64,000 nt of DNA from NCBI GenBank assembly GCA_942491415.1, contig CALOAD010000022.1:77010-141009 (forward strand). Direction: 5' to 3'. This document shows positions 1 to 64,000 of this stretch, piece after piece. Below the pieces are notes generated by a model, which was given only the letters and a program-made list of their open reading frames with translations, was not told the DNA's origin and searched no databases. Source of the DNA: Candidatus Gastranaerophilales bacterium (GTDB lineage: Bacteria > Cyanobacteriota > Vampirovibrionia > Gastranaerophilales > CALOAD01). Positions within the stretch are counted from its first letter, which is position 1. The number at the start of each line of letters is the position of its first letter. The translations under genes and the position numbers were made by a program.

Positions 1-1
1 G

Positions 2-949
2 ACCCCATCAATTATTGATGCCTGTTATGAAAAACAAATCCCTATGGTTATGACACTTCATGACCCAATGATAGCTTGTCCTTGTAGAAAACTTTTAATA
101 TCAAATAAAGACTACTGTAAAGAAGAGCTTTGTGTAAATAAAAACCCTTTGCCGTGCATTTTAAACAGGTGTAAGCACGGGAAACTAACAGCTAGCATTA
201 TTGTTGCTTTGGAGCATTTAGTAAACAAGTATTTAAAAATATATGATAAGATTTCATATTTTGTTTGCCCTAGCGAAGCTATAAGAGAGCTAACTATTAG
301 AGCCGGCATTAATGAAAGTAAATTAATTACAATTAATCATTTCCTTGAAGATGCAAGGTTTACACAACAGTCAAACTATAATAACAACGGGTATTTCTTA
401 TATGTTGGTAGGTTATCAAAAGAAAAAGGTGTTGAGTATTTAATAAAAGCAATGTCATTATTATCAAAAGAAATAAGGCTCCATATTGTTGGAGAAGGGC
501 AAGAAAAAGAAAACTTGCACAAATTGGTTACCCAATTAGGTTTAACAAATATAGAATTTCTTGGTTATAAGAATGGCGAGGAACTTGAGAAAGAATATGC
601 TAATTGCATTTCAACAGTGCAGCCTTGCAATTGGTTTGAAACTTTTGGGCGTACTGTTATTGAATCATATCTTCAGGGCAAGCCTGTTATTGCTAGTAAT
701 ATAGGCGCTTTGCCTGAATTAATTGATAACGGTAAAACAGGTTATATAGTTGAGCCTACGAATATTGGTGAGCTAGCCTGTGCTATAGAGAAACTATATA
801 GTAATAATAACCTTGTCCTTGAAATGGGTAAAAAGGCAAGAAGGCTTGTTGAAGAAAAATTCAATTCAGATATTTACTACTCCAAGATGAGCCATGTTCT
901 TAATTTAACAATACCTAACAGACTTCAAAAAATTAATCTGCATAACTAG
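2..949 (+). CDS. Glycosyltransferase, GT-B fold family 4/1 (5' end outside window)
   Basis: The frame is open from the window edge, with no stop between 2 and the first ATG at 44. C-terminal GT1/GT4 signature: GRLSKEKG...ETFGRTVIESYLQGKPVIASNIGALPELIDNGKTGYIVEP. Confidence 0.8.
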   Translation, partial: TPSIIDACYEKQIPMVMTLHDPMIACPCRKLLISNKDYCKEELCVNKNPLPCILNRCKHGKLTASIIVALEHLVNKYLKIYDKISYFVCPSEAIRELTIRAGINESKLITINHFLEDARFTQQSNYNNNGYFLYVGRLSKEKGVEYLIKAMSLLSKEIRLHIVGEGQEKENLHKLVTQLGLTNIEFLGYKNGEELEKEYANCISTVQPCNWFETFGRTVIESYLQGKPVIASNIGALPELIDNGKTGYIVEPTNIGELACAIEKLYSNNNLVLEMGKKARRLVEEKFNSDIYYSKMSHVLNLTIPNRLQKINLHN

Positions 950-1035
950 TAAAGTTAGTAGTGCAATAGCAAAAGCAATTGAGTTATAGGTTTATAAAAT
1001 TATACATAATTTAGTAGCAAATAGAGGGGATAAAT

Positions 1036-2166
1036 ATGAGTAGCAAAATTAAAGGCATAATTGCCTTTACATTATTAATTAGTGTAGCGTTTAATTTGAG
1101 TACTAATATCTCTTATGCTGAAACAGCTGAGGTTAATTCTGTAGAAAGTTCGGTAGAAAAGAATGTGCAATTGTTACCTTCATTAGGAGATTACAATCAA
1201 TCAAATAATCTTGTGGCAAGAGAATATGTTCTTGGTGCAAGTGACACTATTGAAATAGATGTACTTGGCTCTGATGAGCTATCTAATAAATTATTAATAC
1301 AACCGGATGGTAAGATATCAATTCCTTATATGGAAGATTTTTATGTTGCAGGTAAAACTGTAGCTGAAGTTCAATTAATTATTAGTGACAGGTATAGCGA
1401 ATATTTAAACAATCCGGTTATTAATGTTAAAGTTACTCAATCAAGACCTTTCATTGTTTATATTTCAGGAGCTATTCTATGCCCGGGGAGTTATGAGCTA
1501 AATACTCGAACAAATCAATCATCGGCTTCTTCAAGACCAGAGGCATTTATTGAGAGAAAAACACCTTTGTTATCAAACGTTCTTGTTGCAGCAGGCGGGC
1601 TTACGTGTGAAGCAAATGCAGAGAATGTAACTATTACAAATGATTTAGATGGAACATTAAAAAAAGTAAACTTATTAAAACTTATAAAAGATTCTGACAG
1701 TTCACAGGATATGTACCTGATGGCAGGCGATAGAATTCATATACCAAAATTTAAATCTAAATATCACATTGATGAAAATAAATATAAAACACTGGTTTCA
1801 TCTACTTTATTCCAAAAAACAATTCCTGTTAAAGTTGTAGGTTATGTAAAAGACCCGGGATTAATAACTTTAAAATGCCAGCAATCAGCAAATCTTTCTT
1901 CCGCTTTAGCAAAAGCCGGCATGTCTCAAGGTAAATCTGCTTATATGCCATCAAAAGTTATTGTCACAAGACCTGATGGAGATAATAATAATAAGCTATG
2001 CTCTTTTAAGGTAGATCCAAGACAAAATGATATTCCATTGATGGCAAATGATATAATCTATGTTCCATTAAAAATTAGACATGGAATAGGTCTGCTCTTT
2101 GACTATATGGGTAGATTAGCCTCACCCTTCTATATGGGAGGTAGGGCATATAACGAATTTGATTAA
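1036..2166 (+). CDS. Polysaccharide export protein (Wza-like, Poly_export + SLBB)
   Basis: N-terminal signal-like segment. DTIEIDVLGSDELSNKLLIQPDGKISIPYMEDFYVAGKTVAEVQLIISDRYSEYLNNPVINVKV is a typical Poly_export motif. RBS GAGGGG lies upstream of the ATG. Confidence 0.8.
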   Translation: MSSKIKGIIAFTLLISVAFNLSTNISYAETAEVNSVESSVEKNVQLLPSLGDYNQSNNLVAREYVLGASDTIEIDVLGSDELSNKLLIQPDGKISIPYMEDFYVAGKTVAEVQLIISDRYSEYLNNPVINVKVTQSRPFIVYISGAILCPGSYELNTRTNQSSASSRPEAFIERKTPLLSNVLVAAGGLTCEANAENVTITNDLDGTLKKVNLLKLIKDSDSSQDMYLMAGDRIHIPKFKSKYHIDENKYKTLVSSTLFQKTIPVKVVGYVKDPGLITLKCQQSANLSSALAKAGMSQGKSAYMPSKVIVTRPDGDNNNKLCSFKVDPRQNDIPLMANDIIYVPLKIRHGIGLLFDYMGRLASPFYMGGRAYNEFD

Positions 2167-2213
2167 ACAAAAGCTATAAGTGTCAAATTTAATTAGCGAG
2201 AAGGGATATAGAA

Positions 2214-4454
2214 ATGTTTAATAAAGAAAAAAGTGTTATAAAATCTTTAATACAAAATGAAAAAAAGCTGCTTATAATAGGACTTATTGCAGGACTAAGT
2301 GTATTCTTATTCTATTGGATATTTTTTTATACGTCACTTTATAAATCGGAATGTAAGCTATATGCAAAAAATATAGTAAAATCCGACTTGGTATCCTCAT
2401 ACGGTAGCGGTAAGTCGCTTGTTTCTGAAAGTGGATACAGTAACCCGCTATTTAATCTTTATGAGATTTTAAAGTCTGAAAATATGTCAGATCAAATATA
2501 TCCGATTATTAAAGAAAAATATCCTGAAGATTTAGCTGCTTTAGGTGCGTCAAGCGAAAAGAAGTTTTTTGAAACTTATCCAAAGCTTATTAGTGCTATT
2601 GTTGAACCATCAACAGATATCGTTATGTTAGAGCTATTATGGCCAAATAAAAAACATGCACCAATCATTTTGCATGAAATTGTTAAACAATTTAGAGGCG
2701 AAAATCTTGATATTATGAAAACAGGTGAGTCTCAAAAGAGGGAATTTATTAATAAACAAACAGTAGAAGTATCTCAGAAGCTTGAAAATATCAGAAATGA
2801 AATTAAAAACTATAAGCAAGAACATGCGGTAGCAAATATTGCAGTTGAAACAGAAAACATCATCAATCAAAGATTAGACTTAGAAAAGCAAGCCCGTGTT
2901 CTTAATTCTCAAGTAGCATATAGCAGAAGTAAATTAAAAGAATTTGCTCGTGAATTAAATATCAAGGATGCAAATGCTGCATTGATAGCAACAGGTATTG
3001 GTACTGACCCATATCTGGTAAAATTAAGCCAGGACCTTGCAGGGGCTAAAAAGAAGCTTGCTCATATGAAAGGAATCTATAAAGATAAGTTCCCTACAGT
3101 TGTATCTGTTCAAAATGAAATTAATGAGCTTCAATCATTAATAGATGTTAGAAAGCGAGAAACAGTAGCTAGTGCAAATTTACCAAGGGCTATATATGAT
3201 AAAGCATCTGCAAATATTGCAACAGATTTTGCAATTACTCAAGCTGAAATGGTTTCAATGCAAACCCAGCTTGAGACTCTTCAAGAATCTATTAAGGAGC
3301 TTAAAGAAAGAGAACATCAGCTTCCCGCTATTCAAATTGGACTAGATAAGTTAATTAAAGATGAACTAGCTTTAGCCAGCGCATACCAGAATATAAAGCA
3401 AAAACAACTTGAAGCTAATATGAAAGAAAGCGAAGTTATTGATAACCTTGTTGTTTTAAATCAGCCATCAAAAGGTGAACCTTTAAGCTTTTTCTTGTTA
3501 ACAAGGTTTATAGGCTTTATCCTTCTTGGAGGTTTAATAGGCTTAGTTGTTGCTTATGTAAAACAAGGCTTAGAAGATAAATGGCTAAGCATCAATGAGA
3601 TGAAGACTCTAACTGGTAGAAATATTATAGGACCTATCCCTTGGGTTAAAGAACGAGATTCAGAGATGGCGAGTCATATTATAAACGCTGCATACACTAA
3701 TATCGCCAGTGAAATAGTTTCAAAAGCTTACTTGAATGAGACTTATGTTCTGTCATTTATTTCAAATAACGAAAATCAAAGCAAGTCTTCTATAACAGAG
3801 AAAGTCTCAAGAAAAATTGCTGAAATGGACAAATCCGTTCTTTTAATAGATCTTGTTCAAAATGATAGTACTGATTTTGACTTGATTAAAGCAATGGAGC
3901 TTATACACAAAGAAGTTAGATACAATAATGATGAACATACAGCAGAAGAGTTTGCCTTGAATGCTCAAAATAAAGATAAAGAACAAATGGCCAGTGCTAA
4001 ATCCTTACAGGACAAGATTTATGACATCTTAAAAGATGCCATTAAAAAACAATATAATGAAAGCAATTTAGAGATAGCAAACTATCAGAAAATTGAAACA
4101 AATATTCAATCAACACACTTAAATGACTATATAGCAAGTAGGGCATTTAAATATATAATAAATATTCTTAAGAATCATTATGAATTTATCTTCATTAACT
4201 CGCCTCATGGATTTGTTTTGCTACCTGAGATTCAAACACTTAAAAATACATCTGAAGGTGTTGTTTTAATAGCATCTTTAAGATCAAGCAAGCAAAACTT
4301 AATAAATCTTTCTAATGACTTAAGTGAATCAGGTATAAAAACCTTAGGTATATTAGCAAGAGAAGAGAATTCAGGATTAGAGAAACACTTTACTACTTTT
4401 GAGCAGAAAAAACTTTTAGAAAAGCTTGACCAGGAGCTAACTAATGCTCAGTAA
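2214..4454 (+). CDS. Polysaccharide co-polymerase / Wzc-GumC-like chain-length protein with degenerate C-terminal kinase-like domain
   Basis: N-terminal TM, long coiled-coil periplasmic region, second TM (FFLLTRFIGFILLGGLIGLVVAY), then a cytoplasmic domain with ...SVLLIDL. No GxxxxGK[ST] Walker A (reads NNENQSKSS) and no C-terminal Tyr cluster. Confidence 0.7.
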   Translation: MFNKEKSVIKSLIQNEKKLLIIGLIAGLSVFLFYWIFFYTSLYKSECKLYAKNIVKSDLVSSYGSGKSLVSESGYSNPLFNLYEILKSENMSDQIYPIIKEKYPEDLAALGASSEKKFFETYPKLISAIVEPSTDIVMLELLWPNKKHAPIILHEIVKQFRGENLDIMKTGESQKREFINKQTVEVSQKLENIRNEIKNYKQEHAVANIAVETENIINQRLDLEKQARVLNSQVAYSRSKLKEFARELNIKDANAALIATGIGTDPYLVKLSQDLAGAKKKLAHMKGIYKDKFPTVVSVQNEINELQSLIDVRKRETVASANLPRAIYDKASANIATDFAITQAEMVSMQTQLETLQESIKELKEREHQLPAIQIGLDKLIKDELALASAYQNIKQKQLEANMKESEVIDNLVVLNQPSKGEPLSFFLLTRFIGFILLGGLIGLVVAYVKQGLEDKWLSINEMKTLTGRNIIGPIPWVKERDSEMASHIINAAYTNIASEIVSKAYLNETYVLSFISNNENQSKSSITEKVSRKIAEMDKSVLLIDLVQNDSTDFDLIKAMELIHKEVRYNNDEHTAEEFALNAQNKDKEQMASAKSLQDKIYDILKDAIKKQYNESNLEIANYQKIETNIQSTHLNDYIASRAFKYIINILKNHYEFIFINSPHGFVLLPEIQTLKNTSEGVVLIASLRSSKQNLINLSNDLSESGIKTLGILAREENSGLEKHFTTFEQKKLLEKLDQELTNAQ

Positions 4455-5979
4455 ATTATATAGAATTCCATTTGAATTCCCTTTTGAATTTTGGAAAAGG
4501 TTGTTTATTGTTGCTGGAGCATATTTTCTTGCTCAATTAGCAATATTAATAGTAAATTTACCTGTAATGGTTGATAACAGCCTTCTTTTTTCTATTTATT
4601 TCTGTGGAGCTTTAGCTGCAATGGTAATTGTCCCAAAGATAGTAACTAATCCAATTTCAAATTATATAATAGTGCAAGCTATGTTTTTCTGGTTTGCACT
4701 TAATAAAGTAATGTCGAATTCCTTACATTTTAGCTTCAAGCCACATGCCCTTGTATTTGGCTTTACTTTTTGTATTGGCAGTTTTTATTTATTAAAGTAC
4801 TTTAGTTATCTATGGAAGTTTATTGCATTTAGGTGTTATTTTATATTCTTTTTGATAAATATAATATATTATTTTTATCATTACTCCTTATTCAATATAA
4901 GTGATTATAGTACTTTCGGAGTTAAGTGGGCTTCAGAGGGCTTTAATGCTAAAACGATAGCGTTTATAGACAGTATTGCTTTTCTTATGTGTACAGTTGT
5001 ATCACTTTGTGCTACTCAGTTTTTAAGAAGCAAATTTGATATCGACAAGCTTATTTATCAAATAAGCAAGGTGTTTTGTTATTGTTTTATAGGGTTTACT
5101 CTAATATTCCCTTTTATTATTAATAATAAAATATCAGGCGACCAAATATATTTACCAATTTACTTATTGTTAATGCTTGGGTTTAAGTATTATATAGATA
5201 ATAATAAAAACTTGAGTTTTATTTCTGACAGGTTCAAAAACCTTATGAGCTTGAGCATTCTTTTTGTTTTTGGGATTGCTATATTTGGTTCAAATAAATC
5301 TTCTATTATAGGAATTTTAGCTTCTGTATTTTTATTTACACTTACAAATAAACGGCTTGGCTTTAATTTAAACTTTTTAAATGGAATTAATAAAAACTTT
5401 AAACTAATATCTTTGATTATTGCAAGCATTGTCTCTGTTGGGGCAATTATACTGTTTAATGTTCCGGAAATTATGTACATGAGCATTAAAAATGTTTATA
5501 TAGCATTGACTGGTCATAAAATTACCTCTTTTTATATAAGACTTAGCAACTGGGACTTATTTTTAAACTACTGGAAGTGGAATTTAGACATTTTTCATTC
5601 TATTTTTGGTTTTGGCTTGGGTAAGTCTCGTGAGGTAATGTACCTCTTAACTCAATCTCAATATGCTAAGAGATTCTATATGCAAACTACTCATAATCAA
5701 ACTTTTGAGTTGTTCTTTGATTATGGGTTGATGGCAACATTATTTTATATACCAATTATTACAATTATTTATAACAACATTAAAATACTATTTTGCTCTT
5801 TTGCATCAAAAAACTTGCAGCTTATAAGCAACCTTAGTAATTGCTTGTTGGTGTTTTATCTGATTTATCATTTGACTGATAATATGAGAGTGCCTACTGC
5901 TATTATTTTCTTTAGTGCATTAATGATGGTAGAAGGAATCAAATACAAGCTAAAAGCTATTGATGAAAACGAAAAATAA
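4444..5979 (+). CDS. O-antigen polymerase/ligase-like (Wzy-type) polytopic membrane protein
   Basis: At least 10 hydrophobic segments. TTHNQTFELFFDYGL resembles the Wzy_C/O-antigen ligase motif. Overlaps the upstream gene by 11 nt. Confidence 0.6.
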   Translation: MLSKLYRIPFEFPFEFWKRLFIVAGAYFLAQLAILIVNLPVMVDNSLLFSIYFCGALAAMVIVPKIVTNPISNYIIVQAMFFWFALNKVMSNSLHFSFKPHALVFGFTFCIGSFYLLKYFSYLWKFIAFRCYFIFFLINIIYYFYHYSLFNISDYSTFGVKWASEGFNAKTIAFIDSIAFLMCTVVSLCATQFLRSKFDIDKLIYQISKVFCYCFIGFTLIFPFIINNKISGDQIYLPIYLLLMLGFKYYIDNNKNLSFISDRFKNLMSLSILFVFGIAIFGSNKSSIIGILASVFLFTLTNKRLGFNLNFLNGINKNFKLISLIIASIVSVGAIILFNVPEIMYMSIKNVYIALTGHKITSFYIRLSNWDLFLNYWKWNLDIFHSIFGFGLGKSREVMYLLTQSQYAKRFYMQTTHNQTFELFFDYGLMATLFYIPIITIIYNNIKILFCSFASKNLQLISNLSNCLLVFYLIYHLTDNMRVPTAIIFFSALMMVEGIKYKLKAIDENEK

Positions 5980-5980
5980 C

Positions 5981-6439
5981 TTACGGTTTAAAAGCATCTT
6001 TGATTGAATCGTAATGAGTAAAATCATTTAGCATTTTACACATCCAAGCATTTTTTGCTTTTATTTCAAGTGCTCCATCATTTTCAATAACTTCTAAGCT
6101 AGACAAATTACAGAACTTAAAAACACCTTTAAAATAAATATCATCTTTATAATACGTTGGTTCATTAATAATTAGTGAATCAGCATCAAAAACACCTTTG
6201 TCTCTTGTAGACATTTCAGGTGGTAAACTTTGAACCCTTAAGTCTTGTGAAAATTTTAAAATCTTATTTGTTTTATTATAAATAATCCCACCATAGTTCT
6301 TTTTTGAATGCAGAATAAGTTCAGTTCTTTTTTTAAAAAAGTAGTTGATAAACTTAGGCTGATTTTGAATTGTCAAAATCCCTATGCTTATAAAAAACAA
6401 AGATAATATAGATATTCCTATTTTTAATTTAGTATTCAT
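5981..6439 (-). CDS. Hypothetical membrane-anchored protein
   Basis: 152-aa ORF with one N-terminal TM (KIGISILSLFFISIGILTI). No recognisable domain. Confidence 0.45.
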   Translation of the reverse strand: MNTKLKIGISILSLFFISIGILTIQNQPKFINYFFKKRTELILHSKKNYGGIIYNKTNKILKFSQDLRVQSLPPEMSTRDKGVFDADSLIINEPTYYKDDIYFKGVFKFCNLSSLEVIENDGALEIKAKNAWMCKMLNDFTHYDSIKDAFKP

Positions 6440-6586
6440 TTTAAACTTCCATTATTAACTTATAGTTTGAATCTACCATAAAGTTTAATAAGATTATTCA
6501 TCTCAATTGAACTCTAATGGCTAATATGTTTCTATGCTGATTGATTGGAAAATTTCAATATGAGTTATATGGCAAGGAGATTTTTC

Positions 6587-7750
6587 ATGAAAAAACTAGC
6601 AATAGTTGCGGATAAAATTTGTGGCGATTTAGGCGGGGCTGAAAGTATCACATTTAACACATTGGATATATTTCCGAATACACCTGTTTATATAACAGTG
6701 TGCGATAAAAAAATATTGCCCGATCAGTATAAAAGTACAAACATTATACCAAGTTTTGTTCAAAACCTGCCTCTAGCTAAAAAAATATACAAGGCATATC
6801 TTCCATTAATGCCATTAGCTATGGAAGGATTAAATATGCAAGATTATGATGTAATATTTTCATCACATCACTCTGCCGCAAAAAGTATTATCCCTCGCCC
6901 TGATGCTTTTCATGTGTGTTATTGTCACTCTCCTGCAAGATATCTTTGGGATTTATATTGGACTTATGCAAAATTAAATGGTTTTAATTCAATAACAAAT
7001 TCACTTGTGCAGGTTATATCACAATATTTAAGAATGCTTGATGTAACAAGTTCTAGCAGAGTCGATTTGTTTTTGGCAAACTCAAAATATACAGCAGCTA
7101 GGATAAGAAAATTCTATAGAAGAAATGCCTATGTGCTTCACCCGCCTGTTGAAACAAATAAATTTAAGTACCAAAGTACAGATGATTACTATTTTATGGT
7201 GGGAAGACTAGTTGCCTATAAGGGGTTTGAGCTTGCAATAGATGCTTTTAATGAATCAGGAAAGAAGTTAATTATTGCCGGTAGTGGACCTGAATATAAC
7301 AGATTAAAATCAAAGGCAAATAAAAATATTGAACTTTTAGGTCGAGTTTCTGATGAAGATTTAATTAAGTATATGAACAATTGCAAAGGCTATATATTCC
7401 CCGGTAAAGAAGATTTTGGAATTGTCATGGCTGAAGCTCAATCTGCGGGTAAGCCTGTAATAGCCTTTGGTGAAGGTGGAGCCTTCGATATTGTTATTGA
7501 TAATCAAACAGGGGTTTTGTATAAAGAGCAAACAGTAGAATCTTTGAATAATGCTATACAAGTATCTGAAAATATTAAGTGGAACCATTCTTATATTGAA
7601 GAACATTCAAGACAGTTTGATAAAGAAATGTTTAAAAATAAGTTAAACTATATTATTAGTAATGCTGACAGATATTGTCAACTTACAGAGCAAGAAATTA
7701 TTGAAGATATTAATAGCTATTCGCTAGAAGCTTTATCAAATAAAATTTGA
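6587..7750 (+). CDS. Glycosyltransferase family 4/1
   Basis: GRLVAYKGFELAIDAF...EDFGIVMAEAQSAGKPVIAFGEGGAFDIVIDNQTGVLY. The start was moved to ATG 6587 (MKKLAIVADK), which has AAGGAG 7 nt upstream; the ORF-track start at 6545 is a TTG. Confidence 0.85.
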   Translation: MKKLAIVADKICGDLGGAESITFNTLDIFPNTPVYITVCDKKILPDQYKSTNIIPSFVQNLPLAKKIYKAYLPLMPLAMEGLNMQDYDVIFSSHHSAAKSIIPRPDAFHVCYCHSPARYLWDLYWTYAKLNGFNSITNSLVQVISQYLRMLDVTSSSRVDLFLANSKYTAARIRKFYRRNAYVLHPPVETNKFKYQSTDDYYFMVGRLVAYKGFELAIDAFNESGKKLIIAGSGPEYNRLKSKANKNIELLGRVSDEDLIKYMNNCKGYIFPGKEDFGIVMAEAQSAGKPVIAFGEGGAFDIVIDNQTGVLYKEQTVESLNNAIQVSENIKWNHSYIEEHSRQFDKEMFKNKLNYIISNADRYCQLTEQEIIEDINSYSLEALSNKI

Positions 7751-8325
7751 TTAATTTTTAAAGCAAATAGTTCCAAGTCTTTTTTATTTTCTTTATCAGA
7801 ATATAAAATTATACAGCCATAAGATTTAATAGGTTTATTCATTAATTTTTTCAAGATTATAGATTCCCAAAAGTTTACTCTTGATGTGAAAGTTTTATCC
7901 AAGTCTGTATACCAGTAAATAAAAGAGTACTCTTTATTTCTCTTATTAGCTTTTATAGTGTTTATATTTAAATTTTGTGCAATTTGTTTTTTTGACTTTT
8001 CTAAAAAGTTAAAACCTTGCAATACATAACATACTTGTGGATCGTGTACGCTTTTTTTATTGTTTGCAAGTACAAGTGCCAGATTTATCTCATTATCGTT
8101 TAGTTTGTAAGTTCTCAACACTAAATTTTCTTTTAAAATTTCACTATAAACAGGTGAGTTTTTTTCTAACTTAACATCAATCCCCAAATAATTGTTTATG
8201 TTCTCAGGAAACCAATTTGCTACTTTATAATTTTTAGACGAGGTTATACTAGGAGCTAGATTTGTAAAGGCATACAAGGTTAATAATATTGTTATTATAA
8301 AAACTTCCTTACTTTGCTTCAACAT
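7717..8325 (-). CDS. EpsI-family exosortase-associated protein
   Basis: N-terminal anchor, conserved HDPQVCYVLQGF motif, and a 17-nt overlap with the exosortase gene upstream. Confidence 0.6.
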   Translation of the reverse strand: MLKQSKEVFIITILLTLYAFTNLAPSITSSKNYKVANWFPENINNYLGIDVKLEKNSPVYSEILKENLVLRTYKLNDNEINLALVLANNKKSVHDPQVCYVLQGFNFLEKSKKQIAQNLNINTIKANKRNKEYSFIYWYTDLDKTFTSRVNFWESIILKKLMNKPIKSYGCIILYSDKENKKDLELFALKINQILFDKASSE

Positions 8326-9157
8326 AATTTCGCTCCTCTACCAATCCATTAACCAGAATTATTATGGCAAGGGTAATTGCAAAAATAATCACACCAGCCC
8401 AGTAGTGAAAAGCTTCAACACCTTTTAGTCCGTTATATACAACATAAAAAGCAATTAATATTATTCTCGTTATATTTCCTGCAAAAGAGCAGATCATTGC
8501 AAAAGAAAGTAAGCCTATTTTTTGCAATGTTGAAATATTTTTAAAATAGCACAACATTAAACTAACTATTAATAAAGACGATAGAGATTTAACGCCTGTA
8601 CATCCCGCAGCAACTGTAACAGGATTATTGTCTATAAAAATACTTGAACCGAAATTTTGTGCATTTATATTAAAAAATACAAGAACTTGAGTTGCTATAT
8701 CAGACAAAATAATTTGTAGCGGAGCCGTTAGCCTTGTAATTGGCAAAACGGGGATCGAAACGAATACTAGAATAATTACAGGCAATACCGCTTTAAATAT
8801 TTTTGCTCCATATAGAAATAAAACGGTTCCTGAAACTATCAAAGGAAAAGATAATCCTAAAAATAAAGGAACATCAGCTCTAATAGCTATAAAGTATAAT
8901 GCAAAGCCTATCAGTAAGGGTATAAGCCCTAGATTTAAAGGTTTTTTGTCTATTTGAGATAAAACATTAGATTTAACCTGAAAGAATTGATATATAAAAA
9001 TGCAAAGAAATGGAAAGAAAGAGTAAAAAGAATCAAAATCTGTCCATTTTTTAAACCAGTCGGGAATATAGCTTAAATAAAGAAATATTGTAGAAAACAG
9101 CACTAATAAGCTAGTGCCGTTTCGTTTAATAAAATCTGTAGTTCTAGGTACGTCCAT
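8309..9157 (-). CDS. Exosortase (EpsH/Xrt family transpeptidase)
   Basis: Polytopic membrane protein with the three exosortase signature residues in context: AAGCTGVKSL (Cys), GNITRI (Arg) and FHYWAG (His). Confidence 0.75.
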   Translation of the reverse strand: MDVPRTTDFIKRNGTSLLVLFSTIFLYLSYIPDWFKKWTDFDSFYSFFPFLCIFIYQFFQVKSNVLSQIDKKPLNLGLIPLLIGFALYFIAIRADVPLFLGLSFPLIVSGTVLFLYGAKIFKAVLPVIILVFVSIPVLPITRLTAPLQIILSDIATQVLVFFNINAQNFGSSIFIDNNPVTVAAGCTGVKSLSSLLIVSLMLCYFKNISTLQKIGLLSFAMICSFAGNITRIILIAFYVVYNGLKGVEAFHYWAGVIIFAITLAIIILVNGLVEERNYVEAK

Positions 9158-9767
9158 ATTTGTTACTATATCTTGCTAGTATAAATTTATCTATCGATAG
9201 TAGCTTAAAGCCAATAAGTAAATATACTATAGAAAATAATAGTAAATTACCAAGTGTTTTTATATTAATCTTGGTGTATGCCATATTTAAATAATTAATT
9301 TGAGAATATAGGTTTTTATCTAATTCTTTAATTTCATTATTTACCTGTTTAATTTCTTCCGGATCAAGATCAACACTATACTTTAAGTCTTCTTTAATTG
9401 TTGTTGTTTCTGTCTTTATAGTTTGAATGCTACTATTTTTTACTGAGTTCATAGATATACCATATAAAATTATATCTATAGAAAGTAAAAATGAAGTAAT
9501 TAAGCATATTGCACCAAAAGAGAACTTTGAGTATTTAAGTATCGTTTCTTTTCTTTTATGTTTTAAAAGTGTTATGCCGAATAAAGTTGTAATTATACCT
9601 AAGAACATAAGGATTAAAACGCCCGGCATTTTTTGGGAAACTACAAAAACCCATTGTGCATTCTTTATCAGGAAGGGGTATAGTGTTTCATAACAATTTA
9701 GTAATGAATGGAATATTATACCGATTCCAAACAATATTAGAATTAATGAAAATTCTCTTAATTTCAT
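9144..9767 (-). CDS. Hypothetical integral membrane protein in the exosortase operon
   Basis: 207-aa ORF with about 4 TM segments flanking a polar segment. Overlaps the exosortase start by 14 nt. Confidence 0.45.
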   Translation of the reverse strand: MKLREFSLILILFGIGIIFHSLLNCYETLYPFLIKNAQWVFVVSQKMPGVLILMFLGIITTLFGITLLKHKRKETILKYSKFSFGAICLITSFLLSIDIILYGISMNSVKNSSIQTIKTETTTIKEDLKYSVDLDPEEIKQVNNEIKELDKNLYSQINYLNMAYTKINIKTLGNLLLFSIVYLLIGFKLLSIDKFILARYSNKYGRT

Positions 9768-9803
9768 CTACTTTCCTCGCTTATACTTTTATTGATAGTT
9801 AAT

Positions 9804-10517
9804 TTAAACAGCTCCTTTTCCAAATAAAACCACAGGTATGGTTTTAAATAGAATCTTAAAATCCTCTATTATTGACCAATTTTTTAGATAGTTATATTCA
9901 AGTCTTATCACATCATCAAAGTTTTTAATATTAGACCTGCCATTAACTTGCCATGGTCCGGTTAACCCAGGTAACATAGAAAACCTTACAAAATGGCGAT
10001 CTTCATAGCATTCAACATCATCTATTAGAGGAGGTCTAAAACCAACTAGGCTCATTTCGCCTGTTATAACGTTGAATAATTGAGGAAGCTCATCAATACT
10101 GTACTTTCTAATAAATTTACCTATATTTGTAATTCGTGGGTCATTATCTATTTTGAAATTTAATCTATCTACCTTATGAAGTTCTCTTAGTTTTTCCTGT
10201 TCTTTTTCTGCATCATTAGACATGCTTCTAAACTTGTATATATAGAATTCTTTACCATATTGCCCTTTTCTTCTCTGCTTGAACAAGACAGGTCCTTTTG
10301 ACTCAAGTTTAATAGCTATTGCAGTTGTCAGCAATATTGGGCTTATAGTTATAATACCGGCGAGTGCTGCTGTTAAATCAAATATTCTTTTAATAAAGTG
10401 TTGGTTTGGTCTTGTGTAGCTGGGAGATAAGCTGCTGGCTACTGAAAATAGACCCTTGGTTAATATTGGTTTTTGTTCAACAGAAATATTGTTTGCGCAT
10501 AATCCTATGGTATTCAT
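9804..10517 (-). CDS. Undecaprenyl-phosphate sugar phosphotransferase (bacterial sugar transferase, priming enzyme)
   Basis: IKRIFDL...LFKQRRKG...F.IYKFRSM...DELPQLFNVITGEMSLVGFRPP. The start is set to ATG 10517, preceded by GAGGGGA. Confidence 0.85.
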   Translation of the reverse strand: MNTIGLCANNISVEQKPILTKGLFSVASSLSPSYTRPNQHFIKRIFDLTAALAGIITISPILLTTAIAIKLESKGPVLFKQRRKGQYGKEFYIYKFRSMSNDAEKEQEKLRELHKVDRLNFKIDNDPRITNIGKFIRKYSIDELPQLFNVITGEMSLVGFRPPLIDDVECYEDRHFVRFSMLPGLTGPWQVNGRSNIKNFDDVIRLEYNYLKNWSIIEDFKILFKTIPVVLFGKGAV

Positions 10518-10560
10518 AGTAAATCCCCTCACTCTTTTCTCTCGTAATTATTGTATTAGC

Positions 10561-11190
10561 TTATGCTTGAACAGAACGCTTTCTTGAGGCTAAGTAACCA
10601 CTTAAGCTCATTAATCCAAGAACAACAGAAGATGGCTCAGGAATTGGTGGTGGTGGCGTGTCTCCTCCTCCTCCACCTACTCCTAAAGGAACAGCAATAC
10701 CTGTTGCAACTACAGCGGCAACCGGAATAACGAATGGGGATAATCCTACGGGCGCAGCTGCACCTGTAGGACAACAGGTTGGACAGCAACATTTTTTTGC
10801 CATGTATTTTTTCCTTTGCACTAGTTTTTTGGGCATTGTTTGTCCCGGCTTTAGTTTGTAAATTCTTTTGTATTTAGATTTTATATTTTTGATCGGAAAA
10901 GTTCTTGCTAAAGCTAGTTCGTTAAAAAATACATTATTAGGGGTTTTTGCAATATCTGCAATTACAAATTTATCTGGATATTTTAAACTTATCAGGCTAT
11001 TTTTGCGGAATTTATTTTTTATCCCACCTTTTGACATTTGAACTTTGTGCGAGCTGATTTTATTCGCCTTTGTAAGTTTTGAAGTGTTTGCATTTACTGC
11101 TAAAATCCCGACAGAGATAGTTAGAGCTAAAAATATAGCAAACTTGGGGCCAGATAAAAATGGAAATAATTGTGAAATTTTTTTAAACAT
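10561..11190 (-). CDS. PEP-CTERM sorting-domain protein (putative exosortase substrate)
   Basis: The C-terminus PPPPIPEPSSVVLGLMSLSGYLASRKRSVQA has PEP, a TM helix and a basic tail. There is an N-terminal signal-anchor, a Cys cluster KKCCCPTCCPTG and a poly-Gly/Pro run. Confidence 0.75.
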   Translation of the reverse strand: MFKKISQLFPFLSGPKFAIFLALTISVGILAVNANTSKLTKANKISSHKVQMSKGGIKNKFRKNSLISLKYPDKFVIADIAKTPNNVFFNELALARTFPIKNIKSKYKRIYKLKPGQTMPKKLVQRKKYMAKKCCCPTCCPTGAAAPVGLSPFVIPVAAVVATGIAVPLGVGGGGGDTPPPPIPEPSSVVLGLMSLSGYLASRKRSVQA

Positions 11191-11521
11191 ATCCGTACAC
11201 ACTCTCTCTTATAAACAAATTAATTATACGGATGTTTGTTTTTCTTTTCATAGGTCAGTTGTGATAGGTTATGTATTTATATTAATTATTTTGAATTGGA
11301 ATTATGTTTTTCTCACTATTCTCTGTCATTTTTCATCATTTTTTTTGTTTGTATGTATTGCGTAACAGGGCAATGATTCGATACAGCCTATTTGATTCCT
11401 GTTTTAATTGGTTTTGAAAAATTTATTTAATTAAACCTGCCCATAATAAAGGAGAAGGGGAGGCTCCTGTTGCTCCAATAATTGCGATGTCTCGTAATAT
11501 CACCGATGGGAAAGTTGCATA

Positions 11522-11557
11522 AGTAACAGAATAATAACTACTTATTATTCTGTTACT
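11522..11557. repeat. Perfect 16-bp inverted repeat (hairpin) in an ORF-poor spacer
   Basis: AGTAACAGAATAATAA-CTAC-TTATTATTCTGTTACT read directly. There is no clear U-tract on either strand. Confidence 0.5.
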
Positions 11558-11695
11558 GCGTTTGTAATAATATTTATTAAAGGATTTGTTGTTCCGGTTG
11601 CTGTTAAAACTGCACCCGGATTTATTATTATTTTAGAGTCAGAAGTTGAAAATAACAGTCTGAATAGATCAAGCAAAGATGATGATTTTGGGCTG

Positions 11696-12019
11696 TTATT
11701 CCTGATTTAAATCTTCAACAAAAGAAATTGCTTGAATTGCTACCTGTCTTCTTGTATCAGGTGAAGCGTGTCTTATTAGTTCTATAAAGATTCTTACAAC
11801 TTCGTCAAAGTCATACCATCTTCTTTTTTTTGATTCTCCCGTGGCAAGGTCAAAGACCTCATCAGCTATCATATCTGAGTAAGGAGGTTTATTTATAATT
11901 TCTTCCATTAAATAGTTAGCTGTTTGTCTTTTTAGTTCTACGGGTAGATTTTCCAGTTTTTCAAAGCAACTACCCACTACAGGGTCTTCATCGTACCATC
12001 TTTTAAAAGTTTCAGACAT
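11696..12019 (-). CDS. Hypothetical protein (107 aa)
   Basis: Strong RBS GGAGG 5 nt before the ATG. Internal repeat of RWYD(E/F)D. No family recognised. Confidence 0.6.
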   Translation of the reverse strand: MSETFKRWYDEDPVVGSCFEKLENLPVELKRQTANYLMEEIINKPPYSDMIADEVFDLATGESKKRRWYDFDEVVRIFIELIRHASPDTRRQVAIQAISFVEDLNQE

Positions 12020-12125
12020 AAAAGCCTCCGTTTATTAAATCTGATATAAGTTTTATTTAATATTACAATCTTTTTGCTTGGGCGTAAAGTATAATGAGAA
12101 TATCTATATTTAGAAGGGTAATAAG

Positions 12126-12311
12126 ATGTATATTTTTGAATTAATTGCAAAGATAATAAAAAAACATCAAAATAAACCGATGAAAGAGTTCGAAGAATCA
12201 CAAAATCAAGACTGTTGCGATCATATTTTTCTTCCTGTTGACAGTACAGCCGATTATTTAGCTTGCAATAAGTGTGGTTTTCTCATTAAAAATAAAAACA
12301 AGAAGATTTAA
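12126..12311 (+). CDS. Small hypothetical protein with a Cys-pair (zinc-ribbon-like) arrangement
   Basis: 61-aa ORF with CC...H and CNKCG pairs. Weak RBS. Confidence 0.3.
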   Translation: MYIFELIAKIIKKHQNKPMKEFEESQNQDCCDHIFLPVDSTADYLACNKCGFLIKNKNKKI

Positions 12312-12351
12312 AACCGTCTTGTTTTTATTGAAGTCTTGTTAAAAATTATAT

Positions 12352-12516
12352 TTAACCATTATAAGACTCGAATTGATCTTTACCAACGCCACAGATTGGA
12401 CACACCCAGTCTTCAGGTAAATCTGTAAATGAAGTTCCTTCAGATATACCGTTATCGGCATCACCCATCGCCGGATCATAGACATAGCTGCATACGATAC
12501 AAATATATTTTTCCAT
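12352..12516 (-). CDS. Rubredoxin (54 aa; below the ORF-track size cut-off)
   Basis: Manual translation gives [54 protein letters not shown], with both CxxC pairs. AAGGAG RBS upstream. Confidence 0.85.
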
Positions 12517-12861
12517 TTTAGTCTCCTTTTGATTTAAATATCCAAGTTTATTTTATAAAATTGTAGCAAAATTTATTTTAAATTATAAGTAGCTTTAGAA
12601 AAAATTAATCCTTTGGGCATGATTTTGAAATAATAGTATTATTTGAGTAAAGCTTTTCGATTAAATGATCCTGTTTTAGGGTACTTCCCAAATTTTTATT
12701 TTTTAAACCCAATGTAACGGAATGTAAATAATATATACTAAGTATATAAAAAAATAGCATTATTTTGAGAAAGTTTGTTTTTAATAAGATAAGAGAGAGA
12801 TAAAAAAAATTAAGAGATTAAGAGATTAAGAAGTTAATTAAACCATTAGGAGAGAGATAAA

Positions 12862-13077
12862 ATGTTTGGAACACTTACAACACAGAAAAAAGATGCTAGA
12901 GGCAATAATCAGTACCTTTGTTCAAATGCGATTATTGATACTTACAAAAATACGAGTGCAAATATATTTAAGGCGATACAGAAAAAACCCAAGCAGTATA
13001 AAACCTTGACGGGGCTTCTTAATGAATGTCCGCTTGTAGGGAAAAATACTTACGGATTGAATAATTTGATCGCTTAG
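12862..13077 (+). CDS. Hypothetical small protein (71 aa)
   Basis: AGGAGAG RBS and a terminator hairpin downstream. No family recognised. Confidence 0.5.
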   Translation: MFGTLTTQKKDARGNNQYLCSNAIIDTYKNTSANIFKAIQKKPKQYKTLTGLLNECPLVGKNTYGLNNLIA

Positions 13078-13102
13078 ATATGAAAAATAAATTTAAAATT
13101 TA

Positions 13103-13138
13103 AAAAAGACAGGTTTTATTCTTAAGACCTGTCTTTTA
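13103..13138. terminator. Bidirectional rho-independent terminator
   Basis: AAAAGACAGG-(loop)-CCTGTCTTTT, flanked by A/T runs, between convergent genes. Confidence 0.6.
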
Positions 13139-13142
13139 GTTT

Positions 13143-14099
13143 TTAAACGCTTAGTTCTACACTTATGCTTTCAAGAATTTCACTAGCGGCATAAGCTTTA
13201 TTAAGGGTGTAAAAATGAAAGCCTTTAACTCCAAAGTCCAATAATTGCTGGCATTGGTAAACGGCAAATTCTATACCCATTTCTTTTACGGCATCAGGGT
13301 CGTTTTTATGTTTTTCAAGTCTATCTGATAATGCTGCCGGTATTTTTGAGCCACAAAGTTCTGTCATTCTTTGTATTTGAGAATAATTAGTAATTGGTAA
13401 AATACCAGGTATAATTGGCGTTTCAATCCCTGCTTGTTCTGTTTTTATCATAAAATTGAAAAAACTTGAGTTGTCATAAAATACTTGAGTTATAACTGCA
13501 TCAGCTCCGGCATCTGTTTTCTTTTTTAGGTTTTCAACATCTACATCAAGAGATACGCATTCTTGGTGACATTCAGGATATCCTGCAACAGCAATGGAGA
13601 GGTTTGTGTTTGATTTTACAAATTCAACAAGCTCATTTGCGTGACCAAAACCGTTTTTAGGTTTTATAAATGTTTTTTCTCCCTTGGGAGGGTCTCCTCT
13701 AAGGGCTAAGATATTTTTTATATCGTTTTTTTCAAATACTTTTATATAATCTAAAATTTCTTCACGATTAGAACCTACACAGGTAAAATGAGGCATAGGG
13801 TTTAATTTCAGTTCGTTTTTTATTTTTAATACAAGGTCTAAAGTTTTATCTTGAGTCGTTCCTCCAGCTCCGTAAGTGACTGAAACGTAAGCAGGATTGT
13901 ATTTAGATAGGATTTTTAATTCATTTAAAAGAGCTTCATTTTTGGATTTTAGTTCTTCTCCTTCACCTTTTGGAGGGAAAATTTCAAATGAAATTATAGG
14001 TTTTTGCGTTAAAAAAGAATTTGCCTGTAGTTCATATTGTTTTTCCTTGTAGATTTCATTTAGTCTCATGATCTTTTTATACCTTAACTCGCTGAACAT
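13143..14099 (-). CDS. metF: Methylenetetrahydrofolate reductase
   Basis: FEIFPPK, VTYGAGG and ALRGDPP motifs. The true start may be the internal Met at 14069. Confidence 0.85.
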   Translation of the reverse strand: MFSELRYKKIMRLNEIYKEKQYELQANSFLTQKPIISFEIFPPKGEGEELKSKNEALLNELKILSKYNPAYVSVTYGAGGTTQDKTLDLVLKIKNELKLNPMPHFTCVGSNREEILDYIKVFEKNDIKNILALRGDPPKGEKTFIKPKNGFGHANELVEFVKSNTNLSIAVAGYPECHQECVSLDVDVENLKKKTDAGADAVITQVFYDNSSFFNFMIKTEQAGIETPIIPGILPITNYSQIQRMTELCGSKIPAALSDRLEKHKNDPDAVKEMGIEFAVYQCQQLLDFGVKGFHFYTLNKAYAASEILESISVELSV

Positions 14100-14108
14100 C
14101 TTTTATTT

Positions 14109-14561
14109 TTAATATTTATTTTTCATTGCTCTTTCCATTTCACGTTTGGCAGATTTTTTAGCCAAATCAGAGCGTTTATCGTACAAATGTTTTCCTTTTC
14201 CAAGTCCTATTTCAAGCTTTGCCCAGCCCCCCATTAAAAAAAGCTCTAAAGGAACAATTGTGAGTCCTGATTCTTTTGTTTTTCCGATAAGTCTACTGAT
14301 TTCTTTTTTTGTTAAAAGAAGTTTTCTTCTTCGCTCAGGTTCGTGATTATATCTATTGCCCATATCATAAGGGCTTATATGAGCTTTATAAAGCCAGAGC
14401 TCACCATTTTCTATTCTTGCAAAACTGTCTTTTAAATTGACTCGTCCTGCACGAATAGCTTTGATTTCGGTACCCGTAAGAACCATGCCGGCTACTATTT
14501 TTTCAGAAATAGTATAATCATGGTAGGCTTTCTTATTTTTTGTAATAATTTTTTTATTCAT
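14109..14561 (-). CDS. smpB: SsrA-binding protein
   Basis: 150 aa: NKKAYHDY...GTEIKAIR...LLLTKKEI, with a basic C-terminal tail. Confidence 0.9.
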
Positions 14562-14652
14562 TTGTTTTTATCTACTAAAACTTTTTTCTTTTTTTATTAT
14601 ATACTAGAGTATCGTTGTTTACAAAGATAATGCATTTTTTAAAAAATCGAGG

Positions 14653-15111
14653 GTGAAAGTGAAAGGCGAATTAAGCAATTGTAAAACCTGTGGAGCAGTA
14701 TTTTTAAAGAAAAATAGAGATGTTTGTAATGATTGTGTTCAAAAAGAACTGGTAAAAATTGAAAGTATAAAAAATTTCATAGATCAATCTTATCTAGAGA
14801 ATGTATCTTTAGAGCAGATTAATTTGGAAACTCAAATTGAAATAAAACAAATAGAAGACTTTTTAAAAAGAGGTAAATTATTAGGCTACCTGGATAAAAT
14901 AGGTATTAATTGTAAAATTTGTAAGAAGTTTATACCTTATGGGCAAGGAACAAAAAAACAGTTTGTTTGTGAAAAATGTTCAACCGATTTAAAAGATACT
15001 TTTGAGATAAAAGAAAATAAAACAAAATTGCTGCAGTGTTCAAAAAAAAACTCCGGTAAATCTAATAATTCTAATTGTGCAAAATATGGTTTCAAAAAAA
15101 GTTACGATTAA
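14653..15111 (+). CDS. YvyF-like flagellar operon protein (TIGR03826-type zinc-ribbon protein)
   Basis: N-terminal NCKTCGAVFLKKNRDVCNDCVQKE and a second CKICKK...CEKC pair. The architecture matches B. subtilis YvyF as I recall it. Confidence 0.5.
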   Translation: MKVKGELSNCKTCGAVFLKKNRDVCNDCVQKELVKIESIKNFIDQSYLENVSLEQINLETQIEIKQIEDFLKRGKLLGYLDKIGINCKICKKFIPYGQGTKKQFVCEKCSTDLKDTFEIKENKTKLLQCSKKNSGKSNNSNCAKYGFKKSYD

Positions 15112-15173
15112 GTTGTTTTAATTGCTATAAGTTTATAAAATTGATTTGAATTAATTGAAAATTAGGTGTTTAA

Positions 15174-15884
15174 ATGTTTAATAATAAAAAATTATCTAAA
15201 GGCTTGAGTTTACCGGAATTTTTACTGGCTATGGCAATAGTTGGTTTTTTATTTGTGGTTGTTGTTATTCCCGGTATTGAAACTACAATGGAAGTCAAAA
15301 ACCGTAAGCTTTATACCGTAGCTGTAAAAATCATATCAGATATTATGAAAGAAGTTGCAGGCGATAATAGCAGTTCTTTACCTACGAGTGGTTTGCCCGG
15401 ACAAGTAGGAAATAAAGTTAATATTATAGGCTCAATTTCTACAACTTCAAATGAAGGTACTAATTCACCTAATATGGTTTTGTCTAATAGAATGAGAATC
15501 TATAATTTAAATGCGACTTCTTATCCTCAAACTATAAGAGTTGATGTTGATGGACTTAAAAACGGTGAATCTACAGGAGTAGGGCCTGCAAGTGCAAATA
15601 TATATGATATTAAAATTAATCAAGATGGAACAGTAGAGCCTACAGGATCTCCTGAAGAAGATTGGGTTTATTGTTATGCCCATTTAATGCTTGTAACTTC
15701 AGGAGAGGAGGCAAATGTAGCTACTATTGTTGCAAATAATACTTCTATGAATAGTACACAAGCTACAACTCTTGTTAATAATTTACCCGGTCTTGCTGTA
15801 GAAAATGTAACTTTTCGCGATGCAAAACAGTTAAAAGATGCTATAGGTGCTAAAGGTTTTTTGATAATTCAATATTATGATTAG
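15174..15884 (+). CDS. Type IV pilin/pseudopilin-like protein
   Basis: Prepilin-like N-terminus KKLSKG/LSLPEFLLAMAIVGFLFVVVV, with Glu at +5 after the Gly. Confidence 0.5.
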   Translation: MFNNKKLSKGLSLPEFLLAMAIVGFLFVVVVIPGIETTMEVKNRKLYTVAVKIISDIMKEVAGDNSSSLPTSGLPGQVGNKVNIIGSISTTSNEGTNSPNMVLSNRMRIYNLNATSYPQTIRVDVDGLKNGESTGVGPASANIYDIKINQDGTVEPTGSPEEDWVYCYAHLMLVTSGEEANVATIVANNTSMNSTQATTLVNNLPGLAVENVTFRDAKQLKDAIGAKGFLIIQYYD

Positions 15885-15908
15885 AACGTTATTGAGCTGG
15901 ATTTTAAT

Positions 15909-17081
15909 ATGTTAAATTCTCAAAATAAAAAGATGTATTTATATCTTCTTATTATGACGGTACTTGTTGCTTTTGGCTTTCAGGGTTGGCGAAGTTTGTT
16001 TAATAATTTTGCCGTTGAGGATATCGGAATTACAGGACAACAAATGGGTGTAATTCAAAGCGTTAGAGAGATCCCAGGTTTTTTAGCGCTTTTGGTGGTT
16101 TATTTATTAATGATTATAAAAGAACATCGCTTAGCTGCTTTATCATTATTGATATTAGGCTTGGGTATAGGAATAACAGGTGTTTTGAGTAGTTATTCGG
16201 GTTTGGTGATATCTACTATTATTATGTCTTTTGGTTTTCATTATTATGAAACGTTAAATCAATCGCTTTCATTGCAATATTTTAGCAAGGCTTCAGCCCC
16301 TATTTTGCTTGCAAAATTAAAAGTAGCAGCTTCTATAACCAATATAGCAGTGGGAGGAGCGATATTTTTTATTGCAAAATATTTAAGTTTTACACAAATA
16401 TTTTTAGTTTTTGGTTTGGTTGTTTGCGCAGGAGCTATTTGGTGTTTATCCCAAAATCCAACCTCTGTCAACATGCCGGTACAACACAAAAAAATGATTT
16501 TCAGAAAAAAATATTGGCTTTTTTATGTTTTAACGTTGTTGTCAGGAGCCAGAAGGCAAATTTTCATTGCTTTTGCAGTGTTTTTGCTTGTGAAAAAATT
16601 TAATTTTTCGATTCAAGAAATCACTGTTTTATTTGTATTTAATAACATAGTAAATTATTTTGTACTTCCTTATGTCGGTAAGCTTATAAACTTGAAGGGA
16701 GAGCGTTTTGTGCTTTCAATAGAGTATTTAAGCCTCGTGTTGGTATTTTTGACATATGCTTTTACTTCATCAAAAGCTATAGCAGGTATTGCATATGTGT
16801 TTGATCATATTGTTTTTGGTTTTGCTATTGCAATAAAATCATATTTTCAAAAAATTGCAGATCCTGCTGATATTTCTCCAAGCATGGCTGTTGGATTCAC
16901 CATTAATCATTTGGTAGCGGTGATTTTGCCTTTTGCGGGCGGGTTACTTTGGATGATTGATTATAAAATTCCTTTTTTCGTGGGTGTTGCGCTTAGCATT
17001 TGCTCTTTAGTGTTTGTTCAATTTATAAAAATCACTCCGGAACAGTATCAAGAAATGATTTTAGAACCTTCTAAAATTTAA
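15909..17081 (+). CDS. MFS-type transporter (12-TM)
   Basis: 390 aa with about 12 hydrophobic helices in a 6+6 layout. No specific substrate motif. Confidence 0.55.
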   Translation: MLNSQNKKMYLYLLIMTVLVAFGFQGWRSLFNNFAVEDIGITGQQMGVIQSVREIPGFLALLVVYLLMIIKEHRLAALSLLILGLGIGITGVLSSYSGLVISTIIMSFGFHYYETLNQSLSLQYFSKASAPILLAKLKVAASITNIAVGGAIFFIAKYLSFTQIFLVFGLVVCAGAIWCLSQNPTSVNMPVQHKKMIFRKKYWLFYVLTLLSGARRQIFIAFAVFLLVKKFNFSIQEITVLFVFNNIVNYFVLPYVGKLINLKGERFVLSIEYLSLVLVFLTYAFTSSKAIAGIAYVFDHIVFGFAIAIKSYFQKIADPADISPSMAVGFTINHLVAVILPFAGGLLWMIDYKIPFFVGVALSICSLVFVQFIKITPEQYQEMILEPSKI

Positions 17082-18025
17082 TTCTCCGCAGAAGTATTTT
17101 TAGTTGTTTTGGGTATAGGCAGGTCTATTCCTGTCATTTGTTTCATCTGTTTTTGGTCAACTTTAGGGAATGTAAAAGAAGCTGTGACCATTGTTAGGGA
17201 TAAAATTATCATAGCCGCTACTATTGTTATATTATGGTTTCTTGTTTTTATATTGGGTTCTTGGTATTCAAAAGATCCTTCTATCCTGGCTAAAGAGATT
17301 TTATAAGACTGAGCGAAAAGGTAGGTAGATGCAAAAAATAAAAAATAATTTATAACAACGAAAAAAGAACTAATTGAAAGGAAAAAAGGCTTATTTATCC
17401 AAAAAATTGATAGTTGTAAGAAATTTTGTTCTGACATTGCAAATATACCAAAAATTATCAAAATGGGAATAAAAGAGTTTTTTGCGTTGAAAAATAATTT
17501 AGCATTTCTTTTGAAATTAAAGATGTCTCTAAATTTGAGATTTTCACCGTAGGTAAGCTGCAAAAATTGCAATGAAACCCAGGAAAAAACGAATGCAGCT
17601 AAAAGACTTATAAGTAAAAATAAGTTGTTGAACATCTTCAGCGTTGCCATTTCAGATTTCCCGTATTTTGTGAATAAAGCAATCGCTAATAATATTAAAG
17701 TTACAGATATAAAAATAATTGCAAAAATACAAAGAGTCATAAATATATATGAAAAACTTGCTGTGGCATAATTAAAGCCATGTTGGAAGATTTTTTTTAG
17801 ATGAAAATCAGGTAGTTTGTGAGCTTTTTCATTTAAAATATTATTGGTCAATAAAGCTGTATATCCAAATCCGAAAAGTGATGAGGGTACATAAATCCAG
17901 TAATTTCCCGTAATACCCGAGAAAATTGTAGCAAATATACTGATGACGCATAAAACAATTAGCTTATTTGTCCATTTTTCATCTTGAAGGTAGTATGTGA
18001 AAGCTTTTTTAAAATCTATTTGCAT
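17078..18025 (-). CDS. Polytopic membrane protein (DUF4013-like)
   Basis: The start is set to MQIDFKKAFTYYLQDEKWTNKL, which resembles the DUF4013 N-terminus. Multiple TM segments. Confidence 0.45.
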   Translation of the reverse strand: MQIDFKKAFTYYLQDEKWTNKLIVLCVISIFATIFSGITGNYWIYVPSSLFGFGYTALLTNNILNEKAHKLPDFHLKKIFQHGFNYATASFSYIFMTLCIFAIIFISVTLILLAIALFTKYGKSEMATLKMFNNLFLLISLLAAFVFSWVSLQFLQLTYGENLKFRDIFNFKRNAKLFFNAKNSFIPILIIFGIFAMSEQNFLQLSIFWINKPFFLSISSFFVVINYFLFFASTYLFAQSYKISLARIEGSFEYQEPNIKTRNHNITIVAAMIILSLTMVTASFTFPKVDQKQMKQMTGIDLPIPKTTKNTSAEN

Positions 18026-18380
18026 TATCTTTAAACCTTTATTTAAGGACAGCGGAAAAAATAACAAGGGAAATGATGAATTTTGCTCATTATTTTCTAG
18101 GCTGCTTTCTATAACCGAATTATTATAAGCACTAAAGGCTTATTTAGTTTTAGCACTTTATTGATAAAATAATTATACCAAAAAATAAAAAAGCTATTTA
18201 CAAAAGCAAGGGTTGCAAATCGCAACCCTTGCACTGTTTGTGATGTTTTTAACTATGGAAGATTAACACTACTATTTTGTTGTAGTCCGCTACTTTCAGA
18301 AAAATCACCTGCATTTATTCTTTCAGTCATATTGTGTTTTGGTCGATTAGTTTAAAACAATTGGAATGTTTTAACTTTTT

Positions 18381-18411
18381 AAAAAATAAAGACGCAGAAT
18401 TTCTCTGCGCC
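18381..18411 (-). terminator. Rho-independent terminator after the ferredoxin gene
   Basis: On the minus strand: GGCGCAGA-GAAAT-TCTGCGTC followed by TTTATTTTTT. Confidence 0.55.
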
Positions 18412-18436
18412 TTTGCTTTTTATTCATCAATTTTAT

Positions 18437-18616
18437 TTATTCATCAATTTCAATTACGTCTACAGGACAAGCTTCAGCTGCTGCAAAGCAATCAGTTTCG
18501 TTACCCTCTATAGCTTCTTCGTTTATATGTGCAATATCTGTAACTTGAAAAATTTCGCTATTAATGGATTCACAAGCACCACATGCGATACACCCCGGTA
18601 AAATTCTTACTTTCAT
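18437..18616 (-). CDS. Small ferredoxin (59 aa; not in ORF track)
   Basis: Manual translation gives MKVRILPGCIACGACESINSEIFQVTDIAHINEEAIEGNETDCFAAAEACPVDVIEIDE (CxxCxxC...CP). AAGGAG RBS. Confidence 0.75.
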   Translation of the reverse strand: MKVRILPGCIACGACESINSEIFQVTDIAHINEEAIEGNETDCFAAAEACPVDVIEIDE

Positions 18617-18759
18617 AGAAGACTCCTTAATAATATTTTTTTTAATATGTACCTCAACAACCTTTATACCAGAATCCTCGAAACTTAAAATTCCGCTGTT
18701 GTATAATAATTTTTTTAAAAACTTACCTACTTGTTTAATACGATTGTCTAAAAATCTTT

Positions 18760-19107
18760 TTAACCAACCAATTGATCAAGTTTGTTTTTCTGTATTTTCA
18801 TATTCAAGAATCTTTCACATTGCTTCAGTCTGTCGTAACCCAGCATGATACCCAAAATAAAATCCTGCTCTTGTGAAAGTTCATTTAATTTAGGATTATT
18901 AAAGCTTTTTACTACGTCAATACAATATTTATGACCAAAATAAATATTTATTTTATTTTGTGAAATTTCGTGGATTAAATAAGAAATATTTTCTTTTTTC
19001 AGTCGGTTTATAATTTTCTCTTTTAACTCAGCTTTTTCAGTGCACAAAACAAGGTTTCTAAGCCCTTTTTGATATTCATAAATATGATGATAAAAAACAT
19101 GCAGCAT
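18760..19107 (-). CDS. Hypothetical protein, DUF2023-like
   Basis: HHIYEYQKGLRNLVLCT at the N-terminus, as I recall for DUF2023. Lies upstream of the ferredoxin gene. Confidence 0.4.
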   Translation of the reverse strand: MLHVFYHHIYEYQKGLRNLVLCTEKAELKEKIINRLKKENISYLIHEISQNKINIYFGHKYCIDVVKSFNNPKLNELSQEQDFILGIMLGYDRLKQCERFLNMKIQKNKLDQLVG

Positions 19108-19220
19108 ATTTTAGACCTGTCCATAAAAATTAATGCTAATAACATTGTAGCTTATTTTGTAATTCTTTTTTATAAAAAAAGAAAAATGTTCCAATATAGG
19201 CTTGCAGGAGCATTTTACTT

Positions 19221-20234
19221 GTGTTATATTCACAAAATAATTTGGGAAATTCTAAAGGTCTTATATTGTTGAATAAATTGCTTTTTAGACATGCAAATAA
19301 CTGCAAAGAGGCTTGTAAAAAGGTTTACAACTACGAATATTTTGGTGGGGTCACTCCTGAAGATTGGCAGCCATTAAAATCGGCTAATAATAAGCCGATT
19401 ATTCATCAAAATCCTCAAACCGGATATTATGGAGAGGCATTCACGGATGGTAAGACTGTTTTTATAGTATCTCGAGGAACAGAACCTTTTTCTTATTCTC
19501 CCGATGTTTATACAGATTTTCAAATGCTTCAGATGAAGGCACCAAATCAATTGGAAGATTTAAAGATTTTTCATGATCAATTGAAAAATCAAGGGCTTTT
19601 AAAAGGTAAAAAGCTTATTTTTACAGGGCATTCATTAGGTGGTTCATTGAGTCAATTAGGAGCAGCTATTTATAATGCTGAGGCTATCGCTTTTAGTCCT
19701 TATGGCACAAAGCCTTTAATGAAATCCTTAGGGGTTGATGAGAAAGTTCTTAAATCTAAAATTGTAAACTATACGGTGGATTGGGATGTTGTTGGAAACT
19801 CCGGAGACCAGCCCGGTTTGACGTTTTATATCCCGGGACCCGGCGCAAGGCTTTTTGATAAAGTTAAAAAAATATATAATTCACCTGTATCAACAGACCT
19901 TACTCAAAAATATTATGATGTTGTTGATCCACATATCTTGAGCAATTTTGACGGGTACTTATTAAATGCTCCGTTATTGGATTGGAGAATTTCCAAAACT
20001 CCATCTATCAGCACACAGGTGTTTAGAACTTTGGGTGAAAGTACTAGATCACTTATGGCAAAGTTATCGGGAGTTAATAAACCTCAAAACCCTACCGCTT
20101 TTGCAAGTTCAAAGATTTATTTTAATACTCCCGCTAAAATGAATGTAACTAAACCTATTCTTAAAAGACCTTTAAAACGAGTAAAAACTTTAAATACTTA
20201 TTCTTCAAGTGTTTTAACAAATCTTTCGATATAA
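19221..20234 (+). CDS. Class-3 lipase / alpha-beta hydrolase
   Basis: Nucleophile elbow FTGHSLGGSLSQLG. GTG start with AGGAG 10 nt upstream. No Sec signal. Confidence 0.7.
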   Translation: MLYSQNNLGNSKGLILLNKLLFRHANNCKEACKKVYNYEYFGGVTPEDWQPLKSANNKPIIHQNPQTGYYGEAFTDGKTVFIVSRGTEPFSYSPDVYTDFQMLQMKAPNQLEDLKIFHDQLKNQGLLKGKKLIFTGHSLGGSLSQLGAAIYNAEAIAFSPYGTKPLMKSLGVDEKVLKSKIVNYTVDWDVVGNSGDQPGLTFYIPGPGARLFDKVKKIYNSPVSTDLTQKYYDVVDPHILSNFDGYLLNAPLLDWRISKTPSISTQVFRTLGESTRSLMAKLSGVNKPQNPTAFASSKIYFNTPAKMNVTKPILKRPLKRVKTLNTYSSSVLTNLSI

Positions 20235-20248
20235 ATTTAAATAGTTTT

Positions 20249-21028
20249 TTAATAGAATTTTGAATAATAAATAAAATAATCAGTGATTACGTTGTATAAA
20301 ATAGGCATTATTACAACTAGGATGACAGCGCCTAAAACAGGTTTAAAAAGGAAACTTAACTGGAATACGTTTACTTGAGGTGCTGTTTTCGAAATTATAC
20401 CAAGAATAATATCCTGTCCCAATGTTGCCAGTAACACAGGGGCTGCTATTTGAAGACCAACGTAAAGTACATTACTTGTTATTATTATAAGATAATCCAT
20501 ACTTATTATTTTATCTAATGGTAGTTGGGTATTATAGATGGGAAATATTTCAAAAGAGCGTTGGAAAGCTTCGAATAAATAATAAACACCGCCTATGTTA
20601 AAGAAAATGATAAGTCCAAAAAGCCCGATAAGTTTACCCATCACTGAGCTTTGACTTTTTGTACTTTGGTCGAACATAACAGCAGAGGATAAACCCATTT
20701 GCATGTTTATCATATCTCCTGCGGCTGTTATTGTTGCGAAGATAGTTTGACCAATGTATCCAATAATGAACCCAAAAATTATGTTTAAAAATATTGATAA
20801 AATAAAATCGCCATCAGCCGGAGGTGATTTTACGTCCATTATCCCAACAAAAGCAACTGTCATAAGAAGAGAAAAGCTTACTCTTATGAGAGTAGGGACT
20901 TCTTTTCGGTGAAGAATAGGAGCAAATTTTGCAAAGCCTGAAAATCTTGCAAAAACAAGTATGCCGGCACTTAGTCCTGCATTTACTTCCGGGAATTGTT
21001 TGAAAAGCTCCAATACATGTTCAATCAC
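20249..21028 (-). CDS. fliR: Flagellar/T3SS export gate protein FliR
   Basis: 259-aa polytopic protein, last in the fliOPQ-x-R order. GTGA overlap with the upstream ORF. Confidence 0.8.
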   Translation of the reverse strand: MIEHVLELFKQFPEVNAGLSAGILVFARFSGFAKFAPILHRKEVPTLIRVSFSLLMTVAFVGIMDVKSPPADGDFILSIFLNIIFGFIIGYIGQTIFATITAAGDMINMQMGLSSAVMFDQSTKSQSSVMGKLIGLFGLIIFFNIGGVYYLFEAFQRSFEIFPIYNTQLPLDKIISMDYLIIITSNVLYVGLQIAAPVLLATLGQDIILGIISKTAPQVNVFQLSFLFKPVLGAVILVVIMPILYNVITDYFIYYSKFY

Positions 21029-21525
21029 TGTTTTCTAACTCCGATGGGCATTGGCGGTTTATCAATTTCAAAGTTCAAAACATTTTTATTTTTAGGAATA
21101 ACCGGCATATCAAGGTTTAAACCACCTGTTGATTTTAATAATTCGGGATCGTCCTCGGTTTTTTTTATGTAGATTATTTTGTCTTTTTGACTGTTGGTAT
21201 TTTCTATGAGCAGATTAAAATTATAAAGACCGTTTTTTGTCCATATGATAAGGTTTGTGTCTTTAGATTCTTTGGGTTTTATTATCATTTGGTGTTTATC
21301 AGATGAAATACTTGTTAAAAGTTCTATATCAAGTGTTTGAGTATTACCCGTGCTGTATTTTTCTACTTTTTCATCAAAAATTAAGAGATAAACAAAACCT
21401 TTATCCATAAATAATTTTTGATCTAAATAAGCTTCAGCTTTTGCTTGTGATAAAAAGCAAAAAGCTGTTAGGGTAATTATTAAAGGCTTTTTAAACAAAA
21501 ATAAGTTCATAAAATTATTGTCCAT
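21025..21525 (-). CDS. Hypothetical secreted protein inserted between fliQ and fliR
   Basis: Signal peptide LIITLTAFCFLSQAKAEA. Overlaps fliQ (11 nt) and fliR (4 nt), implying translational coupling. Confidence 0.55.
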   Translation of the reverse strand: MDNNFMNLFLFKKPLIITLTAFCFLSQAKAEAYLDQKLFMDKGFVYLLIFDEKVEKYSTGNTQTLDIELLTSISSDKHQMIIKPKESKDTNLIIWTKNGLYNFNLLIENTNSQKDKIIYIKKTEDDPELLKSTGGLNLDMPVIPKNKNVLNFEIDKPPMPIGVRKQ

Positions 21526-22000
21526 TTATTTTTTGTTTTTCCATTAAATTAATAGTTGGTCTTGGAGTGTTATCTGCAGGTAATGTTTTTATTTTCTTAA
21601 CGGCTTTTGCAAAAGGAATTTTGCCCGGGTTTTGCATTAAAGCTTCAATACTAGGTGTTTTAACCTTACCAAAGTTTTTTGAAAAGCCTGCAACATCACG
21701 AGAACGAGCACCAGGTGGTAAAACATGGCTTTCTCGTCTTGGTATTATATTGAAAGCAAGGTTAGCAGATTCAAAAAAGTAGTTTTTAAGCATTCTGGTA
21801 AAAAGATTTCCCATAAGCATTATTACCAAAAATACCCCTACAATTTTTGGGGCTGCGGCAATTGTCTGTTCTTGAACTTGGGTTACCGCTTGCAAAATAC
21901 CAACAACAAGACCAATGCCCGCGGCTGTTAATACGCAAGGCATTGCTATCATTAGCATGCTCATAAATCCTCTACCTAAGTGTTCAAGAAATATTTCCAT
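21515..22000 (-). CDS. fliQ: FliQ with a ~70-aa basic C-terminal extension
   Basis: The first ~88 aa are FliQ-like (two TM helices, GILQAVTQVQEQTIAAAPKI). The extra tail is not expected in FliQ, which is typically ~89 aa. Confidence 0.8.
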   Translation of the reverse strand: MEIFLEHLGRGFMSMLMIAMPCVLTAAGIGLVVGILQAVTQVQEQTIAAAPKIVGVFLVIMLMGNLFTRMLKNYFFESANLAFNIIPRRESHVLPPGARSRDVAGFSKNFGKVKTPSIEALMQNPGKIPFAKAVKKIKTLPADNTPRPTINLMEKQKINGQ

Positions 22001-22014
22001 TTTATTTTTATCCT

Positions 22015-22656
22015 TTAATTAAAGCTTTTTACCAAGCCGTTTACGATGAGACTCCAGCCGTCAACTGCAATGAATATAAGTAATTTAAACGGTAAAGAAA
22101 TAATTGTGGGCGATAACATAAACATACCTAGAGCTAAAAGTATATTCGCAACCACCAAATCCAGCACAATGAAAGGTATGAAGATAACAAATCCTATTTC
22201 AAAGGCTGATTTTAATTCACTAACAATATATGCAGGCGCAACTTCAAAAAGAGTAAGATCCGCAGGGCTTTCAGGAGGAGTTTCTCTTGCTAATTCAACA
22301 AAAAATGCAACATCACTTTCTCTTGTTTGTCTTAGCATAAAATCTTTCAATGGTCTGCTGCCTTCTTGAAGGGCTAAAACCATTGAGCCGGATTCTTTGT
22401 AGGGTTTATGTCCGGCTTGATACATTTCCGAAAAAATCGGAGACATTGTGTACATTGTCAAAATTATTGCGAGCCCGATGATAACCATGCCGGGAGGTAC
22501 TTGTTGGGTTCCCATTGCAGTTTTTAAAATGGAAAAAACAATGACATATCTCAAAAAACTTGTCATGCAGGTAAATACAAACGGCAAAAATGAAAATACC
22601 GCCATTACCATTAATAGCTGTAATACAGGGTTTAAGTCTTGTAAAAGTGAATCCAT
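22015..22656 (-). CDS. fliP: Flagellar/T3SS export gate protein FliP
   Basis: SFLRYVIVFSILKTAMGTQQVPP...AFEIGFVIFIPFIVLDLVVANILLALGM. Confidence 0.9.
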   Translation of the reverse strand: MDSLLQDLNPVLQLLMVMAVFSFLPFVFTCMTSFLRYVIVFSILKTAMGTQQVPPGMVIIGLAIILTMYTMSPIFSEMYQAGHKPYKESGSMVLALQEGSRPLKDFMLRQTRESDVAFFVELARETPPESPADLTLFEVAPAYIVSELKSAFEIGFVIFIPFIVLDLVVANILLALGMFMLSPTIISLPFKLLIFIAVDGWSLIVNGLVKSFN

Positions 22657-22715
22657 TTTTATTTTATCTTCCTTTAATAATTAATGACATAAATACTTAT
22701 GCTTTATTTGTGTTT

Positions 22716-23099
22716 TTATGTCCCCATTTTTTCCAGTATTCCACGCATCATAGCTGTTTTTTGTTCAACGTTTTTATTAATAGTTGTTTCTTTTGTCGCT
22801 ATATATGCAGGTTTTTCAATAGTTGCTTCCCTTGGTAAAATATCTGAATCTTCCAGTTTTGTTAAAAAGTTTGTTCTTTCAGCATCTGCTGAGATTAAAA
22901 ACTTTTCATTCCCTGCTTTAACAACGTGTAAAGTTTTGCGAGGGGCTAAATCCAAAGAAGTTTCTATGGATAAAAAACGATCTTTTTTTGATTTTAAATT
23001 GCCGGATGCAATACTTTTTTTAGTTACTACAAAAGCAAGGAATAAAAATCCTATAATCGCCATTGTATAAACAGTAAAACTTGCTATATATCCACTCAT
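22716..23099 (-). CDS. fliO: FliO-like protein
   Basis: Single N-terminal TM, then LSIETSLDLAPRKTLHVVKAGNEKFLISADAE. Located directly upstream of fliP. Confidence 0.6.
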   Translation of the reverse strand: MSGYIASFTVYTMAIIGFLFLAFVVTKKSIASGNLKSKKDRFLSIETSLDLAPRKTLHVVKAGNEKFLISADAERTNFLTKLEDSDILPREATIEKPAYIATKETTINKNVEQKTAMMRGILEKMGT

Positions 23100-23108
23100 A
23101 ACTTCACC

Positions 23109-24305
23109 TTAAATATCGTCATCCATTTCAAAATCACTATAATCAAAGTCATCATCAAGATCTTCATCGCCTTCGTCATCATCAAGATCCTTGTCAAGAT
23201 CATCTATATCTTCATCTTCCATTGGTTCTTCAATCTTTTCTTTCTCTTGAGGCGGTTCCTGTCTGTGAACTTTTGTGAGTCGTACACCGTATTTATCATC
23301 GATAATGACTAGCTCACCTTCTGCAACAGAACTATTTTCTACCTTTAATGTGATCTTGTTTTTGAAAACAGGTGCCAGATCAACAACAAGCCCTTCGCTT
23401 ATTTGTCTTAACTCACCCAGTGTAAGTTTGATTTTTTCAAATTCTGCACCGACTTCTACTTGAATGTTATCCCACATATCCGCTGTGGGAGTTATTTCTT
23501 CGCTCACTTGTATGTTGCCTCCCTCATTATTGTCTAAATTTACTACCAGACCGGGATCCGGATTTATATTTGCAATTATTTCAAAACTATTTTTTATTTT
23601 AATTTTATTTATATTACTTTTGTCCAACAGAATTATGTCATCAGGCTCAATTCCCTTTAGATCTTCTATAGCAACCTTTGTGGAGCCAACTTCTATATTT
23701 ACAGATATATTGCTATTTTCAAACTGTTCTAAAGGCATAATAATATCGGAAGCTTCAACTAATTCAGGCTTTTTGATTATCTTAGAGGGAATTGAGATTA
23801 TTATTCTTCCCATTTCATTTTCAATGTATGTGTTAAAAACGAAGTGCAATAATTCATTTTGCCAATCATCTGTTAGGCTTGCTTTTTCCAGTTTTTCTCG
23901 ACTTATGAAAATTTCTTGAATATCTGTTTTGATTTTTTCACCAAAAGCAGAAACCAGCATTCCTTCCAGGTTTGATATTTTATTTAATTTAAAGTTTTTA
24001 TCAGGTTTTTCGCCTAAAGAAAAATCTAAAAAGTTTTTTATTATAGAATCAGAGGTTCTTATGAAAATTGTAATATCTTGGAAAACCCTTAATTGCGTTA
24101 CAAAAAAATCATAACCTTTCCATAAAAAATCAGGTTTATTATTTATTCCAAATAAAGAAACTTCAGTTTCAATATTCCAAAAGCTGTTAATAGATTCTTG
24201 CAAGATAGGGGATAGGTTATTTTCATACCAAAAATATGAACGCGAAAAATCAGGACCTTTATCCTTTCGTTTTTTTGAAAATTTTGTTTGAGTTGCGGTT
24301 ACCAC
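23109..24305 (-). CDS. Flagellar switch FliN/FliY-like protein (SpoA domains) with a polyacidic tail
   Basis: C-terminal SpoA/FliN motif: IQVEVGAEFEKIKLTLGELRQISEGLVVDL...VAEGELVIIDDKYGVRLTKV. An earlier SpoA-like segment reads ISVNIEVGSTKVAIEDLKGIEPDDIILLD. The last ~45 aa are mostly D/E. Confidence 0.7.
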   Translation of the reverse strand: MVTATQTKFSKKRKDKGPDFSRSYFWYENNLSPILQESINSFWNIETEVSLFGINNKPDFLWKGYDFFVTQLRVFQDITIFIRTSDSIIKNFLDFSLGEKPDKNFKLNKISNLEGMLVSAFGEKIKTDIQEIFISREKLEKASLTDDWQNELLHFVFNTYIENEMGRIIISIPSKIIKKPELVEASDIIMPLEQFENSNISVNIEVGSTKVAIEDLKGIEPDDIILLDKSNINKIKIKNSFEIIANINPDPGLVVNLDNNEGGNIQVSEEITPTADMWDNIQVEVGAEFEKIKLTLGELRQISEGLVVDLAPVFKNKITLKVENSSVAEGELVIIDDKYGVRLTKVHRQEPPQEKEKIEEPMEDEDIDDLDKDLDDDEGDEDLDDDFDYSDFEMDDDI

Positions 24306-24571
24306 TTTAAAATAACCTCCCTATTGCAGCCATAGCTGATTTATATCCCCAAGTGTCGAAAAGTATAGTTTAAATTATACTTACACTCCCTAAAGATATA
24401 AGTTTTTAAGCCTAAAAGCATCAACTATATGTTGTATATTTGTCTGACACTCTTATCTTTTAATCAATAATAATGATTATATTCAGATTGTCTATAATTT
24501 TTTGTTAATAGTAAATTTATTGTTGATTTAAGTCTCATAAAATTATGAAAAAGCCCAACTTAAAAATGCTC

Positions 24572-24625
24572 AAATATAAACACAAAGCGAGGTCTGATAT
24601 CAGACCTCGCTTTGTGTTTATATTT
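24572..24625 (-). terminator. Perfect 54-nt palindrome / terminator after the low-complexity gene
   Basis: AAATATAAACACAAAGCGAGGTCTG-ATAT-CAGACCTCGCTTTGTGTTTATATTT. It starts 8 nt after the stop codon at 24633. Confidence 0.6.
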
Positions 24626-24632
24626 TTTAAGC

Positions 24633-25862
24633 TTAGCAGTTTCCACCGCCGCCACCGCCGTCTCCACCAGAACCGCCTGATCCACCAGACCCACCAGAAC
24701 CGCCAGAACCGCCAGAACCGCCAGATCCACCAGAACCGCCTGCTCCACCTGCTCCACCTGAGGATCCGCCCTTATCTCCGCCACCTTTAGAGCTACCTTC
24801 ACTGCCTCCGCCGGCGTCTCCTCCTTTAGAAGATCCTTCACTTTTTCCAGAGTCTGAATCTGCCCCTTTAGAGCTATCAGAACTTTTATCAGATGATTCT
24901 GCACCTTTATCAGATTTGTCAGTAGATTTACTTTCCGCTGCTTTATCCGCCTCAGCTTTATCTGCATTTTTTGATGATTCCGCTGCTTTATCAGCAGTAG
25001 CTTCTGCCTTGTCTGCTGTTTTTGCAGCTTCGCCAGCTTTTGAAGCTGCACCCATTGCTTTATCCATTGAAGCTTGAGCCTTTTGACCAGCTTCTTTGGC
25101 TTGGTCTGTTAAATCATTTGCTTCTACAGCTTTTTCAGCTGCTTTTTCCATTTCAGCAGTTGTTTTAGCATTTGCTTGCATGTTTTTTGCTTCTGCTCTT
25201 GCTTCAGCTGCCGCTTGAGCTGCCTCTTTTGCTGCTTTCTGATCTTGAGTTGCTTCTTGAGCTGCTTGTCTTGCATCTTCTTCAGTTTTTGCAGATTGCG
25301 CTCTCGCTGAAATAGCATTTGCTCTAGCGTCTGCTGCTGCTGCTGCAACATCATCAGCTGTGGTAGAAACACCTATAGCTTGACCTATTTTATTAGCCAA
25401 ACCGGCTAATGTATCAAGACCTAAGCTTTTTAAACCTCTGCCAATCATTGTTGTTCCATAATTATTAGCTGTTGAAGCATTTGCATTTGTAGTGTTAGTT
25501 GAAGCATCATCAGAAAATCCTAAAGCATTTTTAACACCGTCAATTATTCCTAATTTATCAAGAGCTTGTAGCCCAACTGCTGCAGGCAATCCACCAGGAC
25601 TTAAAGCAGCTGCAAAACTTAATGCTGAAATCATATCAGAAGTATTAATATTTTGTGCTCTATTTACTGCTCCATTTAAAGCAGAGCCAATATCTCCATT
25701 TTGTATACCATTTGAAAGAGAAGATAAATCATTAACATTAAAACCGGATAATCCAGCTTGACCAAGAGCTTGATTAGTAGCATAAGCACCTAAGTCTGCA
25801 TTGGGGTTTCTACCAAGCATTGAACCAAGTCTTGCTGCATTGTTTAAATTGTTGTAATTCAT
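24633..25862 (-). CDS. Low-complexity protein: Asn/Gly/Leu-rich head, Ala/Lys/Glu-rich middle, (GGS)n tail ending in Cys
   Basis: The start is set to ATG 25862 (MNYNNLNNAARLG), which has AGGAG 8 nt upstream. The tail reads ...GGSGGSGGSGGSGGSGGSGGSGGDGGGGGGNC. Confidence 0.6.
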   Translation of the reverse strand: MNYNNLNNAARLGSMLGRNPNADLGAYATNQALGQAGLSGFNVNDLSSLSNGIQNGDIGSALNGAVNRAQNINTSDMISALSFAAALSPGGLPAAVGLQALDKLGIIDGVKNALGFSDDASTNTTNANASTANNYGTTMIGRGLKSLGLDTLAGLANKIGQAIGVSTTADDVAAAAADARANAISARAQSAKTEEDARQAAQEATQDQKAAKEAAQAAAEARAEAKNMQANAKTTAEMEKAAEKAVEANDLTDQAKEAGQKAQASMDKAMGAASKAGEAAKTADKAEATADKAAESSKNADKAEADKAAESKSTDKSDKGAESSDKSSDSSKGADSDSGKSEGSSKGGDAGGGSEGSSKGGGDKGGSSGGAGGAGGSGGSGGSGGSGGSGGSGGSGGSGGDGGGGGGNC

Positions 25863-26324
25863 TTTTAGCTCTCCTATGTTACTCAAAGATTAAATTAAAA
25901 TTAAATTAAATTAAATTGCTTCACCTGTATATATAAAGTATATACGGGTAGGAAAATTACAATGATCAATAAAAAAGTTAACAAATTTGAAAGCATGAAA
26001 AACATTACCGACAATAAAAGTCTTTCTATATTGAAAAAAACCTATGTTAAGAAAAATTAAGCATTGTAACAACTGTAAACAGCTATCCAAAAAGCATCTC
26101 AAGGGTTTTTCAAGAAAAAAGGTAACCATATTTATAACATTTTGAGGTACTTATACCTACCCATTTTAAAAAACACCCTAAAAGCGTTTCCTTGTTACTA
26201 TTACACCCATTTTAAAAAGCTACAATATAATATTCTCAAGATTTAGGCACTTAAAAAATAACAATTTTGTTAAAACTTCTTTTTTTGTATATATTGAAAA
26301 AGGTAAGTCATTTGGAGTTTTTTA

Positions 26325-27131
26325 ATGACAAAAAAAGTAAAACTTCTTGGAATTCAAATAAATCCAGTTATTGGAGATAAAGTAAAAAACTATCTTAAAA
26401 TATCAAAATTGCTTAAAGAATATGAGTGGTTCAAACCTGATCTTGTTTTATTACCTGAGGTTTTTAATAGCGGAATCGACCATAAAAAATTTGAAGATAT
26501 GGCTGAGCCGATACCGGATCAAACAACAATGTTTTTATCAGGATTTGCGCAGCAATATAATACCAATATAATTGGTGGAAGTTTCATTGAAAAAAGCCAT
26601 ACAGGACATCTGAAAAATACTTCTGTAGCTTTTGACAGAACAGGAAAAATATTAGGGAAATACAGTAAAATTCACATGTTTTCTCATCTCGGCAGTAGCG
26701 AAGGAGAAAAAATAACATCGGGAAACACTGCTAAAATAATCGACATGGACTTTGGGAAAGTAGGTTTAAGCATTTGCTACGATCTTAGATTCCCTGAATT
26801 ATACAGAGCTCTTGCATATAACGGAGCGCAATTAATTGTTTGCCCTGCTGCTTGGCCTTATCCAAGATATGACCATTGGATGACTCTTTTAAAAGCTCGC
26901 GCTATTGAAAATCTTTGTTTTATGTTTGCCGTGAATCAATGCGGAAAAGTGTCGTTAAGCAGAACAAATTTGGGACAGTCGGCAATTATAAACCCCTGGG
27001 GAGAAATAATAGCAAACGCAGGATCTCAAGAAGGTGTTGTAATGGCAGAAATAGATATCGATGAAGTAAGTAAAACAAGAGAAGATTTTCCTGTTTTAAA
27101 TGATCGAAATCTTGATGCATATAAATTATAG
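26325..27131 (+). CDS. Carbon-nitrogen hydrolase (nitrilase superfamily)
   Basis: Glu-Lys-Cys triad contexts: LLPEVF, YSKIHMF and GLSICYDLRFPE. Confidence 0.85.
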   Translation: MTKKVKLLGIQINPVIGDKVKNYLKISKLLKEYEWFKPDLVLLPEVFNSGIDHKKFEDMAEPIPDQTTMFLSGFAQQYNTNIIGGSFIEKSHTGHLKNTSVAFDRTGKILGKYSKIHMFSHLGSSEGEKITSGNTAKIIDMDFGKVGLSICYDLRFPELYRALAYNGAQLIVCPAAWPYPRYDHWMTLLKARAIENLCFMFAVNQCGKVSLSRTNLGQSAIINPWGEIIANAGSQEGVVMAEIDIDEVSKTREDFPVLNDRNLDAYKL

Positions 27132-28370
27132 GCTAACTCTATATTTTTGTTTTTCTTCAAAGTCTTTTATGCATTTCATATAAGCTTTAATGTTTTGCAG
27201 CTCTTTTTCCAAAACATTAATGCAGTCAGAAAGATTTACAAGAATTTCAGGTTGATTTTTCAATACTAATCTTCGTAAAAATACTGTTGTTGTAATGCTT
27301 GTTATAAAAGATTTTTTAAAATCAAAAAGTTTGTCATAAATAATATGATTTATAAGCTCTCTGTTTTCACTAATCATAACTGTTATATTGCTCATAACGA
27401 CTTGAGCATCTTTGTAATTCTTTTTTTGTATATGAATCTCAAGGTCTTTAAAAAGAATTATGAGCTCCTTATAAATACGTTTAAAATTCTTTTTCTTTTC
27501 TAAAAGGGTTTTAGTAAAGTATTCAAGAGTTGTTTTGACACCTTTTTGAACGAGAAATTTTTTATGTTCAAAAGAAAGTGAAAAGTCTATTATATCGGTA
27601 TTTCCTGCGTTTATTTTGATGAAATCAAATCTATCGTTTTTGCCAAAAAGATCTATTATAAAGTCAGTTGTAATATTGGTAGAAGTGTCGATAACAGCGT
27701 TAAAATAATCAAAAGGATTTTTTATTTCTCTATTTTCTTTCGAGCTATCCAATCTGAATTCTAAAACTCGACAGTCATCTGATATTGCTTGTTTTGAAGT
27801 AATCCAAAGAGGCAAGTTTTTGATAATATCTCCGTCTACAAGGCATTTCCCTTCATCCCATACAGGTCTAAAAAAGCCGGGGATGCTTATAGAAGCTCTT
27901 ATAGCTTGAGCAATTTCAACATCAGGTGTTGTATAACGACTAAATTCTTTAAATTTAGCGGAAGTTATGTCAGTTGCAATTATGACTATATCTTTTTGAA
28001 CGTCTTGAAAAGTTATAGGCGGATTTTTACCTTCTTCATGTTTTTCGCCGTAAAACTTTTTTTCCAATGTATTTTTCATCCACGAAAGAAAATTATCTCC
28101 TTTGCAAATGCCAAAATCCCTTCCAAACGGAAGATATAAATCTCTAAAAATTTCATAGTTTAATGAAAAAATTATTTCTTCTATTTCATTATGAGAATGT
28201 CCAACAGCATAAAGAGCGGCGAAAATAGCACCGACAGAAGATCCGGCAAGACCTTTTATATTAATATTCAGTTCATTTAAAACCTTAAAAACACCGACGT
28301 AAGCTGTACCTCGTACGCCACCGCCTGCAAATATACAAAAATAATCGATTGATGAATTATCTCTACTCAA
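27126..28370 (-). CDS. Patatin-like phospholipase with a ~200-aa C-terminal extension
   Basis: GGGVRG oxyanion motif, GSSVG nucleophile and LVDGD catalytic Asp. Confidence 0.8.
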   Translation of the reverse strand: MSRDNSSIDYFCIFAGGGVRGTAYVGVFKVLNELNINIKGLAGSSVGAIFAALYAVGHSHNEIEEIIFSLNYEIFRDLYLPFGRDFGICKGDNFLSWMKNTLEKKFYGEKHEEGKNPPITFQDVQKDIVIIATDITSAKFKEFSRYTTPDVEIAQAIRASISIPGFFRPVWDEGKCLVDGDIIKNLPLWITSKQAISDDCRVLEFRLDSSKENREIKNPFDYFNAVIDTSTNITTDFIIDLFGKNDRFDFIKINAGNTDIIDFSLSFEHKKFLVQKGVKTTLEYFTKTLLEKKKNFKRIYKELIILFKDLEIHIQKKNYKDAQVVMSNITVMISENRELINHIIYDKLFDFKKSFITSITTTVFLRRLVLKNQPEILVNLSDCINVLEKELQNIKAYMKCIKDFEEKQKYRVSL

Positions 28371-28474
28371 TTATTGACCTTTAAAACCTTTTTATCTTCG
28401 AACTTTTATTATTTTATTCTATCAATAAATTTTTTCACCCATATAAAAGAATGAGCTTAAAGAATACTTACTAA

Positions 28475-29014
28475 CTATTTTTTAGAGACATAAGGATTAT
28501 CTTTAATATAAAATCGCCAAGGATATTCAACAGCTTGTTTTATGCCTATTCTTTCAGTTTTTATAATATTTTGCTCTAAAACTCTTTCTCCTTTTTCAAT
28601 CCAAAGAGAAGAATTATTTTGTGTTAAGTCAATCTCATTATAATCTCTTGTAATCTCCATTTCTCGGCAAAGCTTGCCCGGACCGTTGGTATTTAAAATA
28701 CCTTCAAAAGGCTCTAAAGCTCTTACAAGAACGGCTCCGGCAATACCTTCCGGCTCTGTTACGGCATTAAAACAATGATACATCCCATAAATTAAATAAA
28801 CATAAGATAATCCTGGGGCTTTAAACAGGGTTTCAGATCTTTTAGTCATGCCTTTATAAGCATGACATGCCGGATCATCCTGTTTATAGGCTTCTGTTTC
28901 AACAATAATTCCCTTCGATATCTTGTTATTTATTTTTTTACAAAGCTTACAGCCCAAAAGGTCTTGGGCAACAATAAGGGTATCTCTATTATAAAATTCT
29001 TTAGTTAAAATCAA
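28475..29014 (-). CDS. mpg: DNA-3-methyladenine glycosylase (Mpg/AAG family)
   Basis: IVETEAY...DPACHAY.G.T.R...LF...G..YVYLIYGMYHCFNAV. Confidence 0.85.
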   Translation of the reverse strand: MILTKEFYNRDTLIVAQDLLGCKLCKKINNKISKGIIVETEAYKQDDPACHAYKGMTKRSETLFKAPGLSYVYLIYGMYHCFNAVTEPEGIAGAVLVRALEPFEGILNTNGPGKLCREMEITRDYNEIDLTQNNSSLWIEKGERVLEQNIIKTERIGIKQAVEYPWRFYIKDNPYVSKK

Positions 29015-29085
29015 ATTAAAACCTTAAAACCATATCTTATTTAAAGAATAACACATTAAAGTATTAAAAATGTGTAAAACAGAAC

Positions 29086-29109
29086 AAAGACCGTCAATTG
29101 ACGGTCTTT
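29086..29109 (-). terminator. Rho-independent terminator after the 142-aa gene
   Basis: AAAGACCGTC-AATT-GACGGTCTTT, followed by a T-rich run on the minus strand. Confidence 0.55.
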
Positions 29110-29131
29110 ATTCTATAAAAAATATTTAATT

Positions 29132-29560
29132 TTATTTCTTTTCAATATCAGAAAAACTTTGCAACAAAGGTGAACCTTGAGGTTTTGATTCTTTTACGGC
29201 ACCATTTTCCATGTCGAATTCACCTGTTGACATTTTTTTAACCGTTTTGCAGGCATGTGGTTGATTTTCAAATTGAAGACATTCTTCTTTAAAATCTTCT
29301 TTCAATTCTTCTGCTTTATCTTGCGACATACTTGCAAGTTTTTTGTTATATTCATCCGCAACTTTTACATCGCTTTTGGTAAATACTGCTAAATGAAAAT
29401 GAGGATGGCTATCACCTTCGTCTTGAAAATGACCGAGATCGACAAAACGGGTATCGTTTTTTCCTACACCTTCTTCAATAGCGGATTGTATTTTTTCTAA
29501 TTTTTGACAACCACAACTTTTTATAACATATTTACCCGCAAAAGAAATATTATTTACCAT
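29132..29560 (-). CDS. Hypothetical protein carrying the NN-x-SF-x-GK leader
   Basis: GGAAGGA RBS. N-terminus MVNNISFAGKYV. No known domain recognised. Confidence 0.55.
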   Translation of the reverse strand: MVNNISFAGKYVIKSCGCQKLEKIQSAIEEGVGKNDTRFVDLGHFQDEGDSHPHFHLAVFTKSDVKVADEYNKKLASMSQDKAEELKEDFKEECLQFENQPHACKTVKKMSTGEFDMENGAVKESKPQGSPLLQSFSDIEKK

Positions 29561-30063
29561 TTTTTATCCTTCCATTAATATCACTTAATTGATATAACAA
29601 GTACAAAAAACGAAAGTTGCCCTCGCCGAACAATTGCGTTTACAAAAATTTACTAAAGCTTAGCCGGTTTTCTCATTTTATGGACAACATAACCAGCCAA
29701 AAGAAGCGTACTTAAAACATACGATAGCTTATTTATAAAACCATTTTGAGAAGTATCATTTTTAGATGATTGTTTTTGAAAAAAATCTTTGTTGTTTTGA
29801 GTTAAAGCCTTAGTCGGATTACAAAAATCCCACTCATTCATAAGACTTCGCACGGAAGTTTTCCGAATATTAGGCGGATTTATTATACCTACATTAGGTA
29901 TTTTTAAATTATGATTAGCGTTTTGAGTCAATTTCAAATACCGTGTTATACTCTGTTTTATCTTAAATTTACATCTTTTATTTATAAAAATAAAAAGGAT
30001 CAAAAATTGCCTTTTTAAAAATTTTTTTAACAATATATATACAAAAATCATCACGGAGTTTTT

Positions 30064-30576
30064 ATGAACAGCGAAAAAAACATATTTTATGAAGAACAAA
30101 AACCTCGCCAATGGTGGATTCAAGTTATTATAATCTGTTATTCATTATTTTTAACTTATTTAACTGCACAGCAAGTATTTTTCGATATTCCCTTTTTTAA
30201 CCTCGGAATGTCAGACTGGTTGTTAATATTGCTTTGGTTATTTTTTGCAATATTTATACCTGTTTTATATTATCGATCAAAACTGATCGTAAAAGTCAAA
30301 AACAATGACGAAAAAGGAATCTACATAAAATATTATCCTTTCCATTTTGATTTTATAAAAATAGATCCTGATGAAATTGAAGAGTTTGAAATAATAGAAT
30401 ATGATCCTTTAAAAGACTATGGCGGATGGGGAGTGCGCTATGGGCAAAAGGGAAACGCCTTTAATGCCTATGGAAATAAAGGTGTCAATTTAAAATTAAA
30501 ATATTCAAGAGATCTTCTCATAGGCTCTCAAACACCTGAAAAATTAAATGAGGCAATAAAAAATCTAATTTCTTAA
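30064..30576 (+). CDS. Hypothetical two-TM membrane protein
   Basis: 170-aa ORF with two TM helices, then a soluble domain containing DYGGWGVRYG. Confidence 0.45.
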   Translation: MNSEKNIFYEEQKPRQWWIQVIIICYSLFLTYLTAQQVFFDIPFFNLGMSDWLLILLWLFFAIFIPVLYYRSKLIVKVKNNDEKGIYIKYYPFHFDFIKIDPDEIEEFEIIEYDPLKDYGGWGVRYGQKGNAFNAYGNKGVNLKLKYSRDLLIGSQTPEKLNEAIKNLIS

Positions 30577-30588
30577 AAAGTTGACAAT

Positions 30589-32274
30589 ATGCATAATACT
30601 AATGTAAATAAGAGTAGGGTAAATAGTTATTTTGAGAAAATTTTGAGTAAAAAGCCTTTAGAAAAATACCTTTATGAAGTGCCTCAAAAAAATGAGAGTA
30701 CAATTCCTGTTTGGTTTTGTTTTCCTTATACCTATATGTATGGAATGTCTACACTGGGTTTTTTAAGCCTGTTTAAAGAACTTGATATGAATCCTGATGT
30801 AGATGCACAAAAAGTTTTTGCCGATACTGATTACAATGAGTTAAAAGTGCAACGTCCTGATATATTTGGCATTTCAATGCTTTTTGAAAATGACTTTCTG
30901 GCAATTTTTAAGCTTTTAGAAAAATATGAAATTCCTTTAAGGTCAAAAGATAGGGATGAACATCCATTAGTCCTTGCGGGAGGACCTGTTTTGACAAACA
31001 ATCCCGAACCTTTTGCGGAATTTTTTGACATTATCGTTATTGGGGACGGGGAAAATACCTATAATAATATTATTGACGTTTACAAAAAATATAAAGGCAT
31101 AAAAACAAGACAAGAAATACTTGTTGAAATAGCTAAGATTCCCGGGCTTTATGTACCTGCATTATATGAAATTGAATATGATTCTGAAGGAAAGTATAAG
31201 AGTTTTTCAAGTAAATTTATTGATATTCCTGATTTTGTAGAAAAATCATATGTTGATATAACTAATAATTGTCTATCCAGCCCTGTTTTAAGCAATAAAG
31301 CTTTTTATGCGAATGCTTTTTTTATAGAAACAAGCAGGGGATGTCCGCACAAATGCAAGTTTTGCACGGCAAGTTATTTTAACCATCCCGTAAGATATCC
31401 TTCTTTGAAAAGCATAAAAGAGGCTATCGATGTAGGAGTTGAAAACACTTCAAAAATAGTATTAATAGGTGCTTTAATTTCAGAACATCCTCAATTTGAA
31501 GATATTTGCAATTACATTATTGAAAAGCGTAAATCGGTTAAATTTGAACTTGAATACTCTTCCTTGAGTGCTGATAAATACAATAATATAGCTGTAAAAG
31601 CATTATTAGCTTGTAATAAAAAAGAAGTTTCAATTGCAATAGAAGCAGGCAGCCAAAAAATGCGAGACAGTGTGGGTAAAAACCTCGATTCAAGTCAAAT
31701 ATATAATATTGTTAAAGAGTTTGCATTGAATGGCATTGAACGTTTGACATTATATATGCTTATTGGTTTACCCGACGAATCCACCAAAGATATAAATGAG
31801 ACTGTGGAGCTTATTTCAGCGCTAAAAAAAGAAAATCATTCTTTAGAGCTAAATGTCATTGTAAGTACTCTGATCCCCAAGCCGAATACACCGTTTCAAT
31901 GGGCTCAAAAAGAAAGCACTGAATCTTTAAAACGAAAAATTGATTTTTTACGCAAAGAATTTGAAAAAATTCAAGTAAAAAGTAGTTTTTCAAGCCCTGA
32001 AAGAGATTATATAAGTGCGATTATCTCAAGAGGAGATCGTAAAATCGCTAAATTAATAGAGCAAGTTTATAGAAAAAACGGAAAAATTGAAACCTGGCAA
32101 AGCTCTCATAAAAACTTGCTAAAAACAGGTTTTGATATTAAACCTTTAGATTGGTATGCTCTTGCAAAACGGAATTTGGATGAACCATTGCCGTGGGATT
32201 TTATCAAGATAAATATTTCAAAAAAAGAGCTAAAATCTTGTTATCAAAATGAAAATAAAATACTTATGATTTAA
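30589..32274 (+). CDS. Radical SAM protein with N-terminal B12-binding-like domain
   Basis: CX3CX2C in ETSRGCPHKCKFCTASY. The size and layout resemble the TIGR03960-type family. Confidence 0.8.
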   Translation: MHNTNVNKSRVNSYFEKILSKKPLEKYLYEVPQKNESTIPVWFCFPYTYMYGMSTLGFLSLFKELDMNPDVDAQKVFADTDYNELKVQRPDIFGISMLFENDFLAIFKLLEKYEIPLRSKDRDEHPLVLAGGPVLTNNPEPFAEFFDIIVIGDGENTYNNIIDVYKKYKGIKTRQEILVEIAKIPGLYVPALYEIEYDSEGKYKSFSSKFIDIPDFVEKSYVDITNNCLSSPVLSNKAFYANAFFIETSRGCPHKCKFCTASYFNHPVRYPSLKSIKEAIDVGVENTSKIVLIGALISEHPQFEDICNYIIEKRKSVKFELEYSSLSADKYNNIAVKALLACNKKEVSIAIEAGSQKMRDSVGKNLDSSQIYNIVKEFALNGIERLTLYMLIGLPDESTKDINETVELISALKKENHSLELNVIVSTLIPKPNTPFQWAQKESTESLKRKIDFLRKEFEKIQVKSSFSSPERDYISAIISRGDRKIAKLIEQVYRKNGKIETWQSSHKNLLKTGFDIKPLDWYALAKRNLDEPLPWDFIKINISKKELKSCYQNENKILMI

Positions 32275-32283
32275 AAATACAGG

Positions 32284-33657
32284 ATGGTATTTATGAAAAA
32301 TAAAAAGATATTTATACTCAGCGCATTCTCTGCTGCACTGGCAGGGCTTCTTTTTGGCTTTGATACGGCTGTTATTGCGGGTACTACAAAAGCAATGACC
32401 CAGGTCTTTGACTTGAGTGCTTCATCTTTAGGTTTAACTGTTTCGATTGCACTATGGGGTACTATAACAGGTGCAATAGGAGCCGGATTTGTGGCGGATA
32501 AACTGGGACGCCGAGAAAGCCTAAAGTACATGGGACTTTTGTTTTTGATATCTGCCTTAGGCTGCGCTTTTTGTTGGGATTGGTTTTCTCTTGTTGCATT
32601 TAGATTTATAGGTGGTCTTGGAGTCGGTGGGGCTTCTGTTATTGCCCCTATGTATATTGCCGAAATATCACCACCAAGCCTTAGAGGTAGAATGGTTGGG
32701 TTATTTCAGTTTAGTATAGTTTTTGGAATATTGACTGCGTATTTTTCAAACTTTTTTATCGGAACTTTAGGTTTTGAAATGCTTGAATGGCGTATAAAAT
32801 TTGGGGTAGAAGTTTTGCCTGCATTGATTTTCATTTCATTACTTTTTACAATCCCACAAAGTCCCAGATGGCTTATTAGCAGATCAAAAACCGATGAAGC
32901 TCTTAATGTTTTGAAAATGATTTCACCTGAAAACGCTAAAGAACAATGTGACGAGATTGTTAAATCATTGAATAATCAAGATAATAAAGAAAAAGAAAGA
33001 TTTTTTAGCTATAAATATTCTTTTGCAATATTCGTAGCTTTTTCGATAGCTATGTTTAATCAACTTTCCGGCATAAATGCGCTATTGTATTATTTAACAG
33101 ATATTTTCAGCATGGCTGGTTTTGATAAAATGTCTGCTGACTTACAATCTGTGAGCATCGGAGCTACAAACCTTATTTTTACAGTGTTAGCGATGAGTAT
33201 TATAGATAAAATAGGACGTAAAAAGCTTTTATTAATAGGTTCTGTAGGTACAGCTCTTTGCTTGGGAGGTGTTGGTTCAATATTTCTTTTAGGATCCCAT
33301 AAAGAACTTTTATTACCCTTGCTTATAGGCTATATTGCGTTTTTTGCATTTTCACAAGGTGCGGTTATTTGGGTTTATCTAAGCGAAATATTCCCCAATT
33401 CGGTCAGGGCAAAAGGTCAATCATTAGGTAGTGTAACTCATTGGCTCATGTGTGCAATAATATCTTTTGCATTTCCTGTAATGGCTGAATCTTCAGGGGG
33501 ATATCCCTTCATATTCTTTGCTTTTATGATGGTTATTCAATTCTTTGTTGTATTGATGTTTTATCCTGAAACAAAAGGTGTTTCACTGGAAGATCTTGAA
33601 AAAACAATGATCTTGAAAAAACCACAATCTGAAATGGTTGAAGCAGAGTTAAACTAA
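32284..33657 (+). CDS. Sugar porter family MFS transporter
   Basis: GRRESL loop motif, PQSPRWL (PESPR motif) and a C-terminal PETKGVSLEDLE. Confidence 0.85.
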   Translation: MVFMKNKKIFILSAFSAALAGLLFGFDTAVIAGTTKAMTQVFDLSASSLGLTVSIALWGTITGAIGAGFVADKLGRRESLKYMGLLFLISALGCAFCWDWFSLVAFRFIGGLGVGGASVIAPMYIAEISPPSLRGRMVGLFQFSIVFGILTAYFSNFFIGTLGFEMLEWRIKFGVEVLPALIFISLLFTIPQSPRWLISRSKTDEALNVLKMISPENAKEQCDEIVKSLNNQDNKEKERFFSYKYSFAIFVAFSIAMFNQLSGINALLYYLTDIFSMAGFDKMSADLQSVSIGATNLIFTVLAMSIIDKIGRKKLLLIGSVGTALCLGGVGSIFLLGSHKELLLPLLIGYIAFFAFSQGAVIWVYLSEIFPNSVRAKGQSLGSVTHWLMCAIISFAFPVMAESSGGYPFIFFAFMMVIQFFVVLMFYPETKGVSLEDLEKTMILKKPQSEMVEAELN

Positions 33658-34047
33658 TTATTTACCTGATGGTAATTTCAGGTTATTGGCATTAGGAGGC
33701 TTTACGTTTATAACGCTAGGTACCTCATAATCAGGAACAGGAGGAAGCATTTCAGGTCCACGATAATTATAATTGCTTTTTTTTGGGCTTGATTTGGAAG
33801 CATCTTTAGCTGCGTGGTATAAGCTTTTGCTTATTACTTTAATTCCTTTTGCTGTTTTTTTTATGATAAAAAAAGATGCTTTTAATGTATATTTTGTAGT
33901 TAAATAAGCAGCTTTTGCCGTGTAGTGTATAGTTTTATCTGCAATTGTCGAGGCTGTTATTGCATTGGCTTTATTGACAGGGATAAAAAACATGACAGCC
34001 AGGGCTAAAATAATAAATAGTTGTTTTAAATTTTTCACTGTATTCAC
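33658..34047 (-). CDS. Small secreted hypothetical protein
   Basis: Signal peptide LALAVMFFIPVNKANA. Confidence 0.45.
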   Translation of the reverse strand: MNTVKNLKQLFIILALAVMFFIPVNKANAITASTIADKTIHYTAKAAYLTTKYTLKASFFIIKKTAKGIKVISKSLYHAAKDASKSSPKKSNYNYRGPEMLPPVPDYEVPSVINVKPPNANNLKLPSGK

Positions 34048-34174
34048 CTTATTGTATTAATTTCAATTATTGTAATTTGCTTTAGTTTTATTATCAAATT
34101 GTTTACGGGATGTAAACATATAATTTTATTTTGTATTATTATGTACAAAAGTTTTTACAGTGTGATGTTTTTAT

Positions 34175-34891
34175 ATGTATCGTCTAGTCTTTTATTTTTG
34201 TGTTTTGCAGATAGTTTTTATTTCTATATTTCACAACGAAGCTGTTTTTGCACAAAGTATAATGAGCAACAGTTCGGGGTTTCAAAGCTGGGATGCGATT
34301 ATTTTAGAAGGTCCCATAAAAGAAAAAGGGCGTGGTTATTTATTTATACAGCCTCGTATTGGAACAACTTCAGATTTTATAGTTGTAAGACCTGCATACG
34401 GGCATGTATTAAACAAAGAATTTTCCTTATGGCAAGGCGTTTCTTGGCAACCACTGGTTTCTCCGCAATTCATTGATGAAGTAAGACTTTATCAAGATCT
34501 TTTATGCAAAAAAGAGTTTAAAAAATTTAAGCTCACACTTAGAAATCGTACGGAAGAACGTTTTATACAAGGAGTAGGAGGTGCAAGTATAAGGCAAAGA
34601 GAACGATTGAATTTTTATATTCCTTTTGGAGAAAGCGGTAAATGGGGGTTTATAGCCTCTCAAGAAATTCTTATAAATTACGATTCTCGACAAAACGGAC
34701 CTCGTGGTGGTTTTGGTCAAGCAAGGTTATATTATGGATTAACTAGAAAAATAAATGATCGTTTAAAGATAAATTTCGGATATATGCTAAATCTAATAGG
34801 TAATAGCCAACCATTTTTAGAGGATTTTACAAGAAATATTCTTATGATTAATATAAATATTAATACTGACGGGGTTCAAGTCGCTGAATAG
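34175..34891 (+). CDS. Putative outer-membrane protein (DUF2490-like)
   Basis: Signal peptide ...FHNEAVFAQ. Alternating beta-strand-like pattern and an RNRTEERF motif. Confidence 0.4.
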   Translation: MYRLVFYFCVLQIVFISIFHNEAVFAQSIMSNSSGFQSWDAIILEGPIKEKGRGYLFIQPRIGTTSDFIVVRPAYGHVLNKEFSLWQGVSWQPLVSPQFIDEVRLYQDLLCKKEFKKFKLTLRNRTEERFIQGVGGASIRQRERLNFYIPFGESGKWGFIASQEILINYDSRQNGPRGGFGQARLYYGLTRKINDRLKINFGYMLNLIGNSQPFLEDFTRNILMINININTDGVQVAE

Positions 34892-35645
34892 CTTTATCTC
34901 TATCAAAAACAGGTATAAAACCATTTACCTCGATTACAAACCCGGAACTTCCACTTCCTGCGGAGTTTCTGACACGAAACCCGATCATAATTTTTGAATA
35001 CCGTGAAAATGAGTATTGAAATCCGGGAATAAAAAATCCGTTACTATGGGTACCTGAAAACCAATCGGCAATTATAGAAAAATGATCTGTAACAGGGTGT
35101 TCTATTCCTGCTATAAAACTTAAAACTCTTCTTCCAAAAAGTTGTCTTGTTCCAAAACTTAATCCTGACGTAATTCTTGTATTATATACAGGTAAGCGAC
35201 CGCTCAGATGAGAATAGGTCCAATTACCTGTTCCCAGTCCTTTAAAATCAGTCAATATTTGAGATCCCAAAACCCATTTGAAATCTCGTTTAGGGTATAA
35301 ATCTTTTTTTATAGGCAAAAACGACTTAAACCCCCACCCCATTGTTATACGGTTTGCTTCTTCTATTCTGTTTTGGTATAAAGTTGCCTCAATATCGGTA
35401 TTATGCCCAATGCCAAGGTTGTTGTATTGAGTAAAAAGAAATATTTTGTGAGGATTCCACGAACGAAATTGGGCTTCACTTTCGGTATAATAAATTCCCT
35501 TCACCGTTACATCTGCTGAAGGGACGTTAAATATTGTTTGTTGTGCATTTGCATTTGAGGTTAAGTAAAAATATAAATAACAAACAATGAATAGTTTAAT
35601 ATTTTTTTTAAGCCATTTATTATTGAACATCCAGTTATAATACAT
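34860..35645 (-). CDS. Putative outer-membrane beta-barrel protein
   Basis: Signal peptide ...LTSNANAQ. Alternating hydrophobic pattern with Gly/aromatic-rich strands. Confidence 0.4.
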   Translation of the reverse strand: MYYNWMFNNKWLKKNIKLFIVCYLYFYLTSNANAQQTIFNVPSADVTVKGIYYTESEAQFRSWNPHKIFLFTQYNNLGIGHNTDIEATLYQNRIEEANRITMGWGFKSFLPIKKDLYPKRDFKWVLGSQILTDFKGLGTGNWTYSHLSGRLPVYNTRITSGLSFGTRQLFGRRVLSFIAGIEHPVTDHFSIIADWFSGTHSNGFFIPGFQYSFSRYSKIMIGFRVRNSAGSGSSGFVIEVNGFIPVFDRDKAIQRLEPRQY

Positions 35646-35765
35646 AAAAACAAGAATTTAAACATTCCCGTAGTTAGTTAATTTTTTTAATAAAAAACCA
35701 TTATTAAAGCAATTTTTAAATGTTTTTTGTTTTATAAAACCTATAGTGAATAAACAGGTTTTAAT

Positions 35766-36410
35766 ATGAATCTTAGTTCAACAATAGCATTAACGAATAA
35801 TGATGTTTCTTTTAGCGGTGGTAAAACTGCCAAAAAGAAGAAAGTTTCTGCGCAAAAAAGAAAACGCGAAGAAAAACAGGCTAAGCTGCAAAAATTTGTT
35901 GAAAGAGAAAAGTCTTTAAATTCAGAAAAATCAAATGAAATAACACAAAGAATTTATGATTATACAGCAATGAGAACTTTAGCTCAGGATAAAAACCTTG
36001 CTATTCCTTGTGCTTATTCGGGAGATTATTTTGGTGTTTATGATAATGTTGAAATTCTTCCCACTTATGAACATGTAAAACCTTTTAGCACTGAAAAAAA
36101 TAATGATGTTGGAAATTTGCTTGTTGTAGAAGGAGAATATAATTCACTTCGAAAACATAAGCCTTTATCAGAATTTATTGATGAATTAAAAGCGGGCATA
36201 TCTAAACGTCCTGAAAATGGTAAAATAGTGCGTGTCCCCAAAACAGATGTATTGAAAAATGTAGTGGCTCAATTAAAAGCTTATAATAAAGTGGCTGAAG
36301 ACATTAAAAAATGGACGGTTGATGTGTCTAAAGTCGTTTATAAAGAATTAGATAAGCCTGAACATAAAGAAAAGTTTTTGAAATTAAATCCTTATTTGAA
36401 TAAAGACTAA
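35766..36410 (+). CDS. Leader-tagged Cas9-type HNH-like nuclease domain protein (paralogue 1, catalytic His present)
   Basis: IPCAYSGDYFG...YEHVKPFS...GNLLVVEGEYNSLRKHKPLSEF fits the C-x-Y-x-G...(D/E)H...N...N HNH_4 pattern. N-terminus MNLSSTIALTNNDVSFSGGKTAKKKK. Confidence 0.6.
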   Translation: MNLSSTIALTNNDVSFSGGKTAKKKKVSAQKRKREEKQAKLQKFVEREKSLNSEKSNEITQRIYDYTAMRTLAQDKNLAIPCAYSGDYFGVYDNVEILPTYEHVKPFSTEKNNDVGNLLVVEGEYNSLRKHKPLSEFIDELKAGISKRPENGKIVRVPKTDVLKNVVAQLKAYNKVAEDIKKWTVDVSKVVYKELDKPEHKEKFLKLNPYLNKD

Positions 36411-36435
36411 AAAACAGCGATTTCGCTGTTTTTTA
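36409..36435. terminator. Bidirectional terminator between convergent genes
   Basis: AAAAAACAGCGA-TT-TCGCTGTTTTTT. Confidence 0.6.
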
Positions 36436-36462
36436 GTCTTTATTATAGAAATTATAGAAGTT

Positions 36463-38268
36463 TTAAACTACTTCTTTTAGTTCTCTGGCTTTTTTGCCTT
36501 CTACTTTTTTATTAGTATCTAATTTTTCTAACATTACTCGTCTTGAAATATCGATATCCGGCATGTCGTTACCTTTTGATACTGTGTCGGGATCAACATT
36601 TTTAACCCACAGATCCACATAATCTTCTTTAATGAACTTTTTGGAGTTATCTAAAATCAAGTCGATAACCTCAGCCCTTGAAAGTTTACCGTTAGAGTCA
36701 ATACCGGCATTCTCAAGAATTTCCTTAAAATATCTTCGAGTTACATAAGATTTATTTGTAAGGGGTTGTTGTTCCTTTTCAGCATCTTCCAATGCTTCTT
36801 GATCCTCTACTTCCTTATTAATCAAAGATCCGTTTCTGAGAATTTCAACGTTTTTATCACCTATTTTATCTGCAATTTTTGCAATAACATTAGGTGTATC
36901 AGAATCTTTTTTTGTAGGTTCTGCTATGCAATAACCTACAGGATAATTACTTACGCCGACAATTTCTTGACGGTAAGATTTTTTAAAGCGTTTATCAGCG
37001 TTTACACCTCTATTATTAAGCTTTATGCCAATTCCATCGATATTTTCACCCCATTGGAATTTCAAAATATCTCTAACAGTAAGTGTTTTTCCGTTTTTCT
37101 TAGCTTCATTATTTAGATAATGCATACAATATTTAAGAACATCAACTGTAGCAACAACATCAGCAAACGCATCATGTGCACCGTCTACATTTTGACCAAA
37201 CAAGAATTTATATTGTTCTGAGAGTTGTTTTTTAGCGCCTATATAAGGGTGTATCCTTTGGATTAAAATGAAGGGGTCAATTACAGTACAAGATTTTTTA
37301 GGTTCCATACTTGTTTGTTTTTCTTCATTATAATCTTCAACCGCATTTTTTAAGATCGTCATGTCAAATTTACTGTTATACGCAACGACAACTTCATTTT
37401 TAAGATAATCATCCATAAAAGACTCAAGTAGTTCACCCATTTTAGGTTTACCTTTTACGTCTTCATCAAAAATCCTATGAACATTTGAAGCTCCTGCAGG
37501 AATTGGCATTTCAGGGTCTAAAATCTGATCTAGAGCTGAATCAGGGATTATTTGACCTTTAGCATCATACTTAACGGCACCTATTTGAACAATTTTATCT
37601 AAAGGTTTTTGCGCTCTCGGTTCCATCCCTGGTATTGTTGGTTTTTTCACTATATTTACACCTGTTGTTTCAGTATCAAATACAGTAAAAGCAAAATTTA
37701 TATCTCCTGTTTCGGGGTTTATAGCCGACTTATCAAGAAATGACAATTCACTTGAAGTGATTTTGCTCAATTCATTTAAATATCCCGCATACATTTTTTT
37801 AGATGAAGTAGCAGCTAAAGTTCTATATGTAGCAAGAGGCTCTGTTACATTTAAAGGGTTAAATCTTCTTGTCCAAGGAGTATCATTAGCTTCTGCCAAA
37901 GAAAGGGCGTGTAAAAATCCATACACTTCTTCATTAGATGCTTTTGTCCAGTCTAACTGTTCGTTTACAAGTTTTTCCCAGCCTATTTTATCTTTCCAAT
38001 CGATATAATCTGTGTATTCACCATTATCATCTTTTGAGTAAAGACCTTGTCCTTGGTAGTTTTTGCCTTTAATATTTTTTACGACATCTTCTACAATATC
38101 TTTTCCTGTAAAAGCAAGGGCGTAAGATTTTAATCCGGCTGCAGATTCTTTAGAAAAAGATTGAATCGAATTATTTGAACGGTTTAGTATTGTCGTTTTA
38201 AAATTATTGGCTGTTTTATTTAAAAATTTATTATTAATAGTTATATTGTGTGTGTTTATTTTGTTCAT
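36463..38268 (-). CDS. Leader-tagged DEDDh 3'-5' exonuclease domain protein (601 aa)
   Basis: ExoI VFDTETTG, ExoII VAYNSKFDMTIL and ExoIII GAHDAFADV. Flanked by ~190-aa N-terminal and ~200-aa C-terminal regions of unknown function. AAGGGA RBS. Confidence 0.75.
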   Translation of the reverse strand: MNKINTHNITINNKFLNKTANNFKTTILNRSNNSIQSFSKESAAGLKSYALAFTGKDIVEDVVKNIKGKNYQGQGLYSKDDNGEYTDYIDWKDKIGWEKLVNEQLDWTKASNEEVYGFLHALSLAEANDTPWTRRFNPLNVTEPLATYRTLAATSSKKMYAGYLNELSKITSSELSFLDKSAINPETGDINFAFTVFDTETTGVNIVKKPTIPGMEPRAQKPLDKIVQIGAVKYDAKGQIIPDSALDQILDPEMPIPAGASNVHRIFDEDVKGKPKMGELLESFMDDYLKNEVVVAYNSKFDMTILKNAVEDYNEEKQTSMEPKKSCTVIDPFILIQRIHPYIGAKKQLSEQYKFLFGQNVDGAHDAFADVVATVDVLKYCMHYLNNEAKKNGKTLTVRDILKFQWGENIDGIGIKLNNRGVNADKRFKKSYRQEIVGVSNYPVGYCIAEPTKKDSDTPNVIAKIADKIGDKNVEILRNGSLINKEVEDQEALEDAEKEQQPLTNKSYVTRRYFKEILENAGIDSNGKLSRAEVIDLILDNSKKFIKEDYVDLWVKNVDPDTVSKGNDMPDIDISRRVMLEKLDTNKKVEGKKARELKEVV

Positions 38269-38286
38269 TTCTACATTCCCTTGGCA

Positions 38287-40392
38287 TTAAAAATTAAATT
38301 TTGGCTCAACTGATTTTACAAAACTTTTTAGTTTTTGAAGACCGCCGGTGAAGGAAATTACTTCGCCCTCTGTTTTGCTATAATTCCAGTCTTTTGCGAA
38401 TTGCCTGACAAATGTTTGGGCAATTTTTTTATTTGAGAAAGCTAAAAGACATTCATTATTTCCCCTTTTAAACCTTTCTCTACGTCCCTCATGATATTTA
38501 ATAAGTTTATAGAATCCAAGCAAACGCTTTAAACTTTGAATGTTTTTCTTTGAGTTTTCCAGTTCTATAAATTGTGGTTTACCATCTTTTTTGACCATTG
38601 CTTTAAGTTTAATGTCTTCATTTTTATTGATATTTTTAAGGATTGCTTTTATCGATCTACTGCGGAATTTAATTTTATCTAAATCATAATTTTCCATATC
38701 TTTTGAGAATGCTGATTCAAGACCTATCATTTTTTCCAGCTTTGATGTAGCAGAAGCATATTCTAAAATATCTTCGGTTATAATTTCATTTGTGCGTTTA
38801 TAATCTGATCTTAATCCTTTTTCAACGTTTTGTTCAAGACCTACAGCACTCCAGTTAGCAGAACCGATAACAACTTCTTCATCATCAAAAACAGCCAGTT
38901 TTGTATGTAATCTTTGTCCGATAGATTCATTTACATTGAAAGTTCTAGCAGGAACGCCCGCACTTTCAAGAGCTTCAAAAGCTTTTCGACAATATGGAAA
39001 TTCTTCTATAATATCAGGTGATATTAATATTTGAACCTCAAAAGGTCTGCCTCCTTCTTTAGATTCGTTGACTCTTTCTATGATCATATTTGTTATTTCT
39101 TTGTGAGTTAACACGAATAAAGAAGCTTTTAAAGATTTGGCATCTTGTAGTCTTTCTTTAATATAAGTACTTATTTCACTACCTTTTTCATTTTCATTAG
39201 AAAGCTTAATTTCTCTAGGAGTGTTTGTTAATACTTTTATAGCAGGTTTTTCTGTTGGATTGACTTCAACCATATCAAGTCTACCTTCTTTAAAACGGTT
39301 CCTATCTTCAGGATTATTAAATAATTCACCTACCATTTGCATATATTCAATATTTTCAGGTTTAATTTTCTTTTTAGCGTTTGAATAGTTAACACGATCA
39401 GCTTCTGTTAAAGGACCTTCAATAAGCTTTGTAGCTCCGAGTCTTTGCCAAGCAAATTTCCAATCTTTGTTAAAAATATCATTAATTATATTATCTACTT
39501 CACTACTTTTGTAAGGTGTACCTTTTTTGTATTCTCTGGTTTCCAGAGCAACACAACAATCATGATTCGCACTGGAATGAGTTCCCCAGTTCATCCCGCC
39601 TACGATAGCTTTTTCTCCGTCAACCGCAAGCATTTTAACATGTTGAAGGTTAGCACCTTTTTGGTTTGCACGAGGGTAAGGGACAACATCAATGCCATTT
39701 TCTTTTAAATAACGAACCATTTTAATATTGTTATATTGTCTATATCTATCTTTTTCTTTAACCAACCCTTTTTTAATCAAATCAGAATCAACAAAGTCAT
39801 GAGTTCTTTCTTTTTCCCCAGCACCGTTAATTCCCCATTTATGAACATCTAAAATAACCTGAACTTTTAATTCAGGGTTAGCTTTTTTCTTCTCAATCAT
39901 TGTAGATAAAAGTTTTTGTTGTTGCTCCCAGCCCGGAACAACTTCAGCACCGTTTGAGGGCCAAATATCTCCGTCTACGTCAAGGTTTTGAAATTCAAAC
40001 ATTTCAACCTGAATAGATTTTTTAGCGTTTGAGACATATTCTAGGGTTTTATCAAAAATTTGTTCAGCATCTATTAGTGATGTTACTTTTGTTTTTCCTA
40101 CATTTGCAGTTACACTTTTCTCGGGAATAACTCCTTGAAGTGGTGCTAAATGTTTCATATACTGCAGTATATAGTCATTTACGCTCATTCCAAGTTTATT
40201 AGCGTAATTTACAAGCTTTGCTCCTAAATCTTGAGAAACCTCTACATTTACAGGTTTTTGACCCTGCTGAACAGGATGTAAGACTTTAGGCAATGATGCT
40301 TGGCAAGTTTCTTTTCTTTTTGATCCGAAGAATGCTATATTATTGTTCTTTTGAACTGAATTTTGCTGAAAGAAATTCAGATTTGAAATCAT
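38287..40392 (-). CDS. Leader-tagged phospholipase D superfamily protein with two HKD motifs (701 aa)
   Basis: HVKMLAVDGEKAIVGGMNW and HTKLAVFDDEEVVIGSANWS. N-terminus MISNLNFFQQNSVQKNNNIAFFGSKRKE. Confidence 0.8.
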   Translation of the reverse strand: MISNLNFFQQNSVQKNNNIAFFGSKRKETCQASLPKVLHPVQQGQKPVNVEVSQDLGAKLVNYANKLGMSVNDYILQYMKHLAPLQGVIPEKSVTANVGKTKVTSLIDAEQIFDKTLEYVSNAKKSIQVEMFEFQNLDVDGDIWPSNGAEVVPGWEQQQKLLSTMIEKKKANPELKVQVILDVHKWGINGAGEKERTHDFVDSDLIKKGLVKEKDRYRQYNNIKMVRYLKENGIDVVPYPRANQKGANLQHVKMLAVDGEKAIVGGMNWGTHSSANHDCCVALETREYKKGTPYKSSEVDNIINDIFNKDWKFAWQRLGATKLIEGPLTEADRVNYSNAKKKIKPENIEYMQMVGELFNNPEDRNRFKEGRLDMVEVNPTEKPAIKVLTNTPREIKLSNENEKGSEISTYIKERLQDAKSLKASLFVLTHKEITNMIIERVNESKEGGRPFEVQILISPDIIEEFPYCRKAFEALESAGVPARTFNVNESIGQRLHTKLAVFDDEEVVIGSANWSAVGLEQNVEKGLRSDYKRTNEIITEDILEYASATSKLEKMIGLESAFSKDMENYDLDKIKFRSRSIKAILKNINKNEDIKLKAMVKKDGKPQFIELENSKKNIQSLKRLLGFYKLIKYHEGRRERFKRGNNECLLAFSNKKIAQTFVRQFAKDWNYSKTEGEVISFTGGLQKLKSFVKSVEPKFNF

Positions 40393-40749
40393 TTTATTGA
40401 CCTATCTATAAAAAATATTCATTATGTTTTTTAAAAAAAAATACAAGTAAAAATTGCCAATAATGGTTTCTTTTTTTAGGCTTTGTTACATAAAAACACA
40501 TGTTAAAATTTATAAATTCATTTTGTTTTTTAAAGTTATATTTTGATTAATTTTTCAATGATTTTTGTAAAAAAATGTGACGTTATATTTAGTCTTATGA
40601 AACTGAGAAATGAAAACCTGTGTCAAAAACAACTTTTATGTGATAATATTATTGAGCACAATAATTCGTTTCATGCTCTCTTGAGAGCTTAGATATAAAT
40701 AATAATTGAATTTTTATACAACTAAAGGTGAGTTTTTATAATTCACAGT

Positions 40750-42330
40750 GTGTTTTCATATATAGAAACGAGGTATAGGACAATAGGTAATTTAATTCCG
40801 TTTGCAGTTCCTGTGGTTTTGCTGGTTTTAGCGATAATTTATATAGTTATTTTGCATATAAAAATTGCCGGTAATAATTCTAAAATCAATGAAATAAAAG
40901 AGAACGCTGAAAAACAACTAAAAGAAGTAGATGAAAAAATTGAGCTTCAAAAAAAAGAAGCTGTGATTGCGGCAAAAGAATCTTTGCAATCACAAAGACA
41001 AGATTTTGACCAAGAAGTTAGAGAGCGAAGATCTGAACTTTCTCGTTTAGAAAATAAACTAACTCAAAAAGAAGATAGATTAGAGTCGAAAACTCAATCA
41101 GTAACTGACAAAGAACATGATCTAAATAAAAAAATGGATCAACTTGTTGAAAAAGAAGATTATTTGGCAGATTTGGTTGCCAAGCAAATATCTGAACTTG
41201 AGCGAATTTCAGGGATAACCTCAGAAGAAGCCAAAAAGATTCTTTTAGGTCAACTTGAAAATGACCTTAAGATGGAATATGCTCAGGCTGTTCGTGAAAA
41301 CGAAGCTAAAATAAAAGAAGAAGCTAATGTAAAATCAAGAGAAATTTTATCAACTACTATGCAACGATGCGTAATGGATACAGTAGTTGAATCTACCGTT
41401 TCCGTTGTGAATCTTCCTAACGACGAAATGAAAGGAAGAATCATAGGTAGAGAAGGTAGAAATATTAGAGCGTTAGAAACTGCTACAGGAGTTGATTTAA
41501 TCATTGACGATACCCCTGAAGCAGTTGTTTTATCTTGCTTTGATCCTGTGAGAAGAGAAGTTGCAAGAATTGCTCTTGAAAAATTAATTGCTGATGGTCG
41601 TATTCACCCTGTCAGAATTGAAGAAATGGTTGAAAAATCTCGTGAAGAGATTGAAGAAAAACTTCTAAAAGAAGGTGAAGCTGCGGCTTTAGAGCTTGGT
41701 GTTATGAATCTTCACTTAGAAGAAATAAAAACGCTTGGTAGGCTTTATTATAGAACCAGTTACGGACAAAATGTCCTTAAACATTCTATTGAAGTTGGTC
41801 AAATTGCCGGCATGTTAGCTGCAGAGCTTGGTTCTGATATTGAACTGGCTAAAAGAGCCGGTTTATTGCATGACATCGGAAAAGCTTTAGACCAAACTCG
41901 TGATGGTACGCACATAGAGCTAGGTGTTGAATTTGCAAGACGCTACGGCGAAAAAGAAGCTGTAGTGCACGCAATCGAAGCTCACCATGATGATGTTGCC
42001 GCTAATACTGTTGAAGCTGTGCTAATTAAAATAGCTGATGCAATGAGCGCAGGTCGTCCGGGTGCAAGACGTGATACATTAGAAATTTACATTAAGAGAA
42101 TTCAAAAACTTGAAGAAATAGCTACAAGTTTTGAAGGAATAAAAAGATCCTTTGCCGTCCAATCAGGGCGTGAAGTTAGAGTTCTTGTTCAACCGACAGT
42201 ATTTGATGATGCAGGTGCGAGTAAATTAGCTCGTGATATTGCAAAACGTATAGAATCAGAGCTTGATTATCCGGGACAAATAAGAGTAACGGTTGTGCGA
42301 GAAATGAGAGCTACAGAAATAGCAAAATAA
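40750..42330 (+). CDS. rny: Ribonuclease Y
   Basis: N-terminal TM, coiled coil, KH ([15 protein letters not shown]) and HD (LLHDIGKA) domains. GTG start as in the ORF track. Confidence 0.9.
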
Positions 42331-43145
42331 TGAATGACTGCATCAAAATTTTATTCATAGGTGATATAGTCGGCAGACCCGGTCGAAGAATAGTTGAAGA
42401 CTATCTTTCGGAAAAAGGGTCTGTTGACTCTTATGATTTTGTAATAGCAAATGTAGAAAATGCCTCTCATGGATTTGGATTAACTAAAAGAAATCACGAT
42501 CAGCTTTCTGAATGTGGAATTGATGCTTTTACTTCAGGTAACCATATTTGGGATAGAAAAGAAATTTTTGATTATATTGACCAGTCTCAAAAACTTGTAA
42601 GACCTTTAAATTATACAAATGAAGTACCGGGAGTCGGTTCAAGGATTTTTGAATCAAAAGATTTTTCGATAGGAGTTATTAGTCTTTTAGGTCAGGTTTT
42701 TATGAACTCTATAACATCACCTTGGCAAATAATTGAAGCTGAAATTAAAAAACTAAAAGAAAAAACGTCTATAATTATAATTGATTTTCATGCCGAAGCG
42801 ACGGCAGAGAAAGTTTCATTTGGATATTATGCAGATACGCTTGGTGTAAGTGCTGTTTTAGGCACTCATACACACGTTCAAACTGCTGATGAAAAAGTAT
42901 TAACAAACGGATGTGCTTATATTACCGATGCCGGTTTTTGTGGAGCTAGTGAAGGGGTAATAGGAATGGATATCAAAAGTTCCTTTAAAAGACTTAAAAC
43001 AGGACTTCCCGAAAGATTTGATGTAGCCCCAATGGACAAAGCCGAGTTAAATGGTGTAAAAATATTATTAGATAGACATTCAGGAAAAGCATGTTGTATT
43101 GAAAGAATTAAGTATTATAAAGATTTTAGTGAGGATAGAGAATAA
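42330..43145 (+). CDS. ymdB: YmdB-like metallophosphoesterase (2',3'-cyclic-nucleotide phosphodiesterase family)
   Basis: ILFIGDIVGRPGR...ANVENASHGFG...DFHAEATAEK. Conserved rny-ymdB pairing. Confidence 0.85.
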   Translation: MNDCIKILFIGDIVGRPGRRIVEDYLSEKGSVDSYDFVIANVENASHGFGLTKRNHDQLSECGIDAFTSGNHIWDRKEIFDYIDQSQKLVRPLNYTNEVPGVGSRIFESKDFSIGVISLLGQVFMNSITSPWQIIEAEIKKLKEKTSIIIIDFHAEATAEKVSFGYYADTLGVSAVLGTHTHVQTADEKVLTNGCAYITDAGFCGASEGVIGMDIKSSFKRLKTGLPERFDVAPMDKAELNGVKILLDRHSGKACCIERIKYYKDFSEDRE

Positions 43146-43160
43146 TGAAAGGATAAAGTA

Positions 43161-44027
43161 GTGAAGACAGATCTGCATATTCACAGCACATACTCAGATG
43201 GTAGTTTTACACCTGAGCTGCTGGTTGAAACTGCGTTAGAGCAAGATCTTTCAGTTATATCAATAACTGATCATGATAATGTTCTGGCATTCGAGCATGC
43301 AAAAGCACATGCCGAAAAAATAGCCCAAGAAAAAAATGAGCCTGTTTTAGAGATAATTCCCGGAGTAGAAATAAACACTATTTGGGACGGTAAAGAGATT
43401 CATATATTAGGTTATTTTATGAATTCTGAGTCTAAACCTTTTCAAGATATGCTTAAATATCAACAACATGCCAGAGTTGAGCAAACTATACAAATTCTTG
43501 ACTTGCTCAAGAAAAAAGCAGGTATAAATATAGAATTTGATACATTGAAAGCTTTAGTTGCTGAAGGTGGTAGTATTGGACGACCGCATATTGCAAAAAC
43601 CATTGTAAAAGCAGGAGGTACTCGAAATGTTTCCGAGGCTTACAATAAATATATTAATGACGATTCTCCCGTTTATATGAGAAGGAAGACTGTTTCTCCA
43701 CATGAAGCAGTAGAGACAATCTACGAAGCTTCAGGCATACCGGTAATCGCTCATCCTTGTGATCTTGAAAAGTCAGAAGATCTTATAAAAGAATTAATGA
43801 ATTATGGGCTGCGAGGAATTGAAGCTTATCACAGAAAGCATTCACCTGCTATGGTTGAGTATTACTCAAGTATGGCGGAAAGATTAGGACTTATTGTAAC
43901 AGGGGGTTCTGACTTCCATAGTCCAAATCTTAGTGGTCAAATCTTTATGGGTAAAAACTTTATCCCTGAAAGAGTTGTGGACGAATTAAAAAAAGAAAAA
44001 AACAGAATTGCTATAGCAATAGGTTAA
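43161..44027 (+). CDS. PHP-domain phosphoesterase
   Basis: DLHIHSTYSDGS...ITDHD...AHP...GGSDFH. Confidence 0.8.
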   Translation: MKTDLHIHSTYSDGSFTPELLVETALEQDLSVISITDHDNVLAFEHAKAHAEKIAQEKNEPVLEIIPGVEINTIWDGKEIHILGYFMNSESKPFQDMLKYQQHARVEQTIQILDLLKKKAGINIEFDTLKALVAEGGSIGRPHIAKTIVKAGGTRNVSEAYNKYINDDSPVYMRRKTVSPHEAVETIYEASGIPVIAHPCDLEKSEDLIKELMNYGLRGIEAYHRKHSPAMVEYYSSMAERLGLIVTGGSDFHSPNLSGQIFMGKNFIPERVVDELKKEKNRIAIAIG

Positions 44028-44053
44028 ATTAATTAATTTATAGAAACAGCACT

Positions 44054-44084
44054 AAAAAAGGACGTTGTAACGTCCTTTTTTTAT
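44054..44084 (+). terminator. Rho-independent terminator
   Basis: AAAAAGGACG-TTGTAA-CGTCCTTTTTTT. Confidence 0.6.
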
Positions 44085-44348
44085 TTAAAATAAATTAGCG
44101 TTTTTTTGACTGATTATTTTTTTATTATTTCAACATCTTCTTTTATAACCTTAATCTGGTGAAAAAGATCATCGATAGAATCTTTTAAGTCATTTTTAAT
44201 TGTTTGAAGAACGTTTACGGCTTTTTTCAATAAATTTTTACTTAACACCTTTCTTTATTGAAAACGGCGCATATTCTATACCTTGCTTTAAAATATGTAC
44301 CCTTATCCAAAAGTCAATAAAATTTATAGCCGTGCCATTTTGTACTTT

Positions 44349-45401
44349 TTAGTTAATATACTCGTGTAAATGTTTAATCTCTCGAGATGCCCTTAATTTT
44401 TTAATTGCAGTATCTTCAACTTGACGAATTCTCTCTTTTGAAAATCCAAACATCCGCCCTAGTTCTTCTAAAGTTTTTTCAGAAGAATCTCCCAATCCAA
44501 ATCTTTCTTCTAAAATTCTTTTTTCACGTTCAGTTAAAACTGACATTGCTTCTAATATATCGCAATGCAAAAGAGATTTTACGGCTTTTTGATGAGGACT
44601 TGCATTAGGCTCATCAGGAACATAATCTTCAAGGAAAAGATCTTCTCCTATTGGCATATCAAGACTTATAGGCTCTCTTTGCATGGCTTTTTTAATATTG
44701 GCTATTTTATCAGATGCCATTTGCATTTTTTCACCTAATTCTTCCAATGTAGCTTCTCTGCCCAGCATTAAGGATAAATCCAAAGAATGTTTTTTTAATT
44801 GACGAATTTTATCTGACATGTGAACCGGTATTCTTATTGTCCTTGAACAATTTGCGATTGACCTGATGATGGTTTGTCTTATCCACCAAGTTGCATAGGT
44901 ACTAAATTTGAAACCTTTACGATAATCAAAACGTTCAGCAGCTCGCATAAGCCCCAGGCTTCCTTCTTGTACTAAATCCATGAATAAAACTCCCTGTCCG
45001 ACATATTTTTTAGCTATACTTACAACGAGTCTTAAATTTGCCTGCACAAGTCTGTTTTTTGCTCTTTTTGCTTCTATCTTACTTCCTTCTCTTATTTTTT
45101 TACCTATTTCAATCTCTTCACTAGCTGAGAGCATTTTTTTGCGACCAATATCTCTAAGGTACATTTGAAGGATATCATCTGATTTAAATTCACGTTCGAT
45201 CGTTTTTTTTCGTTTTACAACGATTGGTTTATCCAGGTGTTCTTCATCTTCAACAGGTTCTTCTACAAACTTTAATTCTTCTTTTTTTACCGGAATTCCC
45301 AAGGTTGAAGTGATGTCATAATCTTCATGATCTTCTAAATCGATTAAATAATCGTAATCGAGTCCTTGATCTTTTTCTTTTACTTTTGCTTTTTTTGCCA
45401 T
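44349..45401 (-). CDS. rpoD: Primary-type sigma-70 factor
   Basis: Region 2 ([10 protein letters not shown]), region 3 and region 4.2 ([20 protein letters not shown]). Acidic N-terminus. Confidence 0.9.
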
Positions 45402-45832
45402 GGATTGTTTCCTTCAATCTTTAATTTTAAATTCAGCTAATATAAAACTGAAAATTTTATTTCAGTTTTATATGATTTTAGATGAACTGCTTTTGTAACC
45501 TAACATACCCCGTGTATATATTTATACAAAGACACTTAACAAACCTGACGATAGGCTGTTAAATTTGTTTCGTTGTTTTGTAAAAATAGCAATAAAAAAC
45601 TTAATTTGTCATTAAGTTATGAAACTAAAAGCTATTCTAAACATCTATAAATACATAAATATTCTTTATAATTAACAATTTAAAAAATGTTTTTAGCATA
45701 TGACAAATACGAGTTATCCCTTAAATATATACACTTGTCCGATGACAAAATTTTATTTTATTTTGCAAACATTCATGTTTATAGTATTTTTTTATTATAG
45801 GTGTTAGATAAACCAAAGAAGGTACAATAGTA

Positions 45833-46936
45833 ATGGTCAAAAAACTAATCACAGAAGACACAAAAGCGTTTATGACCGGAAATGAAGTCATTGCACACGC
45901 AGCAGTTGCAGCAGGTGCTGAATTCATGTACGGTTATCCTATTACGCCTCAAAACGAGATCATGCACACCTGGTGTAAGCTTCTTCCTAAAACAGAAGCT
46001 GGATTCCTACAAACAGAAGATGAGATCTCAGCTGGATTCTCTACTATTGGCGGTATTTTAGCCGGCAAGAAAGCTTTTACAGCTACAGCAGGTCCCGGTA
46101 ATGTTATCATGCAAGATGCTATGTCAATGGCAGAAATGATGAGAATACCTTTTGTTTGCGCGGTGATGCAAAGGGGTGGTCCTAGTACTGCAACTGTTAT
46201 TTATGCTCAACAAGAAACTACATTAACTTGTTTCGGCGGAAACGGTGAAGGATTCAGGATCGTTTACTCTACAGCAGGTCATCAAGACTTGTACGATTAT
46301 ACAATTAAAGCATTCAACACAGCTTGGAAATACAGATTCCCAACTTATGTCCTAGCTGATGGCTATCAAGGAAAAATGAGAGAGCCTGTGGTTATGTATG
46401 ACCCTAACTCTAGAGGCATTGATATGCTTCCTGCCATTCCTTCATTAAGAGGCGAAGGTGTTGCAGGTGTTGACAGAAAACCTGTCCATCTAAGAAATAC
46501 TTTTAACTTAGAAGAAGAGTTAATGGAAGTTTTAGAGGGCTACAAGAAAGAATTCGAAGAACTTACTCCTGAAATTGCTGAATTCAAAGAATATAGAACA
46601 GAAGATGCCGAAATACTTATTATTGCTCACGGTATAGTAGCAAGAAGTGCTATGACTGCCATTGATGCATTAAGAAGCAAAGGTGTTAAAGTTGGTCTAT
46701 TTAGACCTATAACACTTAGACCTTTAGCCGTTGAACCATTAAGAAATGCTGTTAAAAAAGCTAAACAAGTTCTGTTTACTGAATCAGCTGATGGTCAATT
46801 CGCTAGAATGGCATTAGAAAAACTTTATGGATTAACCACTCCATACTCAACTTTATTTAAGATGGGTGTTGGCGTAACAGGTAATGATCTTATCGAAAAA
46901 GTTGAACAAATGATTAAAGAGCCAGCTACTGTTTAG
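45833..46936 (+). CDS. 2-oxoacid:ferredoxin oxidoreductase, alpha subunit
   Basis: GNEVIAHAAVAAGAEFMYGYPITPQNEI. First gene of a four-gene operon. Confidence 0.85.
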   Translation: MVKKLITEDTKAFMTGNEVIAHAAVAAGAEFMYGYPITPQNEIMHTWCKLLPKTEAGFLQTEDEISAGFSTIGGILAGKKAFTATAGPGNVIMQDAMSMAEMMRIPFVCAVMQRGGPSTATVIYAQQETTLTCFGGNGEGFRIVYSTAGHQDLYDYTIKAFNTAWKYRFPTYVLADGYQGKMREPVVMYDPNSRGIDMLPAIPSLRGEGVAGVDRKPVHLRNTFNLEEELMEVLEGYKKEFEELTPEIAEFKEYRTEDAEILIIAHGIVARSAMTAIDALRSKGVKVGLFRPITLRPLAVEPLRNAVKKAKQVLFTESADGQFARMALEKLYGLTTPYSTLFKMGVGVTGNDLIEKVEQMIKEPATV

Positions 46937-46964
46937 TAGTTATGGATACTAAAAGGAGATAAAA

Positions 46965-47732
46965 ATGTCAGAAGTATTAACACTTCCTCCAAATTTACCA
47001 AAATCACAAAACCCTGATGTAGGAGCAAGTAAGTTCTGCCCGGGTTGTGGTCATGGTATGATTCTTAAAACTTTAGCATTTGCTATTGATGACTTAAATC
47101 TTCAAGATAGAGCTGTATTTGGTTGTGATATCGGTTGCAGTCTTCTAGCTTGGAATTATATGAATATTGACTCTGTACAAACTCACCACGGTCGTACAAC
47201 TCCTGTAATATATGGTGTTACAAGAGCTGTGCCTGATACTGTCGGTATTGCTTACATGGGTGATGGCGGTGGTCTTGCTATCGGCTCTCAACACCTTGTA
47301 AACGCCTCTGTTAGAAATGAAAAAATGCTGGCAGTTATGGTAAACAATACAAACTATGGTATGACCGGTGGTCAAATGGCTCCTACTACATTACCGGGGC
47401 AAAAAACAGAGACAACACCTTATGGTCGTGATATTGAAACAACCGGAAAACCTGCTAAAGGTGCAGAAATGGTTAATTCAATTGTTGACAGTGAAAGAGC
47501 ATATGTAGCAAGAGCTACTGTTAGCAACCTTCGTGCTTTGAGAAGAACATTCAAAAAAGCTTTAACAAACGTTGCTGACGGTCGTGGTTTCTCTTTTGTA
47601 GAAGTACTTTCAATATGTCCGTTAAATTGGAGAACAAATAACGTTGACACTTGGAACCGACTCAAAACAATGGAAGAATTCTTTGAAGTTAAAGAATTTA
47701 ACGTTCCTCAAGAAATAGAGGGGGTTAAGTAA
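46965..47732 (+). CDS. 2-oxoacid:ferredoxin oxidoreductase, beta (TPP-binding) subunit
   Basis: FCPGCGHG... and GDGGGLAIG...NNTNYGMTGGQ. Confidence 0.85.
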   Translation: MSEVLTLPPNLPKSQNPDVGASKFCPGCGHGMILKTLAFAIDDLNLQDRAVFGCDIGCSLLAWNYMNIDSVQTHHGRTTPVIYGVTRAVPDTVGIAYMGDGGGLAIGSQHLVNASVRNEKMLAVMVNNTNYGMTGGQMAPTTLPGQKTETTPYGRDIETTGKPAKGAEMVNSIVDSERAYVARATVSNLRALRRTFKKALTNVADGRGFSFVEVLSICPLNWRTNNVDTWNRLKTMEEFFEVKEFNVPQEIEGVK

Positions 47733-48295
47733 TGGCTAGAAGTAAGATTGTATTAGCCGGCGAAGGCGGGCACGGAATTCAAAGTGTTGCTAAAATTCTT
47801 GTAGAAGCGGCATATGAAGCAGATAAAAAAGTTCTTTATATCCCTAACTTTGGCGTAGAACAAAGAGGTGGTGTAAGTATTGCTTTTTGTCAAATTTCAG
47901 ACGAAGAAATCGGTGAACCAAGATTTTCAAAAGGTGATATCGTTGTAATGTTGTCAGATAGAGCGATTGATCGTTGCTCTTGTTATGTAGACGAAAATAC
48001 AACTGTTATCTACGATTCTTCTATTTGTACACTAAAACCTGAAATGAAGGCTAAAAAAATTATTGGCTTACCGGCTAATAAAATAGCAAATGATGAACTT
48101 CACGCAAGGGTATTTAACATCATTATTTTAGGCGTTATTCTTCAATCTACAGCTATTGTAAGTATTGAATACGCTAAAAAAGCAATGGAATTAGCTCTTG
48201 GCAAGAAATTTGATGCTAAACCTGAACTTCGTGATCTCAACTACAAAGCTATGGAACGTGGTATCAACCTAATTACTGATAAAACTACGGTTTAG
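47732..48295 (+). CDS. 2-oxoacid:ferredoxin oxidoreductase, gamma subunit
   Basis: LAGEGGHGIQS...FGVEQRGG. ATGA-type junction with the beta-subunit gene. Confidence 0.8.
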   Translation: MARSKIVLAGEGGHGIQSVAKILVEAAYEADKKVLYIPNFGVEQRGGVSIAFCQISDEEIGEPRFSKGDIVVMLSDRAIDRCSCYVDENTTVIYDSSICTLKPEMKAKKIIGLPANKIANDELHARVFNIIILGVILQSTAIVSIEYAKKAMELALGKKFDAKPELRDLNYKAMERGINLITDKTTV

Positions 48296-48324
48296 CAAAA
48301 AACATCCACAAAGGAGATAACATA

Positions 48325-48594
48325 ATGACAACAACAGAACATAAAGGGTTTGTTATTAAAGACGTAGCAAAAGGCAAAGCGGATTGGTATTTATACACTG
48401 ATCTTTGCAAAGGTTGCGGATTATGTCTTGAAAAATGCCCAATGAATTTAAAAGGCGAAAAGTGCTTGCAATGGTCTAAAGAAACAGGTCTTTATGCAAC
48501 ACCGGCTGTTCAACCTGATCCTGAAAAATGTATCGGTTGCGGAGCTTGCGCTCTTCTTTGTCCTGATAGTGCCATCAGGATTGAAAGAAAGTAG
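48325..48594 (+). CDS. 2-oxoacid:ferredoxin oxidoreductase delta subunit / 2x[4Fe-4S] ferredoxin
   Basis: CKGCGLCLEKCP and CIGCGACALLCP. Confidence 0.75.
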   Translation: MTTTEHKGFVIKDVAKGKADWYLYTDLCKGCGLCLEKCPMNLKGEKCLQWSKETGLYATPAVQPDPEKCIGCGACALLCPDSAIRIERK

Positions 48595-48611
48595 ATGCTA
48601 AATAAAAACTA

Positions 48612-48646
48612 AAAAATAGACGCTTAGTATTAGGCGTCTATTTTCT
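48612..48646 (+). terminator. Rho-independent terminator of the oxidoreductase operon
   Basis: AAATAGACGC-(loop)-GCGTCTATTTTC. Confidence 0.6.
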
Positions 48647-48771
48647 TGTAAAATGGAATTTAAAATTGTAAAGTTAAGTATATTTTACATATCAAGTTTA
48701 AAAAGGCAATTTGAAAATTAAATTTGTTTTTAATTATTTATATATGAAATTAATTAAAAGGAGAAATTATT

Positions 48772-49545
48772 ATGGTAGATAGAATTGATTCAATAAATGT
48801 TATTCAAGAAGGTTTAGCCGTTTATAATGCTCAACCACTCAGGGGAAATAACACAATTCTTGGTGGAGACGGTGATGATGTAATTATTACAGATGGAGCC
48901 AATAACTACATTGATGGTGGTGCCGGTAATGATGACATTATAGTCACTAATGACAGCTTGGGTGAAGTTGATATTAGTGCTGAAGGTAGAGGTGTATGGG
49001 GTGATCCTCACTATGAAGTTACAGGTGCTAACGGAGAACCAATTAAATTCGACCACCATGGTATAGCCGGTCATGAATATCATGTATTCAGTGGTGATAA
49101 TATTAGCATTACTGGTTTATATGCACCTTCAGGCGATCAACCTTGTGTAATTAGTGAAACAACGCTGCGAGCAGGTGATGACACCATCCAATATGATAAA
49201 GAAGGTAATCTTAAAATAAATGGTCAAGAAGCTAAAGATGGAGAATATGATCTTGCTGACGGAACCAAAATAATAAAAGAAGGTAAAGTAATGACAGTAG
49301 TTCCGGCTGATGGAACAGGAAAAGTAGATATTCATGCAGAAGGTGACTCTATGATGGTTGATCCATCAGGTCAATTTAAAAACTTGGATGGTATTCTCGG
49401 TACAGCAATTGCAGAAAATAGACCACTTCCCGAAGATGAGGCTAATCAAAAATTTGACCTCGCAAATGCTCCTCTCGCTCCTAAAGGAAACTTAAATCCT
49501 TTTGAAAACCTGAGGAATTTACATAATGAATTTTTGCAACCATAA
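48772..49545 (+). CDS. RTX-like repeat protein with a WGDPH motif
   Basis: Two GGxGxDxUx nonapeptides (GGDGDDVII, GGAGNDDII), then WGDPHYEVTG (GDPH at 49000-49011). No Sec signal. AAGGAG RBS. Confidence 0.55.
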   Translation: MVDRIDSINVIQEGLAVYNAQPLRGNNTILGGDGDDVIITDGANNYIDGGAGNDDIIVTNDSLGEVDISAEGRGVWGDPHYEVTGANGEPIKFDHHGIAGHEYHVFSGDNISITGLYAPSGDQPCVISETTLRAGDDTIQYDKEGNLKINGQEAKDGEYDLADGTKIIKEGKVMTVVPADGTGKVDIHAEGDSMMVDPSGQFKNLDGILGTAIAENRPLPEDEANQKFDLANAPLAPKGNLNPFENLRNLHNEFLQP

Positions 49546-49566
49546 GAAATTTAATTAAATGGACTT

Positions 49567-49603
49567 AAAAAAGACGACTTATATTATATAAGTCGTCTTT
49601 TTA
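49567..49603 (+). terminator. Rho-independent terminator
   Basis: AAAAAGACGACTT-(loop)-AAGTCGTCTTTTT. Confidence 0.6.
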
Positions 49604-49649
49604 TTTGCTTTGCAAGGTTAGTTTTGAATATATTTTAATAAATTTTTGT

Positions 49650-49930
49650 TCTTTTTGAGGCGGTTTTTACCTTGACAAGCAAGGCTAAAAACCTTAGATT
49701 AGCCGTTCAAAGTCTTTTTACGAGATCTTATTAAATCAAAAATTTACCCCTAAAGAAATTTTTTTTATTGTTTTTTGATTTTTATGGTTAGTTTATAGAT
49801 TTTAAAGTAGCTTTTTTGACTTTTGCCTCGTTTATTTCGGAGTTTTTTGAGATTACTTCAGGGGGTAAATTTTCTTAGAAATAATCTCCCTAAAAAGACT
49901 AATTCACTTGTGTGAGTTAGTTGTAGGTGT
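49650..49930. repeat. Degenerate dispersed intergenic repeat, copy A
   Basis: Shares collinear anchors with copy B: CGTTCAAAGT (49704-49713 vs 55068-55077) and ACTAATTCACTTGTGT (49898-49913 vs 55271-55286). Anchor spacing is 194 vs 203 nt, and the flanks are partly similar. Confidence 0.4.
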
Positions 49931-50388
49931 TTTTACTGTTTATAGTTGGGTTTTGAGGTTCGATTTTTTAACGCTTTTTTATTTTGCTTGTAGCTTTGTT
50001 TTTAGATTTAATCGAGTAGAAAAATTCTCCCCTTGAGTACTTAAATATAGTTTTTTAAGTTTTTAAGTTCTAATTCGCTCATTTGAGGCAATTTTATATC
50101 AATATAAAATATTTTATCCGTCACTATTCACTATCAATTTTACTAATGATCTTTTTAGTTAAACGCTATTTATTAACTCTAAAAATATTTAGAGTTTTTT
50201 TATCAATATATCCTATAAGCTTAATATGATTTAATCTACAAGTTTTCTAATTATAGAGCATGCTTTATTAACATTAACATAACTTCACAAGTGTCAAATA
50301 TTTGACAATTTGATGTTGAAGAATGTTTTTAAATATATAAGAGGAAATTTAGAAACAAATTGTTTATTACGGAAATAAGGAGAAAACC

Positions 50389-50742
50389 ATGGTATTAGGA
50401 TCTATCGGAAAAGCTGCTGAAAAAATAACAAAGCCAATGGGCGCGGTGAAAGATGTCGCAGGTGCAGCTAGCGGTGCAGCTGGCGGTGCATCACCTTTTG
50501 GTGGCATAACAGACAGTATTTTTAATATGGCAAAATCTGGCGGTGCTAAAAAAGCTGGCGGTGCTGAAAAAGCTGGTGGTGCTAAAGCTGGTGGTGCTAA
50601 AGCTCAAAATCCACTTGAAGGCATGAAACCTGACGATATTTTAAAAATGGGCATAAAAATGGGAATGGAAATGGCTCAAAAAGGTGGAGAACAGAAAAAA
50701 GCCGGAAAACCTCCAATGCCTGGCATGGGAAAAGAAAGTTAA
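50389..50742 (+). CDS. Gly/Ala/Lys-rich low-complexity small protein
   Basis: AAGGAG RBS and a downstream terminator. Repeats GGAKKAGGAEKAGGAKAGGAKA. Confidence 0.5.
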   Translation: MVLGSIGKAAEKITKPMGAVKDVAGAASGAAGGASPFGGITDSIFNMAKSGGAKKAGGAEKAGGAKAGGAKAQNPLEGMKPDDILKMGIKMGMEMAQKGGEQKKAGKPPMPGMGKES

Positions 50743-50768
50743 TCAAGACAAAAAATAAAGAACTATCG

Positions 50769-50796
50769 AAAAGACTGCTTATTAAAGCAGTCTTTT
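50769..50796. terminator. Bidirectional terminator between convergent genes
   Basis: AAAAGACTGCTT-ATTA-AAGCAGTCTTTT. Confidence 0.55.
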
Positions 50797-51914
50797 TACA
50801 TGTCGATAAAATCAGCTAAAACCTCATTGCTGAGTAAAAAACCTTGAGGTGTAAGCTGTAAAATATCATCATTTAATACTATCAAGTTATTTTTTAAATG
50901 TTTTTGAATTATTAAACTATATTTTTCAGTCAAATCAATTCCGTAAATATTTTTGAACTGAACCAAGTCAATTCCTTTTTTCATTCGCAGTCCTAAAAAT
51001 ATTGATTCTTCTCTTTTTTCTTTTGTTGTTACTTGATGTAGCTCTTGCTTTTGTTTTTTAGCTTTTAAATATTTTTCAAAATTTTGAACATTAGAGTATC
51101 TAACTCCATTTTCATAACCGTGCGCTGCAAGTCCAAATCCATAATACTCTTGATTTGCCCAATAAATACAGTTATGTTCTGATTCATATCCTTTTTTGCA
51201 AAAGTTGCTTATTTCATAATGTTCAAATCCATTTTGAGTTAATTTTTTGACAATATTCAAATACATGTCAGCGGCTAAGTCTTGATCGGGAAGGTTTTTA
51301 GGCAAATTATCCGCAAAATAAGTTCCATCTTCTATTTTTAATCCATAAGTAGAAATGTGTTGAATATCAAGTTCTAAAGCTTTTTCAAGAGTGTCGTCAA
51401 GTTTTTTCAATGTCTGATGAGGCAATCCATAAATAAGATCAATGCTAATATTATCAAATCCTACTCTTTGAGCTTGTTTAACTGTTTCAATAGCTTCTTC
51501 AGTATTATGAATTCTATTTATAATTTTTAAAATCTCATCATCAAAACATTGAATACCTACGCTAATACGATTTACACCAAGCTTTTTAAGATTTTCAAAA
51601 TATTCTGTATTGACCGTTTTAGGATTAATTTCCATTGTTATTTCAGTGTTTTTTTTGATTGTTGCAAAATTTGAAATACATTGAAAAATCTCCTGATAAA
51701 AATCTACTTCAAGAATAGAGGGAGTGCCTCCTCCTATATATATTGTGTCTATTTTCTCAGGAGGATTTTGAGCAAAAGAATTTTCAATATTTTTTATCAA
51801 AGCTGTTTTGTAAGCACCAAAATATTCTTTTTTATCCGCAAAAGAAATAAAGGAGCAGTAATGACACTTTCCGGAGCAAAAAGGTATATGAATATAAATA
51901 CTTTTGGTTGTCAT
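50796..51914 (-). CDS. hemW: HemW/HemN-like radical SAM protein
   Basis: IHIPFCSGKCHYCSF. The start is set to ATG 51914, with AGGAG 5 nt upstream. Confidence 0.85.
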   Translation of the reverse strand: MTTKSIYIHIPFCSGKCHYCSFISFADKKEYFGAYKTALIKNIENSFAQNPPEKIDTIYIGGGTPSILEVDFYQEIFQCISNFATIKKNTEITMEINPKTVNTEYFENLKKLGVNRISVGIQCFDDEILKIINRIHNTEEAIETVKQAQRVGFDNISIDLIYGLPHQTLKKLDDTLEKALELDIQHISTYGLKIEDGTYFADNLPKNLPDQDLAADMYLNIVKKLTQNGFEHYEISNFCKKGYESEHNCIYWANQEYYGFGLAAHGYENGVRYSNVQNFEKYLKAKKQKQELHQVTTKEKREESIFLGLRMKKGIDLVQFKNIYGIDLTEKYSLIIQKHLKNNLIVLNDDILQLTPQGFLLSNEVLADFIDM

Positions 51915-52015
51915 AGTCTCTCCTGTTTTCAAATTCATCATAACATTGAAAATAAGCCTTTAAAAGTTAATAATGTTTGTATAAAGTAAAGTTATAATCA
52001 GTCGATAGGTAATTT

Positions 52016-53167
52016 ATGAAATCTAATAATTTTATAAAAAAAATAAAACAAATTTTTAATTTTAAGAAATCCCATGCTCAAAATGCTATGGAGCTTGAAA
52101 TAAAAGAACAGCCTGAGATCTTAGGAAAACTTGTTAAAAAATATTTTCATTCGGAAAAAATAAACCTTGGCTTTGACTTGCCTTGTGATATTAGCCAAAT
52201 ACGCATTATTGCAAGCGGTTCGTCTAAAAACGTGGGCGATTGCGCTGTTTATTTTATTGAAAAATGGGCTCAAATTCCATGTTTTTGCAGTTTTGCCAGT
52301 GAATTTGCCAACAAAGAAATTTTATTACAACCTAATGAGCTTGTTGTAGCCATTTCTCAATCAGGAGAAACCGCTGATACTTATAAAGCACTAAAAAAAA
52401 CCATTAAAAAAGGGGCTATAACCCTTGCGTTAACCAATAATGAAAATTCTAAAATACACACTCTTGCAAATTATGGAATGAAGGTTAACGCAGGAAAAGA
52501 AAACAGTGTAGCTGCTACAAAATCCTTCACCGCACAGCTTTTAAATCTTTATGCAATTGGACTATATCTTGCTGAAAAAAAACAAACAGCCCAAGGGGCT
52601 GAAAAAATCTTAAAAAAAGAGCTGAAAGACTTAAAGCTTAACCTAGAAAAGCTTTTAAACAACAAAGGAACTTTAAATAAAAGCGTAGAACTACTAAAAA
52701 AATCAAAAGATATAGTTATTACCGGCAGAGGTGCAAACAGTGCTATAGCAAACGAAGGTGCTTTAAAGATAAAAGAAACAAGTTATATAAATACAAACGG
52801 ATACCCATCAGGAGAGTTTTTGCACGGACATATGGCATTTATTGATAAAGATATCCCATTGGTTTCAATTATTCCAAAATGTAGTAATAATACAAAAAAT
52901 TACAAACTGGCATTAAAAAACACTTCTAAAGTAAGCAGAAAAAGAAAACCACCTTTGATTATTTTAAAAACTGTCGATGATTTTGAAATTCAACTAAAAG
53001 ATGAGCTTAAAAAAGCTTTATTTATTGAAATACCTGATTCAACAGAAGAAATTTCCGTATTTTATACCACTTTAATAATGCAGCTTTTAGCTTTAAGTAC
53101 TGCTAAATCATTAAATAGAGATATAGACAAGCCAAGAAGCCTTGAAAAAGCTGTTATAAGTGAATAA
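52016..53167 (+). CDS. Tandem SIS-domain phosphosugar isomerase (GlmS isomerase-domain-like, no glutaminase domain)
   Basis: ISQSGETADT motif and two SIS halves. The N-terminus lacks the Cys-2 Ntn glutaminase domain. Confidence 0.7.
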   Translation: MKSNNFIKKIKQIFNFKKSHAQNAMELEIKEQPEILGKLVKKYFHSEKINLGFDLPCDISQIRIIASGSSKNVGDCAVYFIEKWAQIPCFCSFASEFANKEILLQPNELVVAISQSGETADTYKALKKTIKKGAITLALTNNENSKIHTLANYGMKVNAGKENSVAATKSFTAQLLNLYAIGLYLAEKKQTAQGAEKILKKELKDLKLNLEKLLNNKGTLNKSVELLKKSKDIVITGRGANSAIANEGALKIKETSYINTNGYPSGEFLHGHMAFIDKDIPLVSIIPKCSNNTKNYKLALKNTSKVSRKRKPPLIILKTVDDFEIQLKDELKKALFIEIPDSTEEISVFYTTLIMQLLALSTAKSLNRDIDKPRSLEKAVISE

Positions 53168-53169
53168 AA

Positions 53170-53802
53170 TTATTTAACCCACTTGTTTCTCATTGCAATA
53201 GATAACGCTTGGGTACGATCATCCACCGATAATTTATGCAAAATATTGCACATATGAGATTTTACCGTGTAATGACTTACTGATAGCATTTGAGCGATTT
53301 TTTTATTGTTATGACAATCTGCTATAAGTTGAAGTATTTCAATTTCTCGATCGGTTAAAGGAATAGAAGTTTTAGGAGGTGAATTTATCTCAAGACTATT
53401 TCTTATAATCTCGGAAACCGATTCGTCAACCCAAAAGCCACCATCAATTACTTTGTCTATAATTGAAACTAATCTTTCAGGATCAATATCCTTTAAACAA
53501 TAAGCATTAGCTCCGTTTGTTATTGCTTCTATGACTTCTTTTTTATCTTCATGAGAAGTTAATACTATTATTTTTGAATTTACACTATTTTTTAACTGCT
53601 TTATAACCTCTATGCCATTTATTCCCGGAAGCCCGAGATCTAAAACTATTACATCAGGATGTATTGACTCTGCTAGCTTCAAACCCTCTTCGCCATATTC
53701 AGCTTCTTTTATAGCTTTAAACAACCCACTTTTCTCAAAAGCAGTTTTTAAACCTATTCTTGTAAGTGCGTGATCTTCAATTATCAAAACAGTTTTATTC
53801 AT
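53170..53802 (-). CDS. Response regulator, NarL/LuxR family
   Basis: Receiver domain (VIVLDLGLPGING) plus a LuxR HTH (LTDREIEILQLIA...IAQMLSVSHYTVKSH). Confidence 0.85.
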   Translation of the reverse strand: MNKTVLIIEDHALTRIGLKTAFEKSGLFKAIKEAEYGEEGLKLAESIHPDVIVLDLGLPGINGIEVIKQLKNSVNSKIIVLTSHEDKKEVIEAITNGANAYCLKDIDPERLVSIIDKVIDGGFWVDESVSEIIRNSLEINSPPKTSIPLTDREIEILQLIADCHNNKKIAQMLSVSHYTVKSHMCNILHKLSVDDRTQALSIAMRNKWVK

Positions 53803-53814
53803 CGTTTTTACCTA

Positions 53815-54906
53815 TCATAAAGGGAGTTTAAAATAAAAGGAGCTGCCAACATTTTGTTCACTTTCAAAGCCTATTTCTCCACTATGAGCTTCTATTATCA
53901 ACTTTGAAAGGTAAAGTCCCAGACCACTACCTATATTCTTAATTTTTTTATTGCAAGTTGAGAATTTTTCAAAGACAGTCTTTTGCTCTTCTTTATTAAT
54001 TCCTATTCCATTATCAGCAATAATAACAATTGCTTTGCTTCCTTCTTTTTTTGTAGTTACAGTTATTTCACCACATGCCGGAGTATAACTGATAGAATTA
54101 AAAAGAAAATTTTGCAAAACTCTTTTAATTTGTTCAACATCAATATTCACATCCAAGTTTGTATCACAATAAGTTTTTACCGATAATTTTTTTTCTTGTG
54201 CCAGTTGAACAACATCTTCAACGCTATTTTTAACTAATTCATCAAGCTTCGTTTTTTGTTTATTCAAACAGGGTCCTTTTTCTTCAAGTTTATGAACATC
54301 CAGTATATTTTTAACCATCTCGAGCAGTTGATTTTGACTTAAAATAAGTTGTTTTGTTATATATGATTGATCTTTACTTAAAGCTCCATAAGAACCGTTC
54401 TCAAGATATTTTAAGGCATTTAAACTTGCAAGCAGTGGAACCTTTAAATCATGAGTTATTGTCGTCACGAGAGATTCACGAACTTGCTCAGCTTCTTTTC
54501 TTTTTTCGAGAGCTTGAGACATACTATTAAATGATTTTGCCAAAAACCCTATTTCGTCCTTACTTGTTATATTGGCTCTTTGAGCATAATCTCCTTTTTC
54601 TATAAGCTTTGCAAGATTTGTAATTTCTATAATAGGTTGTGCTGTTAATTTTGCAAAAATAAAAGATAGCATTATACTTGCTATCGATATAACAACAGCT
54701 ATTTTAAAAATTAAAACATTGATCTCACCTGCAATATTATTAAAACTTATATTTATTATCGAAGCTGTATCAAATAAAGAATTATCTAAAAGTCTTTCTA
54801 TGTTTATATTAACCGTTAGTGTTGAAATAACGGCAAGTACCAACAAGGGTAATAACGCAGCAAATAAAAAATAGCTCAAAAGCCTTGTTCTTATACTTAC
54901 TTTCAA
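53815..54906 (-). CDS. Sensor histidine kinase (TM-HAMP-HisKA-HATPase)
   Basis: H-box ITHDLKVPL, N-box and G-boxes DNGIGI / GSGLGLYLS. Confidence 0.85.
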   Translation of the reverse strand: MKVSIRTRLLSYFLFAALLPLLVLAVISTLTVNINIERLLDNSLFDTASIINISFNNIAGEINVLIFKIAVVISIASIMLSFIFAKLTAQPIIEITNLAKLIEKGDYAQRANITSKDEIGFLAKSFNSMSQALEKRKEAEQVRESLVTTITHDLKVPLLASLNALKYLENGSYGALSKDQSYITKQLILSQNQLLEMVKNILDVHKLEEKGPCLNKQKTKLDELVKNSVEDVVQLAQEKKLSVKTYCDTNLDVNIDVEQIKRVLQNFLFNSISYTPACGEITVTTKKEGSKAIVIIADNGIGINKEEQKTVFEKFSTCNKKIKNIGSGLGLYLSKLIIEAHSGEIGFESEQNVGSSFYFKLPL

Positions 54907-55009
54907 TTTAATACCTTTAAATACCTACAACAAATTGTAGCATTTTTTAGGGTCTTAAAACTTTAGTTCAATTTAGGAATTACGTAAAATTTGATAAATA
55001 TTTTGATGC

Positions 55010-55300
55010 GAGTTTACCCGCTATTAAAATAGCTAAATAAACCCGCTCGTTTTTGACGTGTTTATATCGTTCAAAGTGCTCTAAAAGGCATTAAGAGTCT
55101 CTAAATTATATCTGTTCATATATTAATGTTTTTCTTTTTTACTTTTATTTGTTTTATAGAAAAAAAGGAGAGAAAAATAGTCCTAAAATCCATATTGATA
55201 GTCTTTTCAGGTTGTGTGTCGGGAATAAATAAACAGATATAATTTTGTTTCCCATAAGCCTTTAAGAGGCACTAATTCACTTGTGTAGAAGTGTAAGATG
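55010..55300. repeat. Degenerate dispersed intergenic repeat, copy B
   Basis: See copy A. Same two anchors in the same order and orientation. Confidence 0.4.
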
Positions 55301-55404
55301 TAAAAACTCAGTAAATTAGGTTAAAATAATAACTTGCGTAATTCTTGTCAGTTATCTTAGTGGTAAAATTATAATGAAAGTAAGGGTTTTAAAAAGGAAA
55401 TAGT

Positions 55405-56424
55405 ATGTCTAAAAAAAGTATAATGTCTGGGATGAGATCAACAGGAAAACTCCATTTAGGTCACTACATGGGTGTTTTAAGGAACTGGGTTAAATTTCAG
55501 GATGAGTTTGATTGCTTTTATATGATCGCCGATTGGCATGCCCTTACTACAAAATATGACGATACAAAAGAATTTAAACAACATATTAAAAATGTAGCAA
55601 TGGACTGGCTGGCATGTGGCATTGACCCTGGAAAATCAACCATATACCTTCAATCTTTAGTGCCTGAAATAGCGGAATTGCACCTTCTTTTAAGCATGGT
55701 AACTCCTCAAAACTGGGTGGAGCGTGATCCTACATTAAAAGATATGATTAAAATTTTAAGAAAAAACTCAGAAGACGAATCGCAAGATTTCTCAGGACTC
55801 GTCAGTTATGGTCTTATGGGCTATCCGGTTTTACAAAGTGCTGATATTCTTATTTTTAATGCATCTTACGTTCCGGTTGGTACTGATCAACTTGCACATA
55901 TTGAGATTACAAGAGATATAGCCAGAAGATTCAACCATATTTATAAAAAAGATGTATTTATCGAGCCTCAGCCTAAATTGACTGAAACACCTCTTTTAAA
56001 GGGTATAGATGGACAAAAAATGGGCAAATCCTTTAATAATGATATTAAAATTTCAGACTCTGAAGATGATACAACTAAAAAAATAATGCGAGCGATAACT
56101 GATCGTTCCAGAATCAAAAAAACCGATCCCGGACATCCTGATCAATGCGAAGTTGTATGTCCTTACTATGAAATATTTGCAGATGAAACAACTATTCAAG
56201 AACAAAAACACAAATGTGAAAATGCTCTTTGGGGTTGTGCAGATTGCAAAAGACAGTTAGCGGAAATAATCAATGAACGATTTAAAAATATAAGAACTAA
56301 AAGATTTGAACTTGAACAAAATGCTGATTATGTAGATAAAATCATAAAAGAAGGTAGCGAAAAAGCACGAGAAATTGCTTTTACCAACTTAAAAGCAGCA
56401 AAAGAAGCAATGAATCTTTATTAA
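55405..56424 (+). CDS. trpS: Tryptophan--tRNA ligase
   Basis: GKLHLGHY (HIGH) and KMGKS (KMSKS) motifs. 339 aa. Confidence 0.9.
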   Translation: MSKKSIMSGMRSTGKLHLGHYMGVLRNWVKFQDEFDCFYMIADWHALTTKYDDTKEFKQHIKNVAMDWLACGIDPGKSTIYLQSLVPEIAELHLLLSMVTPQNWVERDPTLKDMIKILRKNSEDESQDFSGLVSYGLMGYPVLQSADILIFNASYVPVGTDQLAHIEITRDIARRFNHIYKKDVFIEPQPKLTETPLLKGIDGQKMGKSFNNDIKISDSEDDTTKKIMRAITDRSRIKKTDPGHPDQCEVVCPYYEIFADETTIQEQKHKCENALWGCADCKRQLAEIINERFKNIRTKRFELEQNADYVDKIIKEGSEKAREIAFTNLKAAKEAMNLY

Positions 56425-56440
56425 AGAATTTGCTAAAAAA

Positions 56441-57523
56441 CTATGCTGATTTTGCAGATTTTGAAACAGATGAAACTTCAATATCAGCTGCATTTATATA
56501 AGGATTAGCTTCTAGAAATTCTTTTTTATGCGCTCTATTGTTTAATTCTTTATACACTGTTTTAGAAACAGTCGGTATCCATTTTTGAATTCTTTCGGAT
56601 ATTTTATTAAAACCTTCTAATTGTTTATTTATATTATCTAAAAGGTTTGTTTTTGAAATACGGATTGTTTTATCGCCTTGTTTTATAACGCCCGTTTTAA
56701 GCTCATTTACAAACTCGGAAAAACTTTTGTTCTTTCTAAATTCACTATATTTTTTATCCACCAATACAGTATTTTCAGCAATATTTCCTTCTTGTGAATT
56801 AATAGAAATGGAGCTTACCTCGGACTTCATTTCTTCATTTTCAATCAACGTCTCGCCCGAACACGCACATGAAATAGCCGCTGTATTATCTTCAGCGATT
56901 GTTTTTAAAACTGTAAATTCAGGTTCGTTAGGATTTGTTTTTGTAGTTTGAGACTTCGTTTCATTCTTGTTTAAAACTTTTAATGCTCCTACTAAAAATT
57001 TATTTTTACTTAAAAACTCTGCTTTTTGAGTCGAATTCAACTCATTGTAGACATTTAAAGATATTTTTTTGATCACACCTTTTATTTTCTTGGCAACTTT
57101 ATCATAAGCAACTAACTGTTTGACCATATTTTTAACAGGATCAATACCCTGCTTCCTGCTTATTTGAATGTATTTAGAAAGAGATTTACTGCTTCTTTGT
57201 CCATTAGCATCGGTATCCACAACCAATAAATTATCAAGAGTATTTTCACCTCCCAGATTAAATGGTTTTAAATGTTCATAAGAAGGTTTAAATGTTCTGC
57301 CAAAAAGTTTACCAATGTAAGCACATGGAATTTTAGCACTTTTATCAAAAGCAATAGACCTTACAAATTTATCAGGATAATCTCTTTTTTTAGATACTTT
57401 AGGAGTATTTTTTGCATTGCTTAATTTAGCTAGTTTTCGCTCAGCTTTTTTCTTTTGCTCTCTAGCTTTTTTTTGTTCTATATTTTTATTTGATAAACTT
57501 GCAGTAAAATTAATTAAATTCAT
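56441..57523 (-). CDS. Leader-tagged HNH-like protein, fused two-module paralogue (module A active-looking, module B degenerate)
   Basis: The N-terminal half aligns with the 168-aa ORF at 58953-59459 (IPCAYIG...YEHLKPFNLGGENTLDNLLVV). The C-terminal half aligns with 58219-58896 (TIRISKTNLLDNINKQLEGFNKISERIQKWIPTVSKTVYKEL). Confidence 0.6.
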   Translation of the reverse strand: MNLINFTASLSNKNIEQKKAREQKKKAERKLAKLSNAKNTPKVSKKRDYPDKFVRSIAFDKSAKIPCAYIGKLFGRTFKPSYEHLKPFNLGGENTLDNLLVVDTDANGQRSSKSLSKYIQISRKQGIDPVKNMVKQLVAYDKVAKKIKGVIKKISLNVYNELNSTQKAEFLSKNKFLVGALKVLNKNETKSQTTKTNPNEPEFTVLKTIAEDNTAAISCACSGETLIENEEMKSEVSSISINSQEGNIAENTVLVDKKYSEFRKNKSFSEFVNELKTGVIKQGDKTIRISKTNLLDNINKQLEGFNKISERIQKWIPTVSKTVYKELNNRAHKKEFLEANPYINAADIEVSSVSKSAKSA

Positions 57524-57777
57524 TTTTTTTCTTTTAGATGTCTACTTTTATATAAACAATTTTTTTACTTTAAAATTGCTTAAAATAAAGAAATTATTAC
57601 TGAAAATTGATGATGGTTGTAATAATACCTATGGGTCGTATAAAAAGTATTATGTAAAAAAAGGTTACTCTCTCCGAGGGGGAACTTTTTGTGTAAAAAG
57701 TTCCATAAAAACCTGCCTCCGTAAAACTTTTCTATTTTACTAAACTTCGTTAAATTAAAGCATAATAATCTAAAAAT

Positions 57778-57986
57778 GCTGCATAACTCGCTATCGCTCA
57801 AACAATGCAGCTTGCTTTTAATTTGCCCACTCCATTAAGTAAAAAATGAAAAGATTTAAAGTCGGCAATTCTTAAATTTAGAAATAGAAAAATACCCGAC
57901 CATTAGTTATTTTTGTAAGTTTTAAAGCGAAACGTAAAAAATAAAGGATGCTTGCTGTGTTTGAACGAAGTGAGTTAGCAAGCAGG
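57778..57986. repeat. Imperfect ~37-nt inverted repeat pair flanking ~135 nt, inside a 0.7-kb ORF-free spacer
   Basis: Arms at 57778-57815 and 57950-57986. About 27 positions can pair, including TAACTCGCT/AGTGAGTTA and TCAAACA/TGTTTGA. Confidence 0.4.
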
Positions 57987-58218
57987 TTTTGAAAAGAAAA
58001 TAAAGATCAAGAGAAGCGTATAAAACAAGAAAATAAATTTGTGTCGAAGTTTTTTGGGTACTTTTTTCAAAAAAAGTACCTCCTACCGAAGGTAAAACCC
58101 AAGCTTTTTACATAATACTTTTTATCAGGCATTATAATAACTTAAGAACAAATTTCTAACAAAAGAAAAAGGATGAGAAGTCTCATCCTAAATGCAAGTA
58201 CAAAAATATTTTTAGCTT

Positions 58219-58896
58219 TTACGCTATAAGCTCAACTTTTTTCTTAGAATTTGCAACATCAGCTGCTTTTAAATAAGGATTGGCTTCTAAGAATTCTTCT
58301 TTATGTGTTTTATCATTTAGCTCTCTATATACTGTTTTAGAAACAGTTGGAATCCATTTTTTGATTTTTTCAGCAATTTGATTAAAATCTTCTAATTGCT
58401 TATTTATATTATCTAAAAGATTTGTTTTTTGAACACGAATTGTTTCATCACCTTTTTTTACGATACCGTCTTTAAGCTCACTTACAAAAGTTGAAAGATC
58501 TTTATCTCCCCTTAAAGCAGCATGTCTTCTATTGGCTAATAAAAGATTATCAGCATCTTTTGTTCCACCCATATCAAAAGGTTTAATAGGAACATATATA
58601 GGTTTTTCAGCTCTAGCTCCGGAATAAGCACAAGCTACATTTGTTTTGCTATCTTCTGCAATTGTTCTAAAAACAGTATATGAAGTGTTTGCAGATTTTA
58701 CATTTTTATCTAATTCATTTATAAAAACTTGTTCAGAAGCAATTTTTTGGACTTGCTCTGCATTTTTTTGATTTTGAGAAGCTTTACCTGCTTTTGTAAA
58801 TTCTTTTCTTTTTTGACCTTGATTTACTTTATTCTTGCCTTTTCTTCCAAAAGAGCAAATATTATTTGAATATGTTGATATTGCTGATATGTTCAT
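58219..58896 (-). CDS. Leader-tagged HNH-like protein, module-B paralogue with the catalytic His replaced
   Basis: VACAYSG...IYVPIKPFDMGG...DNLLLANRRHAALRG, with Pro where the paralogues have the His of YEH. The start is set to the second ATG (MNISAISTYSNNICSFGRKGK). Confidence 0.6.
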   Translation of the reverse strand: MNISAISTYSNNICSFGRKGKNKVNQGQKRKEFTKAGKASQNQKNAEQVQKIASEQVFINELDKNVKSANTSYTVFRTIAEDSKTNVACAYSGARAEKPIYVPIKPFDMGGTKDADNLLLANRRHAALRGDKDLSTFVSELKDGIVKKGDETIRVQKTNLLDNINKQLEDFNQIAEKIKKWIPTVSKTVYRELNDKTHKEEFLEANPYLKAADVANSKKKVELIA

Positions 58897-58952
58897 TTTA
58901 TATTCCATCCAATTTTTGTACCGACATTAACAAGATTTTTTATTTTTGTCTT

Positions 58953-59459
58953 TTAACTACCGTTAACTACCTTATTAATATCTACATTCACAACATCTTG
59001 CTCTGATATAAATTTGTTTCCGTTCAGAAATTCAGTTTTTTGATTAGGATCTTTTAGTTCGTTGTATACATTTACAGACATTTTTTTAATCATATTTTTC
59101 ATTTTATCAGCCAGTTGATCATAAGCTATTAATTGCTTAACCATGCATTTAATAGGATCAATTTTGTTTTTTTGTCTTGTATTATTAACATAAAAAGAAA
59201 GCGGATCATTACTTCTGTTGCTATTTGCTTTAGATTCAACAACCAATAAGTTTTCTAATCCATTTACTCCACCTTGGCTAAAAGGTTTTATATGCTCATA
59301 AGAAGGGGTTAAACCCTTTGCAAAATCGCAACCTACATAAGCACAAGGAATGTGAGCACTTTGATCCCGAGCAACTTTTCTTACAAAAGTATCAGGATAA
59401 TTTCTTTTTCTTTTTCCAAAAGAGACTAAATTGTTTGAACTGACTGAATTTACTATCAT
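58953..59459 (-). CDS. Leader-tagged HNH-like protein, module-A paralogue
   Basis: MIVNSVSSNNLVSFGKRKRN...IPCAYVGCDF...YEHIKPFSQGGVNGLENLLVVESKANSNRSNDPLSFY. Confidence 0.6.
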   Translation of the reverse strand: MIVNSVSSNNLVSFGKRKRNYPDTFVRKVARDQSAHIPCAYVGCDFAKGLTPSYEHIKPFSQGGVNGLENLLVVESKANSNRSNDPLSFYVNNTRQKNKIDPIKCMVKQLIAYDQLADKMKNMIKKMSVNVYNELKDPNQKTEFLNGNKFISEQDVVNVDINKVVNGS

Positions 59460-59652
59460 CTTATTATTACCATATGAGACCTATCTTACTTTCGCATTAA
59501 CAACTAAACAAAAAAAAAATTTGACAGTGTAAATTCAAATTGTTAATAAAAAGAAACAATTCAAAAGTTATTAAGGAAACGAAAAACCCTCCCGGTAAGG
59601 CTTTTCGGTTTTTTTACCGTGTTAAACTTTCTAAAATTGGATGAAAAATACG

Positions 59653-60612
59653 CTAAAAATCAATTAAAACTTTCATGGTATTTTTTTCTATGCTTTTTTG
59701 AAAAGCCTCTAATGCCTTTTCAAAAGGATAAATAGCTGCTATTAAAGAATTTAAGTTGAAATATTTTTTCTCAATTAGTTCTAAAGCCGGCTTAAACTGA
59801 CCGCAACGAGATCCTACAATGGTTATTTCATCCACAACCACAGATGTTAAATTCAAAGGTTTTTCTGAAACAATAGTACTTTTTAAAACGACGCATCCTC
59901 TGGGTTTTACCAAACTTATAGCAGTTTCAAAACCGCTCACTGAACCTGTTGCATCCACTACAAAATCAAAATATTTGCTTTCATTAACTTTATCAAGTAA
60001 TTTGGTTTTAATTTTCTTATCTTGAGCATGCTTCAATTTTTCGGCATGCTTTCCTATCAAAACTAAATCTGCCGATGTCATGCTCAAAACATAAGATATT
60101 AAAATGCCAAGCTTACCATCTCCTAAAACCGCCACTTTATCACCGGGTTTTATATGTATTTGCTCAAGAATTTCCATTGCAGCAGCAAAAGGCTCTGTAA
60201 GTACCGCTGTTTTATCATCAATACTATCAGGCACTTCAAAAAGATTTTTAATTGGCAGTGTAAGATATTCAGCCATGCATCCATTTTTATTAAAAATACC
60301 TAAAGTATTTCTATTAGGACAATGTCGCTGCATGTTCTTTGCACAAAAATCACAATCTCCACAACCACAATTTATTTCGCCAACAACCCTTTTATTTAAT
60401 AATAATTGATCATTATCGTTTATTTCTTCTACAATTCCAACAAACTCATGCCCCAAAATTCCGGAAAACCCCATGTAACCTTTTATAATTTCATTATCAG
60501 TATTACAAATACCTGCTATATTTATTTTTATGAGAGCTTCTCCTTTTTGAGGAATAGGCTTAGGCATATCTTTAACTATTTTAAGTTCTTTATCAAATAT
60601 AACTGCTTTCAT
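59653..60612 (-). CDS. Zinc-dependent medium-chain dehydrogenase/reductase
   Basis: GHEFVGIV, structural-zinc Cys cluster CGCGDCDFC and VLGDGKLG dinucleotide fold. Confidence 0.8.
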   Translation of the reverse strand: MKAVIFDKELKIVKDMPKPIPQKGEALIKINIAGICNTDNEIIKGYMGFSGILGHEFVGIVEEINDNDQLLLNKRVVGEINCGCGDCDFCAKNMQRHCPNRNTLGIFNKNGCMAEYLTLPIKNLFEVPDSIDDKTAVLTEPFAAAMEILEQIHIKPGDKVAVLGDGKLGILISYVLSMTSADLVLIGKHAEKLKHAQDKKIKTKLLDKVNESKYFDFVVDATGSVSGFETAISLVKPRGCVVLKSTIVSEKPLNLTSVVVDEITIVGSRCGQFKPALELIEKKYFNLNSLIAAIYPFEKALEAFQKSIEKNTMKVLIDF

Positions 60613-60614
60613 TT

Positions 60615-61313
60615 TTAAACCTTTGCTATTTGTTGGGCTATTGCTCCAAAAATATAATCATAATTCTTTATATCATTAAACCCAAGCTCATTAAAGATCT
60701 GAATAAGTTCTTTTTGAGAAGGAAAAGTCTTTGCTGATTCACTAAGATATTTATAAGGCATTATTTTTCCATGGAAAATCTTACCTAAAAAAGGCATCAA
60801 AACATTAAAAAAAAGATAAAATAACGGCATTAAATTAATATTAGCTACTTTACCCGTGTCTAAATTAACTACATATCCATCTTTTTTAGTAACCCTTTTC
60901 ATTTCAAGCAACCCTTTTTTAATGTCATCAAGATTTCTTAAACCAAAACTTATTACACTTATATCAAAAAAGTCGTCATCAAAAGGCATGTCAAGAGCAT
61001 CAGCAGACAAAACTTTTATATTGTTATATTTTTGAGTTTTTTCTCGTGCTATTTTTAACATCTCATCCGAAAAATCTACACAGAAAATCTCACTATCAGG
61101 GAATTTTTTAGACATTATAATCCCTATATCTGCTGTACCACAACAAAGATCAAGTATTTTAGAAGGCATTTTCAAGGGTATTTCTTCAATAGAATTTTTT
61201 TTAACTTTTTTATGCAATCCTAAAGATATAATAGTGTTCAATTTGTCATAGTTTTTAGCTATGGAATCAAATAAATTTTTAATATTTACTTCTTTTTTTG
61301 TATTTTTATTCAT
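60615..61313 (-). CDS. ubiE: Demethylmenaquinone/ubiquinone C-methyltransferase
   Basis: FDSIAKNYDKLN...LDLCCGTADIG...FGLRN. Confidence 0.8.
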   Translation of the reverse strand: MNKNTKKEVNIKNLFDSIAKNYDKLNTIISLGLHKKVKKNSIEEIPLKMPSKILDLCCGTADIGIIMSKKFPDSEIFCVDFSDEMLKIAREKTQKYNNIKVLSADALDMPFDDDFFDISVISFGLRNLDDIKKGLLEMKRVTKKDGYVVNLDTGKVANINLMPLFYLFFNVLMPFLGKIFHGKIMPYKYLSESAKTFPSQKELIQIFNELGFNDIKNYDYIFGAIAQQIAKV

Positions 61314-61376
61314 CTTATATATATTATATATGGAATTCTTTATAAACTATGTAATAATAATAAATATATTATAAAG

Positions 61377-61790
61377 GAAGTAAGCAAGGTGATCGCGGAT
61401 AAATAAATTAAATTTGTTTATCTGAGGAAAGTCCGGGCTCCGAAGGGCAGACCGCCGGATAACGTCCGGTGCAGGTGACTGTGAGGATAGGGCCACAGAA
61501 ATGTAGACAGCCTATGTTAAAAGTGAAAATAAAGGACTTGTCCGCACTTATTTTTACACCAAAACTTTTAGCAGGCAAAGGTGCAACGGTGGTGGGTGAA
61601 AACCCTTAATGTAAGAGACCACCGACAACATCGAGAGGTGTTGGTCAGGTAACCCCCGGTTCGGTGCAAGGTTAAAATTGGGAGCTAAGACTGCCCGTCA
61701 TTCCCAAAACATACCGCTAGAGGTGTTTGGCAACAAACATCCCAGACAGATGATCACTTAATACAGAACCCGGCTTATTGCTTACTTTCT
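61377..61790 (+). ncRNA. rnpB: RNase P RNA, bacterial type A
   Basis: GAGGAAAGTCCGGGCTCC (5' half of P4) and ACAGAACCCGGCTTA (3' half of P4). The terminal P1 pairs AAGTAAGCAA with TTGCTTACTT. Confidence 0.9.
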
Positions 61791-61952
61791 TTATATTTAT
61801 TAAATTAAAGTCTATAATTTTAATTATACCGATATCAAAATATAATCAAGAAAATAAAATAATTTTGCAAGCCGGTATGCGTAAGCAGAGAGCCATGTTT
61901 TCAGAAAATGCGTGTAGGATTTTCCTGGAAACTAAATTATTTAAGTATAATT

Positions 61953-62315
61953 ATGATAGCTGGAAAACAAATAGATAAATTTGAAGTAGGAACCGTATGC
62001 AACTTTGTAGGCTTGGCTTTTTTAACTGTGTTGCCTGCGATTAATCATAGTGTAAGTGTTTTTTTAAACCCTATCGTATACAAAATTTTTGCACTCATTT
62101 TTTTATTTTCAACAGGAATTTTATATTATTTTTCACCTAAATATCTGAATTTTCAAATGATTGTAATAGCTTTAGATTTTCTAATTTTTGGACTTTTCCA
62201 ATTGTTTTTCGCCCCTTCTTTAATAATATATTTTTGTTTATCTAATGTAGTATCTTGTTTTTTAGGATTAAGCCTAGTTTTTTACACTCTTTTTAATTTT
62301 ATTGTTAAAAAATAA
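61953..62315 (+). CDS. Hypothetical small membrane protein
   Basis: About 4 hydrophobic helices. Start chosen at internal ATG 61953; the ORF-track start is 61908. Confidence 0.35.
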   Translation: MIAGKQIDKFEVGTVCNFVGLAFLTVLPAINHSVSVFLNPIVYKIFALIFLFSTGILYYFSPKYLNFQMIVIALDFLIFGLFQLFFAPSLIIYFCLSNVVSCFLGLSLVFYTLFNFIVKK

Positions 62316-62703
62316 ATGTTAAAAACTAACTTTTTGTTTAAGTTTTGTTAATGTTTTACCGGTTTCTTTTTTTGTAAAATAATAAATAACATAGTCAACT
62401 ATATGTTAACTACATATAGCGGTTGATTAAAAATAAAAATTTTTAAATTTTTTTTAAAGCCTTTTTTTATTTATCTCAATAAACCATGTTATAAAAGCAT
62501 TAAAAACCTATACAACAGACTGTTTATTACCCACTTTACTAATAGATCCTTGCTGGAAAAAGCTTTTACCTATCCACTACATCTAGCGTATCCTATCTAT
62601 ATGTTTTTTAAGGTTTTAAAAACAAAATAGAGTATTATTTTTCAGCTTTTAAGAAATTCTTATCCTAGTAACTAGTAACCTGGGCTATTTTTGCGAAAAA
62701 GTA

Positions 62704-62731
62704 TTGCGTAAAATATTAAAAGGAGTATAAT
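62704..62731 (+). promoter_or_regulatory. Candidate sigma-70 promoter of hup
   Basis: TTGCGT, 16-nt spacer, TATAAT. About 28 nt upstream of the AAGGAGG RBS/ATG at 62760. Confidence 0.4.
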
Positions 62732-62759
62732 TGAAAATGTTTAGAAAAGGAGGTTCTTT

Positions 62760-63035
62760 ATGAACAAAGAAGAATTAGTAAAAGAGATTGCAAAAAAAGC
62801 TAAAGTTTCCCAAAAACAAGCAGCGGAAATTCTTACAATTACTTTAGATGTTGTTCAAAAGACAGTTTCAAAAGGTAAAAAAGTTACTCTAGTAGGTTTT
62901 GGAACTTTTGAATCACGCAAAAGAGCAGCTAGAACTGGTAGAAACCCACAAACTGGTAAAGAAATTAAAATTCCAGCTAAAACAGTTCCAGCATTTTCTG
63001 CAGGTAAAAAATTCAAAGAAGCTGTTGCTAAGTAG
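62760..63035 (+). CDS. hup: DNA-binding protein HU
   Basis: MNKEELV...GFGTFESRKRAARTGRNPQTGKEIKIPA. Confidence 0.9.
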   Translation: MNKEELVKEIAKKAKVSQKQAAEILTITLDVVQKTVSKGKKVTLVGFGTFESRKRAARTGRNPQTGKEIKIPAKTVPAFSAGKKFKEAVAK

Positions 63036-63054
63036 TTTTTGAGAATATTATTAT

Positions 63055-63088
63055 AAAAAGCTCGTTGTTAATACAACGAGCTTTTTGT
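63055..63088 (+). terminator. Rho-independent terminator of hup
   Basis: AAAAGCTCGTTGT-TAAT-ACAACGAGCTTTTTG. Confidence 0.6.
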
Positions 63089-63227
63089 TTTACTTCAAAT
63101 TATTATTTTAAACGTATAGTTTTGCTACAAATTTGGCAGAGAATGCTTGTGCATGCTAAAATATTGTCATAGAAGTATTCTTAAACATTTATAAATAATA
63201 GCTTTAAAGTCTATGAAAGGATAAAAA

Positions 63228-64000
63228 GTGAGTCAACAAAACTTTTTTGAAGATCAAAAAATTGTTCCTATAAATATTAGGGATGAAATGAAACGATCCT
63301 ATATAGATTACGCAATGTCAGTAATTGTAGGAAGAGCATTACCAGATGTTCGTGACGGTTTAAAACCTGTGCATAGACGAATTTTATTCGCAATGAACGA
63401 ACTTGGAATGTACTCGGACAAACCATTTAAAAAATGCGCCCGTATTGTCGGGGAAGTCTTAGGTAAGTATCATCCTCACGGTGATTCAGCCGTTTATGAT
63501 TCTCTTGTTAGAATGGCACAAGACTTTTCTACAAGGTATCAGACTATTGATGGACACGGAAACTTTGGTAGTGTTGATGGCGATTCAGCTGCGGCAATGA
63601 GGTACACCGAAGCTCGTATGGCTCCTATCACAGGAACTATGCTTGCCGACATCGATTCTGAAACTGTTAGCTTCACTCCTAACTTTGACGGTAGCTTAGA
63701 AGAACCTTCAGTTCTTCCTGTAAGACTTCCTATGTTACTTTTAAACGGAGTTAGTGGTATTGCCGTTGGTATGGCTACAAACATACCTCCTCATAATTCT
63801 TCTGAAGTAATTGACGGAACAATCGCTCTTATAGATAATCCTGACATTACTATTCCTGAAATAATGCAGCATGTTAAAGGTCCTGATTTCCCAACTGCCG
63901 CAACTATATTAGGAATGAGCGGAATAAAACAAGCCTACGAGACAGGTCGTGGCAGCGTTATAATGAGAGCTGTAACAACTTTTGAAGAAATAAACGGAGG
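63228..64000 (+). CDS. gyrA: DNA gyrase subunit A (3' end outside window; absent from ORF track)
   Basis: GTG start after AAGGA. Manual translation gives [56 protein letters not shown]...[10 protein letters not shown]. Open to the window edge. Confidence 0.9.

What the first reader, a model, noticed from the sequence alone, without database searches (positions are those of the whole stretch)
35766..40392. HNH / PLD / DEDDh-exonuclease locus whose products share one N-terminal leader with other hydrolases: candidate export- or targeting-tagged nuclease/lipase arsenal
**The locus.** Three adjacent genes encode the following:
- a Cas9-type-HNH-like protein (35766-36410, +)
- a two-HKD PLD-family protein (38287-40392, -)
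- a DEDDh exonuclease-domain protein (36463-38268, -), which starts 18 nt after the PLD gene and is therefore probably co-transcribed with it

**The shared leader.** None has a Sec or lipoprotein signal. All three open with an Asn/Ser/Thr/Ile-rich stretch lacking acidic residues. It ends in NN-x(1-2)-[SA]-F-x(0-1)-G-[KR] and is usually followed by a Lys/Arg patch:
- HNH: MNLSSTIALTNNDVSFSGGKTAKKKK
- PLD: MISNLNFFQQNSVQKNNNIAFFGSKRKE
- exonuclease: ...ILNRSNNSIQSFSKES...ALAFTGKD

The same head is on other ORFs in this window:
- 58953-59459: MIVNSVSSNNLVSFGKRKRN
- 58219-58896: MNISAISTYSNNICSFGRKGKNK
- 56441-57523: MNLINFTASLSNKNIEQKK (weaker)
- 29132-29560: MVNNISFAGK
- lipase 19221-20234: MLYSQNNLGNSKG (weak)

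**Interpretation.** Unrelated catalytic domains sharing one short N-terminal peptide usually indicates a common export, targeting or packaging signal.
- T3SS route. The composition resembles type III secretion N-terminal signals. Flagellar T3SSs are known to export non-flagellar enzymes, for example the Yersinia enterocolitica phospholipase YplA and the Campylobacter Cia/Fed proteins. A flagellar export-gate operon lies in this window.
- Basic patches. They could be DNA-binding or NLS-like.
- Alternative. The locus could be an intracellular anti-phage nuclease module (PLD + exonuclease + HNH).

I know of no described system with this leader.
Basis: partly seen in the sequence, partly recalled or inferred. 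Interest (0 to 1): 0.8.

Follow-up and report, generated by a model that had tools for sequence, protein, structure and literature searches.

The report
Shared N-terminal leader on Melainabacteria enzymes
Many unrelated enzymes of the non-photosynthetic cyanobacterial relatives (Melainabacteria/Vampirovibrionia), including the nuclease-type genes at this locus, begin with the same short, floppy, phenylalanine-anchored tag; the tag appears undescribed and looks like an address label, but the machine that reads it is unknown.

Summary

- **Organism.** The window comes from a Gastranaerophilales (Melainabacteria) genome.
- **Domain calls.** The PLD (two HKD motifs) and DEDDh exonuclease calls are confirmed. 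The HNH call rests on weak evidence.
- **The shared head.**
  - It is not an AT-bias artefact.
  - Its core is Φ-[S/T/P]-F-x-[G/A/S], set in a disordered, Asn/Ser-rich, acid-poor N-terminal tail.
  - That core is the only conserved feature of otherwise hypervariable N-termini.
  - It is kept in about 120 PLD orthologues, 44 exonuclease orthologues and 22 neighbouring dGTPase-like genes.
  - GC-rich Vampirovibrionales PLD homologues keep it too.
- **Distribution.**
  - It is enriched at N-termini, but only modestly at the family level.
  - It also sits on glycogen-synthase, HAD, kinase-like, GNAT, CheR-like and single-pass membrane proteins.
  - The genes that carry it cluster around the PLD locus, not around the type III secretion (T3SS) operon.
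- **Corrections.**
  - Four of the listed ORFs are paralogues of one HNH family.
  - The lipase has no motif.
  - The conserved unit is PLD-exonuclease, sometimes fused. HNH is not part of it.
- **Mechanism (unproven).**
  - I favour a non-Sec targeting/export leader (about 0.35).
  - Docking to a cytoplasmic hub is almost as likely (0.3).
  - The flagellar-T3SS route and the defence-module reading are not supported.
- **Prior description.** I found no Pfam or NCBIfam model and no paper describing this leader.

The parts
38287..40392 (-). PLD-superfamily protein, 701 aa, two HKD motifs. Layout: disordered leader (aa 1-31), a two-helix segment at aa 54-78 that I read as possibly RHH-like (inference), a bilobed PLD core, and a C-terminal tail.
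   Evidence: - Pfam PLDc_2 E=1.2e-25.
- Weak NCBIfam hits to NucT and DrmC.
- 169 homologues, named Gastranaerophilales or Melainabacteria where a source gives a name.
- AlphaFold model pLDDT 84.5, with residues 1-31 below 50.
- Foldseek gives only generic PLD matches: PLD1/2, PLD3/4, F13, PssA.
40312..40392 (-). PLD leader, aa 1-27: MISNLNFFQQNSVQKNNNIAFFGSKRK. The anchor is I19-A20-F21-F22-G23.
   Evidence: - F21 is invariant in 33 orthologues of 41-58% identity.
- The region is disordered in the model.
38341..38361 (-). C-terminal second copy of the motif in PLD: V678-ISFTGG-684, followed by ...EPKFNF.
   Evidence: - It is conserved in the closest PLD subclade as IAFTGSK, VSFAGK, ISFAGG and IPFNGRK.
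- It is not a general feature of other families.
36463..38268 (-). DnaQ-like DEDDh 3'-5' exonuclease-domain protein, 601 aa. It has unassigned N- and C-terminal domains and lies in an operon with PLD.
   Evidence: - RNase_T E=6.4e-17, aa 196-378.
- NCBIfam epsilon/PolC exonuclease families.
- It lies directly downstream of PLD in all 44 related loci that have enough sequence.
- It is fused to PLD in P0018.
38101..38268 (-). Exonuclease leader, aa 1-56. It holds two motif copies: SIQSF38SK and YALAF53TGK.
   Evidence: - Orthologues start MKI..., then have 30-60 hypervariable residues, then an invariant F-[KG]-G right before the conserved domain.
- The motif is present in 38 of 45 orthologues.
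35766..36410 (+). HNH-like protein, 214 aa. Layout: leader (aa 1-20, NNDVSF16SGGK), a Lys-rich helix, and a YEH.KPFS...NLLVV...N..R core.
   Evidence: - It is a paralogue of 58219, 58953 and 56441.
- The family is nearly unique to this genome: 28 hits among 1.84e9 representatives.
- It is not next to PLD in other genomes.
58953..59459 (-). HNH paralogue, 168 aa. Leader MIVNSVSSNNLVSFGKRKRN; catalytic YEH retained.
58219..58908 (-). HNH paralogue, probably starting at the ATG at 58896. Leader MNISAISTYSNNICSFGRKGK. The catalytic His is replaced (YVPIKPF).
56441..57523 (-). Two-domain HNH paralogue: an active-type domain followed by a degenerate one. The leader is weak (MNLINFTAS).
29132..29560 (-). 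142-aa protein of unknown family that starts MVNNISFAGK.
   Evidence: - The sequence is shown.
- No family was found.
- Orthologues were not examined, so membership is tentative.
20249..24305 (-). Context only: an atypical T3SS gate operon. Genes: SctQ/FliN-like (398 aa), FliO-like, FliP (213 aa, no signal peptide), FliQ-like (161 aa), a small VirB9/CagX-like periplasmic protein, and FliR. No link to the leader was shown.

Best explanation
**What the locus is**
- It is the Gastranaerophilales version of a conserved two-gene operon: a PLD-superfamily enzyme plus a DnaQ-like 3'-5' exonuclease.
- In many relatives a dGTPase-like HD enzyme is read divergently next to it. In one Vampirovibrionaceae locus the gene after PLD is a DeoC-like aldolase with the same kind of head.
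- I infer from this company that the module breaks down DNA and deoxynucleotides.
- An unrelated, fast-evolving HNH gene has landed beside it in this genome.

**What ties the genes together**
- They share a class-wide (Vampirovibrionia) N-terminal leader.
- It starts with an amphipathic extreme N-terminus, M-x-Φ-x-x-Φ-x-x-Φ.
- An acid-poor Asn/Ser/Thr-rich disordered spacer of 0-60 residues follows.
- It ends in a Phe anchor, Φ-[S/T/P]-F-x-[G/A/S], often followed by basic residues.

**Mechanism I commit to**
- The leader is an address tag.
- The unfolded tail presents the Phe anchor to a hydrophobic pocket of one shared, membrane-associated receptor.
- That receptor hands the tagged proteins to a non-Sec translocation or sorting route.

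**Shown**
- The tag exists and is conserved in orthologues.
- It is disordered (shown for PLD only).
- It is enriched at N-termini.
- In the one fusion seen there is a single leader per polypeptide.
- It sits on unrelated folds.
- The genes that carry it cluster.

**Inferred**
- That a single partner reads it.
- That the outcome is translocation rather than retention.
- The identity of the machine.
For: **Conservation against a hypervariable background**
- Seen in three unrelated syntenic families and in HNH relatives.

**Independent of base composition**
- GC-rich Vampirovibrionales keep it on PLD and on a DeoC-like aldolase; an S8 protease there has only a Phe-Gly stretch (DLFPFFG) in an acid-poor head.

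**N-terminal bias**
- The motif occurs in 40/451 family N-termini, against 24/451 C-termini and 20/451 mid-protein stretches.
- The scoring-matrix test gives p=0.003.

**Signal-like properties**
- It is disordered (pLDDT below 40), acid- and Leu-poor and Asn/Ser-rich.
- Positions 3, 6 and 9 are hydrophobic in 59-67% of curated leaders (background 33-44%); only position 3 clearly exceeds background.

**One tag per chain**
- The natural PLD-exonuclease fusion P0018 keeps PLD's leader and has lost the exonuclease's long leader.

**Unrelated cargo**
- Carriers include nucleases, a dNTPase, a GT5 synthase, HAD, kinase-like, GNAT and CheR-like proteins, and many orphan proteins.
- This mix resembles effector or secretome sets (comparison from my own knowledge).

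**Clustering**
- In L019, eight of nine consecutive called ORFs carry the leader (one via the minus-strand gene read in orthologous loci).
- Leader families number about 25/430 near PLD against about 5/357 near fliP, from a hand-curated count (p=0.0008).

**No other signal**
- None of the window's listed proteins has a Sec, Tat or lipoprotein signal.

**Possible routes exist**
- A second, signal-peptide-less FliPQR-type gate is present in these genomes.
- Vampirovibrio, a member of the class, is a predator proposed to deliver enzymes into prey (PMC4451040).
Against: - No machine was identified, and leader genes are not linked to the T3SS operon.
- PLD, the exonuclease and the dGTPase-like gene are core, syntenic and moderately conserved. 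This is unlike typical variable effectors.
- Several carriers are classic cytoplasmic enzymes: dGTPase, DeoC, glycogen synthase, a CheR-like methyltransferase.
- At least five families have the layout leader, linker, Gly/Ala-rich transmembrane segment. There the leader looks like a cytoplasmic tail.
- The PLD subclade and some HNH relatives carry extra copies at C-termini and between tandem domains.
- PLD homologues outside the class show no classical signal peptide that the leader could be replacing.
- There is no experimental or proteomic evidence of export.
Confidence: 0.35

Rival explanations
1. **Cytoplasmic hub-docking motif.** The Phe anchor is a short linear motif that plugs into a pocket of one abundant cytoplasmic or inner-membrane-face scaffold. 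It would work like the clamp-binding motif, the PIP box, the PilN peptide that binds PilM, or cargo-loading peptides. The tagged enzymes would be gathered at one site, and the membrane-anchored carriers would tether that site to the membrane.
For: - The motif lies in a disordered tail.
- Some leaders hold several copies.
- Some families have C-terminal and inter-domain copies.
- The layout leader, linker, transmembrane segment recurs.
- Carriers include cytoplasmic-type metabolic and DNA enzymes.
- The module is a core syntenic one.
Against: - The motif is N-terminus-specific in general; C-termini are not enriched.
- A docking motif does not need the conserved extreme N-terminal pattern or the acid depletion.
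- No hub was identified.
- The motif does not match QL[SD]LF, and Q is not conserved.
- Many carriers are not DNA enzymes.
Confidence: 0.3
2. **Processing site or degron.** The motif marks a site cut by a dedicated protease at or next to the Phe. The leader would then be a pro-peptide that keeps nucleases and other enzymes inactive, or cutting would expose an N-terminal Phe that acts as an N-degron for ClpS/ClpAP.
For: - In the exonuclease, GT5, HAD and short HNH proteins the motif sits right at the boundary of the folded domain.
- In the three-domain HNH protein P0125 it flanks each tandem domain.
- Small residues follow the Phe, as in the Prp site F'A(S/H)KK (PMC9405229).
- Basic residues follow the motif in the HNH proteins.
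Against: - L27 in these genomes starts MAHKKG with no extension, and no gene lies between rplU and rpmA. The Prp/L27 system itself is therefore absent.
- FlhB has no extension.
- No protease gene was found linked to the leader genes.
- In PLD and the dGTPase-like protein the motif lies 20-30 residues before the domain.
Confidence: 0.15
3. **First reader's specific route.** The leader is a flagellar type III secretion signal, and the tagged enzymes leave through the flagellar export gate.
For: - The composition and disorder are T3S-like.
- The layout is bipartite, with a hydrophobic N-terminus and a downstream Phe motif. This recalls FlgD's 2-SIAV-5 plus the gate-recognition motif FLTLL (PMC8983047).
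- Exonuclease orthologues read F-K-G-D-F, which fits FxxxΦ.
- These genomes hold two T3SS gates.
Against: - Most families do not fit FxxxΦ.
- The Phe lies 7-16 residues from Met1 in the HNH proteins, 29132 and others, below the required 19-30.
- There is no genomic linkage to the T3SS genes.
- The leader also sits on membrane-anchored proteins.
- No flagellar rod, hook or filament genes were available to compare.
Confidence: 0.12
4. **Defence module.** The locus is an intracellular anti-phage system made of PLD, the exonuclease and HNH, with or without the dGTPase-like enzyme. The heads would be incidental.
For: - PADLOC finds partial DrmC-like hits for PLD, a full-length dGTPase hit for the neighbour in relatives, and a Cas-associated DEDDh model for the exonuclease.
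- The HNH paralogues evolve fast.
Against: - PLD-exonuclease is present at a fixed position in essentially every related genome sampled. This is not the patchy distribution of defence islands.
- No DISARM or other partner genes were found.
- HNH is adjacent only here.
- The heads are clearly under selection.
Confidence: 0.08
5. **Chance or composition.** The shared head is a by-product of Asn/Ile/Lys/Phe/Ser-rich coding in an AT-rich genome.
For: - The five-residue pattern alone occurs in about 4-5% of arbitrary 60-residue stretches.
- Transfer of the PLD-trained matrix to other families is only moderate.
Against: - The Phe is invariant in orthologues within hypervariable tails.
- Genomes with 44-60% GC keep it.
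- It is enriched at N-termini over interior stretches and over shuffled sequences.
Confidence: 0.04

Closest known systems
Type III secretion N-terminal signals, including the bipartite signal of flagellar rod and hook subunits (hydrophobic residues 2-5 plus the gate-recognition motif FxxxΦ; PMC8983047)
   Same: - It is N-terminal and disordered.
- It is Ser/Thr/Asn/Ile-rich and poor in acidic residues and Leu.
- Small hydrophobic residues lie close to Met1.
- A second, Phe-containing element lies downstream.
- It sits on unrelated, otherwise cytoplasmic-type proteins.
   Different: - It has a conserved Φ-[S/T/P]-F-x-[G/A/S] core, which T3S signals lack and which is not FxxxΦ.
- The spacing is often under 19 residues.
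- There is no linkage to T3SS genes or chaperones.
- It also occurs on membrane-anchored proteins.
- Some families have C-terminal copies.
Hub-binding short linear motifs: the bacterial sliding-clamp motif QL[SD]LF / QxxΦxF, the PIP box, and the PilN N-terminal peptide (INLLP) that binds PilM (recalled from my own knowledge)
   Same: - It is a short terminal peptide in a disordered tail.
- A conserved aromatic residue acts as anchor.
- Many unrelated clients share it.
- Basic residues flank it.
- Several carriers are DNA enzymes, including a DnaQ-like exonuclease.
- Some carriers are bitopic membrane proteins with the peptide at the N-terminus.
   Different: - The consensus differs: there is no conserved Q, the residue before F is polar, and Gly or a small residue two positions after F is conserved.
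- Clients include a GT5 synthase, HAD, a kinase-like protein and a CheR-like protein.
- No hub was identified.
Prp-cleaved N-terminal extensions (L27, phage 80α capsid and scaffold; motif MLxx(D/N)LQ(F/L)F'A(S/H)KK; PMC9405229)
   Same: - It is a short N-terminal extension ending in Phe.
- A small residue and then basic residues follow the Phe.
- Unrelated proteins share it.
   Different: - L27 here has no extension.
- No prp gene lies between rplU and rpmA.
- Leaders run up to 70 residues.
- The upstream consensus differs.
N-terminal marker domains of polymorphic effectors (MIX, FIX, RIX of T6SS; packaging leaders of contractile injection systems) and double-glycine leaders of peptidase-containing ABC exporters (recalled from my own knowledge)
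   Same: - One N-terminal tag is shared by many different catalytic domains, among them nucleases and lipase/PLD types.
- The genes that carry it cluster.
   Different: - No T6SS, contractile-injection or C39-ABC transporter genes were seen in about 2 Mb of related DNA (regex check for C39 only).
- The motif does not end in GG/GA/GS in the right register.
- The leaders are not acidic.
Plastid transit peptides (FGLK-type motifs; the Phe-dependent import signal of glaucophyte, red-algal and complex plastids, 'ASAFAP'); recalled from my own knowledge
   Same: - It is N-terminal, Ser/Thr-rich, acid-poor and basic.
- It has a loosely conserved Phe-Gly or Phe-Ala element.
- It sits on diverse enzymes, including a starch synthase.
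- The lineage is the sister group of the plastid ancestor's lineage.
   Different: - No import organelle exists here.
- No homology was shown.
- The resemblance may be only compositional.

Membership tests
PLD superfamily (38287-40392) | Two HxK(x)4D (HKD) motifs in a bilobed fold | tested here: met
   - H251/K253/D258 and H496/K498/D503 are invariant or nearly invariant in 33 orthologues.
- Pfam PLDc_2 matches twice.
- The AlphaFold model matches PLD1/2, PLD3/4 and PssA at probability 1.0.
PLD-family nuclease (Nuc/NucT/PLD3-4 type) as opposed to a lipid enzyme | Nucleic-acid substrate | not testable with these tools
   Only indirect evidence is available:
- It is in an operon with, and once fused to, a DnaQ-like exonuclease.
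- There are partial NucT and DrmC hits.
- The RHH-like N-domain is my reading of two helices at aa 54-78.
DEDDh (DnaQ-like) exonuclease (36463-38268) | Exo I-III motifs with H-x4-D | tested here: met
   - RNase_T E=6.4e-17 over the whole model.
- The sequence shows FDTETTG, YNSKFD and GAHDAFADV.
HNH endonuclease (35766-36410 and paralogues) | ββα-metal core with a catalytic His and a downstream Asn | tested here: inconclusive
   - YEH.KPFS...NLLVV...N..R is present in 35766, 58953 and the N-domain of 56441.
- IscB HNH region E=6.6e-6 and HNH_4 E=0.004 for 58953.
- The profile reaches canonical HNH proteins at E=1e-6 to 1e-4.
- The PDB profile search found nothing.
- The AlphaFold model has pLDDT 57.
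T3SS N-terminal secretion signal | Lies in the first 20-30 residues, is disordered, amphipathic, Ser/Thr/Ile/Asn-rich and acid-poor | tested here: met
T3SS N-terminal secretion signal | Export depends on a T3SS; genes are often linked to the apparatus or to chaperones | tested here: not met
   - The linkage part was tested: about 5 of 357 families near fliP carry the leader, against about 25 of 430 near PLD.
- Dependence of export on the apparatus cannot be tested here.
Flagellar early-substrate bipartite signal (PMC8983047) | Gate-recognition motif FxxxΦ at least 19-30 residues after a small hydrophobic N-terminal signal | tested here: not met
   - Only the exonuclease family fits FxxxΦ (F-K-G-D-F).
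- PLD and HNH do not fit.
- The Phe is at residue 16 (35766), 14 (58953) and 7 (29132).
Prp / long-L27 processing system (PMC9405229) | L27 with a cleavable N-terminal extension, and prp between rplU and rpmA | tested here: not met
   - L27 starts MAHKKGMGSTRNGRDS.
- rplU and rpmA are 45 nt apart.
Double-glycine leader / peptidase-containing ABC exporter | G-[GAS] at positions -2/-1 with hydrophobic -4/-7/-12, an acidic amphipathic leader, and a C39-ABC transporter | tested here: not met
   - Only 35766 (VSFSGG) fits the register.
- The leaders are acid-poor.
- No C39 signature was found in the sampled DNA; this was a regex check only.
Sliding-clamp-binding motif | QL[SD]LF or QxxΦxF on replication and repair proteins; binds DnaN | tested here: inconclusive
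   - Φ-x-F is shared, and Q is enriched at position -4 in PLD only.
- Q is not conserved across families.
- Non-DNA carriers exist.
- Binding cannot be tested here.
Anti-phage defence system (DISARM DrmC, dGTPase) | Partner genes present and a patchy, island-like distribution | tested here: not met
   - The DrmC hits are partial and no DrmA/B was found.
- The operon is syntenic across about 50 genomes.
Sec, Tat or lipoprotein signal peptides | A hydrophobic h-region; RR motif or lipobox | tested here: not met
   No hydrophobic segment occurs in the first 75 residues of any listed protein.

The most novel reading that the evidence does not exclude
The leader is the export or translocation signal of an unrecognised protein-delivery route that is general to Vampirovibrionia. 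The route could run through the second, signal-peptide-less FliPQR-type gate that these genomes carry beside their canonical flagellar one. It would send a conserved set of nucleases, a dNTPase, kinase-like, transferase and orphan proteins out of the cell or into prey or host cells. That would imply that gut Gastranaerophilales share the predatory or epibiotic biology of Vampirovibrio. A still more speculative extension is that this Phe-anchored, Ser/Thr-rich, acid-poor leader is related to the Phe-dependent plastid transit peptide.
Probability: 0.15. Interest if true: 0.9.

Novelty: new variant of a known kind. Interest (0 to 1): 0.6.

Why it matters
- If one partner reads the tag, it defines a regulon-like set of proteins in an uncultured, human-gut-associated sister lineage of the cyanobacteria. 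My rough estimate is 1-5% of families in the sampled DNA.
- The tag would give a handle for finding either a new secretion or sorting route or a new intracellular organising hub.
- The motif is simple enough to be turned into a genome-wide predictor.
- The question can be tested with N-terminomics and secretomics on the one culturable relative, Vampirovibrio chlorellavorus.
- It also re-frames dozens of 'hypothetical proteins' in Melainabacteria genome bins as members of one functional class.

Tried and rejected
1. **AT-bias artefact.** Rejected. The Phe is invariant in orthologues, GC-rich relatives keep the motif, and it exceeds shuffled and interior controls.
2. **Prp/L27-type processing.** L27 is short and no prp gene is present. 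FlhB has no extension.
3. **Double-glycine leader with a C39 ABC exporter.** The register and composition do not fit, and no C39 signature was found in the sampled DNA.
4. **A curated model of the leader.** None exists in Pfam or NCBIfam.
5. **Literature.** Four of the six searches run, on Melainabacteria, Gastranaerophilales and Vampirovibrionia secretion, signals or effectors, found nothing relevant.
6. **Word-based homologue search with HNH 35766.** It found only the query itself. The full HMMER search of representatives found only 24 weak relatives.
7. **AlphaFold model of HNH from 5 paralogues.** pLDDT was 57, so the model was unusable. The PDB profile search found no hit.
8. **Foldseek on the PLD model.** It gave only generic PLD matches and could not separate a nuclease from a lipid enzyme.
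9. **Flagellar rod, hook and flagellin genes for N-terminus comparison.** None were present in about 2 Mb of fetched loci.
10. **Clamp clients, to learn the local clamp-binding motif.** Only MutL, LigA and a UvrD-like protein were found, which was uninformative.
11. **A general C-terminal role for the motif.** C-termini are not enriched.
12. **Proteome-wide leader survey with the large databases.** Judged infeasible. A motif worth 10-20 bits cannot reach significance against 1e9 proteins, and the word index would return only orthologues. The third homologue search was left unused.

Full report
**Source and gene calls**

The window has about 31% GC. The PLD protein has 169 homologues. Where a source names them, the names are Candidatus Gastranaerophilales, Melainabacteria or Cyanobacteriota. 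A scan of species-representative genomes gave 71 loci. Most are Gastranaerophilales, followed by Vampirovibrionales and a few more distant phyla.

- **PLD (38287-40392, minus strand).** It has two PLDc_2 domains and both HKD motifs.
- **Exonuclease (36463-38268, minus strand).** It has a complete RNase_T/DnaQ-type domain at aa 196-378.
- **Spacing.** The two genes are 18 nt apart, with a GGGAA before the ATG.
- **HNH (35766-36410, plus strand).** It has no Pfam hit. It belongs to a four-member paralogue family in this window, together with 58953, 58219 and the two-domain 56441.
  - The best member hits the IscB HNH region at E=6.6e-6.
  - A profile of the paralogues reaches canonical HNH proteins only weakly.
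  - 58219 and the second domain of 56441 have lost the catalytic His.

**What is conserved around the locus**
- The exonuclease gene follows PLD in all 44 related loci that have enough downstream sequence.
- One protein, P0018 (1203 aa), is a PLD-exonuclease fusion.
- In 22 loci a dGTPase-like HD enzyme is read divergently upstream of PLD. It gives a full-length PADLOC dGTPase match at E=1.7e-56.
- The window lacks this dGTPase-like gene and has RNase Y in that position.
- In a Vampirovibrionaceae locus the gene after PLD is a DeoC-family aldolase.
- The HNH family is almost unique to this genome, with 28 hits among 1.84e9 representatives. It is not next to PLD elsewhere.
- The stable unit is therefore PLD-exonuclease. 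It is too universal and too fixed in position to look like a defence island.
- The PLD model is confident (pLDDT 84.5), but Foldseek matches lipid PLDs, the PLD3/4 exonucleases and PssA about equally. 'Nuclease' is an inference from its gene partners.

**The shared head is real**
- In 33 PLD orthologues of 41-58% identity, F21 is the only invariant column before residue 99. The flanking residues read Φ-[S/P/T]-F-[G/A/K/T]-[G/A/S].
- Exonuclease orthologues start MKI..., run through 30-60 unalignable residues, and then all have F-[K/G]-G just before the conserved domain.
- The dGTPase-like proteins start M-L-L-P-V... and carry ...P-S-F-K-S about 40 residues in.
- A five-residue pattern finds the motif in these N-termini:

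| Family | Motif in N-terminus | Motif in control stretch |
|---|---|---|
| PLD (P0001-P0120) | 77 of 120 | 0 of 120 |
| Exonuclease | 38 of 45 | 2 of 45 |
| dGTPase-like | 13 of 22 | 0 of 22 |

  (All.)
- PLD homologues from Vampirovibrionales genomes with 44-60% GC keep PFFTGGRKK, AVLFGKR, PIIFGG and TLTFAAG. This rules out AT-driven composition.
- Distant HNH relatives also begin ..NNVSFGK, VINFTGY or ISFTGYR.
- The leader region of PLD is disordered in the model, with pLDDT 30-38 for residues 1-31.
- Twenty-seven curated leaders are twice as rich in Asn and Ser as other proteins and about three times poorer in Asp and Glu. Positions 3, 6 and 9 are hydrophobic in 59-67% of them against 33-44% in the background; only position 3 clearly exceeds it.

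**How specific and how widespread**

A scoring matrix trained only on PLD was tested on all other families in about 2 Mb of related DNA.
- It scored at least 10 bits in 12/699 family N-termini, against 4/1112 interior stretches (p=0.003).
- The looser pattern is found in 40/451 N-termini, 24/451 C-termini and 20/451 mid-protein stretches.
- Transfer of the PLD-trained matrix to the other families is moderate. It beats shuffled sequence at p≤0.05 in 36% of exonuclease N-termini, against 4% of interior stretches. The motif is short and each family has its own flavour.

The motif is therefore mainly an N-terminal feature. The exceptions are a conserved second copy near the C-terminus of the PLD subclade that includes the window (VISFTGG), and copies flanking each domain of the three-domain HNH protein P0125.

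Other carriers found:
- a GT5 starch/glycogen synthase;
- a HAD phosphatase whose DxDxT motif starts 6 residues after the leader;
- a kinase-like protein;
- a GNAT;
- a CheR-like methyltransferase;
- many orphan proteins;
- at least five families built as leader, polar linker, then a Gly/Ala-rich transmembrane segment.

Leader genes cluster.
- In L019, eight of nine consecutive called ORFs carry the leader; for one of them the leader gene is the minus-strand ORF read in the orthologous loci L014 and L017.
- About 25 of 430 families near PLD carry it, against about 5 of 357 near fliP. These are hand-curated counts (p=0.0008).
- The PLD-exonuclease fusion keeps only PLD's leader.

- The lipase (19221-20234) and the patatin gene (27126-28370) have no motif.
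- 56441 has only a weak motif.
- 29132 has the motif at residues 3-9, but I did not check its orthologues.
- The NN prefix and the G-[KR] suffix are clade-local.

**Testing the proposed routes**

*T3SS.*
- The T3SS genes in the window are SctQ/FliN-like, FliO, FliP, FliQ, a VirB9-like small protein and FliR.
- They form an isolated operon that is conserved in the 80 best-matching metagenome contigs kept (378 confirmed in all).
- This FliP lacks the flagellar signal peptide, and it scores about equally as FliP and as SctR.
- Four of those contigs also carry a canonical set 7-8 kb away: FliP with a signal peptide, an 89-aa FliQ and FliR; in L096 FlhB follows. These genomes therefore have two export gates.
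- That keeps a type III-like route conceivable. Against it, leader genes are not linked to the operon, the motif is not the FxxxΦ gate-recognition motif in most families, and the Phe is often only 7-16 residues from Met1. FlgD needs 19-30 residues (PMC8983047).

*Prp-type processing.*
- I considered this because the Prp site is ...F'A(S/H)KK (PMC9405229).
- L27 here starts MAHKKG and no gene separates rplU from rpmA.

*Double-glycine leader with an ABC exporter.* The register and composition do not fit.

*Prior description.* No curated family and no paper describes the leader.

**Interpretation**

The facts that need explaining are these:
- an N-terminal, disordered, acid-poor tag with a conserved Phe anchor;
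- one tag per polypeptide in the one fusion seen;
- carriage on unrelated and often orphan proteins;
- clustered genes;
- conservation across a whole class.

The commonest biological reason for this pattern is a targeting signal read by one machine. I commit to a non-Sec targeting/export leader, at only about 0.35.

Almost as likely (0.3) is a cytoplasmic docking motif for a shared hub. That reading better explains the leader-plus-transmembrane proteins, the cytoplasmic-type metabolic carriers and the extra C-terminal or inter-domain copies.

A processing-site or degron role (0.15) would explain why the motif so often sits exactly at a domain boundary.

None of these can be settled by sequence alone. 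The experiments and computations that would settle them are listed under next steps.

Noticed in passing
window 20249-24305; L096:17351-20391; L146:18070-19911; L144:17940-19800; L147:12603-14444: These genomes carry two paralogous T3SS export-gate sets. One is the window's isolated operon: SctQ-like 398 aa, FliO, FliP of 213 aa without a signal peptide, a double-length FliQ, and FliR. The other is canonical: FliP with a signal peptide, FliQ of 89 aa and FliR, followed by FlhB in L096. The window's FliP scores about equally as FliP and as SctR.
   Followed up: partly
L019:8463-20701 (also L014, L017, L021): This is an island of leader-bearing genes. In order: dGTPase-like, PLD, exonuclease, a single-pass membrane protein (read on the minus strand by analogy with L014 and L017), two large orphan paralogues, a HAD protein and a kinase-like protein. 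Eight of nine consecutive called ORFs carry the leader.
   Followed up: partly
L014:18293-20961; L019:20725-21669: Radical-SAM genes lie between or beside leader-bearing orphan paralogues. Those paralogues carry two Phe motifs (NLTGFG ... NISFAGH). The proteins might be post-translationally modified.
   Followed up: no
P0018 (1203 aa): This is a natural PLD-exonuclease fusion. It keeps PLD's leader. Of the exonuclease's leader, only 'VLQFKP' remains, just before the exonuclease N-domain.
   Followed up: partly
window 38287-38370 (PLD C-terminus) and orthologues: The extreme C-terminus of PLD is conserved in two alternative forms. One is ...EPxF[ND]KxV-COOH, preceded by a second Phe motif. The other is ...LD[LIV]xG-COOH. 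This suggests a separate C-terminal docking tail.
   Followed up: partly
window 58219-58908 and 56444-56968: Two HNH-family copies have lost the catalytic His (YVPIKPF; SEVSSISI). Each lies next to, or is fused to, an active-type copy. They could be active/inactive pairs.
   Followed up: partly
L014:13699-14655; L017:13766-14713; L013:11865-14303; L015:17829-18629; L121:12285-12707; L132:4175-4924: A layout recurs in several unrelated families: N-terminal leader, 40-60 polar and basic residues, then a single Gly/Ala-rich hydrophobic segment flanked by basic residues on both sides.
   Followed up: partly
window 24633-25886: A 417-aa low-complexity Ala/Lys/Glu/Gly-rich protein ends in a long GGS repeat. 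Its gene lies directly upstream of the SctQ-like gene. No family was found.
   Followed up: no
L148:13323-13988; L146:17261-17926: L27 of these genomes starts MAHKKG with no N-terminal extension. rplU and rpmA are adjacent with no prp gene between them.
   Followed up: yes
L055:4719-5603; L059:11963-13315: In GC-rich Vampirovibrionales, a DeoC-family aldolase next to PLD has a leader-like N-terminus (...GVSFSGSK). An S8 subtilase has only a Phe-Gly stretch (...DLFPFFGNP) in an acid-poor head.
   Followed up: partly
window 34175-34891 (+) and 34860-35645 (-): Two signal-peptide proteins lie just upstream of the HNH gene. One belongs to DUF2490, which I take to be an outer-membrane-type family. 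Their ORFs converge and overlap by 32 nt.
   Followed up: no
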